Source: an uncultured Candidatus Saccharibacteria bacterium (GTDB lineage Bacteria; Patescibacteriota; Minisyncoccia; Phycocordibacterales; UBA6065). Taken from it: a DNA stretch of 64,000 nucleotides. The position numbers and the translations under genes are program-made. Positions within the stretch are counted from its first letter, which is position 1, and each line of letters opens with the position of its first letter. Shown piece by piece: positions 1 through 64,000 of the stretch. The stretch covers positions 64,153 to 128,152 of the forward strand of contig CAYJCZ010000003.1 in assembly GCA_964368835.1 (NCBI GenBank), read 5' to 3'. The notes under the pieces were generated by a model. It ran no database searches. It worked only from the letters and a program-made list of their open reading frames with translations, and was not told where the DNA came from.

Positions 1-2
1 GA

Positions 3-141
3 CAGGATGTAATTAATTCGGGAGCTCAAGGTACCCCATACAGCGTCATCTTTACCAAAGGAGAACGAATTCCCCTTACCCAAGGCGCTCTTCCTTACGC
101 AGACATGAAGACGATTATTGACGAGATCTTAAAGAATTAAA
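3..141 (+). CDS. C-terminal fragment of a thioredoxin/DsbA-like protein; the gene starts upstream of the window
   Basis: Frame 3 reads open from the window edge to a stop at 139-141. The tail ...GTPYSVIFTKGERIPLTQGALPYADMKTIIDEILKN resembles thioredoxin-fold/DsbA C-termini. Short fragment only. Confidence 0.35.
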
Positions 142-3054
142 TTTACAGCCGTCACAGTCTCGATCATCGCAGTTCTCTTCCAAAATCTCGCCATTCCATA
201 CTGATTCGGCGAGATTTTGTATTTCTGCACGAACCCTGTCTTCATCGGCTTTTGTAATTGGCACGGTTATAATCGGGCACCTTCCTTTATCATCAGGCTT
301 TATGAATACCAAAGCAGGCTCTATCGTCTTTCCTTTATATTTTGAATCTGTTGAAGTGAGGATCTTGTAGTAAATGAGCTGACGGAAATATCCTCCATCA
401 TCACTTTTTGTTTCTCCACGTATTGCAGCAACACTCATTGCTTCCTTGGTTTTGTAATCAAAGATATACACTTTATCATCAGTTACAAGCAAAGCATCGA
501 GCTTGCCATGAATCTTGAATTCAACATCCTTGCCCGCAATCTTTGCTGTGAAAGGTGTATCCGCCCATGTTTCAACACTCACTGTTCCTGGTTGTGACAG
601 ATGCGCAACGAGAGCCCTTGCAACAATTGGCGCTGAGCCGGTCAACTCCTCCAAAATCGCCTCTTTCTCAAATGCAGGCAAAAGTGATCGGGTGAAATAC
701 TCTCGAACTGTATCTATTATTGTCGTTGAAATAGCCGCGACACTCTTATCTTGCAGTCGCCAAACACGAGCCATGGCTTCATGCATCGCATTTCCCTTTT
801 CAGAGCTCGCTGAAGGCGGCTCTGGTACTCGCATGATACTTTTAAAGAAAAATTGATTAGGGCAAGTTAAAAAATGGTTAAGCGCTGTAACGGACAAACC
901 TCTCGTGAGAAGCGAATTTTTTGCATATTCAACAAGCTCATTTTTACGGTAATCTTCTGCCCGAGCTGCCCCTCGTACAGGCTTAGTATGTGCAGGAATT
1001 TTGGTGTGTGAAATAGAACCCTCAGATATTTCTCCAATGAATCGAAGCGGTGTTAAATCTTTGCCCAAACTATCGGCCAAGGATGCAATAATTGAAACAT
1101 GCTGCTTTGCTCGAGTGACAGCCACATAAAAAAGTCTTCGGGCGTCTCGCACATCATCTCCTTCACCTTTCTCTTTTGGCAAAACAAAGTACGAAGAACG
1201 CGCACGAGGCATCCATGATTCTTCGTTAGCAAAAGGAATAAACACAAAATCATACTCAAGCCCCTTTGAACCGTGGGCTGTCATGATACTTACCAGTGCA
1301 TCGGCTTTCCCAGCAGCAATTTTAACCGTTTTAGTTTCAGCGAATTTTCTATACGAAAGGAGGGCTTCAATAAGTTTTTGAGGATCTTCAATTGAATCCT
1401 TTTTTGCCAAATCCTGTGCTAAAGAAATAATTCCCCGCCAAATCTCTGCACTCAGCGGATCCTGGATGGCCTTATCTACAAAGCCTGAAACCTCAGCCGC
1501 AGAAATAAGATATTCAATAGGACCCATGCGAGTCATATCCTCAAAGAGCGGTTTAAGTACAGGTAGTGATTTTTCAAGTGAAACTATGTTTCCACTTTTA
1601 ATTGCACCAATAATCTCAACCGATCGCGGGAAATCAAGATTCCATAGCCCCATCGATAGTGTTCGGGCCAAAAGCATTACTTTGGAACGATCAGCAAGAA
1701 ACTCAATGAGGTCAAAATATATTGAACCGAGTGGATGCGAGAAAATGTCAGCACCCCGCTCTGCAGACGCTTCAATTCCATGAGTCTGAAAGAGATTGAG
1801 TATTCTTTCTACATCTCTATTTGTACGAACAATGACAGCAACAGTTTCCTTTTTGCCTGCTTTAATTACCTTCTCAACGTTTTGGGCAAGATATTCTAAA
1901 CCCGCTTCAACATTACCAGCAGATATACATTCAATTGGTTTACCTTTATTTTTTGAGAAAAGCTCTATTCGAAGATTTTTATGTTCCCCTTCCACGTAGT
2001 TATTTTCAATGAGAGAGAAACCGGCATCCAAAATTCCTTGATGCGATCTGTAATTGTCAGAAAGCGAGATAAGTTTCATTGACTGCCACAGGTTTTGGAA
2101 CGCCACAAAGTTCTGTACAGATGCACCCTGAAATCTATAAATCGCCTGCTTCTCATCGCCCACCACAAACAAATTAGGATTTTCAAAAAAGTTGGCAATC
2201 ATTCGCACAAGCAGGTTCTGTGAATCATTCGTGTCCTGATGCTCATCCACGAGAATGTACAGGAATTTCTCTTGAACAAGTCTCAATAAGAGTTCATCAC
2301 GCTCAAGCGCAAGAAGTAATTCAATAATAAGATCATCGAAATCAATCGACTCATCTTTTTTCTTACGAGCCTCATATTCCTCAAAAATATCAGCAAGCAG
2401 TGCAGTCTTCTCACACTTTTCAATTCTCTTGAGAGCATCCGCCTTTAAACTTCCCTTACTCGCTCCTCGAGTAGAAATATTTTCATCGTCACTTTTTATT
2501 CTCTTTATTTCATCTTTAACAAATGAACGCAGCATTCCTGGTGTCCATGCCTCTTTCTTGGATTCGGCTATTGTATTTAAAATTGATCCAACATACAGAT
2601 CCGGATTACCAAACGGTCGCAATTTTGTATATTTTTTGTCCGCAAGAATATCGCGAATAAGCGCTTCAGCTTCGACCCCTGTTAGTTGCCGTGCGCGCGA
2701 GATATGTGCAAAGTGATCAGGAAATTCGGTAATTATAGAAAGTGCAAAGCCGTGAAATGTATGAATTCTTACTTCGTCGGCTCGGGTACCTATCACCTCT
2801 CGGAGCTTCATACGCATCGCTTTAACACCAGCCTCTGTAAACGTAATCGCGAGAATTCCGCCTGGGGGCGTATCCGTCTTCTGCAAGATATGAGCAATTC
2901 TTAGAGTAAGAATTGTGGTCTTACCCGTACCTGGGCCAGCAATTACCATTACAGGGCCCTCGATTGTATCGACAGCCTCCTTTTGTTTTGGATTGAGCCT
3001 TGCGTACCTCTCTTTAAAGACGTTTTCCATAAGCGTCAGTATATCATCCGCCAT
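115..3054 (-). CDS. UvrD/PcrA-family ATP-dependent DNA helicase with a C-terminal PD-(D/E)XK-like nuclease region (AddA-like helicase-nuclease)
   Basis: 979 aa ORF. N-terminal Walker A IAGPGTGKTT, a UvrD-type DEXQD motif (VDEHQDTN) and helicase motifs. The cysteine-rich C-terminal extension is typical of helicase-nuclease fusions. Confidence 0.85.
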   Translation of the reverse strand: MADDILTLMENVFKERYARLNPKQKEAVDTIEGPVMVIAGPGTGKTTILTLRIAHILQKTDTPPGGILAITFTEAGVKAMRMKLREVIGTRADEVRIHTFHGFALSIITEFPDHFAHISRARQLTGVEAEALIRDILADKKYTKLRPFGNPDLYVGSILNTIAESKKEAWTPGMLRSFVKDEIKRIKSDDENISTRGASKGSLKADALKRIEKCEKTALLADIFEEYEARKKKDESIDFDDLIIELLLALERDELLLRLVQEKFLYILVDEHQDTNDSQNLLVRMIANFFENPNLFVVGDEKQAIYRFQGASVQNFVAFQNLWQSMKLISLSDNYRSHQGILDAGFSLIENNYVEGEHKNLRIELFSKNKGKPIECISAGNVEAGLEYLAQNVEKVIKAGKKETVAVIVRTNRDVERILNLFQTHGIEASAERGADIFSHPLGSIYFDLIEFLADRSKVMLLARTLSMGLWNLDFPRSVEIIGAIKSGNIVSLEKSLPVLKPLFEDMTRMGPIEYLISAAEVSGFVDKAIQDPLSAEIWRGIISLAQDLAKKDSIEDPQKLIEALLSYRKFAETKTVKIAAGKADALVSIMTAHGSKGLEYDFVFIPFANEESWMPRARSSYFVLPKEKGEGDDVRDARRLFYVAVTRAKQHVSIIASLADSLGKDLTPLRFIGEISEGSISHTKIPAHTKPVRGAARAEDYRKNELVEYAKNSLLTRGLSVTALNHFLTCPNQFFFKSIMRVPEPPSASSEKGNAMHEAMARVWRLQDKSVAAISTTIIDTVREYFTRSLLPAFEKEAILEELTGSAPIVARALVAHLSQPGTVSVETWADTPFTAKIAGKDVEFKIHGKLDALLVTDDKVYIFDYKTKEAMSVAAIRGETKSDDGGYFRQLIYYKILTSTDSKYKGKTIEPALVFIKPDDKGRCPIITVPITKADEDRVRAEIQNLAESVWNGEILEENCDDRDCDGCKFNSLRSRQ

Positions 3055-3185
3055 GAGTCCGTAGGATTGAAAAAACTGATCTTTTCAGGTACTCTGAGCC
3101 TCGAATCCCGATCTTCATACCCATGAATATACATCTGGAAAACGGCATCCCTCGAGCCAGCGTGTTCTTCTATGAGGAAGTACCG

Positions 3186-3641
3186 ATGGCTTTTCGTCAA
3201 AGTGGTGTTGATCGCATGAAGGCACTCACGGCAAGGTTCGCACCCCTCCTGCGCACGTTCGGAGACAAAGTAGAAATTGATTGGGAGTTCTATGCACAGG
3301 CCTGCGCTGTGTATCAAGATCTCATGAATCGAGTCCTACTCGCACTCGGCGTACTCACGTTTCAGGCACACGGAAACCTGCAAATCACACACGTGCATGA
3401 TCCTGCGTGCCGATCCTTCATGCCCCGTGCGCTCAACAGGCGACTGTATTTTCACAGAAAGCGCTTCAGTGACGCCCTTAGCTTCATTGAAGTTTCGACT
3501 GAAATTTTCGCTAAGCGAAATGTTTCTGTCAGCCCGCACGAGCTTCAAGCAATAGAAATGGTACTCAGGGGTGATTTATTTGACCCCAACGCTGTTACTG
3601 CAGAAGTCATCATCACAAACAAGCTTCCTCTTGCTGGATGA
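3186..3641 (+). CDS. hypothetical protein on a GC-rich, foreign-looking segment
   Basis: ORF 3123..3641. An internal ATG at 3186 is preceded by GAGGAAG with a 5 nt spacer, and the ORF is followed by the 3647-3681 terminator. Local GC is clearly above its surroundings. No recognisable domain. Confidence 0.4.
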   Translation: MAFRQSGVDRMKALTARFAPLLRTFGDKVEIDWEFYAQACAVYQDLMNRVLLALGVLTFQAHGNLQITHVHDPACRSFMPRALNRRLYFHRKRFSDALSFIEVSTEIFAKRNVSVSPHELQAIEMVLRGDLFDPNAVTAEVIITNKLPLAG

Positions 3642-3646
3642 TTTCA

Positions 3647-3681
3647 TCAAACAAAAAGGCCCCTCAATGAGGAGCCTTTTT
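3647..3681. terminator. bidirectional rho-independent terminator between convergent genes
   Basis: aaaaaggcccctcaatgaggagcctttttt: a GC stem flanked by an A-run and a T-run. Confidence 0.6.
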
Positions 3682-3691
3682 TAATTCAATA

Positions 3692-4072
3692 CTATTCCTT
3701 TTTGAAAACCTTCATGAGTGTGTACTTTCCTGAACCAGCAAACGATATCGCGAGTGCGGCCAAGAAGAGCATAAGGTCGAATTCGAATCCTCCCAAAAAT
3801 CCCTTTGAAATCTTTACGAGTGCGATTGCACCAACCATGGTCATCGCAAGTAGAATTCCGCTCCATCCTGTGAACACTCCAAGAAGCATAGAAACACCTC
3901 CGAGAAGCTCTATGTATGCAATGAGGTATGCCCAGAATGCAGAAAGTCCAATTGATGAAAAGAATCCTACGGTTCCATCCATGTTATTGAGCTTGTCCCA
4001 ACCGTGAGCGATAAATACTGCCGCAAGGCCCACTCGAATGAGAAGAAGGGCGATGTCTAAATTTGTTTTCAT
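3692..4072 (-). CDS. DoxX-family membrane protein
   Basis: 126 aa, four predicted TM segments, N-terminus LLLIRVGLAAVFIAHGWDKL typical of DoxX. Confidence 0.75.
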   Translation of the reverse strand: MKTNLDIALLLIRVGLAAVFIAHGWDKLNNMDGTVGFFSSIGLSAFWAYLIAYIELLGGVSMLLGVFTGWSGILLAMTMVGAIALVKISKGFLGGFEFDLMLFLAALAISFAGSGKYTLMKVFKKE

Positions 4073-4127
4073 GTTGTCTGATTAATCTATAAAATTAGCC
4101 ACTTATAATTCAATTATTCTAACACAC

Positions 4128-5171
4128 CTAAACTGATGTGGTTTTCTTGTTTTTGTCATCAAGGATCACCAGTTTATAGATCTCCAAGAGTGCGGCAAAG
4201 AGCGCGATCACAAGCGGTCCCAAGAATAAACCAACTGGACCGAAGAACATAATGCCTCCCAACACAGAGATGAGCACAAGGAGTGGATGCACAGTAAATC
4301 CTTGGCTAATCATGATTGGCATGAGGATATTATCAACAAGACCCACGGCGACAATACCCCAGATTGCTAGACCGATACCAGCACCCAAATGATCCGTCAC
4401 TATCAAGAAAAGAATTGCAGGAATCATAGTAAGTCCTGTTCCGATACCAGGCAAAAGTGCCACAATCGCGGTTAGTGTTCCCCACAAAAGCGCGTGCGGT
4501 ACTCCGAACAGAAAAAATCCTAAGGATGCAAGCGTACCTTGTATAAGTGCAGTAAATAGCGATCCGCGAACAACTGAATTTACAGCCCTTTCAACTTTAT
4601 CAATGATGTCGTTATCGTACTTGTCTGCCAAAGGAGAAAGCTCAACAATTGATTTTCTAAAGCTTGCACCGTCACGGAGCATATAGAAAAGAGCGACGAT
4701 TGCAATAAATGTTGATAGTGCGATTGTTGCAGTGCTTTGGAAAATTCCCCTCGCATTATTAACCAACCCATCAGCAAGTGTTCGTATGTAACCAGAAATA
4801 TCAGGATTAAATGCCGGGAATATTGCTTGAATTGGCTGAACCAAATACTGTGTTATCTGGTCAAAACCACCAAGCCCACTATCGCGAACATCAACATAGA
4901 AATTAAAAGACTCGACCGCAATACGTTGAGTGAGTATTGAGAGCGGCACAAGAATCACAAGCAGTACAAATATTACCGACAAAATTGCAGACAGAGTCCT
5001 TCTATTTGCAGTTAATTTCATAAACCACGCGTCAACAGGACGCGTAACAATCGCCGCCATAAAAGCGAGCGCCATCGGTGCGATGAAAGGCTCAAAAAGT
5101 AGAGCAACTAAAACAAACACTGCTAAAAGCAGAACAATAAAGAATGCCAGTTGTAGCTTTTTTGTATCCAT
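4128..5171 (-). CDS. AI-2E family transporter (PerM/UPF0118-like permease)
   Basis: 347 aa polytopic membrane protein with the characteristic AI-2E architecture and length. Confidence 0.8.
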   Translation of the reverse strand: MDTKKLQLAFFIVLLLAVFVLVALLFEPFIAPMALAFMAAIVTRPVDAWFMKLTANRRTLSAILSVIFVLLVILVPLSILTQRIAVESFNFYVDVRDSGLGGFDQITQYLVQPIQAIFPAFNPDISGYIRTLADGLVNNARGIFQSTATIALSTFIAIVALFYMLRDGASFRKSIVELSPLADKYDNDIIDKVERAVNSVVRGSLFTALIQGTLASLGFFLFGVPHALLWGTLTAIVALLPGIGTGLTMIPAILFLIVTDHLGAGIGLAIWGIVAVGLVDNILMPIMISQGFTVHPLLVLISVLGGIMFFGPVGLFLGPLVIALFAALLEIYKLVILDDKNKKTTSV

Positions 5172-5175
5172 CCTT

Positions 5176-6096
5176 CTATTGTACCCCTTTCAAAATTGAA
5201 CGCGAGCGCGCTTTTGGGTTCTTTATCACCACGTCCTTACACTTCTGCGAACAGTAGGCGTTATCAGATGCAGTGCATGACTCGCAACATAGAAACTGAC
5301 TTCCACAGCTGTCGTTAGTGCAATCTGCGTATTTTTCAGTTTTTGAGCCGCACTTCTCGCAAATACCAATGATTTCCCTTTCTCCTGGAAATGCCATAGT
5401 CACCCTCCCATCAAAAACATAAAGCGCTCCGTTAAAATGCTTACCCGGATACTTTTCCATGTATGACACTATGCCGCCATCGAGTTGATATACATCCTTA
5501 AATCCCTTTTTAATTAGATAACCAGAAGCCTTTTCGCAGCGTACTCCACCCGTACACACCGTAAGAACTTTTTTGTCTGCATATTTCTTTAGCTTTGGAA
5601 GAACTTTGGGTAGATCACGAAAATTTTTAAGTTGCGGCAAGACAGACCCCTTGAAGGCACCCACTTTGTGCTCGTAATCATTTCGCATATCGATGATGGT
5701 AAATTCTTCACCTTTATCGAACCACTTTTTGAGCTGCTCTGGTTTTAAGTGCACTCCTGTTGTCTTGCGCGGATCCACATCCGTATCTTTTGCTTTATGA
5801 AGGGAAAGCGAAACTATTTCTGGACGAACCTTTATTGAGAGTCGAGGAAAAACGCCACCGTTACCTTCACTGATTTTCCAATGGATTTTCGCAAAACCCT
5901 TTTTTGAGGTGAGAAACTTACGATAAGCCCTTGTGTCTTTAGTGAGTCCCTCAAGAGTGCCGTTAATACCCTCCTTGGCTATGATTATGCGCCCCTTAAG
6001 GTTTCGCTTTTGGCAAAAAGCCTTATGTTCAGCCATAAAAGCCTCCGGATTGCGGATTGTTGCGTACTTATAATAGAGAAGAATTTCGTGTTTCAT
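5176..6096 (-). CDS. trhO: rhodanese-domain tRNA uridine(34) hydroxylase-like protein (TrhO/YceA, UPF0176)
   Basis: 306 aa. N-terminus MKHEILLYYKY...IIAKEGINGTLEG matches the TrhO/YceA signature. It carries a rhodanese active-site Cys (CTGGVRCEKAS) and a C-terminal Cys-rich tail. Confidence 0.8.
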   Translation of the reverse strand: MKHEILLYYKYATIRNPEAFMAEHKAFCQKRNLKGRIIIAKEGINGTLEGLTKDTRAYRKFLTSKKGFAKIHWKISEGNGGVFPRLSIKVRPEIVSLSLHKAKDTDVDPRKTTGVHLKPEQLKKWFDKGEEFTIIDMRNDYEHKVGAFKGSVLPQLKNFRDLPKVLPKLKKYADKKVLTVCTGGVRCEKASGYLIKKGFKDVYQLDGGIVSYMEKYPGKHFNGALYVFDGRVTMAFPGEREIIGICEKCGSKTEKYADCTNDSCGSQFLCCESCTASDNAYCSQKCKDVVIKNPKARSRSILKGVQ

Positions 6097-6137
6097 TGCG
6101 TGGCTATTCTATACGAAATCGCGCTAAAAAGAAATTC

Positions 6138-6560
6138 TTATCCGAAAATCGCCAAAATGAATGTCATTACAACTATTGCTACGAATTGGTAGCCAATTGA
6201 GAGGAGAAAGAAAGTAAATGAATCTCCGCCGTAGAGGTAATCACCCAATTTTACCGGTACAGTAAATCCAGCCCAAACCAAGAGCGCGAGAAGTAATACT
6301 CCAGAGAATCCAACAACAATAAGAGAGTTGAAAAGGACCGCAATTACAAACGCCTGAACGAGTGTACCCAATGCGTGATAGGCATAAATTGGTGCCATCG
6401 GCTTTCCGTTTTTCTTTTCAGCCAAAAGCTCGTCAGTCCAACCTTTTGATCTGAGCCAGAGTGTGCCAAACGCCCACGGTGCATGCCAAATGAAACTGAC
6501 AACAACACCTGCAATCGCAGCGGCAATAATAGTTATATATGGTAGATGTGCAAAAAACAT
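6138..6560 (-). CDS. small integral membrane protein (DUF1761-like)
   Basis: 140 aa, four hydrophobic helices. Confidence 0.55.
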   Translation of the reverse strand: MFFAHLPYITIIAAAIAGVVVSFIWHAPWAFGTLWLRSKGWTDELLAEKKNGKPMAPIYAYHALGTLVQAFVIAVLFNSLIVVGFSGVLLLALLVWAGFTVPVKLGDYLYGGDSFTFFLLSIGYQFVAIVVMTFILAIFG

Positions 6561-6701
6561 TCTATGAAGATTTAGTAGTAACTTTTATATTATACCTTTC
6601 TTTACAAATACACCTCAATATAGTCCTCAAATAAAGAAAAGATAAATTTGGGCATAACTACTGTTGTCAAAAAATAACAACACATTAAAATAAAACTACA
6701 T

Positions 6702-7394
6702 ATGAGAATACTGGTAATAGATGATGATCTGGAATTAAGAGATTTCCTAAGAAAGAACCTCGAATCAGAGTGCTTTGCAGTCGATACCGCTGGCGACGGA
6801 GAGCAAGGTTCATATTTGGGAAGAATTCATACATATGACCTTATCCTTCTTGATGAGGGATTGCCCGGGAAGACGGGCCTTGATGTCTGCAGAGAAATAC
6901 GATCTGCAGGCAAAGCATCCCCTATTATTGTTCTTTCTCCCGATGCTGAGGTGGATGTAAAGATAACGTTTCTAAATAGCGGGGCTGATGACTACATGTG
7001 CAAACCGTTCTCATATAGAGAATTAAGTTCCAGAATACGAGCGCTCCTTCGAAGGCCTGCTCGTATTATTTTGCCCACTTTGGAAATCGATGACCTTGTA
7101 CTCGACACACTTAATCAAACAGCACGGAGAGGTTCAAAAGAAATTTATCTTACCCGCAAAGAATTCGCACTCGCTGAATACCTTATGAGAAATTCCGGCT
7201 CGGTTGTTTCTCGCACTTCTCTTCTTGAACACGTATGGGGTGACGAGCTGGATCCTTTTTCAAACACAATCGAAGCCCATATTCTTAATCTTAGACGTAA
7301 AATTGATAAGCCTTCAAACAAAAAGCTCATCCATACAATTCCAGGACGTGGGTACACTATTGATTTATCGAGAGCTCGAACCTTTTACTCCTAA
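6702..7394 (+). CDS. OmpR/PhoB-family response regulator (receiver domain plus winged-helix DNA-binding domain)
   Basis: MRILVIDDD..., phospho-acceptor context LILLDEGLPGKTG, and C-terminal winged-helix motifs (RRKIDKP...IHTIPGRGY). No histidine kinase is adjacent. Confidence 0.85.
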   Translation: MRILVIDDDLELRDFLRKNLESECFAVDTAGDGEQGSYLGRIHTYDLILLDEGLPGKTGLDVCREIRSAGKASPIIVLSPDAEVDVKITFLNSGADDYMCKPFSYRELSSRIRALLRRPARIILPTLEIDDLVLDTLNQTARRGSKEIYLTRKEFALAEYLMRNSGSVVSRTSLLEHVWGDELDPFSNTIEAHILNLRRKIDKPSNKKLIHTIPGRGYTIDLSRARTFYS

Positions 7395-7765
7395 TCCTTC
7401 TTTCGCTTGTGGATCATGATTCTGTTTCCGTCAGGATCACTAATGAGCATCATACGACATGGTCCCGCGTCTTGTGGCGGCATGATCACCTCGACTTTAT
7501 TTTTCGTCAGAGTTTCAACAGCTTCATCAAAATTCTCTACTTCTAAAGTAACGATTGCGCCATTTGGACCAGGACTCATCTGTGGAGCACCTGCGCCTAT
7601 CACAAGTACATCCTCATCACTACCTATCCAATATTCGATAAAGGCCATTCCGTCGGCTTCATATACACTTGATGGTTTAAGGCCAAGAACTTCCTCATAA
7701 AACGTTCGAGCTCGTTTTATATCTGTCACGGTGTATCCCGAAAAAGCGATTTCTTTAACTTTCAT
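7391..7765 (-). CDS. VOC/glyoxalase-bleomycin resistance fold protein
   Basis: 124 aa with betaalphabetabetabeta-type motifs (HIAFSV-like, GAPQMSPGPNGAIVTLEV). Confidence 0.7.
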   Translation of the reverse strand: MKVKEIAFSGYTVTDIKRARTFYEEVLGLKPSSVYEADGMAFIEYWIGSDEDVLVIGAGAPQMSPGPNGAIVTLEVENFDEAVETLTKNKVEVIMPPQDAGPCRMMLISDPDGNRIMIHKRKKD

Positions 7766-7799
7766 ATGGGCAGGTTTAAGAATAATTGATAATTGTACA

Positions 7800-7979
7800 C
7801 TATTCGTTATTTTTAGGACTCATTTTCGGAGCCGATCGTGATCTACTTCGTAAACCTCCTTTCTTACTTACTTTTTTTCGATCATTATTATTTTCTTTTT
7901 TATCTTTACCCTTTTCCTTCTTTTGATTGTCATTGTGCTTCTGATTAGAAGCAGGTATTTGTGTTTCGTCTTTAGTCAT
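7800..7979 (-). CDS. possible small Lys/Asn-rich basic protein (59 aa)
   Basis: Unlisted minus-strand ORF reading MTKDETQIPASNQKHNDNQKKEKGKDKKENNNDRKKVSKKGGLRSRSRSAPKMSPKNNE in an otherwise empty 390 nt gap. No clear SD. It could be chance in AT-rich DNA. Confidence 0.2.
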   Translation of the reverse strand: MTKDETQIPASNQKHNDNQKKEKGKDKKENNNDRKKVSKKGGLRSRSRSAPKMSPKNNE

Positions 7980-8099
7980 AAGTTTTGTATGTTAGCGCAG
8001 TCTTTGTTTTGAATTATTGCGCTTTGGTGCGCACAAACCCTCTAGTAGTAAGACGAAATGGTCCGGGTAAATGTTGCGCCCCAATCATTCTCTGGCAGT

Positions 8100-8128
8100 T
8101 GACATATATTGATATTAGATGTAGTATT
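8100..8128 (+). promoter_or_regulatory. sigma70-like promoter for the 8155 gene
   Basis: TTGACA, a 17 nt spacer, then TAGTAT/TATTAT, about 25 nt upstream of the ATG. Confidence 0.5.
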
Positions 8129-8154
8129 ATATGTAAGTAATAATTATTAATTAC

Positions 8155-8595
8155 ATGAAAAGAACAGCATTTTACGTCGCGGGTTTGGTTGCAGTTGTAA
8201 TGACTGCTGGAGCGCTCTATACGGCCTCTATTTCAAATCCTTCAACAGACACAGCAACCCTCACTAATGGTTCAAAGGTAGCAATCACCTCAATTGAATC
8301 AATCACTGGTCTTGCTGCTATATTTAGCGCCGATAGCAAGGTTATCACTTGGGAAACCTCAGGTTTCAAGGTAGGTGAACCGATCGACATTAATCTCATC
8401 CGAAAGACTTCTGACTCACCAGTAGCATACGAGCTTGTGCGAAAGATCGCAGACAATACAAGAAATGATGGAAAGTACACCTGGGCTCCTAAAGAAGGAG
8501 AACTCGAATCAGGACTCTTCATCGAAGTTACTTGTTCTGGAAATGAGACAGTAGAAGGATGTGAAGTTGGTACTTCTCCCCTCTCGGTTAAATAA
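8155..8595 (+). CDS. secreted hypothetical protein
   Basis: 146 aa with an N-terminal signal-like hydrophobic segment. Followed by a terminator. Confidence 0.6.
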   Translation: MKRTAFYVAGLVAVVMTAGALYTASISNPSTDTATLTNGSKVAITSIESITGLAAIFSADSKVITWETSGFKVGEPIDINLIRKTSDSPVAYELVRKIADNTRNDGKYTWAPKEGELESGLFIEVTCSGNETVEGCEVGTSPLSVK

Positions 8596-8602
8596 TTCAA
8601 AT

Positions 8603-8631
8603 CAAAAGGCGCCCTAACGGGCGCCTTTTGA
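8603..8631. terminator. bidirectional rho-independent terminator
   Basis: aaaaggcgccctaacgggcgccttttga between convergent genes. Confidence 0.7.
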
Positions 8632-8632
8632 T

Positions 8633-9520
8633 TTACTTAAACGTTGCAACTCCTCCATTCTTAAGCTCTAACAAGAGCTCACCTTTCGATGTGAAAGAAT
8701 ATTTTTCCGCATCACTTAATGTCTTTGAAAATTCTCCCTCCTGAGAATCTTGGCAGAACATCTTTGTCATATAGATGTTACTAAACGTGATTGTTGAACC
8801 ATTCGTGGTATATGTACCTCCCATGCTGTTGCAATCAGTTGTTGCAGTAAATGCATTTGCTGCTGCGAATGTAACGGTAAACTTTTTTGTATCTTTAGGA
8901 ACTATCACAGCTCCGTCAGAAAGCTTTGTGCTGTTCCATACCCAAACATTCATGCCTAAAGTCATCTTTGCGGGATCTGCCTCTCCTTCAAAATTCTGCA
9001 CGACCTCTCCCCACTGCATTGTTTCTTTATCCAAAAGAAGCCAGATGCTTTTGCCCTGCGATGGAGACACCTCCATACCTTCCCCAGCTTTTCTGTCAGC
9101 ATAATTTACGACAATGATTTTGCCTGTACCTTTGCCCGTTGTTTGTGGAGCGATTCTGTCGCCAAGATAAAGCGCCTGTGATCCGATGTAACCCTCAGCG
9201 GTATTAAGTGCACCAACAACGTAATAACGAATCTCTGCTCCTCCAGAACTTTGTGTCACAAGAAAAGCAATATCCTCTACTCCATCACCATCCAAATCCG
9301 TCCGAACCTCGTTACCAAAATACTTTGTAACAACTGATTCACCTTCATGCACACCATTAACAAGTCGGATGAGATTACCATCAATAATATACAGTGCATC
9401 CAAGTGACTTTTTGCAACCTGAGTATCTCCCTGCTTTTCGTTGTATATGTAAGAGTTAAAGGCATAAAACCCGATAACAATGACCGCAAGAGCCATCACA
9501 ATGTATAAAATTTTTCTCAT
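8633..9520 (-). CDS. exported hypothetical protein (N-terminal TM/signal anchor)
   Basis: 295 aa with an N-terminal hydrophobic anchor. No recognisable catalytic motif. Confidence 0.6.
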   Translation of the reverse strand: MRKILYIVMALAVIVIGFYAFNSYIYNEKQGDTQVAKSHLDALYIIDGNLIRLVNGVHEGESVVTKYFGNEVRTDLDGDGVEDIAFLVTQSSGGAEIRYYVVGALNTAEGYIGSQALYLGDRIAPQTTGKGTGKIIVVNYADRKAGEGMEVSPSQGKSIWLLLDKETMQWGEVVQNFEGEADPAKMTLGMNVWVWNSTKLSDGAVIVPKDTKKFTVTFAAANAFTATTDCNSMGGTYTTNGSTITFSNIYMTKMFCQDSQEGEFSKTLSDAEKYSFTSKGELLLELKNGGVATFK

Positions 9521-9525
9521 ATAAT

Positions 9526-10314
9526 TTAAGTTATTATTTCTACCAATCTATCATGTACTTTGCCATTTGACGCTACGACTCCCTTAAAATATTTTGAATA
9601 GTCGTGTGGCTTGCCCTTGAGGTTAGTAACCTTGCCGCCAGCCTCCTCGATAATTACCTGTATTGCCGCAACATCATACGGATTAACTCCATGCTCTATA
9701 TATCCTACAAATCTACCTCGGGCTATGAGACAAGATTTGTATGCCGCGCCGCTAAACATTGCCAACCGTGCACCCTCTTTCCGTAAGGTTGAAAGGTACG
9801 GAAGCGTCGGAAGAAGTGTCGTACTACCAGTCACCGCAACAAATCCTTCATGCAAGCCTTTTGGTGAAACAGAGAGTTTTGTTTGATTACAGAAACTTCC
9901 CTGCCCAGTAACTGCCCAATATAATTTCTTTAAGAAAGGATCAAATGTCACACCTAATACCGGCCGGCCGTCCACAACGAGCGCGAGACTAAACATAGCT
10001 GTCGGTGTTCCCCATATATACGCTGCCGTCCCATCAATCGGATCACAAAGCCACTTTCTGCCCATGCCATACTCCGTCGTACTTTTTTCCTCACCAATAA
10101 CCCCATCTTGTGGGAATTTTTTATTCAGTTCCTTTATAACAAGATCATTTATAAGAGTGTCGGCAATTGTCACAGGTGAATTATCAGATTTGATCGTTAC
10201 ATTCTGATTATCATCCGCATACGCAAGCATTATTTTACCCGCCTTCAGTGCCAAGGCTTTTGCGACCACAAGTTCTTTCGAATAGGGTTTTGCTTTCATT
10301 AAAGTGATATCCAT
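9526..10314 (-). CDS. inositol monophosphatase family protein (SuhB/IMPase-like)
   Basis: 262 aa carrying the IMPase metal-binding motifs GEE and DPIDGT (WLCDPIDGTAAYIWG). Confidence 0.85.
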   Translation of the reverse strand: MDITLMKAKPYSKELVVAKALALKAGKIMLAYADDNQNVTIKSDNSPVTIADTLINDLVIKELNKKFPQDGVIGEEKSTTEYGMGRKWLCDPIDGTAAYIWGTPTAMFSLALVVDGRPVLGVTFDPFLKKLYWAVTGQGSFCNQTKLSVSPKGLHEGFVAVTGSTTLLPTLPYLSTLRKEGARLAMFSGAAYKSCLIARGRFVGYIEHGVNPYDVAAIQVIIEEAGGKVTNLKGKPHDYSKYFKGVVASNGKVHDRLVEIIT

Positions 10315-10755
10315 ACAGTATCTTTCAATCGAAAAATAGAGAATATTGACACGTGCCTATTCCCATGACAATATCGAATCGAACCGTTCCCCCTCAAATA
10401 TGCAAAGCAACATTACACCTCCGCATCCCGGCACTGTACTCCACTCCCCCTCGACCGCCCAGCGAGTTAACCCGTACCAGCCCTACCAGGACCATGCCTA
10501 CGCAGCCGTGTGTGTGACGCCAAAAAGTCGCAGGTCCTGTACTATTATTTATGCAGGATTCTCCGACGGAACTCATCATGTCCGTTTTGCTGGAAAGGAA
10601 ACCCAGTACTTTGCCGCCAAACGCATCAGCGATTTGGACAAGCCGCCAGTCTTTGAATTTGAGTCTTCCAGGCTCTAATTCGACTCAATCCGCCACAGTT
10701 GGCGGATTTTTTACTGACTTTCATTTAGTTACCTTTTAGTGTAATTTAGACCTAT

Positions 10756-10829
10756 TGCCGGATCGTCTAATGGTAGGACATGGGCCTTTGAAGCCTAGAA
10801 TCTTGGTTCGATTCCAAGTCCGGCAACCA
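10756..10829 (+). tRNA. tRNA-Gln (anticodon UUG)
   Basis: Cloverleaf folded by hand. Acceptor stem tgccgga/tccggca, anticodon loop cuUUGaa, T-loop gttcgattc, CCA encoded. Confidence 0.85.
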
Positions 10830-10847
10830 AGTTGAGGTAGTCTCAAG

Positions 10848-10876
10848 TCGCGTTGATACAACGTTATTTTAAGTGT
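10848..10876 (+). terminator. rho-independent terminator after tRNA-Gln
   Basis: Stem cgttgatacaacg followed by ttatttt. Confidence 0.5.
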
Positions 10877-10945
10877 GCATAGAGCGATGGGATTTGGAAT
10901 CGAACTAACGACAAAGATTAGCAATAAAAATGAATAGAGGAAATT

Positions 10946-10979
10946 CAGACACAATTTTTATTGGTATACTTTAAATATG
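10946..10979 (+). promoter_or_regulatory. extended -10 promoter placed for leaderless translation of the HD-domain gene
   Basis: tttttattgGTATACTttaaatATG: an extended TGnTATACT -10 ends 6 nt before the ATG. A near-identical copy lies at 21228-21258. Confidence 0.55.
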
Positions 10980-11537
10980 AAAATTATAAATTTACTCTCT
11001 TATGCTCAAGAGTTCGCAACCAAGGCCCATCAGCCGATATTTAGAAAAACAGTTTCAGGAGCAAAAATACCTCATATCATCCACATACAAGAGGTTGCTG
11101 ATTTGGTTTACGCTTCAGGCGGTACTGAAATAGAAGTTATTGCCGCATGGCTTCATGACACCGTAGAAGATACAGCAATAACAATGCAAGATATAGAAAC
11201 AGAATTTGGGAAAGAGATAGTGGAAATTGTTCACGGTCTTACAGATCTTGATGAAATAAAAAATCTACCTACAACAGAGCGAAAAAGTAAACAGGCCCAT
11301 CGTGTTCGCACTGAAAGTCTAAGTGTTCGTCGAATAAAGCTCGCCGACCAAACTTCGAATGTTAAATTTATTGCTAATGATCCTGCTGAAACATGGACCA
11401 ATGAAGGATGTAAGGCTTATATAGAAGGCGCAAGGCTTATTGCAGAAGAATGTAGAGGTATAAGCCCCTTATTAGAAAAATTATTTGATGAGGCATACCA
11501 AAATGCTGTTAAGCGATTTGGCTCTGTAAAAAAATAA
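10977..11537 (+). CDS. HD-domain phosphohydrolase (HD_4 / ppGpp-hydrolase-like)
   Basis: 186 aa with H...HD...D metal-binding residues (IIHIQEVADL...AAWLHDTVEDT). Confidence 0.8.
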   Translation: MKIINLLSYAQEFATKAHQPIFRKTVSGAKIPHIIHIQEVADLVYASGGTEIEVIAAWLHDTVEDTAITMQDIETEFGKEIVEIVHGLTDLDEIKNLPTTERKSKQAHRVRTESLSVRRIKLADQTSNVKFIANDPAETWTNEGCKAYIEGARLIAEECRGISPLLEKLFDEAYQNAVKRFGSVKK

Positions 11538-11544
11538 GTCACAT

Positions 11545-13011
11545 ATGTTGATAGATAAATACTTACAAAAAGATGACTCTGACAACTGGAATCTTATTCC
11601 TCCTGTATCTCTAGAATTACTTCGAAACATAAACTGTCATAAATTTGTTCTTTTTGTGATAGGCGCTATTTCTCGTGACGAATTACTTACAGACCCAAAG
11701 ACACAGAAAGCAAATGATCCAACCATAGACTTTACCTTTGGTAAAAAAGCTTTAGCTATTTCACAAAAAGAATTCACATCTATCTCTAATGTTGAAAATC
11801 TTCTTAATGTTGCAAACAAGGAATGTCAGGGAGGAAAAGCTTATGTAGGTCAGATATTAGATGCTAAAACAGGAGAACTCGCACACTCATTTATAGTTGA
11901 GAAAAACTCAGACAGAAAATTTGTTTGCTTTGAGAAAACAGGCTTTAAGCACTATCCTTTCAACGTTCATGGTTTAGAATCACTTCTCGATTTTGTTAAT
12001 GAGAAAGGTGAAAAGTCATATCAAGATCAAAAATGGAGGTTTGTGGAATTAAACACTTACCCAGAAGAAAAAATCTTTGTAGCTATTCACAGAATATTTC
12101 CACAAGCCACGATTAGTTCGGTGCTGAAATTCTCAAAAGGTTTGGCAAGTAACGTATACAAAGTTGAAATACGAGACCCAAGCAAGATTCTTGCTGTTAA
12201 ATTCTTCCCAAAAAAGATTGAACTGAGAGTTGAAAAAAGCTCACGAATCTCAAGTTACGTAAAAGAAAATGGCCTACCTTCGCCTCAAATCTACGAACTG
12301 ATAAAGGGAGATAGCGAGGGTTCTGTTGTTATGGATTGTTTGCTTGGCGAAGTCGCTTCCGAGGTATGGGAAACAGCATCTGTGGAGAACCGACAGATGA
12401 TCCTGGTTAATTCTGGAAAGATGTTGAAGATGATTCATGATCTAAAAATTCCTTCGTTTTGGATCCATCAAAAACATGAAGTTGCCTCCCCTGAAGAATG
12501 GGTTGAATGGACAAGGGTGCGAATTCAAAAGTATCTAGCGGCTGCGCAAGAGAATTTAGACAAAGAAATTATAGATTTCCTTAGAGCAAAATTTGCTAGA
12601 TTGCAGGATCTCTACAAGGCACACCCCGAGTTCCGCTTTGTTCCGCTTCACTGGGATTATCACTTTTCGAATATCAATATTGATGGGCACTTTGAGATAA
12701 GTGGTGTATTCGATTTTGATAACGCTATGAAAGGCCACGATATGGCAGACCTCGGGCAAACTTTTTACTGGCTCGTGACCCAGCAAAAGATATCCAAGGT
12801 GGAGATGTCTGAAAAATTCTTTACAGGCTACGGAGAATTGTCGTCACTCGATCGCGAGTTCGTATATCTTCACTTTCTCCTTTTCCTTGCTGGTGTAACA
12901 AGATCGACATGGCCGAAAGAAAATCTAAAGTGGCTAAACGAGCTACATGTGGGAGTATTAAAAGAATGTCTTAAAGGAGGATATTGTATACATACACCTG
13001 CTATACTTTAG
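11545..13011 (+). CDS. aminoglycoside/choline-kinase-like phosphotransferase (APH fold) with an N-terminal domain of unknown function
   Basis: 488 aa. The C-terminal half has the APH catalytic loop HWDYHFSNINID (HxDxxxxN) and a DFD metal-binding motif. The ~190 aa N-terminal domain is unassigned. Confidence 0.75.
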   Translation: MLIDKYLQKDDSDNWNLIPPVSLELLRNINCHKFVLFVIGAISRDELLTDPKTQKANDPTIDFTFGKKALAISQKEFTSISNVENLLNVANKECQGGKAYVGQILDAKTGELAHSFIVEKNSDRKFVCFEKTGFKHYPFNVHGLESLLDFVNEKGEKSYQDQKWRFVELNTYPEEKIFVAIHRIFPQATISSVLKFSKGLASNVYKVEIRDPSKILAVKFFPKKIELRVEKSSRISSYVKENGLPSPQIYELIKGDSEGSVVMDCLLGEVASEVWETASVENRQMILVNSGKMLKMIHDLKIPSFWIHQKHEVASPEEWVEWTRVRIQKYLAAAQENLDKEIIDFLRAKFARLQDLYKAHPEFRFVPLHWDYHFSNINIDGHFEISGVFDFDNAMKGHDMADLGQTFYWLVTQQKISKVEMSEKFFTGYGELSSLDREFVYLHFLLFLAGVTRSTWPKENLKWLNELHVGVLKECLKGGYCIHTPAIL

Positions 13012-13013
13012 AA

Positions 13014-13538
13014 ATGCCAGAGTTTAATTTTCACATCCTCCATCAAGACCTTTTTCCTAGCAGATCAACAGAACAATCCTTTACCTTTTCCAATCGTCCC
13101 ACGGTCAAAGTTGTTCTTAGGGATAGTGATAATAAAATATGTTTAACTTCTAAAAAAGGAAGCGGTTTTTATTTTCTTCCTGGGGGTGGTATAGAAAATA
13201 CTGAGGATCCGATAGAAGCATTAAAACGTGAATGTCTCGAGGAGGCTGGTTGCCATATTGAAGTAAAATCTAAAATTGGAACTATCATTGAACACCGAGA
13301 CGAAGCGAAAGAAAAAAGGATTGTATCTTGTTATATAGGAGATGTACTTGGTGAGAAGATATCTCCAACTTTGGCTGTAGGTGATGAAGAAGGTTTTGAT
13401 GTAATTTGGATATCAAGAGAAGAAGCCCTAAGGCTTTTGAAGAAACAGCTATCCTTAATTTCAGAGCAAACCATTAATTTCTATAATAGAAAATTTAATA
13501 CGACGCGTGATTTAAATATTTTGGGTAGTTTAGATTAA
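13014..13538 (+). CDS. NUDIX hydrolase
   Basis: Nudix box GGGIENTEDPIEALKRECLEEAG. Start taken at the ATG at 13014, directly after the upstream stop. The listed ORF start at 12984 would overlap. Confidence 0.75.
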   Translation: MPEFNFHILHQDLFPSRSTEQSFTFSNRPTVKVVLRDSDNKICLTSKKGSGFYFLPGGGIENTEDPIEALKRECLEEAGCHIEVKSKIGTIIEHRDEAKEKRIVSCYIGDVLGEKISPTLAVGDEEGFDVIWISREEALRLLKKQLSLISEQTINFYNRKFNTTRDLNILGSLD

Positions 13539-13665
13539 TACTCACTCCAATCTCTAACAGACTAGTCATAGTTACAAATAATCTATTAAAGTATTGATCA
13601 GAGTCTATTTTACAATGATTTATTGATAGGGATGATTTTTTGTTATTTTAGGTTATAATTCAAAT

Positions 13666-14415
13666 ATGTTAGAAAAATACCTCCAAGACATCGGATTTAC
13701 CGACAAAGAAGCAAAAGTCTATTTAACCCTACTTCAGGTTGATAATTCGTCGGTACTTGATCTTGCAAAGAAAACCAAGATAAAACGTCCCACAGTGTAT
13801 GTGGTACTTGAAACTCTTGCCAAAAAAGGCTTAGTAAGTGAATCAACTATAGGTAAAAAGGTTCATTATCATGCTGAATCACCTGAGCGACTTGCTACAT
13901 ATGTAGAAAGACAAAAAGTCATGCTTGATGACCAGGCCCGACAACTCAAAGATGTCATCCCCCAGATCAAGAGTATTCAGCGAGAAACTGGTGAAAAGCC
14001 AACTGTACAGTACTTCGAAGGAAAAGAAGGTATCAACAGCATGAACGAATCTCTTTATTATGACGAAGAAGAAGGTGGAACCGCCTATCTTGTATACTCG
14101 CGAGATCTGCTCGATAAGGTATTTCCACCCGAGGAGCGTAATAAGTTTAGAAATTCTCGTCTAAAGAAAAATATTAAGAGCAGAGTGCTCTATAACTATT
14201 CTCAAGGGGTCATTCCGTCTGATGAAACTGGTGAAAGGATAAAGATTGATGAAGTTCAGTACCCGTTTAGTTGTGACATAACTATTTATAAAGACAGGGT
14301 TCGTATCTCAATTTTAGGTAAAAAACTCTCGGGCATCTTTATTAAAAGCCAAGAATTCGCTGACACCCTAAAAAACCTATTCTCAGTTGCTTTTGATTCT
14401 CGTAAAAACAAATAG
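13666..14415 (+). CDS. TrmB-family transcriptional regulator
   Basis: 249 aa. The N-terminal wHTH (FTDKEAKVYLTLLQ...LDLAKKTKIKRPTVYVVLETLAKKGLV) matches the TrmB family. Confidence 0.8.
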   Translation: MLEKYLQDIGFTDKEAKVYLTLLQVDNSSVLDLAKKTKIKRPTVYVVLETLAKKGLVSESTIGKKVHYHAESPERLATYVERQKVMLDDQARQLKDVIPQIKSIQRETGEKPTVQYFEGKEGINSMNESLYYDEEEGGTAYLVYSRDLLDKVFPPEERNKFRNSRLKKNIKSRVLYNYSQGVIPSDETGERIKIDEVQYPFSCDITIYKDRVRISILGKKLSGIFIKSQEFADTLKNLFSVAFDSRKNK

Positions 14416-14794
14416 CCCCAATCACACTGGATTGGGGCTACCCTAGAAGAGGACAATTCGTTTAGTTTTTACGCTGACGAACGGTGTACTCTACTTGGAT
14501 GATTTGATTGATCTGCTCCACTTCGGAGAAGATTCAACAATATTGCTTTGAAGGAACAACTGATGATGTGAAGGTTTAGTCGCCCATGGTGGGTTACTCC
14601 TTTATTTTGAACCAACTTTACTGAACACTCGGCTTTTGGAGACTCGACGAAGTTTGGCAAGATGCCGCTTCCTGGTGGCTATGGGCTCACCAGGAAGCGG
14701 AACCCGCTTTACCTTAGTCGCTCATAGCGCCTCCTTTTTCAAGTGTTACCAATGGCAATTTTTTAAGGAATCAAATGATTACGCCATCAGTTCT
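14416..14794 (-). ncRNA. candidate minus-strand small RNA or leader unit (promoter to terminator, ~375 nt)
   Basis: Minus-strand promoter: TTGACA (plus coordinates 14830-14825), 17 nt, TAGACT (14806-14801). The transcript carries a 13 bp GC hairpin (14663-14705) flanked by two perfect-SD mini-ORFs, AAAGGAGG-ATGAGCGACTAA and AAAGGAG-ATGGGCGACTAA. It ends at the 14418-14440 hairpin. No ORF longer than 3 codons. Confidence 0.35.
14418..14440. terminator. hairpin terminator shared by trmB (+) and the convergent minus-strand unit
   Basis: ccccaatcacactggattgggg. Confidence 0.45.
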
Positions 14795-15069
14795 TTACCT
14801 AGTCTAGCAAATTTAAATCTAAATGTCAAGCTTTTTTGTCTTTTAGCTTTAATACCTATCTATACGCCAGTTTTAAGCCTATCTAGTAAGGAAATTTGAT
14901 AATTTCATATCTGTATTTATTTTTGACAGAAAAAACTTATTAGAGAATATTTAAAATATAAAGCAAGTTTATTTTGTAAATGTCAGGTGTATCATTTTTT
15001 ATTGTAGGTTATTAAACCATTATTTATAGGCATATAATAGGGTATTAAAATAGAATCTGTCAGATATAC

Positions 15070-15098
15070 TTGACAGAAATAGGGTTTAAGTATATACT
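15070..15098 (+). promoter_or_regulatory. strong sigma70-type promoter driving the hammerhead-ribozyme operon
   Basis: TTGACA (15070-15075), exactly 17 nt, TATACT (15093-15098). Confidence 0.65.
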
Positions 15099-15127
15099 AC
15101 TCAACAGATTATTCTTTGAGTCAAATT

Positions 15128-15222
15128 TGGTAACTTCTTAATGCCCCTGATACACGACCCGTCTCCCAGAAAATAACGAGACTGCTTGGCGAGTATCACC
15201 CGGAGGCATTAAGAAGTTACCA
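15128..15222 (+). ncRNA. structured 5' leader closed by a perfect 18 bp helix, function unknown
   Basis: tggtaacttcttaatgcc ... ggcattaagaagttacca pair perfectly over 18 bp. Inner helices ctgatac/gtatcac and cgtctc/gagacg. Starts about 25 nt after the predicted transcription start. Confidence 0.4.
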
Positions 15223-15474
15223 AAACCCCAACCCCAAATATAGAAACCATGGACTACAAAGTCTATCCTGACGGCACCGTTGAGGTGATCCGTCGCTATT
15301 AATCCTCCAGGAGGGATTCGTTCTACGTCGTAATGTGGTTTGAGCAAAATCCGGCTCTGTCAAAATAGGAAAAAAGTTTTGTCCCCATCTTTCTTAGAAA
15401 AGACGGCGAGCCATAAGGGAGCAGAACCTTTCGGGAGACAACCCGCGTAAAAACAACCAAGTCATCGACTTGGT

Positions 15475-15526
15475 TTCCGTCCCGAGATGTTTTCTCGGCT
15501 GATGAGTCCAAAAGGACGAAACGGAA
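15475..15526 (+). ncRNA. hammerhead ribozyme 1 (type III)
   Basis: Stem III ttccgt/acggaa, cleavage triplet GUC, stem I ccgaga(uguuu)ucucgg, core CUGAUGAG, stem II guccaaaaggac, then CGAAAC. Confidence 0.85.
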
Positions 15527-15606
15527 TGCTCTTTGAGAAATGTTGGTCTATACCTCCTCGCACTTAATTTTGAGTTCGAAGAGGTGTAGGCCATTCGTGT
15601 GGCCAT
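15527..15606 (+). repeat. module A' (diverged copy of the 84 nt post-hammerhead structured module)
   Basis: Aligns with 15931-16014. Stem positions differ with compensatory changes, and a C-A mismatch is kept at the same position in both hairpins. Confidence 0.6.
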
Positions 15607-15875
15607 CTAACCCTCCGCGGTTTTCTCCTCGACATACAGAGGGGTCCGTATGGAGTACCGCTAGATTCAGCTTTCATACCCGAAGGGTAATGACCGACTG
15701 AATAGTGTGGAAAAGAAACCCATGTCGGGTTTCATGAGGGAGACGTCCTAAAATTAAAGAATACATAAAAAATCTTTAATTACACGAATTATTTAGTTTC
15801 AAGCAAGGTTTAACTTAAAACCTGCCCGAAGGTTGTAGCAATTGAGTCTTCATGGACTCTTGCTCCCTTCGGATC

Positions 15876-15932
15876 CTGTCTCAGCCCAAGGCTGACTGAC
15901 GAGTCTTCCGAGCGATCGGCAAGACGAAACAG
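15876..15932 (+). ncRNA. hammerhead ribozyme 2 (type III)
   Basis: GUC site, stem I ucagcc(caa)ggcuga, core CUGACGAG, extended stem II with a bulged C capped by a GCGA GNRA tetraloop, CGAAAC, stem III cugu/acag. Confidence 0.85.
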
Positions 15933-16014
15933 AATGTTCTTTAAAAATCTGGCCTGTACCATCTTGAATTTAAGTTCTTGAGTTCAAAATGGTGTAGGTC
16001 AGTCGTGTGGCCAT
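15931..16014 (+). repeat. module A, copy 1 (84 nt conserved structured element after the hammerhead)
   Basis: 83 of 84 nt identical to 16828-16911. It folds into a long imperfect hairpin with closing helix ccugUacc/ggUGuagg. Confidence 0.8.
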
Positions 16015-16237
16015 TTCACCCAGAATTTCCTGCTGGACGATAGAGCAGGAAAGAATGACCCCAAGAGGGCAAAGTGATTCTGTCCAAGTTTCACTATAAG
16101 GGGCCAGTAACCCTAAGCGAAAAGCACACGAATATTTAGTTGGTTTAGAAGAAACCAACCAGGAGAGAGGTAGAACTCGACGGAATCCAAGAGGATTCTA
16201 TTAGTCGGCTACCAACCTCTCCTGCAAGTGTCTCCGT

Positions 16238-16285
16238 CTCAGACGGACTGATGAGCTTTCCGATTTGTTCGGCAAAGCGAAACAC
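16238..16285 (+). ncRNA. hammerhead ribozyme 3 (type III)
   Basis: gugu-C site, stem I uccguc(uca)gacgga, CUGAUGAG, stem II gcuuuccgauuuguucggcaaagc with a bulged C, CGAAAC, stem III gugu/acac. Confidence 0.85.
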
Positions 16286-16302
16286 AGATGTTCTTTGAAT
16301 AA

Positions 16303-16359
16303 GTTGGTTTCGGAAGCGAGTGCATAAATGTGCTATGTGCGCTCACTTCCGAAACCAAC
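16303..16359 (+). repeat. module B hairpin, copy 1 (~21 bp stem) between a hammerhead and the cargo ORF
   Basis: gttggtttcggaagcgagtgc ... gcgctcacttccgaaaccaac. Homologous hairpins at 17219 and 18434 show compensatory base-pair changes. Confidence 0.75.
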
Positions 16360-16414
16360 ACAATCGATAATCTCCCATTCGGGATGACACGGTTCACTGT
16401 GGTGAGGAATTCTT

Positions 16415-16732
16415 ATGGCTAACGCAACCAAATCCTCGAAGGTCTTAGTGACCTACACGCCGCATCGTCTCGGCCACTCGCTCGCCCAGAAGTTATGGGA
16501 GCGGGGCTTGTCGAAGGATCGGCAAGTTGGCCTCGACAGCGAGGCACATGTCATCTTGTATGACGAGGTAAAGGAAGCCGCTGAAGGCTTCGCGGAGGAT
16601 CCTCGGGTTCTCCGGATTGTGGTAGCGACGGAAATGCCGCCCCACCTTCCCAAGGGGATATTCTGGATCAAACCAGATGTCCAGGCTTTCACTAGCCTTA
16701 TCCGGACGTTAAATCCGGGAAGTGAAATGTAA
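16415..16732 (+). CDS. cargo ORF 1: GC-rich hypothetical protein (105 aa)
   Basis: GAGGAA SD 7 nt upstream of the ATG. GC is well above the window average. No recognisable domain. Confidence 0.55.
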   Translation: MANATKSSKVLVTYTPHRLGHSLAQKLWERGLSKDRQVGLDSEAHVILYDEVKEAAEGFAEDPRVLRIVVATEMPPHLPKGIFWIKPDVQAFTSLIRTLNPGSEM

Positions 16733-16771
16733 TGAGATGGGTACATATAAACCCCATCCACCCTGCAATAA

Positions 16772-16829
16772 AACGCAGGTTCTGTCCGAAGATGTATATC
16801 TTCGCTGATGAGCTCTAAAGAGCGAAACA
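16772..16829 (+). ncRNA. hammerhead ribozyme 4 (type III)
   Basis: uucugu-C site, stem I cgaagau(guau)aucuucg, CUGAUGAG, stem II gcucuaaagagc, CGAAAC, stem III uucugu/acagaa. Confidence 0.85.
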
Positions 16830-16911
16830 GAATGTTCTTTAAAAATCTGGCCTGTACCATCTTGAATTTAAGTTCTTGAGTTCAAAATGGTGTAGGCCAG
16901 TCGTGTGGCCA
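16828..16911 (+). repeat. module A, copy 2
   Basis: Near-identical to 15931-16014, with a single t/c difference. Confidence 0.8.
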
Positions 16912-17143
16912 TTCATCGGAGCTTGTGTTGGAACAAGTGCGTGATAAGTGCCGAAGGTAGATATAGACTGCAGTCTATATTTCTACTAAAAGGGTTGTCC
17001 TGATCAGGCAACCTAAGACTCTGGTGTCTCCCACCTAAGTACACACGAATAGTTTGTAGCGGTTTTTAGAAGAGAAACCGCTCCGGAGAAGGTCTGATGT
17101 TTGTTGAATCATGTGATTCCAAATGTCCACCTGTCTCCGGCTA

Positions 17144-17198
17144 GTGTCTCCGTTTTAAACGGACTGACGAGCTTTCCATTTTTGGCAAAGCGAAACAC
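17144..17198 (+). ncRNA. hammerhead ribozyme 5 (type III)
   Basis: gugu-C site, stem I uccguu(uua)aacgga, core CUGACGAG, stem II gcuuuccauuuuuggcaaagc with a bulged C, CGAAAC. Homologous to HHR3. Confidence 0.85.
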
Positions 17199-17218
17199 AG
17201 ATGTTCTTTGAATAAAAA

Positions 17219-17271
17219 GTTGGTTGTGGAAGATAGATCAGAAAATTTCTGGCTTTTCTTCCACAACCAAC
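17219..17271 (+). repeat. module B hairpin, copy 2
   Basis: gttggttgtggaag ... cttccacaaccaac, perfect 14 bp. Differs from copy 1 at covarying positions. Confidence 0.75.
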
Positions 17272-17328
17272 GCAACCGATAAGCTCCCGACAGGGATGAC
17301 ACGGCTCGCAATGGCGCGGAATCACTTC

Positions 17329-18009
17329 ATGAATACGAACAAACTAAATGTCTTGGTTTTTGATGACAGCAAGATTCATCGCGCCGCCGCGCAAGCCCAG
17401 CTCAAGGAGCACAACCTCACGGTCGTAGGCACCTACGATGAGACCCAGGAACTCATCACGCCGAAACTAGATTACAAACGGGCTGAGGGAATCGTCCGAA
17501 AGGAATTCCCGGATTTCAAGCCCTACGATAATGGCGTGAGCAAGGAGCAGAGAGACGCCTATCAGGCCGCGTGGAAGAGGGCCAACCAAGAGGCCACCAC
17601 GTATCCCACATTTGATGTGGTTCTCACCGATCTCCTCGTCCCTGCTTCAAAGCAGGCGCAAGGACCCGATGGATACCAATTCATCGGCCAGGAGATGCCG
17701 GTCGGGGTCTTTATCGCATTGCTTGCGGCAGCCAAGGGGAAAGTGAAACACGTAGCCGTCTTCACCGACAGCGACCATCACTCTCATCCGGCCTCTGCTT
17801 GCTTCGATAGATTCAACGAGGGCGAGGGCAATCCGACGCCGTTTATGGTGAATGGCTGTAAGTTCCTGCTTTCAAACAGCAGGGGCTGGGTCAACCATTT
17901 CGACCCCAACGATCTTGCCAAGGAATTGAAGTATGAAGAATACAAGGGCAGATCGGATACGGTAAGGGCGAAAAACTGGAAGGCCCTTCTTGACTACCTG
18001 CTCACGTAG
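17329..18009 (+). CDS. cargo ORF 2: GC-rich hypothetical protein with a CheY/receiver-like N-terminal segment
   Basis: Start moved to the ATG at 17329, after the conserved leader; the listed 17224 start lies inside the module B hairpin. The motifs NVLVFDDS and DVVLTDLLVP resemble a receiver fold but with atypical spacing. About 55% GC. Confidence 0.55.
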   Translation: MNTNKLNVLVFDDSKIHRAAAQAQLKEHNLTVVGTYDETQELITPKLDYKRAEGIVRKEFPDFKPYDNGVSKEQRDAYQAAWKRANQEATTYPTFDVVLTDLLVPASKQAQGPDGYQFIGQEMPVGVFIALLAAAKGKVKHVAVFTDSDHHSHPASACFDRFNEGEGNPTPFMVNGCKFLLSNSRGWVNHFDPNDLAKELKYEEYKGRSDTVRAKNWKALLDYLLT

Positions 18010-18120
18010 TCGTCGGCGCGGCAACTCCCGGGAGATCCAAGTGGATCGCGATGAACCGGCGGAGATGGAGAAAACCATCTTGGCAACAGAATCAAAACAC
18101 TGGGTCAGAAAAGATCCTGT

Positions 18121-18169
18121 CTGTCCATCGATGTGTATCGATGCTGATGAGCTCTAAAGAGCGAAACAG
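18121..18169 (+). ncRNA. hammerhead ribozyme 6 (type III)
   Basis: cugu-C site, stem I caucgau(gugu)aucgaug, CUGAUGAG, stem II gcucuaaagagc, CGAAAC. Stem III extends to aagauc/gaucuu. Confidence 0.85.
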
Positions 18170-18198
18170 AACGATCTTTAAAACCAAAAAAGGAGAAT

Positions 18199-18306
18199 TA
18201 TGAAAATCAAAATGCCGAACCGCATGGATACTTATCGCGCCGTGCGCAAAGTGCTTCCACCGCCGTCAAAAGCTTTTGCCCCAAGCAAAGGCAGAGGCGG
18301 TTATGA
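18199..18306 (+). CDS. cargo ORF 3: very small basic protein (35 aa) directly after HHR6
   Basis: Strong SD AAAGGAGA 7 nt upstream. Reads MKIKMPNRMDTYRAVRKVLPPPSKAFAPSKGRGGL. A +1 frame continues to 18349, so a longer frameshifted form is possible. Confidence 0.3.
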   Translation, partial: YENQNAEPHGYLSRRAQSASTAVKSFCPKQRQRRL

Positions 18307-18368
18307 CCGCAAGCGCGAGAAACGCGATTCCAGAATGGGGTTCGAATGATTTACATCAATGCTCTTTT

Positions 18369-18417
18369 CTGTTTCGAGATGTGTATCTCGACTGATGAGT
18401 CCTAAAGGACGAAACAG
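18369..18417 (+). ncRNA. hammerhead ribozyme 7 (type III)
   Basis: cugu-U site, stem I ucgagau(gugu)aucucga, CUGAUGAG, stem II guccuaaaggac, CGAAAC. Confidence 0.85.
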
Positions 18418-18433
18418 ATGTTCTTTGAATATA

Positions 18434-18484
18434 TTGGTTTCGGAATAAAGTCCACTCGATGAGCTGACTTTATTCCGAAACCAA
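18434..18484 (+). repeat. module B hairpin, copy 3
   Basis: ttggtttcggaataaagtc ... gactttattccgaaaccaa, perfect 19 bp. Third covarying variant. Confidence 0.75.
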
Positions 18485-18563
18485 AGCCACTGATAAGTCC
18501 CTCTAGTTCCTATTTCATAGGGATAAGAGATGACACAGCTGTGCCAAGGGGAGGAATACCACC

Positions 18564-18869
18564 ATGAAGAAATTCATCCTGTCAGTGTTCGCCCTGTTGG
18601 CCTTCTCCGCGGCTCTGTTCGCCACCGATGACAAGAAGCCCTCCACGCCCTTAGGGTTCAAGGAGGCCGAGATCATCGGCACGGTCAAGGAGATCGTGGT
18701 CGTCAACGCCGATCGTAACCTCCAGTATTGGACGGTGAAGGTCGACGGCAAGGACGCGCCCTACCACCTCTTCACCGACGAAAAGGGCAAAGTCGGCGAG
18801 CGCATCGTCATTTACGTGATGGTGCGGGTAGGCGGCCAAGTGAGCTGGATCAAAGTGAGGCCCCTTTGA
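18564..18869 (+). CDS. cargo ORF 4: GC-rich small secreted protein (101 aa, signal peptide)
   Basis: GGGAGG SD. N-terminal MKKFILSVFALLAFSAALFA signal peptide. High GC. Confidence 0.55.
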   Translation: MKKFILSVFALLAFSAALFATDDKKPSTPLGFKEAEIIGTVKEIVVVNADRNLQYWTVKVDGKDAPYHLFTDEKGKVGERIVIYVMVRVGGQVSWIKVRPL

Positions 18870-19347
18870 TCAGTGAGTTGCGGAACTCAACAAAACCCGC
18901 TCTTGCATCCCGATCGATGCAAGTATATGTAATGTAGCTATTTCATCTGAATCAGATGGAATATCGGTCCCAAGCCCGCGTAAATACAGAGGGTCATTAT
19001 CCAAGCCCAGAAAGAGAGCTCCGCAAGGAGATGGGAAATGCTTGAGCGAATCCTGATCAGGTTTGCCATCGTGTTAGATCCAGCGGAATCTGGACGCGTT
19101 GTCACAACGACGCACGACTGAATCTGCTATTTCCAGCAGATAAGTTGTCGGCATTAAGATTGCCGAAAGTTCATGGCTGAACATTCATTGCTCTTTACAT
19201 CAAAACATCAAAACTTAGGCGCCGGGAGAATCGAGAAAATCTCCCTTGCCTGTCACGACTCGAATCACTCTTGTGTAAATCTAAGACAGTAGGCATCCTG
19301 AAAAGGAAGAAGCCCTACCGAGATTTATAAAGGAGGTTTAGAAGATA

Positions 19348-19380
19348 ATGACGAATGACCGTTCCAATCCTTGCACATAG
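19348..19380 (+). other. micro-ORF (10 aa) behind a perfect Shine-Dalgarno
   Basis: AAAGGAGG followed 8 nt later by ATGACGAATGACCGTTCCAATCCTTGCACATAG (MTNDRSNPCT). Confidence 0.2.
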
Positions 19381-19590
19381 TGCAGGCTACTGATTGATAA
19401 GCCCCGGGAGCATACGGAACGGTAAAAATGTTACGTTTTAAAACGACAATCCTACAACCAGCAAATTGGTTGGGTAACATCAAACATCTCGCCGGAGGGT
19501 TCGCCTAAAAAACGAACCCTCCCTTTATCAGGCTTGCGAATGGTTCGTCGGCCTGTAGAGACCGCTCTTTCACAACATATTAAGGAAATT

Positions 19591-19866
19591 ATGAACCTCA
19601 AGATATTCATTCCCGGAGATAGCCCTGTATCACGGGTGCTCCGTCAGACCTTGGATAAGAAGATCCAAGTTGAAAGTCAGGAAGAAGCGAGCGTGGTGAT
19701 CGCGCTTACTGTGGAGTCTCTGTTTGACCACTACCTGAAGTCAACTCCACCCACACAAGATTTCGTGCTCTTCAGCTTAGAGTACGTGGAAAAGCTTCCA
19801 GCGAGGGTAGTCTGGATCGAGGGAAGCCTCGTCCCGCTCCTTGCGTATCTTCAAACAAAAGTGTAA
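19591..19866 (+). CDS. cargo ORF 5: hypothetical protein (91 aa)
   Basis: AAGGAA SD before the internal ATG at 19591. The listed ORF start at 19534 has no SD. Confidence 0.45.
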   Translation: MNLKIFIPGDSPVSRVLRQTLDKKIQVESQEEASVVIALTVESLFDHYLKSTPPTQDFVLFSLEYVEKLPARVVWIEGSLVPLLAYLQTKV

Positions 19867-19915
19867 AAAACTTCGAGAGACAACTCGTAAAAACCCGAGA
19901 CTAAAGGCTCGGTAT

Positions 19916-19963
19916 CTGTAGCGAAGTGTAACTTCGCCTGATGAGTCCAAAAGGACGAAACAG
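19916..19963 (+). ncRNA. hammerhead ribozyme 8 (type III)
   Basis: cugu-A (GUA) site, stem I gcgaagu(guaa)cuucgc, CUGAUGAG, stem II guccaaaaggac, CGAAAC. Confidence 0.85.
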
Positions 19964-20012
19964 AATGTTCTTTAAATAATTTTTCTTCCCGCACTGTAAA
20001 CCAAATAGAAAA

Positions 20013-20195
20013 ATGAAAACAACTGCAATCATAGTCGGACTCGTGCTAGGCACCTGGGGATTAGTCGGCGGATACTTATTGATCCGTGATCGTCATAACA
20101 GCGTTGCCCCACGAACCATTGGTATCGTGAGTCTCGTTGGCATGATGAGTTCCGCGATCGTCTTGACGCTCGCAATCGCCACCATGGCAGAGTAA
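20013..20195 (+). CDS. cargo ORF 6: small membrane protein (60 aa, two TM segments)
   Basis: Hydrophobic ORF 50 nt after HHR8. Confidence 0.4.
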   Translation: MKTTAIIVGLVLGTWGLVGGYLLIRDRHNSVAPRTIGIVSLVGMMSSAIVLTLAIATMAE

Positions 20196-20228
20196 GACTA
20201 ATCGGTTCTAGGTTATCCTCAAAACCTA

Positions 20229-20277
20229 CTGTTTCGGAATGTGTATTCCGACTGATGAGCTCAAAAGAGCGAAACAG
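20229..20277 (+). ncRNA. hammerhead ribozyme 9 (type III)
   Basis: cugu-U site, stem I ucggaau(gugu)auuccga, CUGAUGAG, stem II gcucaaaagagc, CGAAAC. Followed by a 13 bp hairpin (20300-20347) and then the ORF. Confidence 0.85.
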
Positions 20278-20401
20278 AATGATCTTTAAAAAACTTCAAA
20301 CTTCGTCATAGCAGAAAGCGGCTACTCCTGGCCTCTCCCTGCTATGACGAAACCATTACGGCCAAGTCCTCTAGCGAAAACTAAATCAAGGATATAAACT
20401 C

Positions 20402-21199
20402 ATGAAAACTGAGGCAAAAACCATGACACCCGGCCAAGCTTTCCAGCTTATGGCTGTTATCGCTCAGAAACTCGGTAAAATCGGTCTCGACTTCGATTCG
20501 GCAGAAATGCTCATTGGCAAACCAGACCTTACTCTTAAGCGCTTACGAGCACTTAAGAGTGAAAAGATAGTGAATCCTGCTAATGTGGCCACCAATCGGT
20601 TTACAGTGATCGAAAGTTTGGAAATTGAAAATTTGCCAAACTGCACTTCAATGGATCAGGTTCTCGATTATCTGTTACTCGACAAGCAAATTGAAAAATA
20701 TTTGAAGTCGCCTGAATATGATTCGATGAAATACAATGACCACCATAGCTATTGTGCAAGGGATAAATCCCTTTTCAAAAGCACAACGGTGAATCAGCCA
20801 ATGTATCCTCTTCCTATCTTCAGAGAGGCTCTCGATTACTGTGGGCCAGATAATGGGATTTGGGAACTTCTGTATCGTCGTAAGGCACTTTTTACGATCG
20901 ATGAAGTCTTAGGTTTTCTCTGTGGATTAATAAACACAGGTGAAGATCCATTAGGATTGCTGGAATCGGGTTACAGCACGGTTTGGTTTCCTGTTGTTCT
21001 TCATCGTCCAGGAGAATTCTGGGATATCAAGACCGAAGCCGTTACTCTCGTAAGGATTAGTAAAGGCGAGTTGTTGAAAAAACAACTCACCTGGCATGTC
21101 GGATTTTACGGCGTGCACAATGTGATCTCCATACGAGAAGGGGTCTCTCAAATTGTTTATTTTGCAAATGATCCGCGCATTCGCTCGCGTCAGGAGTAA
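20402..21199 (+). CDS. cargo ORF 7: hypothetical protein (265 aa)
   Basis: AAGGA SD. No recognisable domain. Confidence 0.6.
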   Translation: MKTEAKTMTPGQAFQLMAVIAQKLGKIGLDFDSAEMLIGKPDLTLKRLRALKSEKIVNPANVATNRFTVIESLEIENLPNCTSMDQVLDYLLLDKQIEKYLKSPEYDSMKYNDHHSYCARDKSLFKSTTVNQPMYPLPIFREALDYCGPDNGIWELLYRRKALFTIDEVLGFLCGLINTGEDPLGLLESGYSTVWFPVVLHRPGEFWDIKTEAVTLVRISKGELLKKQLTWHVGFYGVHNVISIREGVSQIVYFANDPRIRSRQE

Positions 21200-21212
21200 A
21201 ATAACCTCGAAA

Positions 21213-21239
21213 CCGTGTCTCACAAACACGGTTTTTTTA
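21213..21239 (+). terminator. rho-independent terminator closing the hammerhead operon
   Basis: aaaccgtgtctcacaaacacggttttttt. Confidence 0.8.
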
Positions 21240-21258
21240 TTGGTATACTTTAGATATG
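21228..21258 (+). promoter_or_regulatory. second copy of the extended -10 leaderless promoter (tttttattgGTATACTttagatATG)
   Basis: Identical at 23 of 24 nt to 10950-10979. Placed immediately before the NUDIX gene ATG. Confidence 0.55.
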
Positions 21259-21702
21259 GATAAGTTACTAAATACTCGAATTCGAGCAGTTGCAATTGTC
21301 ATCAAAGATGACTCTGTTTTGCTTATGCATAGAATTAATAAAGATCGAGGTGAATATTGGACATTCATTGGCGGTGGAGTCGAGGAAGGTGAATCTGTCG
21401 AAGATGCTGTAATACGAGAGTTGTATGAAGAGGCTTCGTTAAAGGCTTCAATAAATAAATTATTTACCATTATTAAAAACGATGGGTCCGCAAGATATCA
21501 CCATACTGCGGAGCATCACTTTTATTTGTGTGACTATATTTCAGGAACACCTAAATTTGGAAATGGGCCAGAGCACATGACGGCTGACAATATCTACGAT
21601 CCTCAGTGGGTAAATATTGATATGTTTAAAAAGTTAAATCTTTACACAGAGGAAGTAAAAAATAAGTTAATTGATTATCTTGAAAATAAAAAAGATAGAT
21701 AA
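21256..21702 (+). CDS. NUDIX hydrolase
   Basis: Nudix box GGGVEEGESVEDAVIRELYEEAS. Confidence 0.8.
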   Translation: MDKLLNTRIRAVAIVIKDDSVLLMHRINKDRGEYWTFIGGGVEEGESVEDAVIRELYEEASLKASINKLFTIIKNDGSARYHHTAEHHFYLCDYISGTPKFGNGPEHMTADNIYDPQWVNIDMFKKLNLYTEEVKNKLIDYLENKKDR

Positions 21703-21705
21703 TGT

Positions 21706-22689
21706 ATGCAAGAGCTTTTAACAAAAATTAATGAGTTATACGGGAAAATAGTTACTAATCCTCAAAAAGTCACAGGAGGATTTTTGAGCGAGAACTATTT
21801 TCTAGAAGAAGGTGATAAGAGATACTTTCTCAAAAAATATAGATTCAATAACGCCAAGAGGATTGAAGAGGTTCACGCATCTAAAAAATACTTTTCTGAC
21901 GGAGGTATTCCCGTAATTCTACCCATTCCTCTTTTAAACGGTAAGACCTATTTTTCTTATAATGAAGGTTATTATGCACTCTTTCCATTTATTGATGGTA
22001 GACAAGTAGATAGGGGTAATATGAACCATGCTGAAATTATTTCCCTCGGTGAGATGTTGGGAAGAATTCATTTACTCGGTAAGGTGGCAAAAGTGGCAAA
22101 TGAAGATCGTTTTAAAATTGAAAATAAAGAAAAGACGTTTAAAAAGATAGAGGATATTCTAATCGAAATACACAATAAAGACACTTTGAGTAATTTTGAT
22201 AAAACAGCTGTTGAAAACATTGAACTCAAGAAACAACTCCTTTTATCTAACACATTAACTTTTGAGAATCTTAATTTACCTTGTGATCATTTAATACATG
22301 GTGACTATCTTGATCATAATGTGTTTTTTGATAATCAGCATAAAGTTTTTGCTGTCTTTGACTTTGAAAAGACGAGCTACTCACCTAGAACATATGAACT
22401 GTTCAGGTCTATGATCTACGGAATGATTAGTGATGATTTTTCAGAAAAAAGCTTGGGTGACGCAAAAATATATCTTGATGCGTATGTCCGTATTTATACT
22501 ATATCAAAAGATGAGATTAAAAGAGGTTTACAGTTATTCCTACTCAAATCTATTCATGGATTTTGGGTTGAAAGTGAACATTATCTAAAAAACAATAACC
22601 GAGTAGATGAATTCTTGTTTAACGATTTAAAGAAGATTAAATACTTATCAAAGAATCTAGAAAAGTTTACTAAATTTCTTACAGGGTAA
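21706..22689 (+). CDS. APH/choline-kinase-like phosphotransferase
   Basis: Catalytic loop LIHGDYLDHNVFFD (HGDxxxxN) and a DFE metal-binding motif. 327 aa. Confidence 0.8.
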   Translation: MQELLTKINELYGKIVTNPQKVTGGFLSENYFLEEGDKRYFLKKYRFNNAKRIEEVHASKKYFSDGGIPVILPIPLLNGKTYFSYNEGYYALFPFIDGRQVDRGNMNHAEIISLGEMLGRIHLLGKVAKVANEDRFKIENKEKTFKKIEDILIEIHNKDTLSNFDKTAVENIELKKQLLLSNTLTFENLNLPCDHLIHGDYLDHNVFFDNQHKVFAVFDFEKTSYSPRTYELFRSMIYGMISDDFSEKSLGDAKIYLDAYVRIYTISKDEIKRGLQLFLLKSIHGFWVESEHYLKNNNRVDEFLFNDLKKIKYLSKNLEKFTKFLTG

Positions 22690-22716
22690 AGGTTTAAATA
22701 TAATTATTATTAGTAT

Positions 22717-24012
22717 CTAGCTGATATCATCTTTAAGAAAAATCTGTTTTTCTTTTAGAGTTATTTTACTTTTCAGACACCCCAACAGCTCCCTCTTTTC
22801 TGAATCATTTCCTTCTCTCAACACAAATTTTGTGTAATTTCGTATATCAATATCACCAACTACGATTTTTTCTTTGATGCCGAGCACCATTCGCTGAAAA
22901 CTTTTGAATCGTTCAACCTCAGTCTTAATCTGATCTTTTATACCTATCTCATCTAGGTCTATTGCATCCATTAATTTCTCAAACTGTTTGATTAGATCTT
23001 CCTCATTGATATATCCGCACTTGCATTTCTTATCCCTGACTTTTGTACATATGTAATAAACATGTCTATTCATAGTACCGTCTCTCAATTTCTTAAATTT
23101 CTCGTCAGCGGTTATCCCTGAACCACACAATCCACAAGTCATTAGTTTGGTAAAGGCGAATTCTTTATTTTCCGTCCTCACAAAAAGACTTTTTACCTGC
23201 TGTTGTGCCAGATCAAACAATTCTTTATTTATTAGAGGAATATGCTTGCCTGTATACCAATTACCGCTCTTCACTGGGTACTCAAAGACTCCGTAGTAAA
23301 AAGGGTTCTGTAGTATTAGGTATACATTTCCTAAAGTCAGACCTTTCTTACCTGTAATGCTCTTAAAATTCAAATCGAATTTCAACCAGTGATATATTTT
23401 GTTACCGCTCCATTTTTCATAAGCAACTTTTTCAAATATTTTTCTAATAACTGGACCTCGTTCGGGATCAACAATCGCCTGACACTTCCTATCCATATGT
23501 CTTTCGTTGAGATACCCCACAGGAGGTTGTCCTGGCCGTAGTCCCATTTCACACCTTGTCCTCAAACCACGCTTCACATTGATACTCTTGTTGTCATTTT
23601 CAAGTTTGGCTTGCGAACAAAGAATCATGAGGAGGAACTTCTCGTTTGGTGAGTTCCTAAATTGTTGTCCGTAGGTTTTGATCTCAATAAGGTGTTTTTG
23701 ATCCATTAAATCAACTACAGATCCTAGATCTCCAGCATTACGACTCAACCTATCGGGTGCCCATGTGAGGATTCCATTAAATTTATCTCCTCTTATATCC
23801 TCTAATATTTCTTTAAATACTGGTCGTTGCCCAGAATCTTTGGCCGAATGAGATTCTCTCCGAATATCAATAACTTCAAGTTGATCACGCTCGGCAATTT
23901 TCAGCATTTCCTTAACCTGTGATTCTATTGATAAGGCTTGTTTCTCGTCTTGCTCAGTACTCTTTCTTGCGTATAGACAATATCGCACCTTGATCGTTGG
24001 AATCACAGCCAT
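22717..24012 (-). CDS. large serine recombinase (resolvase domain, recombinase domain and zinc ribbon)
   Basis: Catalytic region YARKSTEQDEKQALSIESQ; C-terminal CxxC...CxC zinc ribbon. Start set at Met33 (24012). In-frame alternatives at 24045 and 24108. Confidence 0.85.
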   Translation of the reverse strand: MAVIPTIKVRYCLYARKSTEQDEKQALSIESQVKEMLKIAERDQLEVIDIRRESHSAKDSGQRPVFKEILEDIRGDKFNGILTWAPDRLSRNAGDLGSVVDLMDQKHLIEIKTYGQQFRNSPNEKFLLMILCSQAKLENDNKSINVKRGLRTRCEMGLRPGQPPVGYLNERHMDRKCQAIVDPERGPVIRKIFEKVAYEKWSGNKIYHWLKFDLNFKSITGKKGLTLGNVYLILQNPFYYGVFEYPVKSGNWYTGKHIPLINKELFDLAQQQVKSLFVRTENKEFAFTKLMTCGLCGSGITADEKFKKLRDGTMNRHVYYICTKVRDKKCKCGYINEEDLIKQFEKLMDAIDLDEIGIKDQIKTEVERFKSFQRMVLGIKEKIVVGDIDIRNYTKFVLREGNDSEKRELLGCLKSKITLKEKQIFLKDDIS

Positions 24013-24228
24013 TTTGCCTATAAGGGCTGTCGTTTGTGTTTCCATACGACCATTAATGACAGAACCGTTGGTTTTGCTAAGCGAGTGATGTTGGCAACGT
24101 GTAGACAACTATCCTTAGCAAAATAGCTAATCAGCGATACTATGTTGGACTGGTAACGGTTTTGGCGTTATCATAATCCATGACAATTCAATAGGTAAAG
24201 TAGCCTAACCCATCGAGCAATCGGTGGC

Positions 24229-25107
24229 ATGGTGAAAGTTAGTCGATCAAGCATAAAAAACCCGTCATGGGGTTGCTTGATCGCCGTATGGGGAAACCTG
24301 TACGAGGGACTTCGGTTCCTACCCGTGGCGGGCTTTTTGTTCGCCGCACATTACAAGCCGATCAAGCAAAATATGCACATTGTTTTTATCTTACTTTCCT
24401 TTTTGGCATTTCTAGGATTTTTTGCAGGACTCATTAAACCTTCGTGGTTTAAGATGAAATCCCGCAGACAATCATCAGGAGTGTTTGCCGGAACTTTCGT
24501 CCTTCTTATGATCCTTACGATCATCGCTTCTCCGGCAGAAGAAGTGCCTCCATCTGTTGTCGTTCAGTCAACTGCGCCAGCAGTAGCTCAACCTGTCGTA
24601 GCGACGGAGCCAGTTCAGCCGCCAAAGCCAAAAACCCGAGAAGAGCTCATTACGCAAAAGATAGAAGCTTCACTTGGGGCTACGACCAACACAAGCAAAC
24701 CGCGCGTAGTTTCCGTCGAACTCACAGCCTACAAATCATCTGAATTGAGTACTTATGGATATGCCTCGACCAATACCGTCCAAGGCGCATTCATCAAGAC
24801 AAATGCGAGCGAGAATCTCACATCGAATCTCCAGAAGATGACCTTGCATAAAGAAGCGGCAAAAATATTTCAAGACACTTTCTCATCTTTCTCACAGATT
24901 GGTGATGTGATTATTTGGGAAAGACTGCCCGTGAGCGACCAATATGGAAATCAAAAGGATGATACGGCGATTGTATATGCTATGAGCCGATCATTGTATG
25001 ACAAAATTAACTGGGCAAGCTTCTCATACACAACCTTGCCAGATCTCCTGAAGTCAGAGGGTCATACCGATGACCGAAATTCGTATTACGAAGCGATCCG
25101 ATTCTAG
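24229..25107 (+). CDS. membrane-anchored hypothetical protein
   Basis: 292 aa with TM helices near the N-terminus (a possible internal start at 24373), then a Pro/Thr/Val-rich linker and a C-terminal domain. Confidence 0.5.
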   Translation: MVKVSRSSIKNPSWGCLIAVWGNLYEGLRFLPVAGFLFAAHYKPIKQNMHIVFILLSFLAFLGFFAGLIKPSWFKMKSRRQSSGVFAGTFVLLMILTIIASPAEEVPPSVVVQSTAPAVAQPVVATEPVQPPKPKTREELITQKIEASLGATTNTSKPRVVSVELTAYKSSELSTYGYASTNTVQGAFIKTNASENLTSNLQKMTLHKEAAKIFQDTFSSFSQIGDVIIWERLPVSDQYGNQKDDTAIVYAMSRSLYDKINWASFSYTTLPDLLKSEGHTDDRNSYYEAIRF

Positions 25108-26574
25108 TCAGACAAAATAAATCATTGGCGATACTCGTGATTGTTGCAGGGCTTCAAGCGATCCCATATACATCATCACGAAAGCGTCAGCTAGATCATC
25201 GTGTGATTCTCGGCCTTGGCCTGTAAGTTGAGCTATAAGTTGTTTAGCTCCTTTCTTTGGGAATAAGATAATGCCGTCAATGATGCTTGGTGCAGTAAGT
25301 GTTACCCTCGACTTCTTATCCGTCGTGTTCTTTATAGGCACCACGTCCAAGCCTCCTCTCGACAGGAATTCAGCATAGATCTCCTGAAATCCGTTCGTTT
25401 CAATAGCTACTTTCGGATTCGCGTAGCATCCGCTGAAGTGAAGCTGTTTTGCTTTCTTGTTTATAGCGTTGATGGTCTCATGGAAGTGCATACGCTCATT
25501 GACTATGTTCGGAACCACAAGAATTCTGTTTTCTCCTTTGTAATCACAGATTACTCCTGTCACAAGAGCGGTATAGTCGGCACTATCCTTTTGAGAGATA
25601 GCCAAATCAACACCGATAAACGCTCCGTATGTCGAAAATTCTCGCATGTCGTCGAGACTTTCGCAGTCATGGTACTTAATCCACTCGGGATGTACCGCTC
25701 TACTGCTATCAGAGATTATCTTCAAGAGATATTCTTGTTGCCAAGCTATTTCATTAGCCACGCTCTGCCGCAGAGTTTCGATTTTTTCTTTCGTATCGAA
25801 CTTTCCGGGCCATAAGCATTCGCCGCTATCTGTCACTAGGGGAAACCACTTGAATATTCCCTTAAGCTCGTTGTCTTCTATGCGCCTCCGAAGCCTCATG
25901 ATAAGCGAATCTTCATGTAGGAGGTTTCCAACAATGATTATCCGAGTTCCCAAATCGCCGAGAGGTACTATCTCGCGAGTGAACCAGTCGAATATCTTGT
26001 TCCTACCCTCCATGGTCTTTGTTGAGCTGAGATCCTCCACATCATCGAGGATGATGAGATCGGGTCTATTCTCGTGATGTCGGATTCCTCGGATGCTCTG
26101 GTCTATCGAGGCAATCGTGATTCGGGAGTTCGTATTACTGAATATGAGCGAGTGCGCACCCCATTCTCCCGATTCTTCCTGAAAGGGGCCTAGATCGCCC
26201 TTTAAGAGTCTATTTGTCTCCAATTCATATCGGAGGTTAGCCATGTGCTGTTTAGCCTGCGCTTGGGTCTGACAGATAATGAGAACGAATCTCTTTTTCT
26301 GCACACCGAGGATAGACCAGATCGCATAGGAGAATGTAATCAAGGTAGATTTTCCAGAGCCACGAAACGCAACAATACACGCAAGCTTATTCGACTGATC
26401 TTCGGTGATTCGGAAAATGTCTTTGTGGAATTCAGCGACGGAATATTTGACGTAATGCGGGAAATAGACGAGAAAGAACATCATATGGCTTTGCCTTGTG
26501 ATTTCGGATCGAATGATTCGGTCATGCAGGATTTTCTGCATTAATTCTTCGGAGATTGTGTTATTTTCCATCAT
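25108..26574 (-). CDS. phage terminase large subunit
   Basis: 488 aa. Walker A AFRGSGKST in the ATPase domain, followed by an RNase H-like nuclease domain layout. Confidence 0.8.
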   Translation of the reverse strand: MMENNTISEELMQKILHDRIIRSEITRQSHMMFFLVYFPHYVKYSVAEFHKDIFRITEDQSNKLACIVAFRGSGKSTLITFSYAIWSILGVQKKRFVLIICQTQAQAKQHMANLRYELETNRLLKGDLGPFQEESGEWGAHSLIFSNTNSRITIASIDQSIRGIRHHENRPDLIILDDVEDLSSTKTMEGRNKIFDWFTREIVPLGDLGTRIIIVGNLLHEDSLIMRLRRRIEDNELKGIFKWFPLVTDSGECLWPGKFDTKEKIETLRQSVANEIAWQQEYLLKIISDSSRAVHPEWIKYHDCESLDDMREFSTYGAFIGVDLAISQKDSADYTALVTGVICDYKGENRILVVPNIVNERMHFHETINAINKKAKQLHFSGCYANPKVAIETNGFQEIYAEFLSRGGLDVVPIKNTTDKKSRVTLTAPSIIDGIILFPKKGAKQLIAQLTGQGRESHDDLADAFVMMYMGSLEALQQSRVSPMIYFV

Positions 26575-26998
26575 CGTTTTTCTTAAGGTATATCTCCTGG
26601 ATCTTTTGTTCCGTTTCTTCCTTAGGTATATCCAAGGAAGCGAGGCGTAAAGCTTCGCGGATTACAACCTCTTGTTCTGGAGTTACTTTGTCCTGTTTGA
26701 TCTCGGTAGTCACATGAAGACTGTCCTTATACTTCGGATTCCTATGTCGCAACCAAAAGCTGATTGCCGACCAATTCTTTTCTTGGATGAGAGAAAGGAG
26801 CTGGCTTTCGCTCATATCGTTTACGAATGCTTCACCATCAGTCATTGCCTCATCCATAGCTTTCTTAAATTCCTCATCTTCTTTTCGCCACCTATACACA
26901 CTATTGCGAGAAATGGCAGACTTTTCACACGCTACTTGAACGATAGGAATACGCCGAAGCTCGGCAAGGAACTGATCCCTCTTTTTATCTTTCTTCAT
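26561..26998 (-). CDS. HTH protein, possibly a terminase small subunit or phage regulator
   Basis: 145 aa. HTH-like QVACEKSAISRNSVYRWRK. Position immediately upstream of the terminase large subunit. Confidence 0.45.
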   Translation of the reverse strand: MKKDKKRDQFLAELRRIPIVQVACEKSAISRNSVYRWRKEDEEFKKAMDEAMTDGEAFVNDMSESQLLSLIQEKNWSAISFWLRHRNPKYKDSLHVTTEIKQDKVTPEQEVVIREALRLASLDIPKEETEQKIQEIYLKKNDDGK

Positions 26999-28316
26999 TG
27001 CCGTTTTTCTTTATCCACTTTGCCTTGATACCTGTCAGCCTTTCATACCTCGCGGCCGCAAGATCGCAGAACCTCGGCTCAAGCTCGACCGCATACACTC
27101 GTCGCTTCAATTGATCTGCCGCAATAGCTGTGCTGAATGAACCCGAGAAGCTGTCGAGGATAATGTCGCCAGGACGAGTACAGCGTCGTATGGCCTTTTG
27201 ATGAAGCGCAGGCGGTTTGCTTGTGGCATGTTCGTATTCTCTAGCCCCAAGACGCTTTACGAACCAAAGATCGAGATGATCGAGGGCTTCGCTCATGAGA
27301 TTGTTTCCCGTAGTCAATCCGTCATTCATGATTTCGTTGAGGTTCTGGATATTCTTCGCTATGTACGGCTTTCCGCGAATTCCATATACCGCAGGCTCGT
27401 AGCATTTTGAGAACGCCACGCCCGGTGTTGGATTCTGGGCGTTCTTCACCCACAGGCATACGCGCTTGTTGTCTATGCCGACTTCTCGATACAGATCTTG
27501 AAGAAGCCCTATGTAGACTTGATCGCACCAATAGAAGATGTGTGCATCTTTCTCCACGACCGAAAGGCCGTTCTCCAGGCTTTTCTTTATGAAGCTTCTA
27601 TATTCGATTTCAGACCGATTGTCGTTCACGTTGGCTCCGTAGTTTTTCTTGCCTGAAATCCCCGCATTATAGTCGATTTTGATGTTGTATACGGGATCGG
27701 AATAGATCATCGAGGCTTTCTCTTTACCGAAGATTCGCTTGAGGACGACAGGATCGGTCGAATCTCCGCAGATAAGCTTATGAGGACCTATGAGGAGTAT
27801 GTCGCCGAGCTTTGTCTTGGGTTTCGTTATCTTCTCCAGCTCCTTTTCAACGTCGAAGTCATCATCCTCCGCTTTCAGATTTTCGTTCCATGCGTTTTCG
27901 AGATCCGCCTTGTCGAAACCGATATCCGTGAGCACTTTAAGATCGAAAGATTTGAGCGCGTCAAAATCCCATGTGCCGTCGTTCGTATTGCTTTCGAGAG
28001 CGACGCTATTCTTCTCTGTTTCTGAAAGTTTGCGATTCGGCACAAGCACCGTTACTTCCTTGATACCAAGTTCGACAAGAGCTTTCTTTCTCTGATTTCC
28101 CGAAAGGATCGTGTTGTCTGTATCGACTTTAACGACATCGTGAAAGCCGCGGGCCTTGATGCGGTTCTTGAGCCGCTCAAACGCTTCCTCCGTTATCTTC
28201 CTCGGATTTTTCTTCCAGGCTTTCAATTCACCGACAGATCGGCGTTCAGGACGCCAGACCAAATTTTGCTTTGACATAGTAGTGCTATATAACTGCCTAT
28301 AAAGCAGAAAGCCCAC
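26985..28316 (-). CDS. ParB-like nuclease domain fused to an N4/N6 DNA methyltransferase
   Basis: N-terminal ParB/Srx-like region and a C-terminal MTase with a (S/D)PPY-type motif (SDPVY) and an AdoMet-binding region. The fusion is common in phages. Confidence 0.75.
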   Translation of the reverse strand: MGFLLYRQLYSTTMSKQNLVWRPERRSVGELKAWKKNPRKITEEAFERLKNRIKARGFHDVVKVDTDNTILSGNQRKKALVELGIKEVTVLVPNRKLSETEKNSVALESNTNDGTWDFDALKSFDLKVLTDIGFDKADLENAWNENLKAEDDDFDVEKELEKITKPKTKLGDILLIGPHKLICGDSTDPVVLKRIFGKEKASMIYSDPVYNIKIDYNAGISGKKNYGANVNDNRSEIEYRSFIKKSLENGLSVVEKDAHIFYWCDQVYIGLLQDLYREVGIDNKRVCLWVKNAQNPTPGVAFSKCYEPAVYGIRGKPYIAKNIQNLNEIMNDGLTTGNNLMSEALDHLDLWFVKRLGAREYEHATSKPPALHQKAIRRCTRPGDIILDSFSGSFSTAIAADQLKRRVYAVELEPRFCDLAAARYERLTGIKAKWIKKNGNEER

Positions 28317-28419
28317 TTCGCAGGGAAGACGCAGAAATCAAGATTTGATTCCTAGGCTTTCTGTACGAAGTGGGCATGGCACACGAGTGCGGTACACCAC
28401 CTGTAATATTCAATTGTGC

Positions 28420-28770
28420 CTACAGTATACTCCTTTTCTTCTCCGCAATCTTCTCTCTGTGGATAATTTCGTTGGTCTTCTGTCTCTCCATTTGTCTGAT
28501 CTTTTCAATGACGTCTTTGCCCGCATAAATCGGAGTGCCGCCTTCCGGCACTTCCAATTTAATTTCTCCGCTTTCAATACCAGCCATGACATCGGGCGGA
28601 AGAGTGATAGCCATTTCAAAAGTACCGTCAGGTTTAATTTTTATATCGCTCGGACCGAATTTTGGTGTATAGAAACGAGGAGAAGTTTTTTGTACCGCCT
28701 TTTCAAGGCTTTGCGTCGGACGTTGTTCCTTGGTATGGAGCGTAAGATCTGTAAGAAATAGCTTTTTCAT
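28420..28770 (-). CDS. hypothetical protein
   Basis: 116 aa ORF. Confidence 0.45.
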   Translation of the reverse strand: MKKLFLTDLTLHTKEQRPTQSLEKAVQKTSPRFYTPKFGPSDIKIKPDGTFEMAITLPPDVMAGIESGEIKLEVPEGGTPIYAGKDVIEKIRQMERQKTNEIIHREKIAEKKRSIL

Positions 28771-28774
28771 TGAG

Positions 28775-29470
28775 CTAAAAACTTATATGCCTTCCTTCGG
28801 TGACAGAGCTTTCGTTTATTGGAACAAATTCAGTCATGTCCCTACTATCACCAGGTATAGAGCAAATGACTTTGCCGGAAATATGAAAATTCTCACCCAA
28901 AATGATCGGTTTGTATTTCGGATCCTTTGATTCGGGTCGGAGAATATTAATTTCACCGCGCCGTTCAAATCTTTTTACTGTAACCATGTCATCAACCACC
29001 GCCGCAACACGGTCTCCATTTTTGATATCACTAGTGAGCTGAATAAGGACGTAGTCCCCATTATGAATATCGGCGTCATTCATGCTATTTCCAATAGCGC
29101 GAACAGCCACGTGCGAAAAAGCCGAACTCAAAAGACTTTTATCAACCTCTATGAACTCGTCGTGTTGCTCGTTCGCAAAGATACTCAAATCATCGCACCC
29201 AACAGAACCAGTCACGGGGATACTTACCGTCGTTCTTAAAGAAAGAGAGCCGAGATTATCCGAAAGCTCGATGTTTCGCTTGGCGTGCTTGCGGCGTACG
29301 ATGTATCCCTTTTGCTCAAGGGCCTTCAGATGTTGAACAATGGTATTGAGCGACGCGACACCCTGAAATTGCTTGATTTGCTCAAGAGTGGGGGCCTCGG
29401 TATGGTCCTCAATGTATTTACGAATATAGGAATATATGGCCTGTTGTATGGCTGTAAGTGGTGATTTCAT
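28775..29470 (-). CDS. LexA-like or phage CI-like repressor (wHTH plus S24 peptidase)
   Basis: N-terminal LexA-type wHTH. C-terminal S24 domain with Ser in GNSM and Lys in VKRF. Confidence 0.8.
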   Translation of the reverse strand: MKSPLTAIQQAIYSYIRKYIEDHTEAPTLEQIKQFQGVASLNTIVQHLKALEQKGYIVRRKHAKRNIELSDNLGSLSLRTTVSIPVTGSVGCDDLSIFANEQHDEFIEVDKSLLSSAFSHVAVRAIGNSMNDADIHNGDYVLIQLTSDIKNGDRVAAVVDDMVTVKRFERRGEINILRPESKDPKYKPIILGENFHISGKVICSIPGDSRDMTEFVPINESSVTEGRHISF

Positions 29471-29488
29471 GGCTTTGTTATTGGGTTT

Positions 29489-29512
29489 ATTCTAGCTGAA
29501 GGCCGAATATTT
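29489..29512. promoter_or_regulatory. candidate operator in the divergent promoter region
   Basis: Inverted repeat AGTAcacatgtaaaTACT, with an ACATGT palindrome at its centre, between the divergent repressor and MBL genes. Confidence 0.3.
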
Positions 29513-29695
29513 TGCAAGTACACATGTAAATACTGGAAGTTGCTTGACTCTTCAATCCGCGATCGGTAATATAAGGCTCGCGTAACTACTCTATTGCCCG
29601 CGCAAGTTAGGACACTGGTGGTACTTCGCAGGACGCCCGAGCCTCCCTAGGACGTCAGACGGTTTTGGTCTTAAAAGATTTAATAAATATCACAC

Positions 29696-30574
29696 ATGAA
29701 CCCAACAGACGTTCTTGTTTTCGATGTAGGTCTCGGTCAAAGCATTTTTATCTACCCGCACAGCCATCCCGAATACGGGATGCTCGTCGATTGCGGTAAT
29801 ACAGAAGAGTTTGATCCTATAGACTTCCTTCTCGACAAGAACTATATATCAAATGGCATCCTTAGCAACCTCACCTTGACGAATTACGATCAGGACCACT
29901 TTTCAGGAATGCCGTACCTGCGTGAAAAGGTACAGATTCGCACAGTAAACTTCGCCAAGAACCTAAGCTCCTCGGAAATCAAGGCAATGAAAGAGGATGT
30001 TACCGAAGCCCTCGAGCACACATGCGCCATAAAGGATACCTACATTCATCCTGCACCGTATCATCAGCCTCCTTACGTGTGTCAGGTATTTCATCTGAAT
30101 AAGGAACATCTTCAAAATCCCGATACGAACAACCTAAGCCAGGTCGTCTTCGTCGAGCATCACGGTACGGTCATTTGCATCTCTGGGGATATCGAGGAGA
30201 TCGGTTGGAAGACCCTGCTTGCGACCCAACCAGCGATAAAAGACTGGCTGAAAAAGACGAATATTCTCATCGCTTCGCACCACGGCAGAGAAAACGGCTA
30301 CTGTAGCGAGGTATTCACGCACTGCTCACCCGAGTGCGTCATTATCTCGGACAAAGAAATCATCCACGACACGCAACGCGATATGTACTCGACCTACGGA
30401 GGACACGTTAACGGCGACGGAGTGCGCTTCGCAGGCGAACTCGATAAAAGAAAGGTCCTCACGACGAGAGACGATGGGCATGTTTATATCCGACTTCTCC
30501 CAGAGGGAATACGCTCCTACGGAAGCTTCGTTCACGAAGAAGTCCCTGTCCGAAGACTCACGCCGACTATGTAA
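29696..30574 (+). CDS. metallo-beta-lactamase-fold hydrolase
   Basis: HxHxDH-like motif (YDQDHFSG) and an MBL-like N-terminus. Confidence 0.65.
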   Translation: MNPTDVLVFDVGLGQSIFIYPHSHPEYGMLVDCGNTEEFDPIDFLLDKNYISNGILSNLTLTNYDQDHFSGMPYLREKVQIRTVNFAKNLSSSEIKAMKEDVTEALEHTCAIKDTYIHPAPYHQPPYVCQVFHLNKEHLQNPDTNNLSQVVFVEHHGTVICISGDIEEIGWKTLLATQPAIKDWLKKTNILIASHHGRENGYCSEVFTHCSPECVIISDKEIIHDTQRDMYSTYGGHVNGDGVRFAGELDKRKVLTTRDDGHVYIRLLPEGIRSYGSFVHEEVPVRRLTPTM

Positions 30575-30576
30575 CC

Positions 30577-31290
30577 TTGAACTTAATGATTAAAGATTTC
30601 CCTTTTACCACCTACGATTTCTACGCCTACCTTGCCAGCGGCATCGTATTCCTGTTTTCAGCTGACTTCATCCTTACAGGAGGCATGATCTTCAGCCAAA
30701 CTTCATGGAGCTTCGTTGAATCAACCGTCGCCGTCGCAAGCGCGTATATCGTCGGTCAGATTATCGCCATCCCTTCATCAATTATCCTTGAGCATTTCTT
30801 GTTAGGGATAGTATTCCGTAGACCTATGCAGATCCTAATGTCTCCAAAGCCTATTAGGTGGCACGAGAGAGTTCTTTCTGTACTAGTAGGACGCTATTAC
30901 TCGCCGTTCCCAGAGAGCATACAAAAAAAGATTCTCACGAAGGCTAGTCATATCCTAGGAAAGCCCGACACAGAGATACTTGAAAATATAGAATCGCTTT
31001 TTCAACCGGCCTATGCGGTTGCTCGACAAAACGAAGACGTCCGTAATCGTATGGATGACTTCAGAAATCAGTACGGATTCGCGAGAAATATATCTTTCGT
31101 CGGGCTGTTGCTCCTCGTAATGGCATTTTGGCAACACATGACATGGCCCAGCCTCATAATCCTCCTTACATGTGTTGCCGCAGGAATGTTTCTTCGGTTC
31201 GCAAAATTCTACGCATCATTTTCTGCGGAGCTTTTGAGGACATTCGCGTTTGCACAAGAGAATAAGATTCAATCCCATGAATCAAAATAA
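30577..31290 (+). CDS. integral membrane hypothetical protein
   Basis: 237 aa, multiple TM segments. Confidence 0.5.
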   Translation: MNLMIKDFPFTTYDFYAYLASGIVFLFSADFILTGGMIFSQTSWSFVESTVAVASAYIVGQIIAIPSSIILEHFLLGIVFRRPMQILMSPKPIRWHERVLSVLVGRYYSPFPESIQKKILTKASHILGKPDTEILENIESLFQPAYAVARQNEDVRNRMDDFRNQYGFARNISFVGLLLLVMAFWQHMTWPSLIILLTCVAAGMFLRFAKFYASFSAELLRTFAFAQENKIQSHESK

Positions 31291-32095
31291 CTTACAAAAA
31301 ATCTTCTCTGCGATTATAGGCTTCCTACAAGGCCTGCGCGTAAAACCTGTTGTGATAAATACTCCTGTGTCGCCGGTCAAACCCAAGGAAACTCCTGTTG
31401 AGGTTATTTCCCAAAAGACTGTCGTCATAAAATCAGAGATTCTGCCTCAACCAACAAGCAACGGTTTCCTCATCTGTCCTATCAAAGAAAATGATGCCGA
31501 TGGAAAACCGCTCACTTCACGTACCGTAAGAATAAGTGCGGTCATAGACCATTCAGGAACAGCTATTGATCCGAGTAGTACCAAATTTTGGGGCAAGGGC
31601 GCAAAAGATCAGACGGTAAAGGCTTTCAACGGAGAGGTGGGATGCGGCAAGCAATGTCCCGCAGAGCCGTGCGGTTATCAAAAACAGGATTTGAGCGAAT
31701 TCTTTGCGAATAAAGAAATTAATTATGTAGGCGTACGATCCGACGGTGGAAAATGTACTCTACAGTACGACGGCCATGCGGGATACGATTTTCCTTATTC
31801 CCCAGGAACACCCGTCATCGCTCCCGCTAGTGGTGAGTTGCATAAAGCAACTCAAGGAAGCGATCTGATATATAACGCTTGTTGGGATAAGGACCATTCG
31901 TTCTATATTAAGCACGATAACGGCTTCGTCACATGGTTTAGGCATTGCATAAAATTGGCGGACGACATAGAAACGCTCATTGGAAGCGATCTGACAAAAA
32001 TTTGTCGCGTTGAAAAGGGTCAATCCATCGCACAAAGTGGAGATTTTGAGAGCTGGAAGGTCAAGGAACAGCGGCTCATCTACATTTTGAGGTGA
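31277..32095 (+). CDS. M23-family peptidoglycan endopeptidase (LytM-like, possible endolysin)
   Basis: HxGxD-type motif YDGHAGYDFPYSPGTPVIAPASGEL. Start at the internal ATG at 31277 to limit overlap (listed start 31250). Confidence 0.7.
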   Translation: MNQNNLQKIFSAIIGFLQGLRVKPVVINTPVSPVKPKETPVEVISQKTVVIKSEILPQPTSNGFLICPIKENDADGKPLTSRTVRISAVIDHSGTAIDPSSTKFWGKGAKDQTVKAFNGEVGCGKQCPAEPCGYQKQDLSEFFANKEINYVGVRSDGGKCTLQYDGHAGYDFPYSPGTPVIAPASGELHKATQGSDLIYNACWDKDHSFYIKHDNGFVTWFRHCIKLADDIETLIGSDLTKICRVEKGQSIAQSGDFESWKVKEQRLIYILR

Positions 32096-32138
32096 GAAAC
32101 TCCGAAGGGAAAATTGTCGACCCCTACGGCGATAAGTT

Positions 32139-32531
32139 GTGGGAAATCTAAGACCACCAGTAATGTCAGAATCCCTGCTTACAGCCGATGCCTTTATAGA
32201 CGGAATCATCAAGTCATTAGTCTCTGGGCTTTGGTTCTGGACAAAAGAATATTGGGTCTATATCACTATATTTGTAGTGTTGGTGATTTTCGGAGTCATC
32301 GTCCAAATCAAGATGATGAAAAGCGGTGGTCACAGAAACCGATTGCCGCCCGCTTTCAATCGGCTCGTTGGTAGCCTGACATACTGGTTTATATTTTGGA
32401 TTCAGGTCGTAATCGCGTATTGGATTTTCGGTAACCAAGTGATTGATGATCTATGGTTCCTGATCTTCGGCGGGGTCGCTTTTCCTACAACTAAACTATT
32501 TCTGGTTAAAATTGGCTTTTGGTATTATTAA
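32139..32531 (+). CDS. small membrane protein, holin candidate
   Basis: 130 aa, three TM segments, immediately downstream of the M23 peptidase. Confidence 0.45.
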   Translation: MGNLRPPVMSESLLTADAFIDGIIKSLVSGLWFWTKEYWVYITIFVVLVIFGVIVQIKMMKSGGHRNRLPPAFNRLVGSLTYWFIFWIQVVIAYWIFGNQVIDDLWFLIFGGVAFPTTKLFLVKIGFWYY

Positions 32532-32551
32532 AAATAATAATCTAGACACTT

Positions 32552-32722
32552 ATGCCGTTTTTTACGAGTGGTACGCCCAACATAAAGGGTCTAGAAGATA
32601 AGATAGAAGAGCTACACCGATCACTAAAGAAGAAGTGGTGGGAAAAGACATGGATCCAGGCCATAACATTCATTGGAACCATCATTTGTATCATTGTTGC
32701 CCTGTATGGCTTCTTCAAATAA
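32552..32722 (+). CDS. small single-TM protein (56 aa), possible holin or antiholin
   Basis: Unlisted + strand ORF MPFFTSGTPNIKGLEDKIEELHRSLKKKWWEKTWIQAITFIGTIICIIVALYGFFK. The overlapping 73 aa minus-strand ORF looks spurious. Confidence 0.3.
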   Translation: MPFFTSGTPNIKGLEDKIEELHRSLKKKWWEKTWIQAITFIGTIICIIVALYGFFK

Positions 32723-32925
32723 AGTGACACTCCAATATCCCATTCCTGTGTCACTTTTGTCACTTTCCGCTATCGCTCAAGACGGGTCGATTTGATACCA
32801 TAAACGACGTCTAAACGGCCTTGTGGGGTATGGTATGACATGGTTCTACCCCGAGGAGGCCAACAATTTGACTTTTTTGCAATTTATTGTAGTTTAAATC
32901 TGAAACAGATTTTGAACAGCAATAT

Positions 32926-33432
32926 ATGAACTCAAACTCTAACGATCCTTACACGGAAATAGCGACCGAAATTCTAGCAATGGTGGCAGTCGACCAGACA
33001 ATGAGAGAGATGGTGCTTAAAAAAGGCGATTTCTGGGACGAGACAGTAGATAATCTGAATACTCAACGAATGAAAAAGATTATCAAGGATATAGGGTGGC
33101 CAACAATCGGAAAAGTAGGACGAGACGTGTCTTATGGTGCATGGTTACTTGTCCAACACGCAGACAGAGACGTCGCCTTTCAAGAACAATGCCTTGAGAT
33201 AATCAAGTCTTTGCCTACAGTCGAAATCGTACCTCAGGCTATACCCTATCTGGAAGACAGGATTCGCGTTAATAAAAAACTCCCTCAAGTGTACGGAACT
33301 CAATTCCGAAACCTTGTTCCCTGTCCTATCGAAAACCCAGACAAAGTGGATGAAAGAAGGGGAAAGTTTGGACTTCCGAGTCTAGCCGAGGGTATTACGG
33401 CACACAGAAAAAAGTATCCGCCTACCAAATGA
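32926..33432 (+). CDS. hypothetical protein (168 aa)
   Basis: ORF with the gene-start motif upstream. Confidence 0.55.
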   Translation: MNSNSNDPYTEIATEILAMVAVDQTMREMVLKKGDFWDETVDNLNTQRMKKIIKDIGWPTIGKVGRDVSYGAWLLVQHADRDVAFQEQCLEIIKSLPTVEIVPQAIPYLEDRIRVNKKLPQVYGTQFRNLVPCPIENPDKVDERRGKFGLPSLAEGITAHRKKYPPTK

Positions 33433-33483
33433 AATGCGAGCCATATCCTAGAGATGTGGCTTTTTTATGCGGTACAAACTCAA

Positions 33484-33503
33484 ACATCGTCCCAGACGGC
33501 CAA
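33484..33503 (+). repeat. intergenic motif copy 1 (CATCGTCCCAGACGGCCAAC)
   Basis: One of at least eight same-orientation copies in 33.4-38.7 kb, usually 20-50 nt upstream of a + strand start codon. Confidence 0.7.
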
Positions 33504-33528
33504 CAACGAGTTTTGATATACTGCTGTT

Positions 33529-34164
33529 ATGGAAATTCGCAAGCCAGTATTGAACAAGTCGGTCATGGAAACCGAAGTTGCTATCGATAGCGATTCCCTT
33601 GTGATACGTGTCGAGTCCGCCTCGTTTAGTGGAGCAACCCTAGAAGATAAAAAATTGGATGAAATAGATTTTAACGAAGCAATTATAGACAAGCTGTCGC
33701 TACAGTCTTCAACGGTTTCCGAAATGAAGATTACTGACTCGATAATCAAGAAAGGCAATTTCACAGGAGTGAAAGCTGAGAACATTCTCATCGAAAGAGT
33801 GGAGATTGAGAACACTCGCCTGCAAGGCCTCAATCTCGCTCAAGCGAATATGAGAGATGTGGCCATAAAAGATTCTAAAGGTAGCGGTCTTTCCCTCAGG
33901 TTCGCCAAGCTGAAAAATGTCGCGTTCATAAATTGCGATCTGGAGGAATCCAATTTCCAAGGTGCAGAATTAAAGGATGTACTGTTCCGGAACTGCAATC
34001 TGAAAGGCTCACAATTTTCACAAGCCCAGCTGAAAGGAGTGAGTCTCAAAGGCTCGAACATAGAGAATATTTCGCTACACAAGGACTCTGTCCAGGGCCT
34101 GACTGTCACCACTAGCCAAGCGCTCTATCTCTCCTCTATTTTCGGCCTCACCGTTCAGGACTAG
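33529..34164 (+). CDS. pentapeptide-repeat protein (Qnr/MfpA-like fold)
   Basis: Tandem A(D/N)LxX pentapeptides through residues ~60-200 (NFQGAELKDVLFRNCNLKGSQFSQAQLKGVSLKGSNIEN). Confidence 0.8.
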   Translation: MEIRKPVLNKSVMETEVAIDSDSLVIRVESASFSGATLEDKKLDEIDFNEAIIDKLSLQSSTVSEMKITDSIIKKGNFTGVKAENILIERVEIENTRLQGLNLAQANMRDVAIKDSKGSGLSLRFAKLKNVAFINCDLEESNFQGAELKDVLFRNCNLKGSQFSQAQLKGVSLKGSNIENISLHKDSVQGLTVTTSQALYLSSIFGLTVQD

Positions 34165-34189
34165 CGATTACGCTGGCATAAGCTGGTTT

Positions 34190-34209
34190 CAACATCGTCC
34201 CAGACGGCC
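34190..34209 (+). repeat. intergenic motif copy 2
   Basis: caacatcgtcccagacggccaac. Confidence 0.7.
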
Positions 34210-34377
34210 AACTACGTTAAATTTATACCGCTCAAGTATGGTCATTTTTAAATGCACTTTGAACAAGCTGCACAGTCGACTCGCAAGCAAATACCTCTAA
34301 AGGTTGGTTTTTGCCTGCGATTTATGTAATGTTGACGAAATCATTTTTTTAATGTAATTTGAAAAAAGACATGCCTT

Positions 34378-34806
34378 ATGAAAAAACTCAAGTTCCTCAC
34401 TCTTAACGAAACGCGAGTGGCCATAGGAAGACTTGCCGCCGCTCCGCACGAAACAAAGAAACAAGTCGCAACATTCGAAGCGTATGCGGATCCAGACCTG
34501 ACGGAAGGCAAGCTTCCGCTCCAGTTCAAAGGAATCGTTTTGGTTCGTTTGGAAAGGAGCAACAACTTCGGCATCACTCATAGGGATTTGGCATCAGACT
34601 TTATGCATGAGGCCTATGGCAATAGGATTCAATACATCATGAGCTGCGAGCCGACTATTGGATGGATGATCAAAGCCTCTTCTGGATCAGCTGTAACACG
34701 ACTGTGCAGCTCTGCCTGCAAGCTGCTTGCCGTAATTGAACAGCTCAACATACGAAACCCATTATGGAATGATCTAAACTTCTATCATAAAATGGGCTGG
34801 AGATAG
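34378..34806 (+). CDS. hypothetical protein (142 aa)
   Basis: ORF only. Confidence 0.5.
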   Translation: MKKLKFLTLNETRVAIGRLAAAPHETKKQVATFEAYADPDLTEGKLPLQFKGIVLVRLERSNNFGITHRDLASDFMHEAYGNRIQYIMSCEPTIGWMIKASSGSAVTRLCSSACKLLAVIEQLNIRNPLWNDLNFYHKMGWR

Positions 34807-34879
34807 ATATCATTACCCCCGGCATAAGCCGTGGGTTTTTATATGCAATTTCTTATAATATAGAGTAAACGGATTCCTA

Positions 34880-34899
34880 CATCGTCCCAGACGGCCAAC
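34880..34899 (+). repeat. intergenic motif copy 3
   Basis: ttcctacatcgtcccagacggccaac. This copy sits between convergent genes, just before a terminator. Confidence 0.7.
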
Positions 34900-34906
34900 A
34901 TCAAAA

Positions 34907-34934
34907 AACCACTATCCGTTTTGGATAGTGGTTT
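34907..34934. terminator. bidirectional terminator overlapping the cysE 3' end
   Basis: aaccactatcc gttt ggatagtggtt with flanking A- and T-runs. Confidence 0.55.
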
Positions 34935-35460
34935 GAGCAATTACTCTTTGTGCCGGAGGTACGCCGATTACCGTTGATCTTGCGGGAATATCTTTAAGTA
35001 CAACCGCCCCCGCACCAATTCTGACCCCTTCTCCAATCACGATTGGGCCTAGCAACTTTGCACCAGTACCGACTACAGAGTTTTTCCTTATGGTTGGGTG
35101 ACGCTTACCGCGATCTTTCCCTGTGCCGCCCAGTGTTACTCCATGATATAAGGTCACATTATCTTCAACGATCGCCGTACCGCCAATAACTATACCCATT
35201 CCATGATCGATAAATATACCCTTACCAAGGGTTGCCCCTGGATGTATTTCAATCCCTGTTAGGAATCGAGAAAACTGTGAAATCAATCGAGCAAGAAGCC
35301 TAAGTTTTTTTCTATTCCACAGCCAATGGCTTATTTCATGAATCGCTAAGGCATGAAGACCCGGGTAGCAGAGCAATACCTCGATCAAGCTTTCTGCAGC
35401 TGGGTCTTTTTCAAGAACAGCACGAACATTCGCTGACATTTTATTGAGCATATGGTACAC
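34912..35460 (-). CDS. cysE: serine O-acetyltransferase (hexapeptide-repeat acetyltransferase)
   Basis: SAT N-terminal helical region followed by left-handed beta-helix hexapeptide repeats ([22 protein letters not shown]). Confidence 0.8.
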
Positions 35461-35685
35461 CTTTCTGTATTTGTTGGATTAAAAGAACAGCGAGCCCTTC
35501 AAAGGCTCGCTGTTAATAATTAGATAGACACGCAACAATCAACAGCCAACCCTTGATGAGTGACCGTTGCAACATGTTGAGATGCTTTTGCGCTGTCTGA
35601 GATTCATATTATGGACGATACCACATATTATTTTTTCTCTCAATGATATGTATTTATTCGTAAAAATAACTTAAAAAGATTCCTA

Positions 35686-35705
35686 CATCGTCCCGGACGC
35701 GCTTC
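35686..35705 (+). repeat. intergenic motif copy 4 (variant)
   Basis: ttcctacatcgtcccggacgcgcttc. Confidence 0.6.
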
Positions 35706-35739
35706 AAATACCTGTGTTATATTTATTGGCGTAATATTT

Positions 35740-36099
35740 ATGTCTAGCTTTATAGGCGCATACATCTCATTGCTTAGCAAAATTCCTGTCATAGGATTAA
35801 TTTTACTTGCTTCTGCATCTGTAATTCTAGGTGATTATGCAGCAAAGGCTTGGTCTACAAATAATAAAGGAATATATCTCCTTCTCGCATTTGCAGGATA
35901 TTTCTTCTCCGGTTTCTTTTATATCCCAACACTACTACGCGAAGGTCTTATTGTAACTTCAGTTATATGGGGCTTATTGAGCACTATTGGTTTTATTGTC
36001 ATTGGACTTCTGATATTTAAAGAAACCTTATCCGTAACACAAATAATTGCAGTAACATTCGGAATAATCTCTATTCTAGTTCTCACTATTTTAGATTAG
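35740..36099 (+). CDS. SMR/DMT-type small multidrug-resistance-like transporter (4 TM)
   Basis: 119 aa, four TM helices, size and topology of the SMR/EamA-half family. Confidence 0.65.
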   Translation: MSSFIGAYISLLSKIPVIGLILLASASVILGDYAAKAWSTNNKGIYLLLAFAGYFFSGFFYIPTLLREGLIVTSVIWGLLSTIGFIVIGLLIFKETLSVTQIIAVTFGIISILVLTILD

Positions 36100-36148
36100 A
36101 AAGTTCACGCTTGCTTTCAGGTGTGTTTAACAAATAAAAAAGACCTGT

Positions 36149-36502
36149 CTATAACAGATCTTTGAACGAGATGTTTGCGAAAATTCTTCTCAATCCTCTG
36201 TGAGCAAGATTCTCAGCAAGCAATTCCACGGCAGCTTCAGGTGCCACTGAATAGAAGATTGGTTCACCAACAACTTTCCATGTGTCCAATTTATCTACAA
36301 ATTCGTGACTAACAAAGTAATAGTGACAATCATCATCGTCATAGTAAACTCCAGAGACAGAAACACCAGTTGGAGGTGCTGAAATATGGAAGATGCGTGT
36401 CTGCTCTGAATCAATCTCCAAAGTTAACTTATTGGAAACCTTCTTTCTCACAACACCCTTACCGGCCAGGAATACCATCCAATACGAGTCAAAAGCTTTC
36501 AT
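36149..36502 (-). CDS. hypothetical protein (117 aa)
   Basis: ORF only. Confidence 0.45.
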   Translation of the reverse strand: MKAFDSYWMVFLAGKGVVRKKVSNKLTLEIDSEQTRIFHISAPPTGVSVSGVYYDDDDCHYYFVSHEFVDKLDTWKVVGEPIFYSVAPEAAVELLAENLAHRGLRRIFANISFKDLL

Positions 36503-36564
36503 CCGTTCCCTATTTTCAATAATTTCCTTAAAATGTCAATGAGATATTGCAAAACGCTTACAAC

Positions 36565-36583
36565 GTCGTCCGAGACGGCCAAC
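36565..36583 (+). repeat. intergenic motif copy 5
   Basis: caacgtcgtccgagacggccaac. Confidence 0.65.
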
Positions 36584-36610
36584 ATTGAAATTTCAGGTTA
36601 TAATTTTCAT

Positions 36611-37123
36611 ATGAATAAAGTTGCAGTGATTCTGGTAGACATGCAGGATTTTTTTCTTAAAAATCTTAAATCCAACTTAATAAAGGAGCTCGTTGCCAAT
36701 CAGCTCAAGATTATTAATTTTAGTATTGCTCACAACATTCCACTTATCGTTTTGGAATATAAAGCAGGAGGGATTCTGAGAGGTAAAACAACAAAGGGGT
36801 TGCAAGAAAAGATTCAGGATATATCAGGGGCAAGAGTTCTCATTAAAGAGAGTAATAGCGGCTTTACAAAGACCGGCCTGGATCAAATTCTAAAGGAAGC
36901 TAAAATTACAAAATTAGTGCTCATGGGAATCAATGCGAATGGGTGCGTACAAGATACCGCTATTGGTGCTTTGCGCAGAAAATTCAGCGTAATTACCTCA
37001 AAAGGAATAATCGCAAATACCTTCAATGGGAGCATGGAACTATCTAGAAAGAATAGGAACTGGTATACGATAAACACCAAATTCTTTGAAAATGTCGATG
37101 GTCTGCTCCAATCATTGAATTAA
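36611..37123 (+). CDS. isochorismatase-family cysteine hydrolase
   Basis: VAVILVDMQDFF Asp motif and a conserved Cys in NANGCVQDTA. Start set at 36611, after the motif, not the listed 36533. Confidence 0.75.
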   Translation: MNKVAVILVDMQDFFLKNLKSNLIKELVANQLKIINFSIAHNIPLIVLEYKAGGILRGKTTKGLQEKIQDISGARVLIKESNSGFTKTGLDQILKEAKITKLVLMGINANGCVQDTAIGALRRKFSVITSKGIIANTFNGSMELSRKNRNWYTINTKFFENVDGLLQSLN

Positions 37124-37131
37124 GGTTCCAA

Positions 37132-37150
37132 CATAGTCCAGACGGCCAAC
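37132..37150 (+). repeat. intergenic motif copy 6
   Basis: ccaacatagtccagacggccaac. Confidence 0.65.
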
Positions 37151-37197
37151 CAGTTTCAATTTAATTCATATAGCTCAGGAGGTGTTAGTATGTTGGT

Positions 37198-37467
37198 ATG
37201 GAAATATCAGATAACTCTCACAATAAAATAGAAGAGGTTTTGGCCATAATTTTCTCAGCACTTGTTCTAATAATGGCAGCGGATTGGTTTATTAGGGGCC
37301 GTATGAGTCTCGTGTCAGGCATTTTATTTATCATGATTATATGTCTTTCTTTTTTACCTCTCCGTAGATTTATAAAACAAAAAATGCCTGCTCTTATACC
37401 CCGAAAAGACATATCAATTTTATTAGTAATAATTTTCCTTGGTCTTACGGTTTTCTTTTCTATTTAA
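37198..37467 (+). CDS. small membrane protein (89 aa)
   Basis: Two or three TM helices. Confidence 0.4.
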   Translation: MEISDNSHNKIEEVLAIIFSALVLIMAADWFIRGRMSLVSGILFIMIICLSFLPLRRFIKQKMPALIPRKDISILLVIIFLGLTVFFSI

Positions 37468-37537
37468 TCTGCTATTACATAAAGAACAGCGAATTTTTCA
37501 TCGCTATTTGCATCAAAAGGAGGGTTACATTTTTAAA

Positions 37538-37553
37538 TCCAACACTGTCCTAG
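37538..37553 (+). repeat. intergenic motif copy 7 (short variant TCCAACACTGTCCTA)
   Basis: About 35 nt upstream of the 37588 ATG. Confidence 0.55.
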
Positions 37554-37587
37554 ATAGTCAATAAATATTTCGTGATATAGTTTTTAT

Positions 37588-38589
37588 ATGAAAAAAAGAT
37601 TGGTTATTTGCATTACTTTAATAATTTTAGCTATGTTTGCGATTGTTGTATTTTACAAAGACTACAGTACTTCGATGCGCCTAAAAGCGCTAAAAGAGCG
37701 CTGGCAATCTGCCTACCAATCTAAAAATGTGTTCGCAAAGCTTGAGCTCATGGATGACTATAAAAAAATTATTCTTGATCGATCTGAGAATATAAGGCTT
37801 CGTAAAATGGCGTTGATAGATTCATTGGGCACTTTTCGTATAAGCCCGGAGGGAATAGATGATGCAAATAAATCATCATGGACGGATGCATACATATTTA
37901 CTTTAAATAATTGTAGCGATTTTGGGCCAACATTGGGATGCGCGAGAGTGCTACAGTATCTTTATCTTGCAGATTACAATGATCCGAAACTGGATAGCTG
38001 GTATTACGAGAAGATGAAAGATGAAAGTTTGCCTGCGACAGATAGATCTTGGCTGGTATTAAATTTAACAAAGTATGTTGGATTGACGGAAAGGAATAGG
38101 CAAATTATTCAAAAATTTGCAAAAGATGATGTAAATTGGATTCCTTTAGAATTGGCATCTCTCGTTAAGACACACGAGGAAGCAATATTTATCCTTGATT
38201 TATATGCTCATCCGTCTTGTGATCCTTTTGTATATAAGTCTGGATTCTGCAATTCGTTTAAGCAGTACATGGGAAACGTGCCACCTTCATCTGATGTAAA
38301 GAAGCTTTATGCTGACGTGGTTCTCACCAAGAGTTGTAATAATGTTGATTATATTGCGAATCACTACGAATATTATGGATTATTCACAGGTAATGTGAGC
38401 GGTATTATGGTTGCCTGTTTTAAGAAAAATTTGATTACTAATTCTGCACAAAGGGTTATCTGGTTAGATTGGGCAGCGCAAAGATTTGTAAAGAATAGAG
38501 CAACTATGGGATGGGATAGTAATTTTCGTGAGCAAATAAGTCCATATCTTACAGGAGATGAGAAAACTAAATATTTAAATAGTTTTTAA
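37588..38589 (+). CDS. hypothetical protein with an N-terminal membrane anchor (333 aa)
   Basis: ORF with one TM segment near the N-terminus. Confidence 0.6.
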   Translation: MKKRLVICITLIILAMFAIVVFYKDYSTSMRLKALKERWQSAYQSKNVFAKLELMDDYKKIILDRSENIRLRKMALIDSLGTFRISPEGIDDANKSSWTDAYIFTLNNCSDFGPTLGCARVLQYLYLADYNDPKLDSWYYEKMKDESLPATDRSWLVLNLTKYVGLTERNRQIIQKFAKDDVNWIPLELASLVKTHEEAIFILDLYAHPSCDPFVYKSGFCNSFKQYMGNVPPSSDVKKLYADVVLTKSCNNVDYIANHYEYYGLFTGNVSGIMVACFKKNLITNSAQRVIWLDWAAQRFVKNRATMGWDSNFREQISPYLTGDEKTKYLNSF

Positions 38590-38598
38590 AAAAATAAG

Positions 38599-38614
38599 TC
38601 CAACACTGTCCTAT
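38599..38614 (+). repeat. intergenic motif copy 8 (short variant)
   Basis: gtccaacactgtccta, 7 nt before the 38621 ATG. Confidence 0.55.
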
Positions 38615-38620
38615 TAAAAT

Positions 38621-39106
38621 ATGAAAATTCATCCGGAAACAAGAATAGGGCATGTTCACTTAACGGTTGCAGATCTCGATCGATCATTAGCATTTTATCG
38701 AGACCTACTTGGTTTTGAGGTGACCGCTCGTTACGGGGACTCAGCGGTATTTTTGTCTGCGGGAGGATATCATCATCATATTGGACTCAACACATGGGCA
38801 GGTAAGGGCGTGACTCCGCCACCGCCAAATCATTCTGGGCTTTTTCATTTTGCTATTTTGTTTCCAACGCGACGTGAGCTGGCTGTCATATTAAAAAGGT
38901 TGATTGATGCAGGTTATCCATTCACAGGTTCTGCAGATCATGGGGTTTCTGAGGCACTTTATCTGAATGATCCTGATAATATCGGTGTTGAATTATATGC
39001 GGATCGACCTCGCTCAAGCTGGAAAGTTAAAAATGATGGGGAGGTAGAAATGGTCACAGAGGCACTCGATATTGAAAGTTTGTTGCAAGAACTAGATGAT
39101 AAATAG
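38621..39106 (+). CDS. VOC-family protein (glyoxalase/bleomycin-resistance/extradiol-dioxygenase fold)
   Basis: HVHLTVADLDRSLAFY and a paired betaalphabetabetabeta layout. Confidence 0.7.
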   Translation: MKIHPETRIGHVHLTVADLDRSLAFYRDLLGFEVTARYGDSAVFLSAGGYHHHIGLNTWAGKGVTPPPPNHSGLFHFAILFPTRRELAVILKRLIDAGYPFTGSADHGVSEALYLNDPDNIGVELYADRPRSSWKVKNDGEVEMVTEALDIESLLQELDDK

Positions 39107-39131
39107 TGTCTGACGCCTCTAACAAAGTTTT

Positions 39132-39551
39132 TTGCTACAATTTAAATATATGAAAAATACATATCTTAACTTACCCATTAGAAGCGTAGCTGCTACCGAC
39201 AAATTTTTCTCATCTCTAGGGATGAAAAAGAACGAACAGTTTAGTGGTCCAGGTGGTACAAATGTAATCATCAATGAAAACACCTATGTAATGCTCCTCG
39301 AGGACAATCGTTTCGCAGGTTTTATTGATGCCAATCCTGAAGTAATAAACAATAATCAAATTCTGTGCTTGCAGTTTGATACAAAGGCTGAAGTGGATTC
39401 CTTTTTTAATAAAGCGATTGCAGCCGGAGCTACAGATATGACAAAACCTGATCCAGAATCAGCAGCTTTTATGTACGATAAAGCATTCCGCGATATCAAT
39501 GGTCATATTTGGCAGATGTTTGTGTTCACAGCAGAAATGCCTAAGGCATAG
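39132..39551 (+). CDS. glyoxalase-like VOC domain protein
   Basis: 139 aa, VOC-like. Confidence 0.55.
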   Translation: MLQFKYMKNTYLNLPIRSVAATDKFFSSLGMKKNEQFSGPGGTNVIINENTYVMLLEDNRFAGFIDANPEVINNNQILCLQFDTKAEVDSFFNKAIAAGATDMTKPDPESAAFMYDKAFRDINGHIWQMFVFTAEMPKA

Positions 39552-39589
39552 AAGTTTCAACGGTGACCCTGAACAAACACCCTCGAACA

Positions 39590-39958
39590 CTACTTCCTCA
39601 AAATCTTCTCCATTTTCCTCCCTTTCGCCAACTCATCAATCAATTTATCCAAGTAGCGTATTTCACGCATGAGTGGATCTGTTATTTCTTCTATTCGAAC
39701 ACCACAAATCATTCCTGTAATCAAAGTTCGAGAAGGATTAAGTCCCGTTGCATCCTTGAAGAAGGTTTCAAAGTTCACTCTCTTTTCAATCTGTGCCTCA
39801 AGCTGCTTCTTTGTATAGCCCGTAAGCCAACACATAATTTCATCTACCTCCGCTTTTGTACGTCCTTTCCTCTCTGCTTTAGCAACATACATGGGATACA
39901 CGTCCGCAAAAATCATAGTATAAATTCGGTGCTTTTTTGTAGTGTTTTCTTGCTTCAT
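39590..39958 (-). CDS. hypothetical protein (122 aa, DUF-type)
   Basis: ORF only. Confidence 0.5.
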
Positions 39959-39983
39959 ATTCCTCCTATTTTACCACTAAACA

Positions 39984-40505
39984 GTGTTCGTTTTATTGGT
40001 ATATACTTACTACATGACATACAATTTGCACCCACTTTTTGTTCACTTTCCAATAGCGCTTCTTTTTATTTATTCAATTATCAAGATCTTGCCAATGCAG
40101 CGTTTCCTGCCCCGCGTTGCATGGAAGGATGTCGAACGTATATTACTCGTCATTGGTGTACTCAGCGCCTTTATCGCCCTTTCAACCGGTGAAACAGCCG
40201 AGCACCTCGTCAGGCCAGATCACAAGCTTGTTGAAACCCACTCTACATTTGCAACAATTTCTACCTGGCTCTACGCAGCTTTGCTGATTGGAGAAATCGC
40301 AAGTTTTCTGGCTACAAAAATTAATAATCCTATTATTATCTTTCTCAAAAAGCTTCTTACCAATGAGTGGCTTTCAAAGATAATCTCTATTCTAGCCCTT
40401 GCAAGTATTGCTATCACGGGACTACTCGGCGGAATAATGGTGTATGGAACCTCAGCAGACCCACTGGCAGAAATGGCGCTTAAGATTCTTGGAATTACAC
40501 TCTAG
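39984..40505 (+). CDS. membrane protein (DUF2231-like)
   Basis: A likely start at the MTYNLHPLFVHFPIAL ATG (40014). Four TM helices. Confidence 0.5.
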   Translation: MFVLLVYTYYMTYNLHPLFVHFPIALLFIYSIIKILPMQRFLPRVAWKDVERILLVIGVLSAFIALSTGETAEHLVRPDHKLVETHSTFATISTWLYAALLIGEIASFLATKINNPIIIFLKKLLTNEWLSKIISILALASIAITGLLGGIMVYGTSADPLAEMALKILGITL

Positions 40506-40541
40506 TTAACACCTTGGAATTATTTGTTATAATCCAGAATT

Positions 40542-40790
40542 ATGAAGAACAATTTTTGCGAAAGCTGCCTTATGCCGTTTAGTAAGGATCCAGGCGTCAG
40601 AGAGTCGCCTCGATACTGCAGCCTCTGTTATAGAGGAGGAAGACTTCTATACCCTGGAAACGATCGTAAGAAATTCCAAGAGATCGTCTATTCAATGATG
40701 CGAAGGCGAGGTATAAATCCGGTCATCGCACGCATGCAGACTTTTATGATTCGTTTTGCTCCGCGCTGGAAAAAGCCTCTAAAGAAGTAA
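40542..40790 (+). CDS. small zinc-ribbon protein
   Basis: Two CxxC pairs (CESC...CSLC). Confidence 0.4.
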   Translation: MKNNFCESCLMPFSKDPGVRESPRYCSLCYRGGRLLYPGNDRKKFQEIVYSMMRRRGINPVIARMQTFMIRFAPRWKKPLKK

Positions 40791-40795
40791 AACTC

Positions 40796-41830
40796 CTATA
40801 CAAAGAGCCCCTGCTCTTTTTCGCCAGCTATCTCGAGGATCGCAAGCTCGAGAGGTAATTCTCTGATAGGAGAAATTCCGATGTAATCGTATGTACCGAG
40901 AAGCGATCGCAAAAGTTTTGAGTCTACTTTTGTAGAGATTTCTTGAATAAATTTCTTGTCTTCATCAGAAGCCTGAGATACAACATCCTCTGCGACGGAC
41001 ATTTTTACAAACAATGCCAAACGTATCATTGAAACAGTAAGCTCAAGAAAAAGCTTTGGATCAAATGACTGCGCACGGATTTTTGAGATAACCTCGAATG
41101 CAGCTTTACTATTCTTTTCTGCAAGTGCCTTTACAAACATTCGCACAAGCTCTGATTTTGGAGAACCGGTTGCTTCTTCGACATCTACCTTAGTAATTTT
41201 TTTCCCGTTCACTCCTGCGACAACGCGCTCCAATATTCCGTGAGTGTCACGAAACGATCCGTCACCTACGAGTGCCACAAGCTCTGCAGCGGCAGGCTCA
41301 ATACTGTAGCCTTCCTTTTTAGCTACGGCCGTTACAGTATCCTTGAGTATCTCAACCGTTGGACGCTTGAATTCAAATACCTGACAGCGAGAAACAATGG
41401 TCTCTGGGAGCTTGTGAACCTCAGTTGTAGCGAGAATAAATACGACGTGCTTTGGTGGTTCTTCAAGAGTTTTCAAAAGCGCATTGAACGCCTCTTTTGT
41501 AAGCATATGCACTTCATCTATGATGTAGACCTTGAATTTTGATTCGAATGGAAGAGTTGCGACAGCATCTCGAAGCGCGCGAATATCATCGATACCACGG
41601 TTTGATGCCGCGTCGATCTCATAAATATCATTTGCTGACGTTCCTATTTCAGATGCAAAAATGCGGGCAATGGAAGTCTTACCAATACCGCGTGAACCTG
41701 CAAAAAGGTATGCGTGAGCAACAGCCTCATTTTCGATAGCACCCTTCAGAGCCTTAACAACAGAATCTTGGCCAATTACTTCTTTAAAGTTTTGCGGACG
41801 ATATTTTCGGTATAGTACTTCGTGTGACAT
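40796..41830 (-). CDS. dnaX: DNA polymerase III subunit gamma/tau (short form)
   Basis: YRPQNFKEVIGQD...GSRGIGKTS Walker A, DEVHML, SRC motif. The 344 aa short form is typical of reduced genomes. Confidence 0.9.
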   Translation of the reverse strand: MSHEVLYRKYRPQNFKEVIGQDSVVKALKGAIENEAVAHAYLFAGSRGIGKTSIARIFASEIGTSANDIYEIDAASNRGIDDIRALRDAVATLPFESKFKVYIIDEVHMLTKEAFNALLKTLEEPPKHVVFILATTEVHKLPETIVSRCQVFEFKRPTVEILKDTVTAVAKKEGYSIEPAAAELVALVGDGSFRDTHGILERVVAGVNGKKITKVDVEEATGSPKSELVRMFVKALAEKNSKAAFEVISKIRAQSFDPKLFLELTVSMIRLALFVKMSVAEDVVSQASDEDKKFIQEISTKVDSKLLRSLLGTYDYIGISPIRELPLELAILEIAGEKEQGLFV

Positions 41831-42166
41831 GGATAGAGTATACCAAATAGAGTGGATTTACATAAAAGCAAAGCGGGCAGAGGGGTGATGGGAACCCTCT
41901 GCCCGCGTTAGGCGTATTACTCACACAATGTCAGCTATTTCTCTTTTATTTTAGCCTGCGATGTCAGGCTTTCATCCCAGTTCCATCTGACCAGGATAAA
42001 GAACAAATTGGTTTGGAAGACGATTAGGTCCGGTTGTAGAGCCATGAAGTGCCCTATCCTTGAAATGAACGTCTTCCTAACTACTGTGACAATACACCCG
42101 GCTGGACATGTTTGCAAGTTAGTTGTGCACAAAAAAACGGACGAATAAATTCATCCGTTGTAGGGC

Positions 42167-42595
42167 TCAGTGAACCCCTGCAAACTTTCGCTTTTCCTGT
42201 AGCTCCTTGAGGCGTTTCTCAGCCTCTTTATGAGCTTTGGTTTTCTTTTTTGGTGTGACCACTGTGGCTGATGGTTTGCCAATCTTTGCCATAGCCTCCT
42301 TTATCTCTTCATCCTCAAAAAGAAATGGATCTGCGTCCCCAACTTTTTTATAAAGAAAGACCTCGGCACCAAGTTGAAGATAATCCAAAATAATGGCTTT
42401 GGAATCCGCAAAGCTACGTTCGCCGCAGCTCCACATACTCCACACTCCATCACTGGTCTTTACCTCGTACCGTAACATGCCTTCATCAGCCGTATCATCT
42501 TGATTACCCGCAAGTGTCCTACCCACTCCTTTATGATGAATGTTTCGGCGTGCTCTAATGAGCCATTCAACCTTTTCACCTTTCGGTTTTTTCAT
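42167..42595 (-). CDS. hypothetical protein (142 aa) downstream of a long structured leader
   Basis: GGAGA SD before the ATG. Preceded by a minus-strand terminator/attenuator hairpin. Confidence 0.55.
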   Translation of the reverse strand: MKKPKGEKVEWLIRARRNIHHKGVGRTLAGNQDDTADEGMLRYEVKTSDGVWSMWSCGERSFADSKAIILDYLQLGAEVFLYKKVGDADPFLFEDEEIKEAMAKIGKPSATVVTPKKKTKAHKEAEKRLKELQEKRKFAGVH

Positions 42596-42667
42596 TGGTT
42601 CTCCGATTTGAGTGTTGATCTTGAAATCTGTTCCGCCCCAACCATACTATTTTGAAAATTGATTGTC

Positions 42668-42705
42668 CAGAAAAAAATCACCCGCTACTTTCGTAGCGGG
42701 TGTAG
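42668..42705 (-). terminator. minus-strand rho-independent terminator or attenuator about 70 nt upstream of the 42595 start codon
   Basis: Minus strand reads cacccgctacgaaagtagcgggtgattttttt. Confidence 0.6.
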
Positions 42706-43298
42706 AAGACTTCTGTTCAATATTCCTCAGTACTTTGCTTCTTTGGAGCTGAGGGGCCATTAAGTGGCCAAACTTTCATGATTGTGAGCGAGCCCATTGT
42801 TTCTCATTAAATCTCCGAAGAAATTTGATGTGAAGCTAGATAATTCTGAGGCTATCTAGTGTTTACTTTGGGTGTCCGACTAGCACACTACCTTTCTCCC
42901 TTTCGGGTTTTGTTTCTTTCCGTATATTCTCTTAGGGGGCAACCGGCATCACATTGTGCCGGCGAATTACACGGTCGTGTTCATACTGATGATTGATTGT
43001 CGCCTGCGGAATTGCAGGCGACTCTCGAGGCCGGCGCCGTCAGACGGGATTCAGCGCGCCGCGGGCGATGTCGATGGAATTCAAATGACTAACGCTGCGG
43101 TACTGCGGGGGACCTTTATTCATGGCGAGGTTCACTCCAGCAGTTCTAAAACATCGTGCGCAAACTTCAAATGAAGCCTGCAATAAAACACGAAATCAAA
43201 GAACTGGTTACTCAAGTATCATATCATACTATTCTAAATTGTCAACACAAAAACACGATTATTGATACTTGTCGAAAAATACCCTTATATAGAGCCAT
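42706..43298 (-). ncRNA. candidate large structured ncRNA or riboswitch-type leader (~600 nt)
   Basis: The largest intergenic gap in a dense genome. It holds several GC-rich perfect hairpins (ccggca...tgccgg, cgcctgc...gcaggcg) in AT-rich DNA and ends at the terminator. No protein-like ORF on either strand. Its class could not be assigned by eye. Confidence 0.35.
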
Positions 43299-44279
43299 TT
43301 AAACGATATCTCCTCGAGATTTGATGAAATCTTTTACCTTCTCCCCCACTTCTTTTGCATCTTTTGCCTCCATAAGCTCGGTTCGAAATTCCTTGGCACC
43401 TTCAAAGCCGTTTACGTACGCTTTGTAATGCTTTTTCATAATTGCAAAACTTTTTATGTCACCCAAAAGCTTTTCATAAAGCTTTGTATGCTCAACCATC
43501 ACCTCCAATTTCTCTTTTATAGTAGGAATTGTTTGCTTTCCGTGAAGCGACGAGAAAAGCCACGGATTTCCAAATATTGCCCGACCGAGCATAACGCCAT
43601 CGGCACCAAACTCCTGGGCTTTTGCTCGTGCATCGTCTAAATCTTTAACATCACCATTTCCCAATATTAAAGTTTGAGGAGAAATTTTGTTTCGCAATTC
43701 TATAACTTCACGAACATGTTCCCAACGTGCGGGGACAAGGGACATCTCCTTTCGAGTCCTACAATGAACAGTAAGCGCGGCCACACCCTCCTCTAGAATT
43801 TCAGGTATCCATGTAGCAATTTCATTTTTGTTGTACCCAATGCGAGTTTTCACAGAAATCGGCAGTTTTGGTGCACCTTCTTTTGCAGCACGTATAATTT
43901 CTCGTGCTAGTTTAGGATTCTTGATCATTGCCGCACCGCATCCCTGCTTTTCAATAGATCGGTCAGGGCAACCCATGTTTATATCAATGCCATCAAAACC
44001 AAGTTTCTGACAAAGTGCCGCTGCTTCGCGCATCTTTTCTGGCTTTGAAGAAAAAAGCTGAGCGACGATCGGTTTTTCTTTTTTAGTAAATTCCAGGTCT
44101 CGTACAAGCACTTTCCTCCCCTCTGAACAGAGACCGTCAGCAGACACAAACTCAGTCCAGAAAACATCTGGCTTACCATACTTTTCTATAATTCTTCGAA
44201 ATGCAGCATCGGTGACATCCGCCATTGGCGCGAGTACAAAGAAGGGTTTTTTGAGTTTTGCCCAGAATCCTAATTCCAT
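43299..44279 (-). CDS. dus: tRNA-dihydrouridine synthase
   Basis: TIM-barrel Dus motifs (LAPMADVTD, catalytic Cys in NMGCP). Confidence 0.9.
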   Translation of the reverse strand: MELGFWAKLKKPFFVLAPMADVTDAAFRRIIEKYGKPDVFWTEFVSADGLCSEGRKVLVRDLEFTKKEKPIVAQLFSSKPEKMREAAALCQKLGFDGIDINMGCPDRSIEKQGCGAAMIKNPKLAREIIRAAKEGAPKLPISVKTRIGYNKNEIATWIPEILEEGVAALTVHCRTRKEMSLVPARWEHVREVIELRNKISPQTLILGNGDVKDLDDARAKAQEFGADGVMLGRAIFGNPWLFSSLHGKQTIPTIKEKLEVMVEHTKLYEKLLGDIKSFAIMKKHYKAYVNGFEGAKEFRTELMEAKDAKEVGEKVKDFIKSRGDIV

Positions 44280-44295
44280 AGAAAGTCACTTTACC

Positions 44296-45162
44296 CTAGA
44301 TTTCTCCAGTGGTCGAGGATTTCATCTTATAGACAACCTTGTTACCTGAATCAATTTTGATGTAATCAAGTTCAGCCAAAAATTTTGCAAAATTTGGTGC
44401 GATTTTTGTATCCAAAACAATAGTCTCAAGATTGGCGAGCACTTTAGCTAAATCATCTTTGGTACTTACAATTATTTTACCTCCATCAAAAAGAGTAATT
44501 GTCATGTAACCATTTTCAAGTATTTCAGCCTCTACCGGTTTAAGCGAAAGCCTCTCTACTTCCTGCATAAAGAATTCCATCTTTTTAAATTCATCAGGTG
44601 GCAAAAAATTCTTGCCGAGAGGGTTTTCAGATATTAACCCCTTGTATACAAAACTTGAGCTTGTTGCCATCGACGAAAGGCAAACTCCTGCACCACAGCT
44701 AACGTGCGATGGGGCAAATACCATTCCAGCCTCATCAATGAGAAAGCATGAGGAACCATCGGCGTTGGAGCACCAACGGGCCGCCTCTTCCCTTTCTGTG
44801 ACAAACACAACAAGAGCATTGAGGCCACGCCGTGACACATCAACCCTCTTTACCGCAGGTAATTGTGCAAGAGTTTCCTCAATATCATCTTTTGGAAATA
44901 GAAAAGTATTTCGCTTTGAAAAAAGATAGCCGTAGTTGCCACTTATTTTCTCGAGCACAACGCTGCGCAAATCTGCCTCTGCAACTCGAGTGGCACCTTC
45001 AGTCACAATCTTTTCGATTGATAGTGAATTGAGCTGGCTAACAAACGAAAGTCCAGATACAACAATCGCAAGAGCGATAAAAGAATACAGAGACAAAAGA
45101 AATACCCGCCTGCGGCGCTTGGCAACGATCTTTTTCTGGTAGACCTTTACCTGCCCACGCAT
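44296..45162 (-). CDS. FtsQ/DivIB-like cell-division protein (TM segment plus POTRA domain)
   Basis: N-terminal basic segment and TM anchor, then a POTRA-like region. Confidence 0.55.
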   Translation of the reverse strand: MRGQVKVYQKKIVAKRRRRVFLLSLYSFIALAIVVSGLSFVSQLNSLSIEKIVTEGATRVAEADLRSVVLEKISGNYGYLFSKRNTFLFPKDDIEETLAQLPAVKRVDVSRRGLNALVVFVTEREEAARWCSNADGSSCFLIDEAGMVFAPSHVSCGAGVCLSSMATSSSFVYKGLISENPLGKNFLPPDEFKKMEFFMQEVERLSLKPVEAEILENGYMTITLFDGGKIIVSTKDDLAKVLANLETIVLDTKIAPNFAKFLAELDYIKIDSGNKVVYKMKSSTTGEI

Positions 45163-45166
45163 GGCC

Positions 45167-46429
45167 TTATTTAGTTATCTTATCCTTTCCGAAGTATGGT
45201 CTGAGTGCTTCTGGTATGCGGATTGATCCATCTGCTTCTTGGCTGTTTTCTACGAGGGATACGAGAATTCGAGGAGTTGGAATTGCGGTACAGTTGAGGG
45301 AATGAGCATAACGGAGCTTTCCTTCTGTATCTCGGTAACGAATATTAAATCGTCGGCACTGGAAATCATGGAAATATGAGGCAGAAGAAATTTCTCGATA
45401 TTTTCCTTCTTTTGGAACCCAAAGCTCAATATCGTATTTCTTTACCTGGCCTAGTCCAAGATCACCTCCGCAGTTTATAACCGTGTGATATGGAATGCCG
45501 AGAGATTCGATAAACTCCTCGGTGTTTCGATTGAGTTCTTCGTGGAGTTTTACAGACGTCTCGTGGCTTGCCTCGCACAAAACCACTTGTTCGAGCTTGT
45601 AGAATTCATGAACGCGAATAAGACCCTTCACATCTTTTGAGTGGCTGCCGGCTTCTCGTCTAAAGCAAGGAGAAAAACCAAGATACTTTATTGGAAACTG
45701 CTTTGCATCCAGTGTTTCTTCGGAATGAAGTGCCATAACAGGAACTTCAGCGGTACCTGCGAGTGCATCGCCATCTTGAGTCATATAGTAATCCTCTACG
45801 TCTCCAGGAAGATGCGCTGTACCGTACAGATTTTCCTTTCGAACAATGACAGGAGGGATAATTGGAGTAAATCCCCTCTTTGAAAAGAAATCCATCGCGT
45901 AGCTCCAGATTGCAAACGAAAGACGAGCGCCTTCACCTGTTAGGAAATACCCACGGAAGCCGTGCACTTTTGCACCGCGTTCAAAATCAACCATCTTCAA
46001 ATTCGTCATGATTTCAACATGATCCTTTGGTTCGAAAGTAAAAGCTGTTTTGTCGCCCCATACTTTGACCTCCTTGTTCTCTGCATCTGTAGCTCCATCT
46101 GGAACTGACATATCAGGAATATTCGGCACCTTAAGCATTAGTCCCTGCCACTCTTTCATTACTTCTTTAAGGCTTTCATCTTCAGCCTGAAGCTCTGTCT
46201 TAAGCTTCTTCATAGATTCAAGAAGCGATGCTTTTGTTGCAGCATCAACCTGAGGGAGTTTTGCAGAAACCGCGTTCTGCTCAGCTCTTTTTGCCTCAAG
46301 GGAAGTCTGAAGTGCCCTCCTCTTATCATCGAGTGCAATTAAAGCAGCAATGTCTATATCGACATGCTTCTTTTGTGCACCCGCTTGGACTAGATCCTTA
46401 TTATCCCTTATGAACTTAATATCAAGCAT
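45167..46429 (-). CDS. serS: seryl-tRNA synthetase
   Basis: N-terminal coiled-coil arm and class II motifs 1-3 (FRREAGSHSKD..., GLGQ). Confidence 0.95.
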   Translation of the reverse strand: MLDIKFIRDNKDLVQAGAQKKHVDIDIAALIALDDKRRALQTSLEAKRAEQNAVSAKLPQVDAATKASLLESMKKLKTELQAEDESLKEVMKEWQGLMLKVPNIPDMSVPDGATDAENKEVKVWGDKTAFTFEPKDHVEIMTNLKMVDFERGAKVHGFRGYFLTGEGARLSFAIWSYAMDFFSKRGFTPIIPPVIVRKENLYGTAHLPGDVEDYYMTQDGDALAGTAEVPVMALHSEETLDAKQFPIKYLGFSPCFRREAGSHSKDVKGLIRVHEFYKLEQVVLCEASHETSVKLHEELNRNTEEFIESLGIPYHTVINCGGDLGLGQVKKYDIELWVPKEGKYREISSASYFHDFQCRRFNIRYRDTEGKLRYAHSLNCTAIPTPRILVSLVENSQEADGSIRIPEALRPYFGKDKITK

Positions 46430-46471
46430 TTTAGATTTTCTTTAACTTACACATACTACAATACAACTCCA

Positions 46472-47329
46472 ATGAATTCCATTCAAACCCTGCTTCCCAA
46501 AGATTACCCTCACTTACTCAAACAAATATCAGGTTTACCTAAACAGCTCTATATAAGAGGAGAAATGCCGAGTGACGAATACACATTCCTTACTATTGTT
46601 GGATCACGTAGGTATACAGAATACGGAAAAGAGGCGGTTGAGATGCTTATAAAGAGCCTTACAGGTCTACCCGTGGTCGTCGTATCAGGTCTCGCGTTTG
46701 GTATAGATGCAATCGCCCACAAAGCGGCCCTGTCGGCGGGATTAAAGACAGTTGCGGTACCCGGATCGGGACTTTCGCCTGACGTACTCTACCCTGCTTC
46801 AAATCATGGACTTGCAAATATGATTGTTGAAGCAGGAGGTGCACTCGTTTCACCGTTTGAAAATGATACTGTCGGTGCGCCGTGGACATTTCCGGTGCGC
46901 AATAGAATTATGGCCGGCATGTCCCACGCAACACTCGTAATTGAGGCTGAAATAAAATCGGGAACACTTATCACTTCTAAACACGCCACGGAATTTAATC
47001 GAAATGTGTTTGCGGTTCCTGGATCAATCTTTTCCAAACAAAGTGCCGGACCACATATGCTTATCAGACTAGGCGCCACACCCATTACTACCGGTGATGA
47101 ACTTATCGAAGCATTAGGATTTAAAATTGAACAAAAGAAAATTACATTTGAGTACAAAGATTTGTCTGCAGATGAGATCAAGGTTCTTACGGTGCTAGAA
47201 AATCCCCTGTCCCGCGAGGAATTAATATTCAAAATGAACTCGGACGCGAGTGCTGTAAATTCCCTTATCTCACTTCTTGAAATTAAGGGTCTAATTCAAG
47301 AAACAATGGGAGAATTCCGCAAGGTTTGA
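46472..47329 (+). CDS. dprA: DNA-processing protein DprA (Smf)
   Basis: Rossmann-like DprA core (VVVVSGLAFGIDAIAHKAAL). Confidence 0.85.
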   Translation: MNSIQTLLPKDYPHLLKQISGLPKQLYIRGEMPSDEYTFLTIVGSRRYTEYGKEAVEMLIKSLTGLPVVVVSGLAFGIDAIAHKAALSAGLKTVAVPGSGLSPDVLYPASNHGLANMIVEAGGALVSPFENDTVGAPWTFPVRNRIMAGMSHATLVIEAEIKSGTLITSKHATEFNRNVFAVPGSIFSKQSAGPHMLIRLGATPITTGDELIEALGFKIEQKKITFEYKDLSADEIKVLTVLENPLSREELIFKMNSDASAVNSLISLLEIKGLIQETMGEFRKV

Positions 47330-47374
47330 CCTGGTGGAAATTTAGTTCATACTATCCCTTAGATTCCTTTCCCC

Positions 47375-47848
47375 ATGGATTACTCACCAGTCCTTTATTG
47401 CATTATCGCAGGACTATTCCTGCTTTGCTTTCGGCAACCCCTCATCAAGCTCTACAACCCATTTTACGGCTCACGGCTCCAAATAGTCATGAAATGTAAG
47501 GGCCGTTGCGGAGACACTATCTATATTTTTCGCTGGCGGCCTTATATCGAGAAAGATGATACCCCTGTTTGGGAGATGGGAAAATGTGATATCAGGTTTG
47601 CTTCTGAACAAGATTTAAAGGATCAAATCAGCAACCCCAAACTCCTCAAAAGCTATTCGATTAGCACGTGGGACGACAACCGGGTGATAACTCTGGAAGT
47701 AAACAACGTCCTGCCACATGAGGTCTACGTAAATCATCGCATTCCGAACAATTCGATGGATCTCTATGCTGGGATTCGGAGTTCTCGTGCACTACAACGA
47801 AAAGAGTTCGGCCCAGCTCCTTCTGCAATTCAAATTAAGGTAGGTTAA
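47375..47848 (+). CDS. hypothetical protein (157 aa)
   Basis: ORF followed by a terminator-like hairpin. Confidence 0.5.
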   Translation: MDYSPVLYCIIAGLFLLCFRQPLIKLYNPFYGSRLQIVMKCKGRCGDTIYIFRWRPYIEKDDTPVWEMGKCDIRFASEQDLKDQISNPKLLKSYSISTWDDNRVITLEVNNVLPHEVYVNHRIPNNSMDLYAGIRSSRALQRKEFGPAPSAIQIKVG

Positions 47849-47946
47849 TCTGCCAGGCCGCGCGTACACGCGCGGCCTTTTTTATTTCATATTTCCACTT
47901 TATTTTAAACAAGAAATTTGCCAAACGTTTTCGCATCATGTAATAC

Positions 47947-50199
47947 TTGGCACAACATATGTCGAAACTTCTTATAGTCGAGTCACCTGCAAAGGCAAAG
48001 ACCATTGGAAAATATTTAGGAAGCGATTACACCGTTGTCGCTTCGATAGGTCACGTCCGCGACTTACCTAAATCAAACAAAAAGGCTATAGACCTCGACG
48101 GTTTCGTTCCTCACTACGAAGTGAGCGTCGGCAAAGAAAAGGTATTAAGTGAAATTGAGCGCCTAGCAAAAAAGTCTTCCGAAGTACTCCTTGCAACCGA
48201 CCCCGACCGAGAAGGTGAAGCAATCGCATGGCACATTGCCGAAGCGGTCAATTTTGGCAAGAAACCTGTAAAGCGTGTTGTTTTCCACGAGATCACCAAG
48301 GACGCTATTATAGAGGCCCTTACACACCCACGAGACATTGATGAAAACCTTCGTCGTGCACAGGAAGCGCGTCGTGTACTCGACAGACTCGTAGGCTATG
48401 ACCTCTCAGGAATTATTTGGAAGAAAGTTCGCTACGGACTTTCTGCTGGTCGTGTGCAGTCTCCAGCTCTACGAATTCTTGTTGAACGTGAACGAGAAAT
48501 CAAAGCTTTCATACCAGAACGCTATTTTACGATTTCCGCTGAAACAACAACGCTTAAGAAAGAGAAATTCCCTCTTATATGTAGCGAAGAGCCAAAGGAA
48601 CAAAAAGAAGCAGAAAGAATTGTTGCTGTCGGCAAAAAGGAATCATGGCAGGTTGTAGGTGTTGAAGAGTCAGAAGCAAAACGATCACCGAAAGCTCCAT
48701 TTACCACATCAACACTGCAGCAGGCAGCTTCAACGCGCCTTGGCTATTCACCTTCACGAACAATGCGTGCAGCTCAGAAACTCTATGAAGCCGGACTCAT
48801 TACATATATGAGAACCGACTCAACCACCCTTTCAAAGCAAGCGCTTGGTCAAATTTCTGATGCTATTGAAAAATCCTTCGGCAAAGATTTAGTAGAGATT
48901 CGTACCTATGCCACAAAATCAAAAAACGCACAGGAAGCACACGAAGCAGTTCGACCAACCAACGCTTTAAAAAAGACAGCAGGAGCAAATCCTGATGAGC
49001 AAAAGCTTTATGAGCTTATTTGGGCTCGAACAGTTGCATCTCAAATGAAAGATGCGCGACTCATGCGAACAAAAATCACAGCAAACGTCGCATCAAAATC
49101 TATTCCTGATTTTCAGGCAAACGGATCTCGAACTATGTTCCAGGGTTGGTTTATGGCTGATTCAGATGCGCGCGGCGAAGATGTTGAATTACCTAAAGTA
49201 AAAGAAGGCGAGAAACTTGATCTCATCGATATTGCTTCTCTTGAAAAGTTCACAGAGCCGCCATCTCGTTACTCTGAAGCAGGTCTTATCAAAGAACTTG
49301 AGGCTCGAGGCATTGGCCGACCTTCAACCTACGCGTCTATTATCAAAACCCTCGAAGATCGTGAATACGTCACAAAAGAAGGCCGCTCACTAAAACCTAC
49401 CGATACTGGTGAAGTGGTTTCATCATTCCTAGAAGACAACCTCGGTGAATACATAAGTGACACCTTTACCGCAGACATGGAAGACAAACTCGACCTCATT
49501 GCTGAAGGTAAAGCTGAATACGCAAAAACTCTCTCTACTTTTTACAAACCGTTCCTCAAGGATGTTAAATCAAAAGAAAAACTCGCCAAGGCAACAACTC
49601 TTGGAGACGCTGATCCAAACATCAAGTGCCCTACCTGCGGCGCTGGAATGATCATAAAACTTGGCCGCTCAGGAAAGTTTCTTTCATGCTCAACATATCC
49701 TGCGTGTAATGGTGCACTCATGCTCGATGGTTCTGAAATGCCAAAAGATAAAGTTATCGGCATACATCCTGAAACCAAATCTGAAATTACGCTTAAAACA
49801 GGAAAATATGGTCCGTACGTGGAAATGGTAATGCCGGAGGAAGCAGTCACAGAGCCCGCTCCTACTGTCGAAGAAAAACCAAAGAAACGAAAATCAAAGA
49901 AAGTACTAAAGCCAAAACTTCGCCGTTCATCTGTGCCAAAGGAAGTTAAACCTGAGGAAGTAACTCTCGCACAAGCGGTACACTTCCTTTCCCTTCCTCG
50001 CCAACTCGGAAATCATCCTGAAACAGGCAAGGTAATTACGGCAAACGTAGGAAGATTTGGTCCATATGTGGTGCATGATGGCGACTTCAGATCTGTAAAA
50101 AAGCCTGATGATGTCTATACAATTAAACTCGATCGAGCATTAGAGATCATAAAAGAACCAAAGAAACCTCGAGGTTTTAGAAAGAAGAAGGCAGAATAA
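47947..50199 (+). CDS. topA: DNA topoisomerase I
   Basis: TOPRIM domain (LLIVESPAKAK, DPDREGE), active-site Tyr region, C-terminal zinc ribbons (CPTCG...). Confidence 0.95.
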   Translation: MAQHMSKLLIVESPAKAKTIGKYLGSDYTVVASIGHVRDLPKSNKKAIDLDGFVPHYEVSVGKEKVLSEIERLAKKSSEVLLATDPDREGEAIAWHIAEAVNFGKKPVKRVVFHEITKDAIIEALTHPRDIDENLRRAQEARRVLDRLVGYDLSGIIWKKVRYGLSAGRVQSPALRILVEREREIKAFIPERYFTISAETTTLKKEKFPLICSEEPKEQKEAERIVAVGKKESWQVVGVEESEAKRSPKAPFTTSTLQQAASTRLGYSPSRTMRAAQKLYEAGLITYMRTDSTTLSKQALGQISDAIEKSFGKDLVEIRTYATKSKNAQEAHEAVRPTNALKKTAGANPDEQKLYELIWARTVASQMKDARLMRTKITANVASKSIPDFQANGSRTMFQGWFMADSDARGEDVELPKVKEGEKLDLIDIASLEKFTEPPSRYSEAGLIKELEARGIGRPSTYASIIKTLEDREYVTKEGRSLKPTDTGEVVSSFLEDNLGEYISDTFTADMEDKLDLIAEGKAEYAKTLSTFYKPFLKDVKSKEKLAKATTLGDADPNIKCPTCGAGMIIKLGRSGKFLSCSTYPACNGALMLDGSEMPKDKVIGIHPETKSEITLKTGKYGPYVEMVMPEEAVTEPAPTVEEKPKKRKSKKVLKPKLRRSSVPKEVKPEEVTLAQAVHFLSLPRQLGNHPETGKVITANVGRFGPYVVHDGDFRSVKKPDDVYTIKLDRALEIIKEPKKPRGFRKKKAE

Positions 50200-50230
50200 A
50201 AAAATCGCTCCACTAGGAGCGATTTTTTTA
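50197..50230. terminator. bidirectional terminator between topA and parB
   Basis: aaaaaaatcgctccactaggagcgattttttt. Confidence 0.7.
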
Positions 50231-51226
50231 TAGTGAGAAGTTTTTTATCGAATAGAGATCCTCAGATTTCTCGTCTTCTTTCTTTTCTTCCTTTGATCGA
50301 TCATCAACAGGTGCGATTTGCGCCGGTGAAGCTTCCTCGGAAGTCGTCTTTGATTCAATCACCTGTTCTACCGCTGAAACAACATCAACACCTTTTTCTT
50401 TATTCCCTACAATATTCATTATTGCTTTCAAATCTTCCGGAGAAAAGAAATCGATTGTGATTTTGCCCCCTTTTTGCTTTTGCTCAATAGAAACTCGAGT
50501 ACCAAACGTCTCAGACAATTTCTGTTCGATCTCCAAAATCTCTGGATCGAAAGCTCGTTCCTTCTTTCGTGCTTTCTCAACAGCAATCTTTCGAGCGATC
50601 ATTTCTGTTTCTCGCACAGTCAGTCGCTTGAACATGATTTCCTTAAACAAAGTCGACTGTTCTTCTGGTCTGTCGCAGAGCATGAGGAGCGGTCGCGCAT
50701 GACCTTCAGAAATTTTGCCAGCTGATAGCGCTTCTAGAATATCTGACGGAAGTGCAAGCAATCGAATACAGTTAGACACATACTCTCGTGACTTTCCAAT
50801 TTTTTGCGCAATTTGAATATGCTTTAAACCAAACTCTGCAGACAGCTGGTTAAATGATCGAGCTCGCTCAACAGGATTTAGGTCCTCTCGCTGAAGGTTC
50901 TCAATGATCGCAAGCTCAAGCTTTACCCGAGCGTCGTCGGTATTTGCGCGGATGATCGCTGGAACCTGTTGAAGTCCAAGAAGCTTTGATGCTCGCAGAC
51001 GTCGCTCTCCTGAAATGAGCTCATACTCAACAGCCATACCACCATCTTCTTTTTGAAGCTCGGTTCGAGTAACAACAAGTGGCTGCAGAAGCCCGTACAT
51101 ACGAATGGACTCTGAAAGATCACGAAGCGCGCCCTCGTCGAATTCGCGTCGCGGCTGATAAGGGTTTGGGTGAATTTTGTCGGTATCGATCCAAAAAATG
51201 GAGTCGCCGAAGAATTGAGATGACAT
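50228..51226 (-). CDS. parB: ParB/Spo0J chromosome-partitioning protein
   Basis: ParB box GERRLRA and an HTH. No adjacent parA. Confidence 0.9.
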   Translation of the reverse strand: MSSQFFGDSIFWIDTDKIHPNPYQPRREFDEGALRDLSESIRMYGLLQPLVVTRTELQKEDGGMAVEYELISGERRLRASKLLGLQQVPAIIRANTDDARVKLELAIIENLQREDLNPVERARSFNQLSAEFGLKHIQIAQKIGKSREYVSNCIRLLALPSDILEALSAGKISEGHARPLLMLCDRPEEQSTLFKEIMFKRLTVRETEMIARKIAVEKARKKERAFDPEILEIEQKLSETFGTRVSIEQKQKGGKITIDFFSPEDLKAIMNIVGNKEKGVDVVSAVEQVIESKTTSEEASPAQIAPVDDRSKEEKKEDEKSEDLYSIKNFSL

Positions 51227-51293
51227 GGATTGATTTTATCATATCGTTTAAAAAATTGAGAAAAAGGCATTTTTAGTGTAGATTCTAGCAATC

Positions 51294-51375
51294 GCCGGAG
51301 TGGTGGAATGGCAGACACGCGCGACTCAAAATCGCGTACCGAAAGGTGTGTGGGTTCAAGTCCCACCTCCGGCAC
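51294..51375 (+). tRNA. tRNA-Leu (anticodon CAA), long variable arm
   Basis: Acceptor stem gccggag/ctccggc, anticodon loop cuCAAaa, variable arm accgaaaggtgtgt. No encoded CCA. Confidence 0.8.
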
Positions 51376-51399
51376 AATAATCTTCGTAATCAAAAGTCC

Positions 51400-52293
51400 G
51401 TGAAGAAGCTACCCAAAATAGTAGTCGTCTGTGGCCCTACCGCTACAGGTAAAAGTGACCTTGCTGTAAAACTCGCACAAAAATATAACGGCGAGGTAAT
51501 TTCTGCTGATTCAAGACAAGTGTATAAAGGACTTGATATTGGCTCAGGAAAAATTACCGAAGATGAAATGAGCGGAATCGAACATCACTTGCTTGATGTC
51601 GTTTCTCCAAAAAAAGTGTACACCGTAGAGAACTTCAAAAAAGACGGGAAAGCTGTCATCGATGACATTATTTCTCGCGGAAAGCTCCCTATCATTTGTG
51701 GTGGAACAGGATTTTATGTTGACGCGCTCGTTTTTGATGAACAATTTCCTGAAGTCCCTCCCAATAAAAAACTTAGGGATGCTCTTGCAAAAAAATCAGT
51801 GGAGAGCCTCATGCAAGAAATAACCAAGCTTGATCCCCGCCGCGCAAAAGCTCTTGATCCATACAATAAAGTAAGAATCATCCGCGCTATAGAAATTGCC
51901 CGGGCACTTGGTAAGGTTCCACGTGCCAAACAACGTAAACAGTATGAAACTCTGTTTATCGGCCTTACAACCTCGCGTGAAAACCTGCGAAACAGAATAC
52001 ATATGCGACTCCTTAAAAGAATCGATGCGGGCATGATTGATGAAGTAAAAAAGCTTCGCAAACAGGGCATCACATGGAAAAGACTTCACTCACTTGGTCT
52101 TGAGTATCGATACATTGGTTTGCATCTACAAAAAAAGCTTTCGAAGGAAGAGATGCTTTTCAAACTTGAATGGGATATTTTCCATTTCTCAAAACGCCAA
52201 ACGATGTGGTTTAAAAGAAACAAAGACATCAATTGGTTTGAGTTGGACGAATACACAAAAGTTGAGAAAGTAGCGCAAAAGTTTTTGAAATAA
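51400..52293 (+). CDS. miaA: tRNA dimethylallyltransferase
   Basis: P-loop GPTATGKS and the MiaA motifs. Start moved to the GTG at 51400 so that the CDS does not overlap the tRNA (listed ORF start 51346 lies inside tRNA-Leu). Confidence 0.85.
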   Translation: MKKLPKIVVVCGPTATGKSDLAVKLAQKYNGEVISADSRQVYKGLDIGSGKITEDEMSGIEHHLLDVVSPKKVYTVENFKKDGKAVIDDIISRGKLPIICGGTGFYVDALVFDEQFPEVPPNKKLRDALAKKSVESLMQEITKLDPRRAKALDPYNKVRIIRAIEIARALGKVPRAKQRKQYETLFIGLTTSRENLRNRIHMRLLKRIDAGMIDEVKKLRKQGITWKRLHSLGLEYRYIGLHLQKKLSKEEMLFKLEWDIFHFSKRQTMWFKRNKDINWFELDEYTKVEKVAQKFLK

Positions 52294-52304
52294 AAAAACC
52301 CGAC

Positions 52305-52820
52305 CTATGTCGAGTTTGAGACCTTGGCGAATGCATAAATCTTTTTGCCTTCAACTCGCTCTCGCGAGTTAATGACAGCAAGAGTGACGTTGCCTGGTGC
52401 AGGTTTGATTATTTTCCAAAAGAATTCCTCACGGTTAAACCTGGTCGTTGATCCGATTACAATCGGCCTTGTAATGACAGTGACCGGGGTAAAATCATTA
52501 CCCTTTGCGAGCGCAAGAAACGGCCCTGCAGCAAGATCTAAATGAGTTAGGCCTGAAGAATAGGCTTTAGCCAGAAAGCCTGCGTCCAGATAACAGGTCA
52601 TTCGAGAGTACACCTCGACAAGTACCACCGTGGCAGATCTTTTCGTAAGAGTCAGCCTCGTGCCTTTGGCCCCGCTGAAATAACTCCCAGCAAAATTATT
52701 AACCTTTCCTTGATTAAGGAGACGTTCGATAGTTACCACATCGAACTCACCGGTTTCCAGATTTACTTCGCACAATGGTTGAAAGTAAACCAAGTCATAG
52801 TCCATTGCTGTTTTAGGCAT
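52305..52820 (-). CDS. hypothetical protein (171 aa)
   Basis: ORF only. Confidence 0.5.
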   Translation of the reverse strand: MPKTAMDYDLVYFQPLCEVNLETGEFDVVTIERLLNQGKVNNFAGSYFSGAKGTRLTLTKRSATVVLVEVYSRMTCYLDAGFLAKAYSSGLTHLDLAAGPFLALAKGNDFTPVTVITRPIVIGSTTRFNREEFFWKIIKPAPGNVTLAVINSRERVEGKKIYAFAKVSNST

Positions 52821-52879
52821 AAGTACAGGTTATTTGAGTTTCTGTTGTGAATTATCCACACAAACACCTGTGGGTCAAC

Positions 52880-54034
52880 CTACTTTTCCTTCTTTCTTTT
52901 TAAGTACTTTTTGCCGACGAGTTTGTCAGGCAAATAGCTTTCGTTGTCATACTTTTTATATCCCTTTCCGTAACCAAGATTTTTCATCAGTTTCGTTGGT
53001 GCGTTTCTGATTTTCAGAGGGATCGGTAAATTACCGAATTTTTCTACATCGGCTATTGCTTCAAAATATCCATCATGAGAAGACCTGTCTTTAGCCGCCA
53101 ACGCAAGATACGTCACTCCATGCGCGAGATTGATTCCCGCTTCGGGTAGCCCAATATTTTCAACTGCTGTAAAGACCGCATTCGCCACCACAAGCGCGGT
53201 CGGTTGAGCAAGACCAATATCTTCCGAAGCAAATATCACCATTCGGCGCGCAATAAACTTTGGATCCTCACCTCCCTTTACCATGCGTGCCAAATAATAG
53301 AGCGCCGCATCAGCATCTCCTGTGCGCATGCTTTTTATAAACGCAGAAATCGTATCGTAGTGCTCCTCCCCTTTTTTATCAAAGCGTATAAAAACCTGCT
53401 CGTATGAAACTTTTAGATTATCAAGAGTTACAGAGCCGTATAATTTTTTAGCATTCTCGACTGCTGTTAAAGCCATTCGAGCATCGCCATTTGCCATAGT
53501 TGAAAGCCATTCAAGTGAATCCTTTGGTATCTTGATCTTGGTTCGTTTAAGAATTTGAACAATCTCCTCTTTGGTCAAACTTTTGAGCACAAACACTCTG
53601 CATCGTGACAGAAGCGCAGATATTACTTCAAAACTTGGATTCTCGGTTGTTGCGCCAATAAGCGTCAATCGACCACTTTCAACAAAAGGAAGCAAGAAAT
53701 CCTGCTGCGCTTTATTGAAACGATGGATTTCATCTAAAAACAGCACTTTGGGCCTCTGATCGAGAAGCGTCGAATCATCAATGATCTTCTTGATATCATC
53801 CTTGCCCGCATTGACCGCTGAAAGCTCGTAGAAACGCGCATTAACAGCATTTGCGTATATTCGTGCAAGAGTGGTCTTTCCCACTCCTGGTGGGCCCCAC
53901 AGAATAAATGAAAAGAGGTGCTTGTCATCGACAGCTTTACGTAGAGGCTTTCCTTCTCCGACCAACTCTTCCTGACCAACAAATTGATCAAGTGCCTTTG
54001 GCCGTATTCTATGTGCGAGCGGCTCTGATTCCAT
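52880..54034 (-). CDS. rarA: replication-associated recombination protein A (AAA+ ATPase)
   Basis: Walker [10 protein letters not shown], Walker B LFLDEIHR, and the RarA C-terminal region. Start set at Met36 (listed ORF start 54139). Confidence 0.85.
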
Positions 54035-54107
54035 AAGGTAAGTATATTCCAATAGGATCCTAGCGAAATTCCAATTAAGGCGAATGTATGTTATAAAAGT
54101 TCGTACA

Positions 54108-54179
54108 GGGCCTGTAGTTTCAATGGTAAAACATCGCACTCCAAACGCGAGGTTCCCCGTTCGAGTCGGGGCGGGCCCG
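54108..54179 (+). tRNA. tRNA-Trp (anticodon CCA)
   Basis: Acceptor stem gggcctg/cgggccc with a T-G wobble, anticodon loop cuCCAaa, T-loop ttcgagt. Confidence 0.8.
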
Positions 54180-54185
54180 CATAAA

Positions 54186-54214
54186 AAAAGCCACCTCTAA
54201 CGGTGGCTTCATGC
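54186..54214 (-). terminator. minus-strand terminator
   Basis: Minus strand reads aagccaccgttagaggtggcttttttt. Confidence 0.6.
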
Positions 54215-54221
54215 TGACAGA

Positions 54222-54590
54222 TCACTTTTCCTGCAGGAGTTCGTCCACGGCGGCATCAAATGCTTCTTCGCGGTATCCCGGCTTCTTGCTCATCTCACCC
54301 CTCAGAGTCCACACTTGGATTGAAACGTCGCCTGACAACAGTTTGTCAGCGACCCTACGGATTGTCTTCCAAAACATCCGAACGAGCGCTTCCTCAGAGC
54401 GAGCCAAGTCGTCTCTCCTTGCTTCCACCTCAGCTTTTTCCCGAAGCTTCTTAAGCCACTTCACATGCTTTGCGCTGGGCGATAATTGAATTCTCGGTGA
54501 ATTCGCATTCGGCTTGGCGATAATAAAACAGTGTTTTGGGATACTGATTTTGGGATATTTCATTTCGATCACTCTCGTTTCCACCCGCAC
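54222..54590 (-). CDS. hypothetical protein (122 aa)
   Basis: ORF followed by a terminator. Confidence 0.45.
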   Translation of the reverse strand: MRVETRVIEMKYPKISIPKHCFIIAKPNANSPRIQLSPSAKHVKWLKKLREKAEVEARRDDLARSEEALVRMFWKTIRRVADKLLSGDVSIQVWTLRGEMSKKPGYREEAFDAAVDELLQEK

Positions 54591-54679
54591 AACATGTACG
54601 AGTTCTATATACCTTTTTATGCTTTTTTAAGAATTTGTCAAAGCAAAAACCGCCGATCGTTTGATCTGGCGGTTTTTGA

Positions 54680-54835
54680 TTACTTCTTTGCTTCCTTAAA
54701 CGTGATGTGTTTTCGAAGCTTTTTTGAGTATTTCTTGAGCTCAATCTTGCGTTCCACCTTTCGCTTATTCTTGCGGGTGTAATAGACCTCTCCGGTCTCT
54801 TTATTTCTTAGAATTATTAGTTGATCCTGTGACAT
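54680..54835 (-). CDS. rpmG: 50S ribosomal protein L33
   Basis: Unlisted 51 aa minus-strand ORF MSQDQLIILRNKETGEVYYTRKNKRKVERKIELKKYSKKLRKHITFKEAKK. Typical L33 length and basic composition. Confidence 0.75.
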   Translation of the reverse strand: MSQDQLIILRNKETGEVYYTRKNKRKVERKIELKKYSKKLRKHITFKEAKK

Positions 54836-54903
54836 GGCGTTTCTTTTATCTGACCTTAAAGTTGTACGAAGGATACTATCACAGGGTCTCTAAAAGGGCA
54901 AAT

Positions 54904-56031
54904 CTAGGCGCTAATACGCGGTATAAGGGGGTTTATACGGGTCAAAACCTCATAATTGATGGTTCCCCCGGCTTGGGCCACTTCTTCAGCAGAAAGGGTC
55001 TCTTTATCCTGAACGCCAATAAGTACCACTTCATCCCCCTGCTCTACACTTGGCACACCCGTTACATCGATAATGGTCATATCCATAGATACTCGCCCGA
55101 TAATAGGCACTTTCTTTCCTTTAACCAACACAGCACCCACATTCGAAAGGCTGCGTGGGAGTCCATGCCAATATCCGACAGGAATAATTGCAATTCTTGA
55201 ATCCTTTGAAACTTCATGTGTGAGGTCATAACCGATTTTCGATCCCTTTGAGACAAGTTTCACCTCGCTTACAATCGTTTTCCATGTAAGGGCTGGAATA
55301 AGTGTAGTTTCCTTTGCCCATTTTTTAATTTCAGGAGAAGGCCAAATTCCATACAAAGAAATTCCTGTTCGCGACATATCAAAATGAAATTTCTTTGAAA
55401 AAAGAATACCTGAGCTTGCAGATGCATGTGTAATCGGAGTAAATCCTTTTGCTTTAAGTTTTTCGACGACACTTCTAAACATTTCTGCCTGCATTTTCGA
55501 ATAATCCTCTCGAAGTGGATCTTCCATCACCGCAAAATGGGTGTAAGCGCCCTCAACTACTGCTGGAAAATTCTTGGCAGTTAATATACGAATCATTTGC
55601 TGGATTTGCGAATCCGGTATTCCCTGTCTGTGTAGACCTGTATCAAATTTCAAGTGGATCGGAAGCCTCTTTTTAAGCTTTGTCTTTGAAAGCGTCTGCA
55701 ATGAATCTAGTGATGAGATTGTAAGGGAGATCTTTTTTTCAGATGCGACTTTATAAAATTCAGGAAGCGTATATCCCAAAACAAGAATCGGTACTTTAAT
55801 TTTATTTTTCCTAATTTCGAGTGCTTCTGTGATTTCATCGACCGCAAGCCATGTTGCACCGCCCTTTATTGCCGCCTTTGCAGATGCGATCATGCCGTGA
55901 CCATATGCATTTGATTTTACGACAGCCATCATCAAGACCTCCTGTGAAAGAAGGCTTTTGAGCGTCCGAGCATTTTGCTCAATCGCCTTTGAATTGATTT
56001 CCACCCATGTGCGCAATGAAATTTTCTTCAT
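54904..56031 (-). CDS. alr: alanine racemase
   Basis: PLP-lysine motif (AVVKSNAYGHG) and the alanine racemase fold layout. Confidence 0.9.
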   Translation of the reverse strand: MKKISLRTWVEINSKAIEQNARTLKSLLSQEVLMMAVVKSNAYGHGMIASAKAAIKGGATWLAVDEITEALEIRKNKIKVPILVLGYTLPEFYKVASEKKISLTISSLDSLQTLSKTKLKKRLPIHLKFDTGLHRQGIPDSQIQQMIRILTAKNFPAVVEGAYTHFAVMEDPLREDYSKMQAEMFRSVVEKLKAKGFTPITHASASSGILFSKKFHFDMSRTGISLYGIWPSPEIKKWAKETTLIPALTWKTIVSEVKLVSKGSKIGYDLTHEVSKDSRIAIIPVGYWHGLPRSLSNVGAVLVKGKKVPIIGRVSMDMTIIDVTGVPSVEQGDEVVLIGVQDKETLSAEEVAQAGGTINYEVLTRINPLIPRISA

Positions 56032-56117
56032 AGATACAAAGAATAGTACCAGCTTCCTGCAGATAATAGAAACTTGTTATAAAGGAAAAATCTGATAAAG
56101 TGGTGAGGTTCTCCGAT

Positions 56118-56204
56118 GCGTAGATGGCAGAGCGGTCAAATGCAGGTGACTGTAAATCACCCGACCATTGGTCTACGGGGGTTCGAATCCCTCTCTACGC
56201 ACCA
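56118..56204 (+). tRNA. tRNA-Tyr (anticodon GTA), long variable arm
   Basis: Acceptor stem gcgtaga/tctacgc, anticodon loop cuGUAaa, CCA encoded. Confidence 0.85.
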
Positions 56205-56220
56205 AAATACAAACAACAAA

Positions 56221-56244
56221 AAACCGGCCTAGGCCGGTTTTTTG
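56221..56244. terminator. bidirectional terminator (tRNA-Tyr / clpB)
   Basis: aaaaccggcctaggccggtttttt. Confidence 0.75.
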
Positions 56245-56245
56245 T

Positions 56246-58954
56246 TTAGCTTACTTTCTCTGCTTCCATTTCTTCGCCGAATGCTTTGATAGGTACAAGC
56301 TTCTTACCTTTCTTTACATCAAACGTAAACTCACCATTTTTTACCCCTACAGAGATTGCACCACCCTTTCCAACACCTTGCGAGATCATAAATCCTGCGA
56401 CCGGTGTAAGAATCTTTTCCTGAATGAGTCGCTTGAGCGGTCGAGCTCCGTATTGTGGGTTGTATCCTTCTTTTGCGAGATACTCGAGGACATTTGTAGC
56501 GATTTCAAGCTTTATTTCCTTATCCTCAAGGCGCTTAATAACTTGATTAACCTGAATCTTAACAATCTCCCCGATTGATTCCTGTGACAAGACATCAAAG
56601 AGGATAATTGAATCAAGACGGTTGAGAAATTCTGGTCGGAAATAGTCTTTGAGGCTTTCCATGACCTTTCCTTTCACATCATTATATTTTGACTTGTCAG
56701 TTGAATCAGAGGTGAATCCAATCTTCTCCATCTTGTCGATGTATTGAGCTCCAATGTTTGAAGTAAGGATTATGACGGTATTTTTAAAGTTCACTACACG
56801 TCCCTTGGTATCGGTAAGACGACCGTTATCAAGAACCTGAAGCAAAATGTTGAATACTTCTGGATGTGCCTTTTCGATTTCGTCAAAAAGTATAACTGAA
56901 TATGGTCGATGTCGAACCATCTCGGTGAGCGCTCCGCCTTCTTCATATCCTACATACCCTGGAGGTGCACCAATAAGCTTTGATGTCGAATGCTTCTCCA
57001 TAAATTCAGACATGTCGACACGGATAAGAGCTTTGTCGTCGTTAAACATAAATTCCGCCAAAGCTTTTGTAAGCTCTGTCTTTCCAACACCGGTTGGTCC
57101 AAGGAAAAGAAATGATCCAATAGGTCTCTGTGGATCAGCAATACCAGCGCGAGCTCGACGTACAGTGTCAGCAATCTTTTTCACCGCCTCAAGCTGACCG
57201 ACAACACGTTTTGAAAGCTCTTCTTCCATACGCATAAGTTTTGACGCCTCCTCCTCAAGCATTCGAGAAACAGGAATTCCTGTCCACTTTGAGACAACAT
57301 CGGCGATATCCTGCTCATTAATTTCTTCTTTGAGAATACGTCGAGATGATTGAAGTTTCTTAAGCTTTTTGAGTCTTGTATCGAGATCGCGTTCAAGAGC
57401 AGGAATTTTGCCATAGCGAATTTCCGCAGCTTTTGAAAGTTCAGCCTTAAGTTCTGCAGCCTCAGCCTCAAGACGTAATTTTTCGAGATCTTTTTTATTT
57501 GCCTTGATACCTGTCAAAAGTTCACGCTCACTCTTCCATTTGATCTCAAGTTCGCTCGTCTTTTCCTTGTGATCGGCAATTTCTTTCTCGATTATTTTAA
57601 TGCGAGCTTTTGGTGCCTTTGCTTCGGTTTTTTCATCCTTTGTAGATTCGATTTCTTTGCGCAAAGCCTCACGCTCTATTTCTAGGCGCATTATTTTGCG
57701 GTGAGTTTCTTCGAGAAGTGGCGGCTTTGATTCAAGCGAAATTTTAAGTGCAGACGCAGCCTCATCAATAAGGTCAACGGTTTTATCTGGCAAGAAACGA
57801 TCTGAAATGTACCTTGATGAAAGATTTACAGCGGCAACAATTGCATCGTCAGTGATTCTCACACCGTGATAGAGCTCGTACTTTTCTTTGAGTCCTCGAA
57901 GAATTGCTATCGCATCCTCAATTGAAGGCTCCGCAACATGCACAGGCTGGAAACGTCGTGTAAGCGCTGGATCCTTTTCAATATGCTTTTGATATTCCTT
58001 GAGAGTCGTTGCTCCAATTGCGCGGAGTTCACCTCGAGCCAAAGCAGGCTTGAGCATGTTAGAAGCGTCCATCGAACCTTCCGCAGCACCTGCACCCACA
58101 ATTGTGTGGATTTCGTCGATAAAGAGAATGACCTTTCCTTCTGATCGCTCAATCTCTTTCATAATATTTTTAAGTCGCTCTTCGAATTCACCGCGATACT
58201 TTGTTCCGGCAACAAGAAGACCAAGATCAAGAAGCACAAGCTCTTTATCTTTAAGAGATTCTGGCACGTCGCCTTGAGCCATACGAAGCGCAAGACCTTC
58301 GACAATAGCCGTCTTTCCTACTCCTGCTTCACCTATAAGAATTGGATTATTCTTTGTTCGTCTTGAAAGAATCTGAATGATTCGGGTGATTTCTTGGTCG
58401 CGGCCAATTACAGGATCGAGTTTATTTTCGCTTGCGAGTTTGGTGAGGCTTTTTGTGTACTTCAAAAGCGCACGAGGCTTCTTTGAAGTTGTATGCTCGG
58501 TTGTTTTTGCTGATCGTAGCTCTTCGAGCACGCGCAACACATTCTGTTTATTTATTTTAAATTTAGAAAGAATTTCTACTGCAGGTGACGGGACTTCGAG
58601 AAGCGCGATAAAGAGGTGCTCGGTTGAAATGAATTCATCTTTAAGAACTGCAGCAACTTTTGCAGAATTTTCCATTGCCTGAGCTAGCTCTGGTGTAAGG
58701 TAAAGCTGATACGACTGTGAAAGTGTCGCCCCTGTTCCGGCGCCCTCTATTGATTCTGCAATCGAATCAGAAAGAAGGATTATATCGACTTCGAGTTTCT
58801 CTAAAATTGCGGTAACAATCGACTCTTCCTGAAGGATAAGAGCAGAGAGCATGTGAAGCGGATTCACATGGTTCTGACCTCGCTCTATCGCAAGCTCGTG
58901 TGCCCTGCGAATCGCCTCCTTTGCTTTTGTGGTGAAATGGCTAATTGGTGGCAT
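56246..58954 (-). CDS. clpB: ClpB-type AAA+ chaperone (Clp N-domain, two nucleotide-binding domains and a long coiled-coil middle domain)
   Basis: Two Walker A motifs ([16 protein letters not shown]) and a ~120 aa coiled-coil insert between the nucleotide-binding domains. Confidence 0.9.
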
Positions 58955-59035
58955 ATTTGGTTGAGATTAAGGGAGTAAAGGGTATTTCTGGATGTGAGCA
59001 TAGTATATCACTCACGATTAGAATCAAGATAGGTT

Positions 59036-60214
59036 TTATGGAAGGTTTTTAAGATGATTCATAATAGTATCTACGTCTCTTTTAGTAGCATCGGGTGCAC
59101 ATGAGAATCTGAGAGTGTTTTTTGATCGCCAGCTGTCGCCACCAAGAGTTTTGACTACATATGACTCTTGTTCGCCCTTTAAGCACGAGCTCTTGGTTGA
59201 ACATGCTATACCCTGCTTGTCGAGATAAAGAACTGCCATTTCGGGATCGGTGATTTTTGGAAGTGAAATGTTTACGTTGTTCGGAAGTCGTTTGTCTGTC
59301 GAACCATTAATAATTCCCTTTGGAAATTGTTTTGAAAATTGGGAAAAGAAATAGTCGCGGATAGTGGCCGCGCGCGAAGCGCGCGGCCCTCTGCCTTCCT
59401 GTGCAATCTCAAGTGCCTTCGCAAATCCCGCCACCAGTTCAAGCGACTCGGTCGTTGGACGCTTATTTCTCTCCTGTCCTCCACCTACCATAAGCGGCTC
59501 CCAAGAAACGTGACGGCGAGCTATGAGCGCGCCGACGCCCTTCGGGCCCTGCATTTTATGCGCATCAAGCGTGATGGCGTCGGCGCGCATTCCCTCCACC
59601 TCACACGAAAGCCAGAGCGGAGCCTGCGAAGCATCCACATGAAATACTGGAAAATCCTGATCTGTCTTTCCAACTTTTTCAGCTCGAATTTTGCGAACAC
59701 CAGCTCCAATCTTTGAAACAGGATTAATCGTACCTATCTCATTGTTTGCATACATTACCGTCACCAAAGCTGTGTGCGGATTGATTGCAGTGAGCACGTC
59801 CTCAGCCTGCACGATTCCATTTTTATCAGGACTTACATACGTAACCTTTACTCCATGCTTTTCAAAAACTTTCAGTGTTTCAAGTATTGACGAATGCTCG
59901 ATTGATGAAGCCACCACGTGGACATCTCGCACCCCTTTTTCAAGCTGCGTACGCAAAACACCCTGAATGATTGTTGTGTTCGATTCAGTGCCGCCGGAAG
60001 TAAAATACACTTCCTCAGGTTTTACGCCCAAAAGCCGCGCTGTTTTTCCGCGCGCTTCATCGAGGGCCTTTTTTGCAAGAACCCCCTCTTTATAGATAGA
60101 CGAAGGATTTGCCCAGTTCTTACGCGCTTTTTCCATAGCCCAAAGCACCTTTGGATGAACTGGTGTAGTAGCTGCCCAATCGGCGTATATGCGTTTTGCC
60201 CTAAAAAATGACAT
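59036..60214 (-). CDS. cysteine desulfurase (class V aminotransferase, IscS/NifS family)
   Basis: PLP-lysine region (DAHKMQGPKG) and a catalytic Cys near the C-terminus (SCLKGE). Confidence 0.85.
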   Translation of the reverse strand: MSFFRAKRIYADWAATTPVHPKVLWAMEKARKNWANPSSIYKEGVLAKKALDEARGKTARLLGVKPEEVYFTSGGTESNTTIIQGVLRTQLEKGVRDVHVVASSIEHSSILETLKVFEKHGVKVTYVSPDKNGIVQAEDVLTAINPHTALVTVMYANNEIGTINPVSKIGAGVRKIRAEKVGKTDQDFPVFHVDASQAPLWLSCEVEGMRADAITLDAHKMQGPKGVGALIARRHVSWEPLMVGGGQERNKRPTTESLELVAGFAKALEIAQEGRGPRASRAATIRDYFFSQFSKQFPKGIINGSTDKRLPNNVNISLPKITDPEMAVLYLDKQGIACSTKSSCLKGEQESYVVKTLGGDSWRSKNTLRFSCAPDATKRDVDTIMNHLKNLP

Positions 60215-60312
60215 GTATTCATACTATGCAAAAAGCGCCTTAAAAACAATTTATGTAAAACAAAACCGCAGGGCGAACCATGCGGTTGTGGTATGAGATT
60301 TTAATCCAGTAC

Positions 60313-60717
60313 TCAGGACCCAGCTTGGGCAGACTTTTCAATGTTGGCCAACATCTCGTGTAGATCCGTGCTTTGCTTCGCCTGAAACTCTTCAACTTGT
60401 TTGAAGATTTCAATCAATTGATGCCGTACGGCCCGCAAGAGACCTCGAGGATTTCTGATCTCATGGCCCATGCAAAACATTGTGAAAAAGATTTCTACAC
60501 TACGACCCTCTTTGGAAAAAGGTCGTGTGTATAATGAATGACCGCCAAAGTGGTCTCTTATCACACGAACAAAATAGGTGAAATCGAAATTCCGAGTGTA
60601 GGGCATTTCAATTCTGAATGCGACTGCCCGATCAGAATCTACTCCATAAATATGAAGTAACCCGTGCTCAGTAAACGAGATGGTGTTTATACTCATCTTA
60701 ATATCTAGAACGAACAA
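60313..60717 (-). CDS. hypothetical protein (134 aa)
   Basis: ORF only. Confidence 0.45.
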   Translation of the reverse strand: MFVLDIKMSINTISFTEHGLLHIYGVDSDRAVAFRIEMPYTRNFDFTYFVRVIRDHFGGHSLYTRPFSKEGRSVEIFFTMFCMGHEIRNPRGLLRAVRHQLIEIFKQVEEFQAKQSTDLHEMLANIEKSAQAGS

Positions 60718-60881
60718 GTGGAATGTTTTGAGAGCTCCACAATTAGCTCAAGAGGAAATTGCTCCTCTACTAACCGGTCTGTACCATACATTAAAATACA
60801 CCATTATGTCAAGCCAGCTTCACAATTCTTGCAGGTCCCTCCAAATTGCCTTTCTTCCCTTTTAGAGCTAGTATGTAAGCC

Positions 60882-61358
60882 ATGATTCTTGACTCGAACA
60901 TTCTTATCGGTGCTTTGGCGATCCTTGTACTTATCCTTATCGCCGACGTCTTCTGCCTCAGGTGGAAGGTTCGAAAGCTTCTCCGAGGCAAGAATAATGA
61001 GAATCTTGGAGATGCCCTCAAAGTTATCGACAAAGATTTGAAGGAAATGGCAAGTTTCAAAGGTGAGATGGAGAAGTATCTCCTTAACCTTGAAAAGCGA
61101 GTGCGCCGATCAACACAATCTACAGAAACCGTCCGATTCAACGCATTTCGCGGCGACTCTACCGGTGGTTATCAAAGTTTTGCGACCGCATTCTTAAACG
61201 AAGACGGCGATGGAGCTTTGATCTCTAGCCTCTACTCTCGAGAACGAGTTTCTGTTTTTGCAAAGCCAATCACAAAATTCAATCCAGAAATTGAATTATC
61301 AGAAGAGGAAAAAACAGCGCTTGCAAAAGCGAAAGAGAAACTCGGGACCAAAGCATAG
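60882..61358 (+). CDS. DUF4446-like protein with an N-terminal TM segment
   Basis: 158 aa. N-terminal TM helix, then a coiled-coil. Confidence 0.55.
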   Translation: MILDSNILIGALAILVLILIADVFCLRWKVRKLLRGKNNENLGDALKVIDKDLKEMASFKGEMEKYLLNLEKRVRRSTQSTETVRFNAFRGDSTGGYQSFATAFLNEDGDGALISSLYSRERVSVFAKPITKFNPEIELSEEEKTALAKAKEKLGTKA

Positions 61359-61390
61359 ACGACTCCAATGACGGCTTTTATACACTCACA

Positions 61391-62923
61391 ATGGCAGGAA
61401 AAAAATCTAAAGCAGAAAATCGCGGTACTGCCGGCGCTACAACAAAGCGCCCTCCTGTCGTATCTATTTTGGGTCACATCGACCACGGAAAATCGACTCT
61501 TCTCGACTATATTCGAAAATCAAACATCGTAGACAAAGAAGCTGGCGGTATCACTCAGGCAATTTCTGCATACGAGGTTGAACGTACAAGCGGTGGAAAG
61601 ACCGAGAAAATTACTTTTATAGACACACCTGGTCACGAAGCATTCTCTGGCATGCGCGAACGAGGTGCAACGACCGCCGATATCGCTATTCTCGTTGTCT
61701 CAGCTGAAGACGGCGTTAAGAAGCAGACTATCGAGGCATACAAGGAAATCGAAAAGGCAAAGGTTCCTTTTATTGTTGCTATAAACAAAATCGACAAACC
61801 AGCAGCCAATGTCGAGAAAACCAAAATTTCACTTGCTGAAGTCGGCATTTACCTCGAAGGCTACGGCGGAAACATTTCATACACGGCAATCTCTGCAAAA
61901 ACTGGCCAGGGCGTTGATGAGCTTCTTGACCTCATCCTCCTTACTGCCGAAGTAGCAGACCTTAAGGGTACTCCATCAAAGCTTGCTGAAGGTGCCATCA
62001 TCGAAGCCGACCGCGATCCAAAGAAAGGTATCTCTGCAATACTTGTGATCAAAGACGGTTCTATTGGCCCGGGCATGTTCATTGCTTCAGGTACCGCATT
62101 CTCCCCTACCCGTATTATCGAAAACCATGCAGGCAAGAAAATTACCGAAGCGTCATTTTCATCTCCTGTCCGCATCGTAGGTTGGAACAAGGCACCTCAT
62201 GTCGGTAGCATCTTTACTACCTTTGAATCAAAAAAGGAGCTTGAAGAATACCTTGAAGAAGCAAAAATAAACGAGTCAAAGCCAAAATCACAATCAAAAC
62301 CTGAAGCGGCATCTGACAAAACAGTTCTCCCTATCATTATCAAGGCAGATGTCTTGGGATCTGTAGAAGCCATTGAGCACGAAATAAAGAAAATCCAGAG
62401 CGAACGCGTACTCGTGAAAGTTATTTACGCATCTATTGGTGACATTACTGAGTCTGACGTCAAAGTCGGCGGCGGTGACTCTCAGACGGTGATCGTAGGC
62501 TTTAATGTAAAGATCGATAGTCAGGCAAAGGCAATGATCGAGCGATTGGGTGTCTTGAGCGCGAATTTTGACATCATCTACAAGCTCGTAGAGTGGATCC
62601 AAGCTCGAGTTGTTGAACGAACACCGAAAATTGAAGTCGAAGAAGTTGCAGGTAAAGCAAAAATCCTCAAATTCTTTAGCCGAACAAGAGACAAGCAGAT
62701 TGTTGGAGGTAAAGTAATCGACCGCGAGATTAAACTTGGTCACCGAGTCAAAATCTGTCGACGAGAGACAGTGATCGGTGAAGGAGTTATTCGTGAACTT
62801 CAGCAAACAAAGCTTAAAACTGATTCAGTCCAGGAAGGATTTGAATTCGGTGCGATGATCGACTCAAAGATGGAACTTGCCCCTGGAGATGTCATTGAAG
62901 ACGTAGTTATGGTAGAAAAGTAA
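61391..62923 (+). CDS. infB: translation initiation factor IF-2 (short form)
   Basis: G-domain motifs GHIDHGKST, DTPGH, NKID, then the C-terminal beta-barrels. 510 aa without an N-terminal extension. Confidence 0.9.
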   Translation: MAGKKSKAENRGTAGATTKRPPVVSILGHIDHGKSTLLDYIRKSNIVDKEAGGITQAISAYEVERTSGGKTEKITFIDTPGHEAFSGMRERGATTADIAILVVSAEDGVKKQTIEAYKEIEKAKVPFIVAINKIDKPAANVEKTKISLAEVGIYLEGYGGNISYTAISAKTGQGVDELLDLILLTAEVADLKGTPSKLAEGAIIEADRDPKKGISAILVIKDGSIGPGMFIASGTAFSPTRIIENHAGKKITEASFSSPVRIVGWNKAPHVGSIFTTFESKKELEEYLEEAKINESKPKSQSKPEAASDKTVLPIIIKADVLGSVEAIEHEIKKIQSERVLVKVIYASIGDITESDVKVGGGDSQTVIVGFNVKIDSQAKAMIERLGVLSANFDIIYKLVEWIQARVVERTPKIEVEEVAGKAKILKFFSRTRDKQIVGGKVIDREIKLGHRVKICRRETVIGEGVIRELQQTKLKTDSVQEGFEFGAMIDSKMELAPGDVIEDVVMVEK

Positions 62924-62924
62924 T

Positions 62925-63248
62925 ATGTCTACGTATAAACAAGAACGATTTGAGGAAATATTGAGGGGCTGTGCGGCTGAATTTCTCGCCCTAGAGTCTA
63001 ACCGTACATCTATGATCACGGTTACTCATGTAAAGACAAATGATCACGGCAATACTGCTACTATCTATATAACTGTGTTTCCGGAAAATCAGGAGGAGGC
63101 TGCAGTCGATTTTCTCAAGCGAAAACGATCAGATTTCAGAGCATACGTAAAATATAATGCACGTCTCATGAAAATCCCCTTCTTTGATTTTGAAATCGAT
63201 CGAGGTGAGAAAGCGCGTCAGAAAATTGATGCAAGTTTAGCAAGATAA
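62925..63248 (+). CDS. rbfA: ribosome-binding factor A
   Basis: 107 aa directly downstream of infB (the conserved infB-rbfA arrangement). KH-like RbfA fold motifs. Confidence 0.8.
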   Translation: MSTYKQERFEEILRGCAAEFLALESNRTSMITVTHVKTNDHGNTATIYITVFPENQEEAAVDFLKRKRSDFRAYVKYNARLMKIPFFDFEIDRGEKARQKIDASLAR

Positions 63249-63303
63249 GTGCTTTGTACTTTAGGTAAGATAGCCTATACTAAAATTCATCGGTACATAC
63301 GTC

Positions 63304-63375
63304 GGCCACGTAGAAAAGTGGTAATTCGGAGATCTGCAAAATCTCTATGCGCGAGTTCGATTCTCGCCGTGGCCT
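63304..63375 (+). tRNA. tRNA-Cys (anticodon GCA)
   Basis: Acceptor stem ggccacg/cgtggcc, discriminator U, anticodon loop cuGCAaa. Confidence 0.8.
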
Positions 63376-63400
63376 CAAGAAACGCACAGGTGTTTCTCGC

Positions 63401-63488
63401 GCCCAGGTGGCGGAATTGGTAGACGCAGAGGACTTAAAATCCTTCGCTCCTTAATCGGGGCATGTGGGTTCGATTCCCACCTTGGGCA
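63401..63488 (+). tRNA. tRNA-Leu (anticodon TAA), long variable arm
   Basis: Acceptor stem gcccagg/cttgggc, anticodon loop cuUAAaa, long variable arm. Confidence 0.8.
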
Positions 63489-63541
63489 CAAAAATTGCTA
63501 ATTGACTGATTTTCTGTTACATTTTCGAAGCAATTTAATAT

Positions 63542-63614
63542 CCGCCCTTAGCTCAGTTGGTAGAGCAGATCCCTCTTAAGGATAAGGTCGTAGGTTCGAT
63601 CCCTACAGGGCGGA
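63542..63614 (+). tRNA. tRNA-Lys (anticodon CTT)
   Basis: Acceptor stem ccgccct/agggcgg (C1-G72), D-arm gctcagttggtagagc, anticodon loop cuCUUaa, T-loop ttcgatc. The exact ends are less certain. Confidence 0.6.
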
Positions 63615-63628
63615 CAAAATACAGAACA

Positions 63629-63651
63629 ACCTGCCCTGCGGCAGGTTTTCT
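63629..63651 (+). terminator. rho-independent terminator after the tRNA cluster
   Basis: aacctgccctgcggcaggtttt. Confidence 0.65.
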
Positions 63652-64000
63652 GATTTTGTTCGAGCCGCAGCTATATCGCGAGCTTCGAGCGATTGCGAGG
63701 CGGGGTCGCGGAATTTGCGAGCGACGGCGAGCAAATATCCGTGACGACAAGTGAAAAAGCCCTTGCACTGCAAGGACTTTTTCGTTGGAGGTCTACAGGA
63801 CGTAGAACCTCCCAAGAAACTAATATTGACTAAAGAATTTTTGTAATGTACAAAGTAACAGGTTATTTGTATTTCCATCAAGGATTGTCATAAATGCGTA
63901 TCGCCATACGGACAAAGTCTCGTAACCACGAGTCGAATACAAGTAAGCAGCTGTTCAATGAAATACCTAGTACGCGTAACGGTAGTTAACTTCTTAGGGC

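Follow-up and report, generated by a model that had tools for sequence, protein, structure and literature searches.

Genes and features of the locus

The window, meaning the whole 64,000-nucleotide stretch of DNA that was analysed, carries two operons with APH-fold kinase genes (Table 1). The left operon would comprise, in this order, genes for a Mesh1/SAH-type pyrophosphohydrolase, a papain-like domain fused to an APH kinase, a NUDIX hydrolase, and a TrmB-like regulator, of which the NUDIX gene (promoter copy 3) and the TrmB gene (TATAAT-N6-ATG) would each have their own promoter. The right operon would comprise a NUDIX gene followed by an APH kinase gene. Pfam searches bore out the gene types named in the original prediction (HD, unknown domain fused to APH, NUDIX, and TrmB on the left; NUDIX and APH on the right).

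Table 1. Positions of the features at the locus, counted from the first letter of the window
Feature	Position	Strand	Basis or remark
tRNA-Gln (UUG), left border of the variable region	10756..10829	+	ARAGORN; Rfam tRNA, 63.9 bits
61-nt stretch directly past the tRNA	10826..10886	+	blastn, terminator scan
Degenerate inverted copy of the tRNA-Gln T-arm	10890..10908	-	
Promoter copy 1	10955..10979	+	T-run; TGg (TG 10962-63); TATACT 10965-70; 6-nt spacer TTAAAT 10971-76; ATG 10977
Small alarmone hydrolase, Mesh1/SAH-like, RelA/SpoT HD_4, 186 aa	10977..11537	+	Pfam HD_4, 70.7 bits
N-terminal domain of the 488-aa fusion protein	11545..12058	+	No Pfam match
APH-fold kinase domain (APH_L)	12059..13011	+	Pfam APH, 68.3 bits
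Promoter copy 3, looser	12999..13016	+	TGCTATACTTTAGAAATG; inside the 3' end of the kinase gene
NUDIX hydrolase (NUDIX_L), 174 aa	13014..13538	+	Complete Nudix box; Pfam, gene calls, PDB 2azw (E 4e-11)
Leaderless-type promoter of the TrmB gene	13654..13668	+	TATAAT-6 nt-ATG
TrmB-family winged-HTH regulator, 249 aa	13666..14415	+	Pfam TrmB, 59 bits; PDB 3qph (E 7e-4)
Likely promoter of the ribozyme array	15070..15098	+	TTGACA-17-TATACT (11/12)
Ribozyme array	15474..20291	+	Nine hammerhead cores and one twister-P1-like element
265-aa ORF, final gene ahead of the terminator	20402..21199	+	No family match
Intrinsic-terminator-like hairpin	21209..21235	+	T-tail is the 5' part of promoter copy 2
Promoter copy 2	21234..21258	+	Same layout: TGg (TG 21241-42); TATACT 21244-49; 6-nt spacer 21250-55; ATG 21256
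NUDIX hydrolase (NUDIX_R), 148 aa, MutT-like	21256..21702	+	Pfam, 68.6 bits; PDB 2pqv (E 2e-12)
APH-fold kinase (APH_R), 327 aa	21706..22689	+	Pfam APH, 82.1 bits
Large serine recombinase, convergent with APH_R	22717..24108	-	Resolvase + Recombinase + Zn_ribbon_recom; CcrB-like, 119 bits

The first protein of the left operon, earlier described as an HD hydrolase, is of that type and is more exactly a full-length RelA/SpoT-type Mesh1/SAH homologue. It resembles Mesh1 and the small alarmone hydrolases (3nr1, 5vxa, 6z3o) in its full-length match, fitting size, and HD and ED motif residues. All motif residues (H..HD..ED..D..N) are there, human MESH1 (3nr1) is matched with an E-value of 5e-18 over residues 9-172, and the protein also matches the N-terminal part of TIGR00691. 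Its substrate may be (p)ppGpp, (p)ppApp, or NADPH. Unlike in known Mesh1/SAH systems, the gene is co-oriented with the papain-like::kinase fusion, and no synthetase partner was found in the window.

The N-terminal domain of the fusion protein had been called novel, and it is indeed both unannotated in Pfam and rare, with 28 clusters among 1.84e9 (1.84 billion) proteins; no PDB sequence match was found either. Residues N30, C31, H114, and W164 are invariant in the family alignment. With the AF2 model (pLDDT 91.3), the top Foldseek matches were all papain-like, at E-values of 2.6e-3 or worse and TM scores of 0.36-0.41. The domain is predicted to have a papain-like Cys-His fold that weakly resembles papain-like proteases. 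It shares an invariant Cys-then-His order and a conserved acidic residue with clan CA papain-like hydrolases (AvrPphB, Josephin-type clippases, staphopain, and Cif) and is unlike them in its fusion to an APH kinase, which is seen only in this organism. Orthologues of APH_L elsewhere are stand-alone proteins of ~312 aa, and the family is limited to Parcubacteria and DPANN archaea.

APH_L conserves the Brenner motif (HWDYHFSN), the FDFD motif, and the beta-3 Lys. It has no PDB sequence match at all, and the structures closest to its model are generic aminoglycoside kinases, APH(3')/APH(2''), with TM ~0.5 and 13-19% identity. APH_R belongs to a large family of Patescibacteria, and NUDIX_R has EEAS instead of EExG in its Nudix box. 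In the TrmB-like protein, the C-terminal half is unassigned.

The nine hammerhead cores of the ribozyme array (15499-20275) and the twister-P1-like match (18926-18998) are all on the + strand, and the ORFs inside the array gave no Pfam match. In bacteria, hammerhead/twister clusters are reportedly found near phage-type integrases. The array is like such clusters in combining same-strand hammerheads and a twister-like element near recombinase and terminase genes. It is unlike them in being a neighbour of the enzyme genes, with no conserved link to these flanking genes found. The two operons do bracket the array, as stated earlier, but the bracketing is unique to this genome; hammerhead cores were found in 0/86 foreign loci, and the bracketing therefore does not speak for a functional link.

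The repeated promoter

The 24-mer reported in the original prediction is real. The pattern written at that time has exactly two matches in the window, at 10957-10979 and 21236-21258 on the + strand, and matched 0/100 shuffles. Its earlier positions (10955 and 21233) are off by 0-3 nt because the near-identical stretch is 25 nt long (TTTTTATTGGTATACTTTA[A/G]ATATG), lying at 10955-10979 and 21234-21258 with 24/25 identical bases. The extended -10 ends 6 nt before the ATG in both copies, as had been described. A third, looser copy (TGCTATACTTTAGAAATG), which the earlier description lacked, lies at 12999-13016 and precedes ATG 13014, the left NUDIX start used by the gene callers. Each copy has TGnTATACT, with the -10 ending 6 nt before the ATG.

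The 25-mer would be a sigma-70-type extended -10 promoter (TGgTATACT). Bacterial RNA polymerase usually initiates ~7 nt past the last base of the -10 hexamer. With the -10 placed 6 nt before the ATG, the first transcribed base would be the A of the start codon or one next to it, which would yield a leaderless mRNA. In the window, TANNNT stands exactly 6 nt before the ATG in 14/69 genes, 8 of these with TGn, versus control rates of 1.7% and 0.4% (with TGn) among all ATGs. SD-like 4-mers occur at 5/69 genes versus 13.5% in the control. Across 75 foreign CPR/Parcubacteria-type loci, 101/540 genes peak at spacer 6 (60 with TGn), whereas no spacer-6 peak was found in eight DPANN loci. The left-kinase orthologue in locus L005 has TATAAT-N6-ATG, and N6-type starts are found at 10/37 operon starts of the APH_R family. 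The sharp TANNNT-N6-ATG peak and the scarcity of SD motifs therefore support the earlier leaderless reading on a statistical basis, and leaderless initiation at the repeated promoter is likewise supported statistically by the spacing.

An extended -10 ending 6 nt before the ATG is the standard promoter-start arrangement in this genome and in related Parcubacteria (CPR). The idea that this promoter type is special to the two operons is not borne out; the repeat is the usual promoter of this ultra-small bacterium and its lineage, so the feature is real yet mostly ordinary. Leaderless genes with a -10 or extended -10 abutting the start codon are well known in Actinobacteria and Deinococcus. The present genes are like them in having TANNNT, often with TGn, at a fixed short distance from the ATG, in lacking SD motifs, and in the large gene fraction affected. 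They differ in lineage (Parcubacteria/CPR) and in that the layout is read here from sequence spacing. No report of a -10-abutting-ATG layout in Parcubacteria/CPR was found in the literature searched. For Mycobacterium tuberculosis, a passage of PMC12641261 cites Cortes et al. 2013 on leaderless genes.

It is improbable that the transcripts have leaders, with the real promoters further upstream, and that the AT-rich TGnTATACT boxes play another role, such as that of a non-SD ribosome-loading element. Internal genes also lack SD motifs, so the organism must have some SD-independent initiation. However, the TGn-enriched peak at exactly 6 nt fits promoter geometry and not ribosome geometry. Copy 2 immediately follows a terminator, and the 57-nt gap has no alternative promoter-like site.

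The three promoters exceed the lineage consensus in their likeness. Copies 1 and 2 share 21/25 bases directly upstream of the ATG (start codon excluded) and rank first in similarity among the 1711 pairs that 59 promoters of the class can form. TATACTTTARA occurs in the window only at these three starts (3 observed vs 0.18 expected) and once in 625 kb of foreign loci; TATACTTTARA-W-ATG is common to the three promoters and found nowhere else in the window. This likeness would stem from local copying of promoters or from their joint regulation. A small regulon is conceivable, although unlikely, in which SAH-kinase, NUDIX_L, and NUDIX_R-kinase would be co-regulated, most simply by the TrmB-like regulator as a putative binder of TATACTTTARA or GGTATAC. 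Such a regulon is compatible with the explanation preferred below and adds a layer to it. Besides the counts above, it is favoured by a regulator gene within the cluster and by the spacer sequence, which is not conserved at orthologues elsewhere and is thus a local feature. However, neither dyad symmetry nor a separate operator is evident, the motif is absent from the TrmB gene's own promoter, and the bases in common overlap the general AT-rich consensus.

Origin of the two operons

Both kinases are like APH-fold small-molecule kinases (APH(3'), APH(2''), fructosamine-3-kinase, YihE/SrkA, and type II homoserine kinase) in having a Pfam APH domain with the catalytic HxDxxxxN and DF[DE] motifs. 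Unlike these enzymes, both remain far under every NCBIfam equivalog cut-off (16-54 bits vs 172.7-550), and both fall short of the thresholds of all characterised kinase families. Firm grouping with homoserine or MTR kinases, which would have spoken against the original prediction, was thus not seen.

The two modules had also been called paralogous in type. Sequence comparison indicates that the left and right operons are not duplicates and have only superfamilies in common. Segmental duplication of one HD/NUDIX/kinase module, with the 25-mer as its surviving trace, would fit the shared superfamilies and the 24/25 identity of the repeat, but it is effectively refuted. The kinases are alike only at superfamily level (BLASTP E 0.026), the NUDIX proteins are 25% identical, and the left kinase reaches only 11.8 bits against the right-kinase-family profile. 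The two kinases belong to separate large orthologue families, the genes run in opposite order (APH precedes NUDIX on the left and follows it on the right), and the likeness ends exactly at the ATG.

The GC content is 0.31-0.40 in the modules versus ~0.43-0.45 in the background. In locus L005, 1227 nt match the APH/NUDIX cassette at 87% within an otherwise unrelated 20 kb. The 61-nt stretch past the tRNA, which contains a terminator-like hairpin (10850-10864), is 77% identical to a stretch just upstream of the kinase in L005, and the T-arm copy lies at the left edge of a segment absent from L005 (10887-12058). The serine recombinase is the right-hand neighbour of the modules, with TerL (phrog_38, E 7e-73), a TerS-like protein, and a ParB-methylase just to the right. 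Foreign kinase neighbourhoods are variable and often adjoin tRNA genes; orthologues lie beside tRNA-Trp, near tRNA-Glu, or near a recombinase and a methylase. The low-GC stretch from tRNA-Gln to the serine recombinase and terminase genes is variable and was probably horizontally acquired. In L094/L095, SAH has Inositol_P beside it, and in L008/L009 the kinase has Inositol_P or META genes nearby; by these synteny hints, some of the left module may belong to the chromosome. Because no att repeats were identified, any mobile element here has no defined boundaries.

A reading of the 25-mers as recombination sites or target-site repeats around a 10.3-kb insertion (10980-21233) of the left module and ribozyme array is very improbable. 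In its favour are the distance between the direct repeats (10,279 bp), a nearby recombinase and tRNA gene, and an inverted tRNA fragment at 10890-10908. However, the recombinase sits outside the repeats, and large serine recombinases are not known to produce long direct repeats. Both repeats consist of a full promoter with its start codon, in the same register as the third copy and many unrelated genes, and in comparison with L005 the left copy is inside the extra segment, not at its edge. There is likewise only a slim chance that the modules are auxiliary or anti-defence cargo of a prophage or satellite, acting together with the ribozyme array and the genes of phage origin. The recombinase, terminase, and ParB-methylase genes to the right suggest such cargo, as do PHROG matches of the HD and NUDIX proteins and kinase orthologues near a recombinase and/or DNA methylase in L008, L010, and L022. 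In contrast, searches of 2.9 million viral contigs with single sequences (right kinase only) and profiles (both families) found no member of either kinase family. TerL has no close viral-contig relative, structural phage genes are absent, long chromosomal contigs commonly carry the SAH family, and the foreign loci lack hammerhead cores. The defence role considered earlier was not supported: PADLOC found no defence-system membership, the only family above a generic HTH match being the candidate model PDC-S07, matched by both NUDIX proteins, and the TrmB-like protein gave only winged-HTH matches.

Taken together, the locus is best explained, with somewhat better than even probability, by a lineage-type leaderless promoter heading two separate accessory operons in a variable region.

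NUDIX-kinase pairs and their possible function

The only two NUDIX genes of the window each adjoin one of its only two APH genes. The conservation of NUDIX-APH pairs in CPR neighbourhoods has modest support: of 73 immediate neighbours, more belong to NUDIX (5/73) than to any other family, and two members of the APH_R family (P0139 and P0181) are NUDIX-APH fusions, but the neighbourhoods are otherwise variable. A NUDIX neighbour is lacking for more than 90% of the kinase orthologues. Where NUDIX partners do occur, they are not each other's orthologues (25-30% identity), and the one in L005 is truncated. The NUDIX-kinase pairing thus recurs weakly. Since NUDIX and APH recur as neighbours and fusions, each pair probably acts on one nucleotide-linked small molecule, in which NUDIX would cut the diphosphate link and the kinase would phosphorylate a hydroxyl. 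Such a pair would serve the salvage or house-cleaning of metabolites in a host-dependent organism.

Promoter copies at the module starts

The promoter sequence that the original prediction placed in front of two enzyme modules matches exactly twice in the 64-kb window, both times on the + strand, and it was found in none of 100 shuffled sequences. Repeat analysis extended the identity to 25 nt, TTTTTATTGGTATACTTTA[A/G]ATATG, in which 24 of the 25 positions are the same in copies 1 and 2. Both copies are ordered as TG-g-TATACT, six bases and then ATG. A looser third copy, TGCTATACTTTAGAAATG, lies within the 3' end of the left kinase gene, before the ATG at which independent gene calls start the left NUDIX gene. 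A TGn element directly precedes the TANNNT hexamer in all three copies, and the spacer between hexamer and ATG is always 6 nt; the claimed register at copies 1 and 2 can thus be read directly in the sequence. The T-run of copy 2 doubles as the tail of a terminator hairpin. Domain and family searches also returned the gene content that had been described on both sides.

Positions of the promoter copies, genes and other elements in the window
Feature	Position	Strand	Remark
Segment absent from L005	10887-12058		promoter copy 1, SAH gene, papain-like domain
tRNA-Gln T-arm copy	10890-10908	-	inverted, slightly degenerate
Promoter copy 1	10955-10979	+	exact pattern 10957-10979; TGgTATACT 10962-10970
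HD protein (SAH)	10977-11537
488-aa fusion protein	11545-13011		N-terminal domain and APH kinase domain (APH_L)
Promoter copy 3	12999-13016		TGcTATACT 12999-13007
Left NUDIX (NUDIX_L)	ATG 13014
TrmB-like regulator	13666-14415
Ribozyme array	15070-21235	+
Promoter-like TTGACA-17-TATACT	15070-15098
Nine hammerhead cores	15499-20275	+
Near-identical array repeats	15925-16015, 16823-16913		99% identical
GGGGAGGAATACCACC-ATG	18546-18563		precedes small ORF
Small ORF in array	18564-18869
Twister-P1-like element	18926-18998	+
Terminator hairpin	21209-21235
Promoter copy 2	21234-21258	+	exact pattern 21236-21258; TGgTATACT 21241-21249
Right NUDIX (NUDIX_R)	ATG 21256
Right kinase (APH_R)	21706-22689
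LOOT RNA (RF03000)	24202-24320	+
ORF overlapping LOOT RNA	24229-25107
Phage-derived cluster	25108-28316	-	TerL, TerS-like HTH, ParB-N + N6/N4 methylase
Second low-GC stretch	36000-40000		promoters at 37198, 37588, 40014

Predicted leaderless gene starts in the lineage

Initiation by bacterial RNA polymerase usually falls about 7 nt downstream of the -10 hexamer, so with a 6-nt spacer +1 would coincide with the A of the ATG. The three copies are statistically well supported as extended -10 sigma-70 promoters, from which leaderless mRNAs are predicted. Sixty-nine non-overlapping ORFs were called in the window, with all ATGs as the control. A TANNNT hexamer exactly 6 nt before the start was found in 14/69 called genes and at 1.7% of all ATGs, and the same hexamer with a TGn extension in 8/69 genes and at 0.4% of ATGs. 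Six nucleotides was the sole spacing that stood out. Shine-Dalgarno-like 4-mers were rarer upstream of genes (5/69) than in the control (13.5%).

The same layout was analyzed in 75 foreign CPR-type loci from metagenomes and genomes of the lineage (among L005-L010 and L022-L090). These Parcubacteria-type loci showed a sharp peak at spacer 6, with 101 of 540 genes (19%), 60 of which carry TGn, and Shine-Dalgarno-like motifs at only 12.6%. Eight DPANN archaeal loci showed no spacer-6 peak in the same analysis. The nearest orthologue of the left kinase starts with TATAAT-6-ATG, and 10 of 37 operon starts in the right-kinase family are of the TANNNT-6-ATG type. The geometry and the spacing statistics support the leaderless starts as a prediction, but this architecture is routine for the lineage and not peculiar to the modules. 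The literature search found no usable account of leaderless genes, or of the 6-nt extended -10 layout, in CPR bacteria. Several promoters of this type also occur in a second low-GC stretch of the window (0.35-0.39), which may be another acquired region.

Origin of the promoter similarity

The similarity of copies 1 and 2 could reflect the consensus, a mobile-element repeat, duplication of the modules, or a local relationship between the promoters. Among 59 distinct TGnTANNNT-6-ATG promoters, drawn from the window as well as from the foreign loci, pairwise identity over the 25 bases directly before the ATG, with the start codon excluded, centred on about 12. The pair at 10977 and 21256 scored 21, the highest of 1711 pairs, and unrelated pairs reached 20 and 19. 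The 11-mer TATACTTTARA occurs three times in the window, where 0.18 are expected, only at the three module starts; the foreign CPR loci, 625 kb in all, contain it once. This spacer sequence is not conserved at SAH or right-kinase orthologues elsewhere, and the exact 18-mer promoter was found in none of the foreign loci. The consensus explains most of the identity, and a real local excess remains.

Geometry and register speak against reading the 25-mers as att sites or as target-site repeats. The similarity of copies 1 and 2 stops exactly at the ATG. Duplication of a whole module was also rejected, and the proposed paralogy of the two modules is not supported, since the kinases align with an E-value of only 0.026, the NUDIX proteins are 25% identical, and the right-kinase family profile barely detects the left kinase. 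The local excess may be due either to promoter copying or to shared regulation, in which the TrmB-like protein of the cluster could be the factor.

Predicted small alarmone hydrolase and rare Cys-His domain

The HD protein of the left module is a full-length homologue of Mesh1 and other small alarmone hydrolases. It has a single RelA/SpoT-type HD domain (Pfam HD_4, 70.7 bits against a cut-off of 27.2), matches the hydrolase part of TIGR00691, and matches human MESH1 (3nr1) over residues 9-172 (E 5e-18). The metal and catalytic residues of the HD and ED motifs are present (H59-D60, E63-D64, D123, N127). These features assign it to the predicted small alarmone hydrolases (Mesh1/SAH), a family that is common on long Patescibacteria contigs. 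Pfam and NCBIfam searches found no RelA_SpoT synthetase domain in the cluster, as a toxSAS-SAH toxin-antitoxin pair would have.

The next gene encodes a 488-aa fusion of an N-terminal domain with an APH kinase domain. All of the 60-odd kinase relatives are about 312 aa long and cover only the C-terminal 63% of this protein. The N-terminal domain had been called novel, and this was borne out: Pfam and PDB profile searches gave no match for the first 172 residues, and the family comprises just 28 clusters in 1.84 billion representatives, mostly of stand-alone proteins. N30, C31, H114, and W164 are invariant in the family alignment (A1). The AlphaFold model of the domain has a pLDDT of 91.3, and every top Foldseek match is a papain-like cysteine hydrolase, including a Josephin-type clippase, AvrPphB, staphopain C, Cif, and tegument deubiquitinases. 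These matches are weak (E 2.6e-3 or worse, TM 0.36-0.41). The domain is predicted to be a divergent papain-like Cys-His domain. Two relatives occur in other contexts. P0064 (L026, 6001-7335) is fused to a DsbD_2 membrane domain, and P0071 (L028, 4462-4971) is a stand-alone domain encoded directly upstream of a YfbR-like HD nucleotidase, a second case of the Cys-His domain beside an HD phosphohydrolase.

Kinases and their NUDIX neighbours

Both kinases match Pfam APH (PF01636), with 68.3 and 82.1 bits against a cut-off of 23.2. The catalytic loop HxDxxxxN, the metal-binding DF[DE], and the beta-3 lysine are present in both, and the corresponding residues are invariant in alignments A4 (K44, H194, D196, N201, D217) and A2 (K43, H198, D200, N205, D219). 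By domain score and motifs, both belong to the APH-fold kinase superfamily. The left kinase domain, APH_L, gave no match in a PDB sequence search; it keeps its catalytic residues, and its model (pLDDT 92.7) is closest to structures of the APH(3'), APH(2''), and fructosamine-kinase types (TM ~0.5). A grouping with housekeeping homoserine or MTR kinases would have spoken against the predicted modules, and no such grouping was found, as both proteins fall far below every NCBIfam equivalog cut-off. The scores were 54.4 against 271 for homoserine kinase and 49 against 255.9 for thrB_alt with APH_R, and 28.5 against 205 for APH(3') and 17.7 against 271 for homoserine kinase with APH_L. Neither kinase matched PHROGs. 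APH_R belongs to a large Patescibacteria family with >340 matches. Members of the left-kinase family (36-87% identity) came only from CPR bacteria (L005-L010) and from DPANN archaea (L011-L018), namely Pacearchaeota, Woesearchaeota, and Nanoarchaeia.

Both NUDIX proteins are generic MutT-like enzymes above the Pfam threshold. The Nudix box GX5EX7REUXEEXGU is complete in NUDIX_L, and NUDIX_R has S for the last G. The only two NUDIX genes of the window each adjoin one of its only two APH genes. In 57 metagenome loci with right-kinase orthologues, NUDIX is the commonest family among the immediate neighbours (5/73), and the remaining 89 neighbour families look random. Two right-kinase orthologues are NUDIX-APH fusions. 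The NUDIX partners are not orthologous to one another, so the association is loose and has arisen repeatedly. No conserved gene neighbourhood was found around the left-kinase orthologues. These data are weak but reproducible comparative evidence for a joint role of NUDIX hydrolases and APH-fold kinases in these organisms. The proposed processing of a nucleotide-derived small molecule is plausible.

Defence was another suggested role. In PADLOC, the candidate model PDC-S07 was matched by NUDIX_R (E 1.8e-15, most of the model) and NUDIX_L (3.2e-10), and the TrmB-like protein matched winged-HTH models only. These matches are taken as probable superfamily-level similarity rather than defence-system membership, and PADLOC assigned the cluster to no known anti-phage system.

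Genomic setting and probable mobility

The GC content of the modules is 0.31-0.40, compared with about 0.44, and the ribozyme array between them is GC-rich. A tRNA-Gln gene lies to the left of the modules. To the right are a large serine recombinase, a LOOT RNA, TerL, a TerS-like HTH protein, a ParB-N6/N4 methylase, and then LexA. No att repeats were found around the region flanked by the recombinase and the tRNA gene; only an inverted fragment of the tRNA-Gln T-arm was detected, 60 nt downstream of the tRNA gene. The foreign Parcubacteria locus L005 is 87% identical over 1227 nt, which cover the kinase domain and half of the NUDIX gene, and it also matches the 61 nt directly after tRNA-Gln; the rest of its 20 kb is unmatched. 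The left edge of the segment missing from L005 coincides exactly with the T-arm fragment, a possible scar left by a tRNA-targeted rearrangement.

The tRNA gene beside the left-kinase orthologue is not the same in all genomes. In L006 (9913-10933) the kinase directly follows tRNA-Trp, in L007 (9190-10927) it is near tRNA-Trp, in L005 (8893-10945) it lies about 1 kb from tRNA-Glu, and in the window the neighbour is tRNA-Gln, a pattern that suggests repeated insertion next to tRNA genes. TerS-like and ParB-methylase genes lie within 5-9 kb of the orthologue in L008 and L010, with a recombinase too in L010. One orthologue of the right kinase is surrounded by a methylase, a recombinase fragment, and a diversity-generating retroelement. 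Given these varied settings, the module genes behave like movable accessory genes of variable regions. In 2.9 million viral contigs, searches with the APH_R sequence and with profiles built from each family detected neither kinase family, which indicates that these genes are not typical phage genes.

The phage-derived cluster to the right contains no structural genes. Its TerL matches phrog_38 (E 7e-73), and viral contigs scanned with it gave no relatives. Near the kinase in L008 and L010, the HTH and methylase genes again occur as a pair, without TerL. The LOOT RNA is full length (73.7 bits; gathering score 46.4). On one side of it is the start of the serine recombinase gene and on the other an ORF whose first codons it overlaps; this ORF matches only PHROGs of unknown function. 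The main text of Weinberg 2017 contains nothing on the role of the LOOT motif, and the literature otherwise gave nothing usable.

Ribozyme array

The modules had been described as flanking a hammerhead array. Nine hammerhead cores and one twister-P1-like element do lie between them, all on the + strand. No ribozymes are reported at the Rfam gathering threshold; they appear only at an E-value threshold, just below the cut-offs (54.8 bits against 67.2 for the twister-P1-like element). Hammerhead cores were found in none of 86 foreign loci, so the bracketing of the array by the modules is a one-off. The literature search on hammerheads in Parcubacteria found nothing usable. The array also contains near-identical repeats, and public assemblies of this organism are broken within it. 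Its ORFs gave no Pfam match; one small ORF is preceded by one of the few strong Shine-Dalgarno-like sequences of the window.

Overall reading and significance

The promoters, both modules, and the array could be imagined as one functional unit on an integrative element. The pyrophosphohydrolases (the SAH-type HD protein and two NUDIX enzymes) and the two atypical kinases would then process what the nine hammerheads and the twister release, either the ends of the RNA pieces (5'-triphosphate, 5'-OH, 2',3'-cyclic phosphate) or their nucleotide by-products, with co-regulation by the TrmB-like protein. This is considered highly improbable. The modules are most likely two separate accessory operons for house-cleaning or salvage enzymes, located in a variable region that lies beside a tRNA gene and was acquired horizontally, and driven by the standard promoter type of the genome. 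The three starts share a local variant of that promoter.

By itself, the finding adds a correct but unremarkable annotation of modest value, and no long-standing question is resolved by it. It defines a rare Cys-His domain family, and the NUDIX-kinase pairing points to a predicted salvage or house-cleaning step. The left-kinase family has a cross-domain distribution, common only to CPR bacteria and DPANN archaea, both of which are ultra-small symbionts. It also gives a clean, quantified signal: in Parcubacteria, roughly a fifth of the genes would start from an extended -10 box that ends exactly 6 nt ahead of the ATG. Together with the almost complete lack of Shine-Dalgarno use, this layout bears on gene-start calling and on the expression of CPR genes.

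Follow-up and report, generated by a model that had tools for sequence, protein, structure and literature searches.

Introduction

Clustered hammerhead ribozymes that cut long transcripts into single-gene mRNAs were proposed in 2011, and triple hammerhead arrays cleave both in vitro and in vivo (PMC3088659). Published clusters are located in prophage regions (PMC3088659), and processing has been suggested to yield transcripts differing in stability or translation (PMC6765202). In addition, RiboJ, a synthetic insulator consisting of a hammerhead plus a hairpin, serves to normalise the 5′ UTR (PMC7536230). Here we analyse a 64-kb stretch of DNA (the window) from an uncultured ultra-small bacterium, CPR/Patescibacteria-like, in which ten predicted self-cleaving RNAs, nine type III hammerheads and one twister-P1, lie in a ~6-kb putative operon. 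A preliminary description of this DNA held that the array goes beyond known clusters. This is true in degree and context but not in principle, because the 2011 paper contained both the principle and triple-array cleavage.

Results

A descriptor scan of the whole 64 kb identified nine type III hammerheads on the plus strand, between 15475 and 20277, and none on the minus strand or outside the array interval. The core CUGA(U/C)GA...GAAA is present in all nine; stems I and II are capped in each, stem III is open and 4-7 bp long, and the cleavage triplet is GUC in six, GUU in two and GUA in one. The scan agrees with the earlier report of nine same-strand hammerheads with a full core, these stem III lengths and these triplets, and the three stem II families match their description; the reported starts are correct within 10 nt, with 16238 becoming 16228 and 16772 becoming 16779. 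Nine matches to Rfam Hammerhead_3 had also been expected. At the gathering score of 48.5 bits this model has zero matches in the window, whereas by E-value it yields seven, all on the plus strand (36.3-48.3 bits, E 1.5e-7 to 3.8e-4, whole window), missing those at 16228 and 17144, both of which have a long bulged stem II. All nine were recovered (E 7e-18 to 2e-4), with no other match in the window, by R1, a lineage-specific covariance model made from 30 related CPR hammerheads. A pattern joining the core to a downstream motif has nine matches in the window versus none in 100 shuffles.

Hammerhead 1 (15475..15526; Rfam 48.3 bits, R1 71.6 bits) is predicted to cut after C15481, and hammerhead 2 (15876..15932; Rfam 36.3 bits, R1 33.0 bits), with a long bulged stem II and a GCGA loop, after C15880. 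Hammerheads 3 (16228..16285; R1 28.1 bits, E 1e-4) and 5 (17144..17198; R1 26.8 bits, E 2e-4), the two that Rfam does not report, have predicted cuts after C16232 and C17148, respectively; between them, hammerhead 4 (16779..16833; Rfam 46.2 bits, R1 72.9 bits) would cut after C16786. Hammerheads 6 (18120..18170), 8 (19915..19964, GUA) and 9 (20229..20277, GUU) were each found by Rfam, the descriptor and R1, with cuts predicted after C18125, A19920 and U20233, and hammerhead 7 (18368..18418, GUU; R1 75.9 bits) has its predicted cut after U18373. Stem III is only 4 bp in three hammerheads, which could make cleavage slow or conditional.

The nine hammerheads are thus confirmed, but a tenth ribozyme had been overlooked, a plus-strand twister-P1 at 18926..18998 with a predicted cut between U18930 and A18931. 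Its Rfam score (54.8 bits, E 1.5e-9) is under the gathering score of 67.2. Two related arrays, L029 and L046, together contain three more twisters on the array strand, and alignment of all four reveals compensatory changes in P2 and P4.

Patescibacteria genomes and metagenomes also contain related arrays; these have 2-6 hammerheads and in some cases twisters as well. The hammerhead-plus-motif pattern marks 18 species-genome stretches, of which 17 belong to Patescibacteria, along with 64 in metagenomes and one among 2.9 million viral contigs. The lone viral stretch was rejected as a hammerhead, as neither Rfam nor R1 supports it. Across ~110 related copies the hammerhead stems covary. Within a set of 30 related copies, each position of stems I and II is occupied by 2-4 types of pair, and double-change cells number 95 versus 23 in shuffles; the set was picked by a pairing-requiring descriptor, which inflates any "percent paired" value.

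Each ribozyme forms the middle of a unit with three parts, being preceded directly by a hairpin and followed by a conserved leader motif, UGUUCUUUGA. The pre-ribozyme hairpin ends 0-4 nt before stem III, and its stem reaches at least 5 bp in 82% of 110 copies versus 33% of random positions, and at least 8 bp in 37% versus 3%; many hammerhead copies also have a hairpin on their 3′ side. The leader motif has the consensus (A/U)UG(U/A)UCUUU(G/A)A, and in many cases a long hairpin comes next, ahead of a Shine-Dalgarno sequence. This motif stands 3′ of all nine window hammerheads, and TGNTCTTTRA has no further occurrence in the window. Among 42 copies unselected for the motif, 23 have TCTTT on their 3′ side, against ~3% by a hand calculation from base composition. 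The motif also follows three of four twisters and marks the transcript start in the window and in L069, and no covariation was found between it and stem II. A role for this motif is presumed.

Upstream of the array, at 13666..14415 on the plus strand, lies a gene for a 249-aa TrmB-family transcription regulator (Pfam TrmB, E 4e-16), presumably the regulator of the array. Homologs sharing 49-63% identity precede hammerhead arrays by 0.9-2 kb and read in the same direction. Among the 39 loci with enough upstream DNA to be informative, 23 have a TrmB homolog within 3 kb upstream, 16 of them co-oriented. The best plus-strand promoter in 14300-21500 is a sigma-70-type TTGACA-17-TATACT at 15070..15098 (11/12 matches), whose hexamers and spacing are conserved in nine related loci downstream of a TrmB-family gene. 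Sequence reading and an inverted-repeat scan place a palindrome, TCTGTCA-N8-TGACAGA, over its -35 box (15056..15077), and an equivalent palindrome, TGTCAA-N6-TTGACA, is conserved in these nine loci. The -35 box would thus form half of a presumed operator, to which the TrmB-like protein may bind. The regulator, the operator and promoter, the pre-ribozyme hairpin and the UGUUCUUUGA motif are cross-locus conserved features that the preliminary description had overlooked.

The primary transcript would begin with a 5′ leader (15110..15223, plus strand) in which the motif UAUUCUUUGA at 15110-15119 precedes a long hairpin with arms at 15127-15145 and 15205-15223; in L069, UAUUCUUUGA likewise follows the promoter. 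At the other end, the best plus-strand terminator in 14300-21500 is an intrinsic one with a 10-bp stem plus a T run (scan 21209-21235, annotated feature 21209..21242), and this promoter and terminator are those originally proposed. Between them a scan found no second convincing plus-strand promoter or terminator, although its promoter consensus is E. coli-like and weak internal promoters are possible in a CPR organism. A hairpin with CUUUAU at ~19476-19525 might be a partial terminator.

Three plus-strand units carry module A and no credible ORF: A1 (15482..15880, 399 nt), homologous to the other two, A2 (15881..16232, 352 nt) and A3 (16787..17148, 362 nt), the last assigned by repeat and alignment. 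A1 and A2 both fold with z = -7.2, and the first 91 nt of A3 are 99% identical to A2. Since these units lack a credible ORF, the cargo is not uniformly "single-gene", as had been proposed. The GC3 of the cargo genes, 0.43-0.84 versus 0.24-0.38 in flanking and host genes, varies from cassette to cassette, and their base composition is foreign. Modules A and B, described as dedicated and conserved, are private to the window locus.

Module B, identified through repeat families D4, D6 and D7 and alignment, is a leader composed of the motif, a 14-20 bp hairpin, two small hairpins and a Shine-Dalgarno sequence. On the plus strand it precedes ORF105 (16415-16732, in 16286..16732; GC3 0.65), which has no Pfam, PHROG or PADLOC match; ORF226 (17329-18009, in 17199..18009; GC3 0.67); and ORF101 (18564-18869, in 18419..18869; GC3 0.84), whose hydrophobic N-terminus looks like a signal peptide. 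ORF226 encodes a receiver-like protein, with an AF2 model at pLDDT 92.9 and weak receiver-domain similarity; it has more than 220 homologs, the named ones all from CPR phyla. ORF49 (18200..18349, plus strand) encodes a small, very basic protein, has a strong Shine-Dalgarno sequence and matches no family in Pfam, PHROG or PADLOC. Downstream of the twister, a ~590-nt structured non-coding leader (fold z = -4.35) precedes ORF91 (19591-19866, in 18999..19866, plus strand), whose L029 homolog (52% identity) likewise lies between a twister (5′) and a hammerhead (3′). ORF60 (20013..20195, plus strand), taken from the ORF listing, is a small hydrophobic membrane-like protein with no family match. The last cassette (20278..21199, plus strand), read from sequence and alignment, joins a motif-and-hairpin leader to ORF265 (20402-21199), an orphan with two homologs among 5.8 billion proteins and no PDB match.

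Discussion

The conserved promoter, stem covariation and flanking hairpins strengthen the case for a single unit cut into separate RNAs. The operon anatomy is compatible with one ribozyme-cut transcription unit, and the best explanation, which we consider probable, is a single-transcript operon from 15070 to ~21242 that self-cuts into end-protected RNAs. It would be transcribed as one ~6.1-kb RNA from the sigma-70-type promoter, and the nine hammerheads and the twister-P1 would fold and cut as the RNA emerges. The products would be ~11 RNAs: a ~377-nt leader, three structured non-coding RNAs (399, 352 and 362 nt) and seven monocistronic mRNAs (554, 977, 248, 557, 990, 313 and ~1009 nt). Each upstream RNA would end in the pre-ribozyme hairpin, as hairpin-NNGUH with a 2′,3′-cyclic phosphate. 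The ribozyme would remain on the downstream RNA, placing the 5′-OH directly at the base of stem I, and computed folds of the released RNAs preserve stems I and II at their 5′ ends. The proposed protection by a 5′-OH and hairpins is argued from general RNase knowledge rather than CPR data. Each cassette would thereby become an independent RNA whose own ends, not its neighbours, would set its stability and translation.

A DNA-level role would extend this explanation and not exclude it. The array may chiefly be a platform for capturing cassettes, functionally akin to an integron: a single regulated promoter would drive foreign genes and RNAs that insert, duplicate and shuffle at boundaries formed by ribozyme plus motif, and RNA cleavage would be how they are expressed. 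We regard this as possible, if doubtful. Cargo GC3 lies above that of the flanking and host genes and differs between cassettes, although selection for RNA structure could partly account for this. Arrays behind TrmB genes of 50-63% identity carry almost wholly different cargo, yet a few cassettes recur in other positions: twister-ORF91-hammerhead in the window and L029, ORF226 3′ of a hammerhead in L086, and a small LPAGEIPQNP protein in both L046 and L029. Shared cassettes can, however, also arise from common ancestry and loss. Elsewhere, homologs of ORF226 are ordinary ribozyme-free genes, each under its own promoter; the A2/A3 duplication begins inside a hammerhead, and the leader motif also marks the first position 3′ of the promoter. 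Serine recombinase genes lie near four arrays, but none is consistently adjacent, and that of the window adjoins the prophage and is most simply its integrase. Unlike an integron, the array lacks attC-like sites, and target duplications are absent.

Cleavage could instead serve differential decay or conditional control, some ribozymes being slow or regulated so that cutting silences cassettes or tunes their stoichiometry. The nine ribozymes vary in stem III length, triplet and stem II architecture, slow hammerhead variants may be conditional according to the literature, and the suggested differences in transcript stability or translation (PMC6765202) fit such a role. Hairpins at both new ends, however, point to protection more than to decay. 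Neither a ligand-binding domain nor a ribozyme-covarying alternative pairing was found, and covariation between the motif and stem II is absent. We therefore consider this reading unlikely.

A further reading, an accessory ("moron" or early) operon of a prophage or mobile element whose ribozymes serve phage gene expression as in the described prophage-associated clusters, seems quite improbable. Within 1.5-8 kb downstream of the array there are indeed a large serine recombinase (22717-24108), a LOOT RNA, genes for small and large terminase and a methylase, and one for a CI-like repressor. A serine recombinase homolog also lies downstream of the L069 array, and the TrmB gene of that GC-richer host is still AT-rich. 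Nevertheless, no cargo protein has a meaningful PHROG family match, NUDIX and APH genes of host-like composition stand between array and recombinase, and most TrmB-array loci have no phage genes in the DNA examined. The hammerhead-plus-motif stretches likewise come from genomes and metagenomes, against one false stretch in viral contigs.

Finally, A1-A3 and perhaps other units might be excised and ligated into circular RNAs, retrozyme- or viroid-like, acting in trans or as selfish elements. These units are 350-400-nt, highly structured non-coding RNAs (z ~-7) flanked by type III hammerheads. Cleavage ends with a 5′-OH and a cyclic phosphate are substrates of hammerhead self-ligation or RtcB-type ligases. 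Any unit's 3′ end can pair with its own 5′ ribozyme part and rebuild a 3-9-bp stem III, because all stem III strands are near-identical (CUGU/ACAG). We nonetheless hold circularisation to be very unlikely, as the hybrid stems of the three non-coding units are only 3-4 bp, module A is absent from every other locus searched and so has left no trace of spreading, neither a reverse transcriptase nor a replication function lies near the array, and Perreault et al., who examined bacterial clusters for circular or spliced products, detected none.

As a single unit cut into end-protected RNAs, the array would be a natural counterpart of RiboJ, applied to cargo of foreign base composition. Many related genomes share this regulator–promoter–ribozyme arrangement, which makes it a concrete system in which to ask what purpose ribozymes serve in bacteria.

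Identification of the ribozymes

Both strands of the 64-kb window were searched with a structural descriptor that demanded the core CUGANGA...GAAA, a stem I of at least 4 bp, stems II and III of at least 3 bp each, and an NUH triplet. This search returned exactly nine sites, all on the plus strand and none outside the array, which we number in 5′ to 3′ order as HH1 (15475-15526), HH2 (15876-15932), HH3 (16228-16285), HH4 (16779-16833), HH5 (17144-17198), HH6 (18120-18170), HH7 (18368-18418), HH8 (19915-19964) and HH9 (20229-20277). The catalytic core is present in all nine, with GUC as the triplet in six, GUU in two and GUA in one, and the helices comprise 6-8 bp in stem I, 4-5 bp in stem II (or an extended, bulged stem II) and 4-7 bp in stem III. 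Stems I and II are capped by loops and stem III is open, as in the type III layout.

At the curated Rfam threshold (RF00008, gathering score 48.5 bits) no hammerhead is called in the window, the best score being 48.3 bits. With E-value reporting, seven plus-strand Hammerhead_3 matches emerge in the whole window (36.3-48.3 bits, E 1.5e-7 to 3.8e-4). HH3 and HH5, the two in which stem II is long and bulged, are not reported. These sub-threshold scores are due to the short loops and the 4-nt stem II loop relative to the seed, and not to a defective core. A lineage-specific covariance model (R1), built from 30 related hammerhead copies of other genomes, finds all nine hammerheads and no other site in the window (26.8-75.9 bits, E 7e-18 to 2e-4). 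The descriptor and R1 therefore confirm the nine plus-strand hammerheads of the preliminary description, whereas the nine Rfam hits that it had expected are seven, all below the curated threshold. Among the 30 related copies, 12 of 15 stem pairs have compensatory changes on both sides. Stems I and II vary with pairing kept, giving a covariation score of 0.62 against 0.20 for shuffles and at most 0.13 for slid partners; this set was picked by a pairing descriptor, which inflates its percent-paired figure.

The count of nine ribozymes holds for the hammerheads but misses a probable tenth ribozyme, a candidate twister-P1 (RF03160) at 18926-18998 on the plus strand (54.8 bits, E 1.5e-9; below the gathering score of 67.2). 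The blocks UAA...GGUCCCAAGCCCG...GUAAA...GAGGG are present in this twister, and its P1 has only 3 good pairs. Rfam places further twister-P1 copies on the array strand of two related loci, two in L029 and one in L046, and these three align with the window twister, with compensatory changes in P2 (UGUA/UACA versus UGCA/UGCA) and P4. The twister and motif regions examined in these loci were 4262-4375 and 2598-2740 of L029 and 1770-1848 of L046.

Order and cargo of the putative operon

Downstream of the promoter, the primary leader contains UAUUCUUUGA (15110-15119) and a long hairpin (15127-15223). All units that follow are on the plus strand: HH1 precedes the non-coding unit A1 (399 nt), HH2 the non-coding unit A2 (352 nt), HH3 module B and ORF105, HH4 the non-coding unit A3 (362 nt), HH5 module B and ORF226, HH6 ORF49, HH7 module B and ORF101, the twister a structured RNA of ~590 nt and ORF91, HH8 ORF60, and HH9 a hairpin and ORF265, after which comes the terminator. 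Units A1-A3, which share module A, are mutually homologous, with A2 and A3 agreeing at 99% over their first 91 nt. They lack a credible ORF and fold much more stably than shuffled sequences (z = -7.2). Module B is a leader type composed of the motif described below, a 14-20-bp hairpin, two small hairpins and a Shine-Dalgarno sequence; the distal part of its long hairpin varies among copies with pairing retained. We rejected the idea that modules A and B are widespread RNA families, as neither matches Rfam and blastn with the hammerheads masked found them in 0 of 92 loci. Exact-pattern scans of viral contigs returned no module A and two chance matches for module B. Inside the long ORF91 leader, GAUUGAUAAGCCCCGGGAGCAUACGG at 19395-19425 resembles the module B element CGAUAAGCUCCC...GGGAUGACACGG and, from this likeness, may be the remnant of another module B. 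A separate 3′ module, consisting of a small hairpin with loop AGACAA, then UAAAAAC and a second hairpin, is repeated before HH1 (15428-15475) and HH8 (19868-19912).

The seven cargo proteins have no match in Pfam, PHROGs or PADLOC, and no sequence match in the PDB. ORF226 belongs to a family of >220 proteins whose named members come from CPR phyla, and its model (pLDDT 92.9) bears a weak resemblance to receiver domains by both profile and fold; ORF265 is an orphan protein. We rejected the idea that hammerheads travel with ORF226, as its homologs in loci L021-L026 lack them. The cargo is compositionally foreign, with a GC3 of 0.56-0.84 in six cargo ORFs and 0.43 in ORF265, against 0.24-0.38 in the flanking and other host genes of the window.

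Promoter, presumed operator and putative regulator

The best sigma-70 match within 14300-21500 is TTGACA-17-TATACT at 15070-15098, and the sole convincing plus-strand terminator in the region scanned lies at 21209-21235. Between these two elements no other plus-strand consensus promoter was found in a scan that, like the terminator scan, assumes E. coli-like signals. An alignment of the spacers upstream of the array from nine loci yields aTGTCAAAAgTACTTGACAAA-N17/18-TATAMT, in which the -35 hexamer is the right half of a palindrome, TGTCAA-N6-TTGACA; in the window the palindrome reads TCTGTCA-N8-TGACAGA (15056-15077). This conservation of the -35 box, -10 box and palindrome supports the promoter assigned in the preliminary description. 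It also suggests possible repression by the TrmB-like protein.

A gene for a 249-aa TrmB-family protein is located at 13666-14415. In many loci a co-oriented homolog of 49-63% identity precedes the first hammerhead by 0.9-2 kb, and more distant homologs are divergently oriented. In total, 23 of the 39 loci with at least 2 kb of upstream DNA have a TrmB homolog within 3 kb upstream, a count in which a few loci duplicate one contig. The TrmB genes are AT-rich in every locus (GC 0.33-0.39; L069, L046, L042, L029, L033, L053, L078, L002, L006 and L007), even where the contig has a GC of 0.47-0.54 (L069), and the downstream arrays are in every locus GC-richer than TrmB. The 3′ end of the window TrmB gene carries CGUAAAAAC and a hairpin (14400-14443). 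A tRNA gene at 10756 marks the left edge of a lower-GC stretch (11-15 kb) that includes the TrmB gene and ends where the array starts.

A boundary unit of hairpin, ribozyme and leader motif

The ribozymes are positioned between an upstream hairpin and a short conserved sequence on their 3′ side, which we term the leader motif (UGUUCUUUGA; AAUGUUCUUUGAAU as RNA). Of 110 copies, 82% have an upstream hairpin of at least 5 bp that stops 0-4 nt short of stem III, compared to 33% at random positions in the same loci, and the excess persists for hairpins of at least 6 bp (59% versus 16%) and at least 8 bp (37% versus 3%). Eight of the nine window copies have such a hairpin: the search flags five, and the long imperfect hairpins of HH2, HH3 and HH5 were read from the sequence. 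On the other side, (A/U)UG(U/A)UCUUU(G/A)A follows every window hammerhead, 2-6 nt past stem III. The combined pattern of core and motif has nine matches in the window and none in 100 shuffles, and TGNTCTTTRA occurs nowhere else in the window. In 42 hammerheads that were not selected for the motif, TCTTT lies within 22 nt downstream in 23, where a hand estimate from base composition gives ~3%, and most of the remaining copies have near variants of the motif.

The leader motif does not belong to the hammerhead itself, because it also occurs after twisters, after the promoter, in a hairpin loop and beside Shine-Dalgarno sequences or start codons. Of the four twisters, three have it directly on their 3′ side; in the window and L069 it comes after the conserved promoter, and it abuts a Shine-Dalgarno sequence or start codon in several loci. 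Immediately 5′ of the second L029 twister, an 11-bp hairpin has UCUUUGA as its 7-nt loop. After one twister the motif is succeeded by a long hairpin, as in module B, and after another by the start codon of an ORF91 homolog.

Several roles for the motif were considered and rejected. As an alternative partner of stem II (an off-switch) it fails in three loci, L003 (GAGUAAAAACUC), L006 (GUCGGAAACGAC) and L014 (GGCCUGACAGGCC), which differ in stem II and have the same motif. Extension of stem III by pairing with upstream sequence holds for HH6 alone (AAAGAUC/GAUCUUU). A pseudoknot with the loop of a hairpin termed module C (L009, L091) is contradicted by the bulged stem, the GNRA or CAAA loop and the covariation of that hairpin itself, and the motif is not the -35 box of internal promoters, as no -10 box stands at the right spacing. 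The only lead is a resemblance, in which UCUUUG matches six of the seven positions of the preferred site of Bacillus subtilis CspB, GTCTTTG/T (PMC1904285). No cold-shock protein gene was found near the arrays in the DNA of the loci. The recurrence of one motif behind both classes of ribozyme, and again behind the transcription start, points to some factor that would recognise the 5′ part of the cut RNAs.

Related arrays in other genomes

Scanning 2.9 million viral contigs for core plus motif returned a single stretch, and neither Rfam nor R1 recognises it as a hammerhead. Contigs from a collection with one genome per species gave 18 stretches, of which 17 are titled Patescibacteria, Paceibacterota, Saccharibacteria and similar, and metagenomes gave 64. 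Within these loci R1 detects ~130 hammerheads, 111 of them distinct when the nine of the window are included. R1 does not recognise the pattern matches in L001/L064 (a 224-kb viral contig) and L013 (Methylophaga) as hammerheads. For the window itself, exact protein matches were limited to short Logan contigs of run ERR4405439, all broken within the array. Locus L069 comes from the Hainich H41 wells. Co-oriented arrays are frequent, with six hammerheads in L003/L069, four in L009 and L046, and three in L029, L042, L048 and L074, and the layout recurs across Patescibacteria. The ten ribozymes of the window form the largest array among the loci compared, but many of these loci are short and most are truncated, so ten is not evidence of an exception. 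Inside the array of L074, a tmRNA match (5529-5662, minus strand; 51.2 bits, gathering score 47) sits between same-strand hammerheads at 6172-6230 and 4678-4730. The leader of the four-hammerhead array of L009 (2222-2060, minus strand) encodes two similar, very short peptides, MAMYDEVRCRGQPGDDVL and MTMYNQVRCRGQPYSAPEDLIN, each behind a good Shine-Dalgarno sequence; the ORF of the first ends inside a copy of the GUUCUUUGA motif.

Genomic surroundings

A prophage-like block on the minus strand (22717-29470) comprises genes for a large serine recombinase (22717-24108), a large terminase (25108-26574), a small terminase (26561-26998), an N6/N4 DNA methylase (26985-28316) and a CI/LexA-like repressor (28775-29470). 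Between the serine recombinase and terminase genes, a LOOT RNA (RF03000; 24202-24320, plus strand; 73.7 bits, gathering score 46.4) overlaps the start of a mechanical ORF at 24229-25107. Pairs of APH-family kinase and NUDIX hydrolase genes flank TrmB and the array, in the order APH-NUDIX at 11545-13538 and NUDIX-APH at 21256-22689, and the TrmB-array block sits as if inside a duplicated gene pair. The window has seven tRNA genes, at 10756-10826, 51294-51374, 54108-54179 and 56118-56201 and in a cluster of three at 63304-63614 (63.3-63.6 kb).

Discussion

We propose that the array gives one regulated transcript, which its ribozymes would cut at ten sites while it is being made. After cleavage by a type III hammerhead or a P1 twister, almost all of the ribozyme would remain with the 3′ product, so that the downstream RNA would start with a 5′-OH at the base of a stable hairpin and the upstream RNA would end in a hairpin, a few nucleotides and a cyclic phosphate. 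Such RNA ends should be poor substrates for 5′-end-dependent RNases and 3′ exonucleases, and each cassette would become an autonomous RNA. This self-processing, predicted from sequence, is in our judgement the probable function of the array. It agrees with what has been proposed for clustered hammerheads (PMC3088659) and with the principle behind RiboJ (PMC7536230).

RiboJ is a hammerhead plus a 23-nt hairpin upstream of a ribosome binding site (PMC7536230), in which the hammerhead removes the upstream RNA, the hairpin stands between ribozyme and Shine-Dalgarno sequence, and the 5′ UTR is standardised. The same order is found in module B, in the unit after HH9 and in the primary leader. A stable hairpin and a ribosome binding site succeed HH3, HH5, HH7 and HH9, and HH6 and HH8 lead directly to a ribosome binding site or ORF. 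Unlike RiboJ, the window array is natural, has nine repeats per transcript, and adds a conserved single-stranded motif as well as an upstream-side hairpin for the preceding 3′ end.

Clustered hammerheads are known to flank genes in bacterial prophage regions, where arrays of three were found to cleave and processing into single-gene mRNAs was proposed (PMC3088659). Cleavage of clustered hammerheads in vitro and in vivo, the processing hypothesis and the co-occurrence of hammerheads with twisters are already published. As in those clusters, several co-oriented hammerheads flank single genes or short blocks of unrelated function on a presumed polycistronic RNA. The window differs in its ten ribozymes of two classes, its CPR/Patescibacteria-like chromosomal DNA, apparently outside any recognisable prophage, its conserved TrmB-family regulator and operator/promoter, its conserved unit of hairpin, ribozyme and leader motif, its three non-coding units and its compositionally foreign cargo. 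Similar to published hammerhead-twister neighbourhoods, both classes occur within a few kb on one strand in the window, L029 and L046, but a defined promoter, regulator, terminator and repeated boundaries make the window array a delimited, predicted operon rather than a loose neighbourhood.

Integron arrays have one head promoter, short promoterless cassettes of mostly unknown function and heterogeneous composition, and repeated structured boundaries. The window array resembles them in its short cassettes, mostly of unknown function and mixed composition, and in its repeated structured boundaries. One strong promoter and no internal consensus promoters were found in it, cargo differs among related arrays, and it may also share the single head promoter. 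Capture and shuffling of cassettes at the DNA level, which is not exclusive of self-processing, is nonetheless a tentative and rather unlikely account. No tyrosine recombinase was found in 11-24 kb, and the array has neither IntI nor attI or attC. Nothing points to site-specific insertion, and its boundaries are ribozymes that act, if at all, on RNA. By these defining features it is not an integron. Somewhat more speculative, and in our view unlikely, is a dedicated "ribozyme integron" of Patescibacteria in which a TrmB-gated promoter would drive an open-ended array, with foreign genes and structured RNAs captured, duplicated and reshuffled at hairpin-ribozyme-UGUUCUUUGA boundaries. Here, the boundary element would make captured cassettes autonomous, end-protected and translatable RNAs, and a trans factor would recognise the leader motif; given the likeness to the CspB site, this could be a protein with a cold-shock domain. 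Some of the non-coding units, once excised, might function in trans or as circles.

That cleavage is instead conditional, or that the cassette RNAs decay differentially, is quite unlikely; the leader motif does not covary with stem II. An accessory operon of a prophage is improbable. Phage genes begin 3 kb downstream of the array, past NUDIX, APH and the serine recombinase, but no cargo protein matches a phage family and the pattern is essentially absent from the 2.9 million viral contigs, so the array cannot be filed with confidence as a prophage cluster. Circular RNAs from the non-coding units, proposed on the sole basis of a 3-9 bp potential hybrid stem III, are very improbable. As in retrozymes and viroid-like circular RNAs (PMC4918200), structured non-coding RNAs a few hundred nt long lie between type III hammerheads, but the RNAs bracketed here differ from one another, are located inside a protein-coding operon and give no hint of having multiplied.

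Self-cleaving ribozymes are common in bacteria, and their roles apart from glmS are "largely elusive" (PMC6765202). We found no paper linking hammerheads to Patescibacteria or TrmB in the literature searched. New here are the scale of the array, its combination of two ribozyme classes and its chromosomal setting in CPR, together with the conserved regulator and operator/promoter, a boundary unit that the transcript start has in common with hammerheads and twisters, cargo of foreign composition and non-coding RNAs bounded by ribozymes. The locus turns the observation that ribozymes cluster into a clonable, delimited system of one regulator, one operator/promoter, ten ribozymes of two classes and one terminator, with a boundary unit whose three parts (3′ hairpin, ribozyme and leader motif) can each be mutated. 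Self-processing arrays of this kind might also be a source of natural, pre-tested insulator parts for synthetic operons. Patescibacteria are a large, poorly understood share of bacterial diversity with tiny genomes, and because the layout recurs across them, it would show how these bacteria express acquired genes.

Follow-up and report, generated by a model that had tools for sequence, protein, structure and literature searches.

Bacterial hammerhead ribozymes can occur in arrays. In the clusters described by Perreault et al. 2011 (PMC3088659), several hammerheads lie on the same strand between short genes of unknown function, often near integrase genes grouped with prophages, and polycistronic RNAs are processed by these arrays, a predicted long transcript being cut into gene-length pieces. 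What role bacterial hammerheads play is an open question (PMC6765202). Neighborhoods rich in self-cleaving ribozymes have also been a source of new ones, as pistol, hatchet and twister-sister were all discovered by their closeness to hammerhead and twister ribozymes (PMC6765202). The RNAs released by ribozyme cleavage carry a 5′-OH end and are substrates of RNase J1, for which glmS is the precedent: here, the cut destabilizes the mRNA, whose fate is set by 5′-to-3′ decay (Collins 2007, as reviewed in PMC3328962).

The array analyzed here is located in a stretch of 64,000 nucleotides, the whole of which we refer to as the window. Like the clusters of Perreault et al., it has several same-strand hammerheads between short genes of unknown function and a predicted long transcript that would be cut into gene-length pieces, and a serine recombinase and a terminase are found 1.5-4 kb downstream. 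It differs from them in that nine hammerheads and a twister are packed into about 5 kb of what is likely a CPR/Patescibacteria chromosome, in that three of the pieces are non-coding, and in the conserved linker 3′ of every hammerhead, joined in most cases by a hairpin of approximately 24 bp (Table 1). A promoter-like and a terminator-like element bracket a single plus-strand unit of about 6.1 kb that contains all ten ribozymes, the position of the transcription start being inferred from the promoter. Nine hammerhead cores compare with 0.03 expected by chance, and the Rfam E-values of the window hammerheads range from 1e-8 to 4e-4. The open reading frames of the operon have no Pfam or PHROG matches. 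Each non-coding unit (A1-A3) sits ahead of a type-B leader and a gene.

Table 1. Features of the array and its leaders, in window coordinates
Feature	Position	Strand	Details
Promoter-like TTGACA-17-TATACT	15070-15098	+	11/12 consensus positions; best site in 14300-21800; same site conserved in L018
Primary-transcript 5′ end: CAGAUUAUUCUUUGAGUCAAAUU, then hairpin with 19-bp base (UUGGUAACUUCUUAAUGCC..GGCAUUAAGAAGUUACCAA)	15105-15226	+	read from sequence
Hammerhead 1 (type III)	15474-15527	+	cut 15481/15482 (stem I geometry); RF00008 48.3 bits, E 1.2e-8; core pattern
Non-coding unit A1 (399 nt)	15482-15880	+	hammerhead 1 cut to hammerhead 2 cut; MFE -146.2 kcal/mol, z -7.7; distal tail partner UUACACGAAU at 15780-15789; tail/distal helix predicted in MFE and centroid; longest stop-to-stop frame 54 codons, unconserved
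Module copy A1 (diverged)	15523-15607	+	linker GCUCUUUGA 15528-15536; hairpin 15544-15593; tail UUCGUGUGGCCAU 15594-15606; 93.8 bits
Hammerhead 2 (type III, long stem II)	15873-15935	+	cut 15880/15881; Rfam 36.3 bits, E 2.9e-5; core pattern, stem I geometry
Non-coding unit A2 (352 nt)	15881-16232	+	MFE -135.1 kcal/mol, z -7.4; tail/distal helix predicted; distal CACACGA 16125-16131, then hairpin UUGGUUU..AAACCAA, then long 3′ hairpin ending just before next cut; no ORF >34 codons
Module copy A2	15931-16014	+	linker GUUCUUUAA 15936-15944; hairpin 15949-16002; tail UCGUGUGGCCAU 16003-16014; 110.4 bits
Hammerhead 3	16226-16288	+	cut 16232/16233; core pattern, geometry, alignment; heads type-B leader and 105-aa ORF (16415-16732)
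Hammerhead 4	16779-16833	+	cut 16786/16787; Rfam 46.2 bits, E 4.6e-8
Non-coding unit A3 (362 nt)	16787-17148	+	MFE -139.2 kcal/mol, z -10.0; tail/distal helix predicted in centroid; distal CACACGA 17042-17048
Module copy A3	16828-16912	+	linker 16834-16842; hairpin 16847-16900; tail UCGUGUGGCCAU 16901-16912; 109.4 bits
Hammerhead 5	17142-17201	+	cut 17148/17149; core pattern, geometry, alignment; heads type-B leader and 226-aa ORF (17329-18009)
Hammerheads 6-9	18118-18172, 18366-18420, 19913-19966, 20226-20280	+	Rfam/core pattern; same linker in all four
Twister-P1-like element	18926-18998	+	Rfam search
Terminator-like hairpin with U-run	21209-21235	+	only strong plus-strand terminator call between 15100 and 21300

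The original prediction had drawn attention to an 84-nt structured module behind the hammerheads, present in two almost identical copies (83/84 nt) and a third, diverged one. Both a repeat search and a covariance model recover exactly these copies. The repeat search yielded a 91-nt family with members at 15925-16015 (reference), 16823-16913 (99%) and 15517-15607 (60%). A2 and A3, compared over 15931-16014 and 16828-16911, differ in a single base, T16004 versus C16902 (GGTCAG/GGCCAG), which turns a G.U pair into G-C. On the plus strand of the window, the covariance model gave three matches with 94-110 bits and a next-best match of 17 bits; minus-strand scores of the module were 27-35 bits. In each block, 4-6 nt that belong to stem III of the hammerhead are followed by a single-stranded linker, a 24-bp hairpin and a tail, UCGUGUG.

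The hammerhead upstream of each copy has the features of type III, namely the CUGANGA...GAAA core, closed stems I and II, an open stem III and a cleavage site after NUH. A type III hammerhead is situated 3′ of its own cleavage site and therefore stays on the downstream RNA. It had been proposed that the block begins within stem III of its hammerhead. This holds for the first 4-6 nt (ACAG/ACGG plus A and A), which form the 3′ strand of that stem, whereas the rest of ACAGAAUGUUCUUUAAA pairs with the upstream flank no better than chance.

The same hairpin is predicted in A1, A2 and A3, with folding energies of -33.4, -29.9 and -35.0 kcal/mol (z -4.4, -6.0 and -7.0), and with -27 to -33 kcal/mol for the stem alone; the reverse strand folds less well (-23.7 and -17.5 kcal/mol). 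It begins 4-7 nt past the linker and has 21-24 predicted pairs. All of the compensatory changes listed beforehand for A1 are present in this plus-strand helix, A-U being swapped for U-A once and U-A for C-G twice as compared to A2 and A3. The helix said to close the structure is likewise retained, as a CCUGUACC/GGUGUAGG core with tandem G.U pairs in all copies. The C.A mismatch thought to be preserved follows base pair 14 in all three window copies, but is replaced by an A-U pair in a distant homolog (L058).

This relative and one ortholog (L018) are the true homologs of the module, and they allowed the proposed covariation to be examined. In the three window copies together with L018, 97.9% of the cells are paired (slid controls, 28-45%), and 4 of the 24 pairs are changed on both sides, which is reached in 3 of 500 shuffles. 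Upon addition of L058, the number of pairs changed on both sides rises to 9 of 24, with 96.7% of cells paired and none of 500 shuffles reaching that value, in a set that consists of five homologous hairpins, three of them paralogs. The prediction that homologs would covary thus holds.

Two other identities of the module were discarded. No ORF is conserved among the copies, and peptide similarity is limited to the identical nucleotide block, where it occurs in all three frames, which speaks against a coding function. A terminator scan calls no intrinsic terminator at any module copy, the helix running into UCGUGUGGCCAU. Because the hairpin covaries, has its G.U pairs on the plus strand only and is accompanied by no conserved ORF, the view that the module has been selected as an RNA structure and not as a protein, as had been suspected from the sequence, is supported by this comparison.

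Could the block instead be an inverted repeat acting at the level of DNA, such as a site of recombination or gene conversion, or a recent duplication devoid of RNA function? The 99% identity of A2 and A3 ends abruptly at the borders of a 91-nt stretch, past which the flanks cannot be aligned. Assemblies made from short reads of this organism are interrupted within the block, and the gene cassettes behind the conserved leaders differ between the window and L018. However, at six helix positions the G.U pairs of the RNA would turn into A.C mismatches in the opposite strand, the changes between copies run from G.U to G-C or A-U alongside full compensatory swaps, and the minus strand scores far lower in the covariance model. 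The same asymmetry is seen in 42 analogous hairpins described below, with 134 G.U pairs against 23 A.C 1x1 mismatches, a ratio of about 6 to 1. We therefore give next to no credence to a purely DNA-level explanation.

Since new ribozyme classes have emerged from comparable neighborhoods (PMC6765202), it is fair to ask whether the module might cleave itself, as one more ribozyme beside the nine hammerheads and the twister, or bind a ligand in the manner of a riboswitch. The former had been offered as one possible identity. No Rfam family, ribozyme or riboswitch, matches the module at gathering score (whole window) or at E<=10 (14000-19000), and this includes the models of pistol, hatchet, twister-sister, twister, HDV-like, hairpin and VS ribozymes; the sole Rfam overlap is with a plant miRNA model (E 9.1). 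Unlike pistol, hatchet and twister-sister, the module is one long, nearly perfect helix without a conserved internal loop, junction or pseudoknot core. Its apical loop is variable, its only conserved mismatch is the C.A that L058 lacks, and no unpaired part other than the generic linker and the tail is conserved. We thus regard a further catalytic or ligand-binding element as very improbable.

A wider search for relatives of the module gave little. The DNA pattern GGTGTAGG..TCGTGTGGCCA(T) had no match in viral contigs, and its one match in species-representative genomes was attributed to chance, as it lies inside a coding region of an Acidobacteriota MAG. A structure-aware pattern returned 14 matches in viral contigs, none of which was upheld by the covariance model, and blastn against phages found no match. 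The 226-aa ORF has many homologs in CPR genomes, at loci without hammerheads. Close TrmB homologs were found in the same organism (L130), again in the L018 organism (L134), and in two relatives (L133 and L135), where a hammerhead plus linker occurs without module A.

The picture changes when the parts of the module are considered separately. The linker, GWUCUUURA, follows all nine operon hammerheads and more than 100 metagenomic ones, and all of these, the three module copies included, fit the form GNUCUUURA placed 3-7 nt after GAAAC. We scanned metagenomes for a hammerhead core followed by the linker and obtained more than 120 stretches, with 108 of 129 sites passing a check of stem I and the cleavage site. 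At 42% of 97 sites outside the window, the linker is followed at a median distance of 5 nt by a hairpin of dG <= -20 kcal/mol, as compared to 3% for shuffled sequences, 10% for upstream sequences and 15% for random positions. Hairpin length is constrained: 24-25 bp is commonest, and 70% of the hairpins behind a linker measure 22-26 bp versus 37% of other strong hairpins at the same loci (Fisher p 1e-5). In the window, seven of the nine hammerheads have a 20-24-bp hairpin 4-12 nt past the linker; HH7 and HH9 have a long hairpin there, while HH6 and HH8 lead straight on to an RBS and ATG. The module copies show the same cassette, whose hairpin is unbranched, measures about 22-26 bp, begins no more than about 10 nt past the linker and is under sense-strand selection.

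Judged by this recurrence, a widespread subfamily of type III hammerheads is generally extended by the linker on its 3′ side, and the ~24-bp hairpin is a recurrent accessory of that subfamily. The notion of a discrete 84-nt module accordingly had to be given up, the more so as its tail is predicted to pair some 120-190 nt away. Neither the 3′ linker nor the hairpin was found described in PMC3088659 or in the 2019 review PMC6765202, and the cassette of hammerhead, linker and ~24-bp hairpin is a class defined here that was not found in the literature searched. Because the linker and a hairpin of constrained length accompany the ribozyme at over 100 metagenomic sites and stay on the RNA that is released, the biologically relevant unit may be the ribozyme plus its leader and not the ribozyme alone.

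Some simple functions of the cassette find no support. The linker (UGUUCUUUAAA) does not extend stem III, as its pairing with the upstream flank across 105 sites is at the shuffled level past base pair 5, and the duplex energy is the same for native (-4.4 kcal/mol) and swapped (-4.5 kcal/mol) partners (p 0.88). Nor is it a competitor of stem II that would favor an alternative, inactive fold, because the linker variant is independent of the stem II sequence and GCUC never occurs with GAGC. Equilibrium folding in silico likewise gave no support for the hairpin as a thermodynamic insulator of the hammerhead fold, whose median probability was 0.0077 for native sequences, 0.010 with the hairpin deleted and 0.0074 with its 5′ arm shuffled.

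Decay in the 5′-to-3′ direction is classically blocked by a stem-loop of high stability close to the 5′ end. The explanation that we favor, holding it to be about as probable as not, is that the block is neither catalytic nor free-standing, but would be the leader of an RNA freed by hammerhead self-cleavage, with the ~24-bp hairpin as a roadblock or recognition structure. As with glmS, the cut would leave a 5′-OH end that, with RNase J present, invites 5′-to-3′ decay, but here the hairpin would reverse the outcome, such that the released RNA survives. The last hairpin of the unit would shield the 3′ end, and the linker is probably a single-stranded platform that a host factor binds or cleaves. 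The earlier suggestion of a protective 5′ hairpin or a protein-binding element thus remains the best reading of the block. Several points argue against a roadblock. The window has no RNase J gene, and equilibrium folding, as mentioned, gives no sign that the hairpin aids the hammerhead fold. Unlike in known 5′ stabilizer stem-loops, the hairpin lies not at the new 5′ end but ~65 nt from it, and since that end is already inside hammerhead stem I, the hairpin may be redundant as a cap. Nor would a generic roadblock require that the CCUGUACC/GGUGUAGG core be invariant, or that A2 and A3 be 99% identical when their units are otherwise unalignable, and these features suggest sequence-specific recognition or gene conversion.

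In a different proposal, which we consider possible though rather unlikely, linker and hairpin would direct processing by a ribonuclease of the host or let a dsRNA-binding protein dock. RNase III, whose substrates are helices of ~20 bp or more, might cut the 24-bp helix, or an enzyme of the RNase Y/E type might cut the U-rich linker guided by the stem; either cut would strip the hammerhead from the mature RNA. The narrow distribution of hairpin lengths around 24-25 bp, or about two helical turns, fits this proposal, as do the close spacing of linker and hairpin (median, 5 nt), the conservation of a linker without pairing to the upstream flank or to stem II, frequent 1x1 mismatches within the helices, and an RNase Y gene in the locus of one CPR relative. 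Furthermore, the primary transcript begins with the same linker-plus-hairpin design in the absence of a hammerhead. Yet the mismatch positions are not fixed among hairpins, and RNase III would destroy the very structure proposed to be protective. Phage T7 early mRNA has RNase III processing hairpins between its genes. Like the hairpins here, they are imperfect, span about two helical turns, lie between cistrons and in some cases have internal mismatches, but in our array it is a ribozyme immediately upstream that cuts between the cistrons. A roadblock and a processing signal are inseparable by sequence alone.

With respect to the RNAs that carry the module, the tail UCGUGUG is predicted to pair with a CACACGA motif ~120-190 nt downstream, thereby closing a sequence-variable bundle of 4-5 hairpins. 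Two further hairpins would follow this closing helix, the last ending just before the next hammerhead cut. Tail and distal motif are the sole conserved islands of the A units outside the hairpin, and their helix appears in separate MFE or centroid folds of A1, A2, A3 and the L018 ortholog, the last of which was folded without a shuffle control, so that z -7.4 to -10 covers the three window units. The helix, which is longer in A1, shows one G-C to G.U change and no true covariation, and this, like the small number of homologous hairpins, weighs against the favored reading. A palindromic UGGCCA in the tail was considered as a dimerization or switch element and rejected, as it is not conserved (UGACCA in L018, AGACCA in L058). 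Stop-to-stop frames in the A units are at most 54 codons long, and no ORF is conserved. From the closed bundle and the 3′ hairpins between the cuts, we infer that three units of 352-399 nt are excised as compact ncRNAs structured at both ends. ARAGORN finds no tRNA or tmRNA in the A units or related loci. Non-coding units of 300-460 nt that likewise lie between hammerhead sites and are highly structured occur in L015/L051, L025/L090, L031 and L098.

It is conceivable, if doubtful, that the hairpin serves the function of the RNA itself and not its processing. The module would then be a "handle" conserved within a new class of ncRNAs that ribozymes excise, that act in trans and that are perhaps circularized, and it would serve as a scaffold or protein-binding 5′ domain ahead of a variable body. 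This would account for three paralogous units whose 5′ blocks are 99% identical or covary and whose tail and distal motifs are conserved around hypervariable, hairpin-rich centers, for an orthologous unit in L018 with a different center again, and for a related hairpin in L058 that heads a structured non-coding stretch exceeding 500 nt (z -10.3). The constant placement of the A units ahead of a type-B leader and gene also fits, and hammerhead sites at both ends would give ligatable termini. On the other hand, no stretch of more than 13 nt was found to be complementary to other parts of the window, which also removes the A units as antisense regulators of a target therein; no partner protein was found, the operon ORFs lacking Pfam or PHROG matches; and circular or spliced products of bacterial hammerhead arrays have been sought and none seen (Perreault et al., PMC3088659). 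Hammerhead circular RNAs of viroid-like agents and retrozymes (PMC7229834) resemble the A units in being a few hundred nt long, hammerhead-bounded, highly base-paired and equipped with ligatable ends. In contrast to these, the A units reside on a bacterial chromosome, differ from each other where the circles derive from tandem identical monomers, and have a 5′ hammerhead and a 3′ half-site from different ribozymes. Also, no reverse transcriptase accompanies them.

In the favored interpretation as a leader, the cassette has a man-made parallel. RiboJ, a synthetic insulator attributed to Lou et al. in 2012, reportedly joins the sTRSV hammerhead to a short, 23-nt hairpin designed to expose the RBS. 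In both cases, a hammerhead that stays on the downstream RNA is followed by a hairpin and then by an RBS or RNA body, and the natural units resemble RiboJ-type 5′ cassettes reused ahead of different genes. They differ in the ~24-bp length of the hairpin, in the conserved linker that precedes it and in that no ORF follows in the A units, and equilibrium folding in silico showed no benefit of the hairpin to the hammerhead fold. As natural counterparts of this insulator, the cassettes could be mined as parts.

What, then, might these arrays be for? We suggest, with considerable reserve, that the A units and the analogous units on contigs of other uncultivated bacteria may be an undescribed class of ribozyme-excised, structured ncRNAs of 300-460 nt that act in trans and are perhaps circularized. 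If so, its members would have in common a conserved 5′ handle made of the linker and a ~24-bp hairpin, a helix that closes the RNA over a long range, a body of several hairpins that varies, and a last hairpin at the 3′ end; such RNAs might serve in trans as a protein scaffold, decoy or guide, and circles might form from the 5′-OH and 2′,3′-cyclic-phosphate ends. The linker-hairpin cassette would then be a natural, portable "RiboJ" that sets the fate of RNAs in hammerhead arrays. The locus offers a concrete, testable design for what bacterial hammerheads are for. That some products of a hammerhead array would be compact ncRNAs of 350-400 nt and not mRNAs points to stable RNAs being matured by ribozymes in bacteria whose genomes are reduced.

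The repeat described in the original prediction, three copies of which two are near-identical, is borne out by a repeat search, which returned a 91-nt family (99% and 60% for the second and third members; see table), and by a covariance model of the module (R1), which finds exactly three plus-strand copies in the window at 94-110 bits, the minus strand giving 27-35 bits. We refer to these copies as A1, A2 and A3 in window order. A2 and A3 differ solely by the change of one G.U pair to G-C. Each copy forms the same unbranched hairpin (-33.4, -29.9 and -35.0 kcal/mol in copy order; z -4.4 to -7.0), and the reverse strand folds markedly more poorly. When the window copies were aligned with an orthologue from the metagenomic locus L018, RNAalifold returned 24 pairs, with double-sided changes at four and one-sided changes (G.U to G-C or A-U) at five; 97.9% of cells are paired, as compared to 28-45% with partners slid, and only 3 of 500 shuffles matched the double-change count. 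Adding a distant hairpin homologue, L058, raised the double-sided changes to nine of the 24 pairs at 96.7% paired cells, and none of 500 shuffles attained any of five measures. The pair counts, shuffles and RNAalifold fold thus confirm the predicted compensatory changes in a long hairpin. The C.A mismatch that had been considered conserved comes after pair 14 in each of the four sequences first aligned, but is an A-U pair in L058 and hence is inessential.

The original interpretation of the module is partly supported: selection on RNA structure stands, but a discrete new element or additional ribozyme does not. The module is without a match among Rfam ribozyme or riboswitch models. It is neither a terminator nor a coding sequence, and both were ruled out.

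The block had furthermore been thought to begin with stem III of the upstream hammerhead. Among 105 non-redundant hammerheads of this type, pairing with the upstream flank amounts to 99%, 98% and 72% at stem III pairs 3-5 and is at shuffled level beyond pair 5, and duplex energies in a test of stem III extension were equal for native and partner-swapped sequences. For this reason only ACAG(A)(A) belongs to stem III, and the remainder, a linker of the sequence GWUCUUURA that follows all nine window hammerheads, is ruled out as its extension. Pairing of the linker with stem II in an alternative fold is likewise unsupported, because the linker variant does not follow the stem II sequence. Searched for hammerhead cores carrying this linker, metagenomes gave at least 120 stretches; a proper stem I together with a GUH site is present at 108 of 129 such sites. 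At the predicted 5′ end of the primary transcript (15105-15226, +), just behind the promoter, a linker-like CAGAUUAUUCUUUGAG and a hairpin (a 19-bp base around about 57 nt) occur without a hammerhead, and L018 carries GAUCUUUGA at the equivalent position. Since linker and hairpin are kept there in the absence of a ribozyme, the linker seems to serve the downstream RNA rather than the ribozyme.

Behind the linker, 42% of 97 sites outside the window have a hairpin of dG <= -20 kcal/mol, which starts at a median of 5 nt past the linker; the controls gave 3% (shuffled), 10% (upstream) and 15% (random positions). Hairpin length peaks at 24-25 bp, and 70% of linker hairpins measure 22-26 bp, as opposed to 37% of other strong hairpins at the same loci (p 1e-5). 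They contain 134 G.U pairs versus 23 A.C mismatches, which argues for selection as sense-strand RNA. Such a hairpin stands behind seven of the nine window hammerheads, three times as the module, three times as a second conserved leader (type B) and once before a 265-aa ORF. That hairpin lengths vary so little and that the linker is conserved and single-stranded would suit equally a protective hairpin and a signal for a dsRNA-binding protein or an RNase III- or RNase Y-type ribonuclease. A generic roadblock to decay leaves unexplained the invariant helix core and the 99% identity of A2 and A3 within otherwise unalignable units, which suggests sequence-specific recognition or gene conversion.

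The type B leader consists of the linker, a UUGGUUUCGGAAG.. hairpin, CAAYCGAUAA, a small variable hairpin, GAUGACACGG and an RBS; as in the module, a C.A mismatch comes after 14 bp of its B1 hairpin. Three unrelated ORFs follow it in the window; compensatory changes also mark its L018 orthologue (minus strand, about 672-800), which precedes yet another gene. The leader looks portable and cassette-like.

From the cut of each module-bearing hammerhead to the next cut, the units measure 399, 352 and 362 nt. Stop-to-stop frames in these units do not exceed 54 codons, and no conserved ORF was found among them; what peptide likeness there is falls, in each of the three frames, within the block of identical nucleotides. 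Folded alone, the units of A1, A2 and A3 give z-scores of -7.7, -7.4 and -10.0. The tail UCGUGUG(G/A)CCAY is kept in all copies and pairs with CACACGA about 120-190 nt downstream in the MFE or centroid of each unit, enclosing 4-5 hairpins whose sequences are unalignable across units; 3′ of this bundle follow a GGUUU..AAACC hairpin and a long hairpin whose end is a few nt short of the next cut. The tail helix is predicted on the grounds of conservation and independent folding; its changes are one-sided only, without true covariation. A search of the window for antisense targets of the A units found no complementarity longer than 13 nt.

Features of the ribozyme unit and of related loci
Feature	Location	Strand	Remark
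TrmB-family regulator	13666-14415		one flank of ribozyme unit
Promoter	15070-15098	+	11/12 match
Repeat family members	15925-16015, 16823-16913, 15517-15607
Module hairpins	15544-15593, 15949-16002, 16847-16900
CACACGA motif	15782-15788, 16125-16131, 17042-17048		distal tail partner, predicted pairing
Type B leader	16284-16414, 17197-17328, 18414-18563	+	behind hammerheads 3, 5, 7
Twister-P1-like ribozyme	18926-18998	+	54.8 bits, E 1e-10; below gathering score 67.2
Terminator	21209-21235	+	only strong + strand terminator
APH kinase	21706-22689		other flank of ribozyme unit
L018	JGI metagenome contig		syntenic with window operon
L058			distant hairpin homologue, 40 bits (R1)
Hammerhead-to-hammerhead units	L015 2256-2647 with L051 (minus); L025 2564-2873 with L090 373-681; L031 (minus); L098 (minus)

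L018 shares with the window the TrmB gene, the same promoter, the 17-codon leader ORF and a short unit, followed by a hammerhead and module A unit (338 nt) with the same predicted tail helix, and then a hammerhead with a type B leader and a gene differing from the window's. The L058 hairpin shares the CCUACACC/GGUGUAGG core of the module, carries a GACCACUUCACC tail and heads a structured non-coding RNA of >500 nt (z -10.3). At twenty-odd other loci R1 scores 22-40 bits; the architecture is common, the sequence is not. Other hammerhead-to-hammerhead units from the metagenomic loci are 300-460 nt long and highly structured, and look non-coding. Two pairs among them are mutually homologous, and all have the linker and a hairpin of ~24-30 bp at the start and close with a hairpin immediately ahead of the next cut. 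No further module homologues came from species-representative genomes, from viral contigs or phage records, or via the synteny of two proteins. Sequences homologous to two local proteins bear the source names Nomura-, Taylor-, Berkel- and Moraniibacteria or "Patescibacteria group", which makes a CPR bacterium the most likely source of the window. On another contig (L012 2959-3028, +), the Rfam tmRNA model matches a 70-nt tRNA-like domain (65.2 bits) about 300 nt 3′ of a hammerhead, linker and 24-bp hairpin; it has an acceptor stem, T-arm and CCA-proximal end, lacks an mRNA-like domain and is not called by ARAGORN. Short-read assemblies of the window's organism and of its relatives (contig end of L130, Logan ERR4405439; L131, L132 and L134) break in or just after the hammerhead and module repeats, and public assemblies will under-represent such loci.

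The window carries bacterial chromosome genes (UvrD-like helicase, TopA, ClpB, IF2, scattered tRNAs), and the ribozymes lie in one plus-strand unit between the TrmB-family regulator and the APH kinase, with the promoter and the terminator at its two ends. Nine hammerhead cores occur in it where chance would give 0.03, and the Rfam type III model detects seven of them at E-values of 1e-8 to 4e-4. All nine are type III, so that the cut falls 5′ of the ribozyme, which is kept on the downstream RNA. The operon ORFs have no match in Pfam or PHROG. Behind the twister-P1-like element lie ~580 nt without a convincing ORF (18999-19580), possibly another ribozyme-led non-coding RNA. Upstream of hammerhead 1, CCCGCGTAAAAACA (15430-15455) resembles the twister core segment CCCGCGTAAATACA (18975-18988; repeat family D13) and may be a twister remnant or a chance likeness. 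The operon leader includes a 17-codon ORF (15250-15303, +; MDYKVYPDGTVEVIRRY), which relatives (L018/L134; L135) keep as MTYVVYPDGTIDVLSHD and MTYIVYPDGTIEIVRR and which may encode a micro-protein or leader peptide. An element at 14655-14745, located between TrmB gene and promoter, matches no Rfam family; conserved also in L018, L133 and L135, it has a 13-bp hairpin CCGCTTCCTGGTG..CACCAGGAAGCGG, then TAGTCGCTCATAGC and CCTCC. A LOOT RNA (RF03000, 73.7 bits; 24202-24320, +), partly overlapped by a mechanical ORF (24229-25107), adjoins a large serine recombinase (22717-24108, -) and a terminase-like gene (25108-26574, -).

Hammerhead arrays cutting polycistronic prophage transcripts are established (PMC3088659), and their purpose is still called elusive (PMC6765202). 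Text searches of these two papers gave no description of the conserved linker, the ~24-bp hairpin or non-coding hammerhead-to-hammerhead units; nor did a wider full-text literature search find these features, an absence that is no proof of novelty. The synthetic RiboJ insulator may be the closest functional analogue of the module. Insulation of hammerhead folding found no support at equilibrium: the hairpin does not raise the equilibrium probability of the native fold (median 0.0077 native, 0.010 hairpin deleted, 0.0074 5′ arm shuffled).

Hammerhead cleavage would leave an RNA with a 5′-OH end, which in RNase J-containing bacteria would be subject to 5′-to-3′ decay; for the glmS ribozyme product, a 5′-OH end triggers such decay (Collins 2007, as reviewed in PMC3328962). 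A ~24-bp hairpin directly behind the ribozyme could stop this decay or recruit a factor, and the 3′ terminal hairpin could guard the other end. Most likely, the module hairpin is a protective or recognition element. The module represents one lineage's form of an accessory widespread among hammerheads, and it makes up the 5′ domain of a longer non-coding RNA that the hammerheads would excise.
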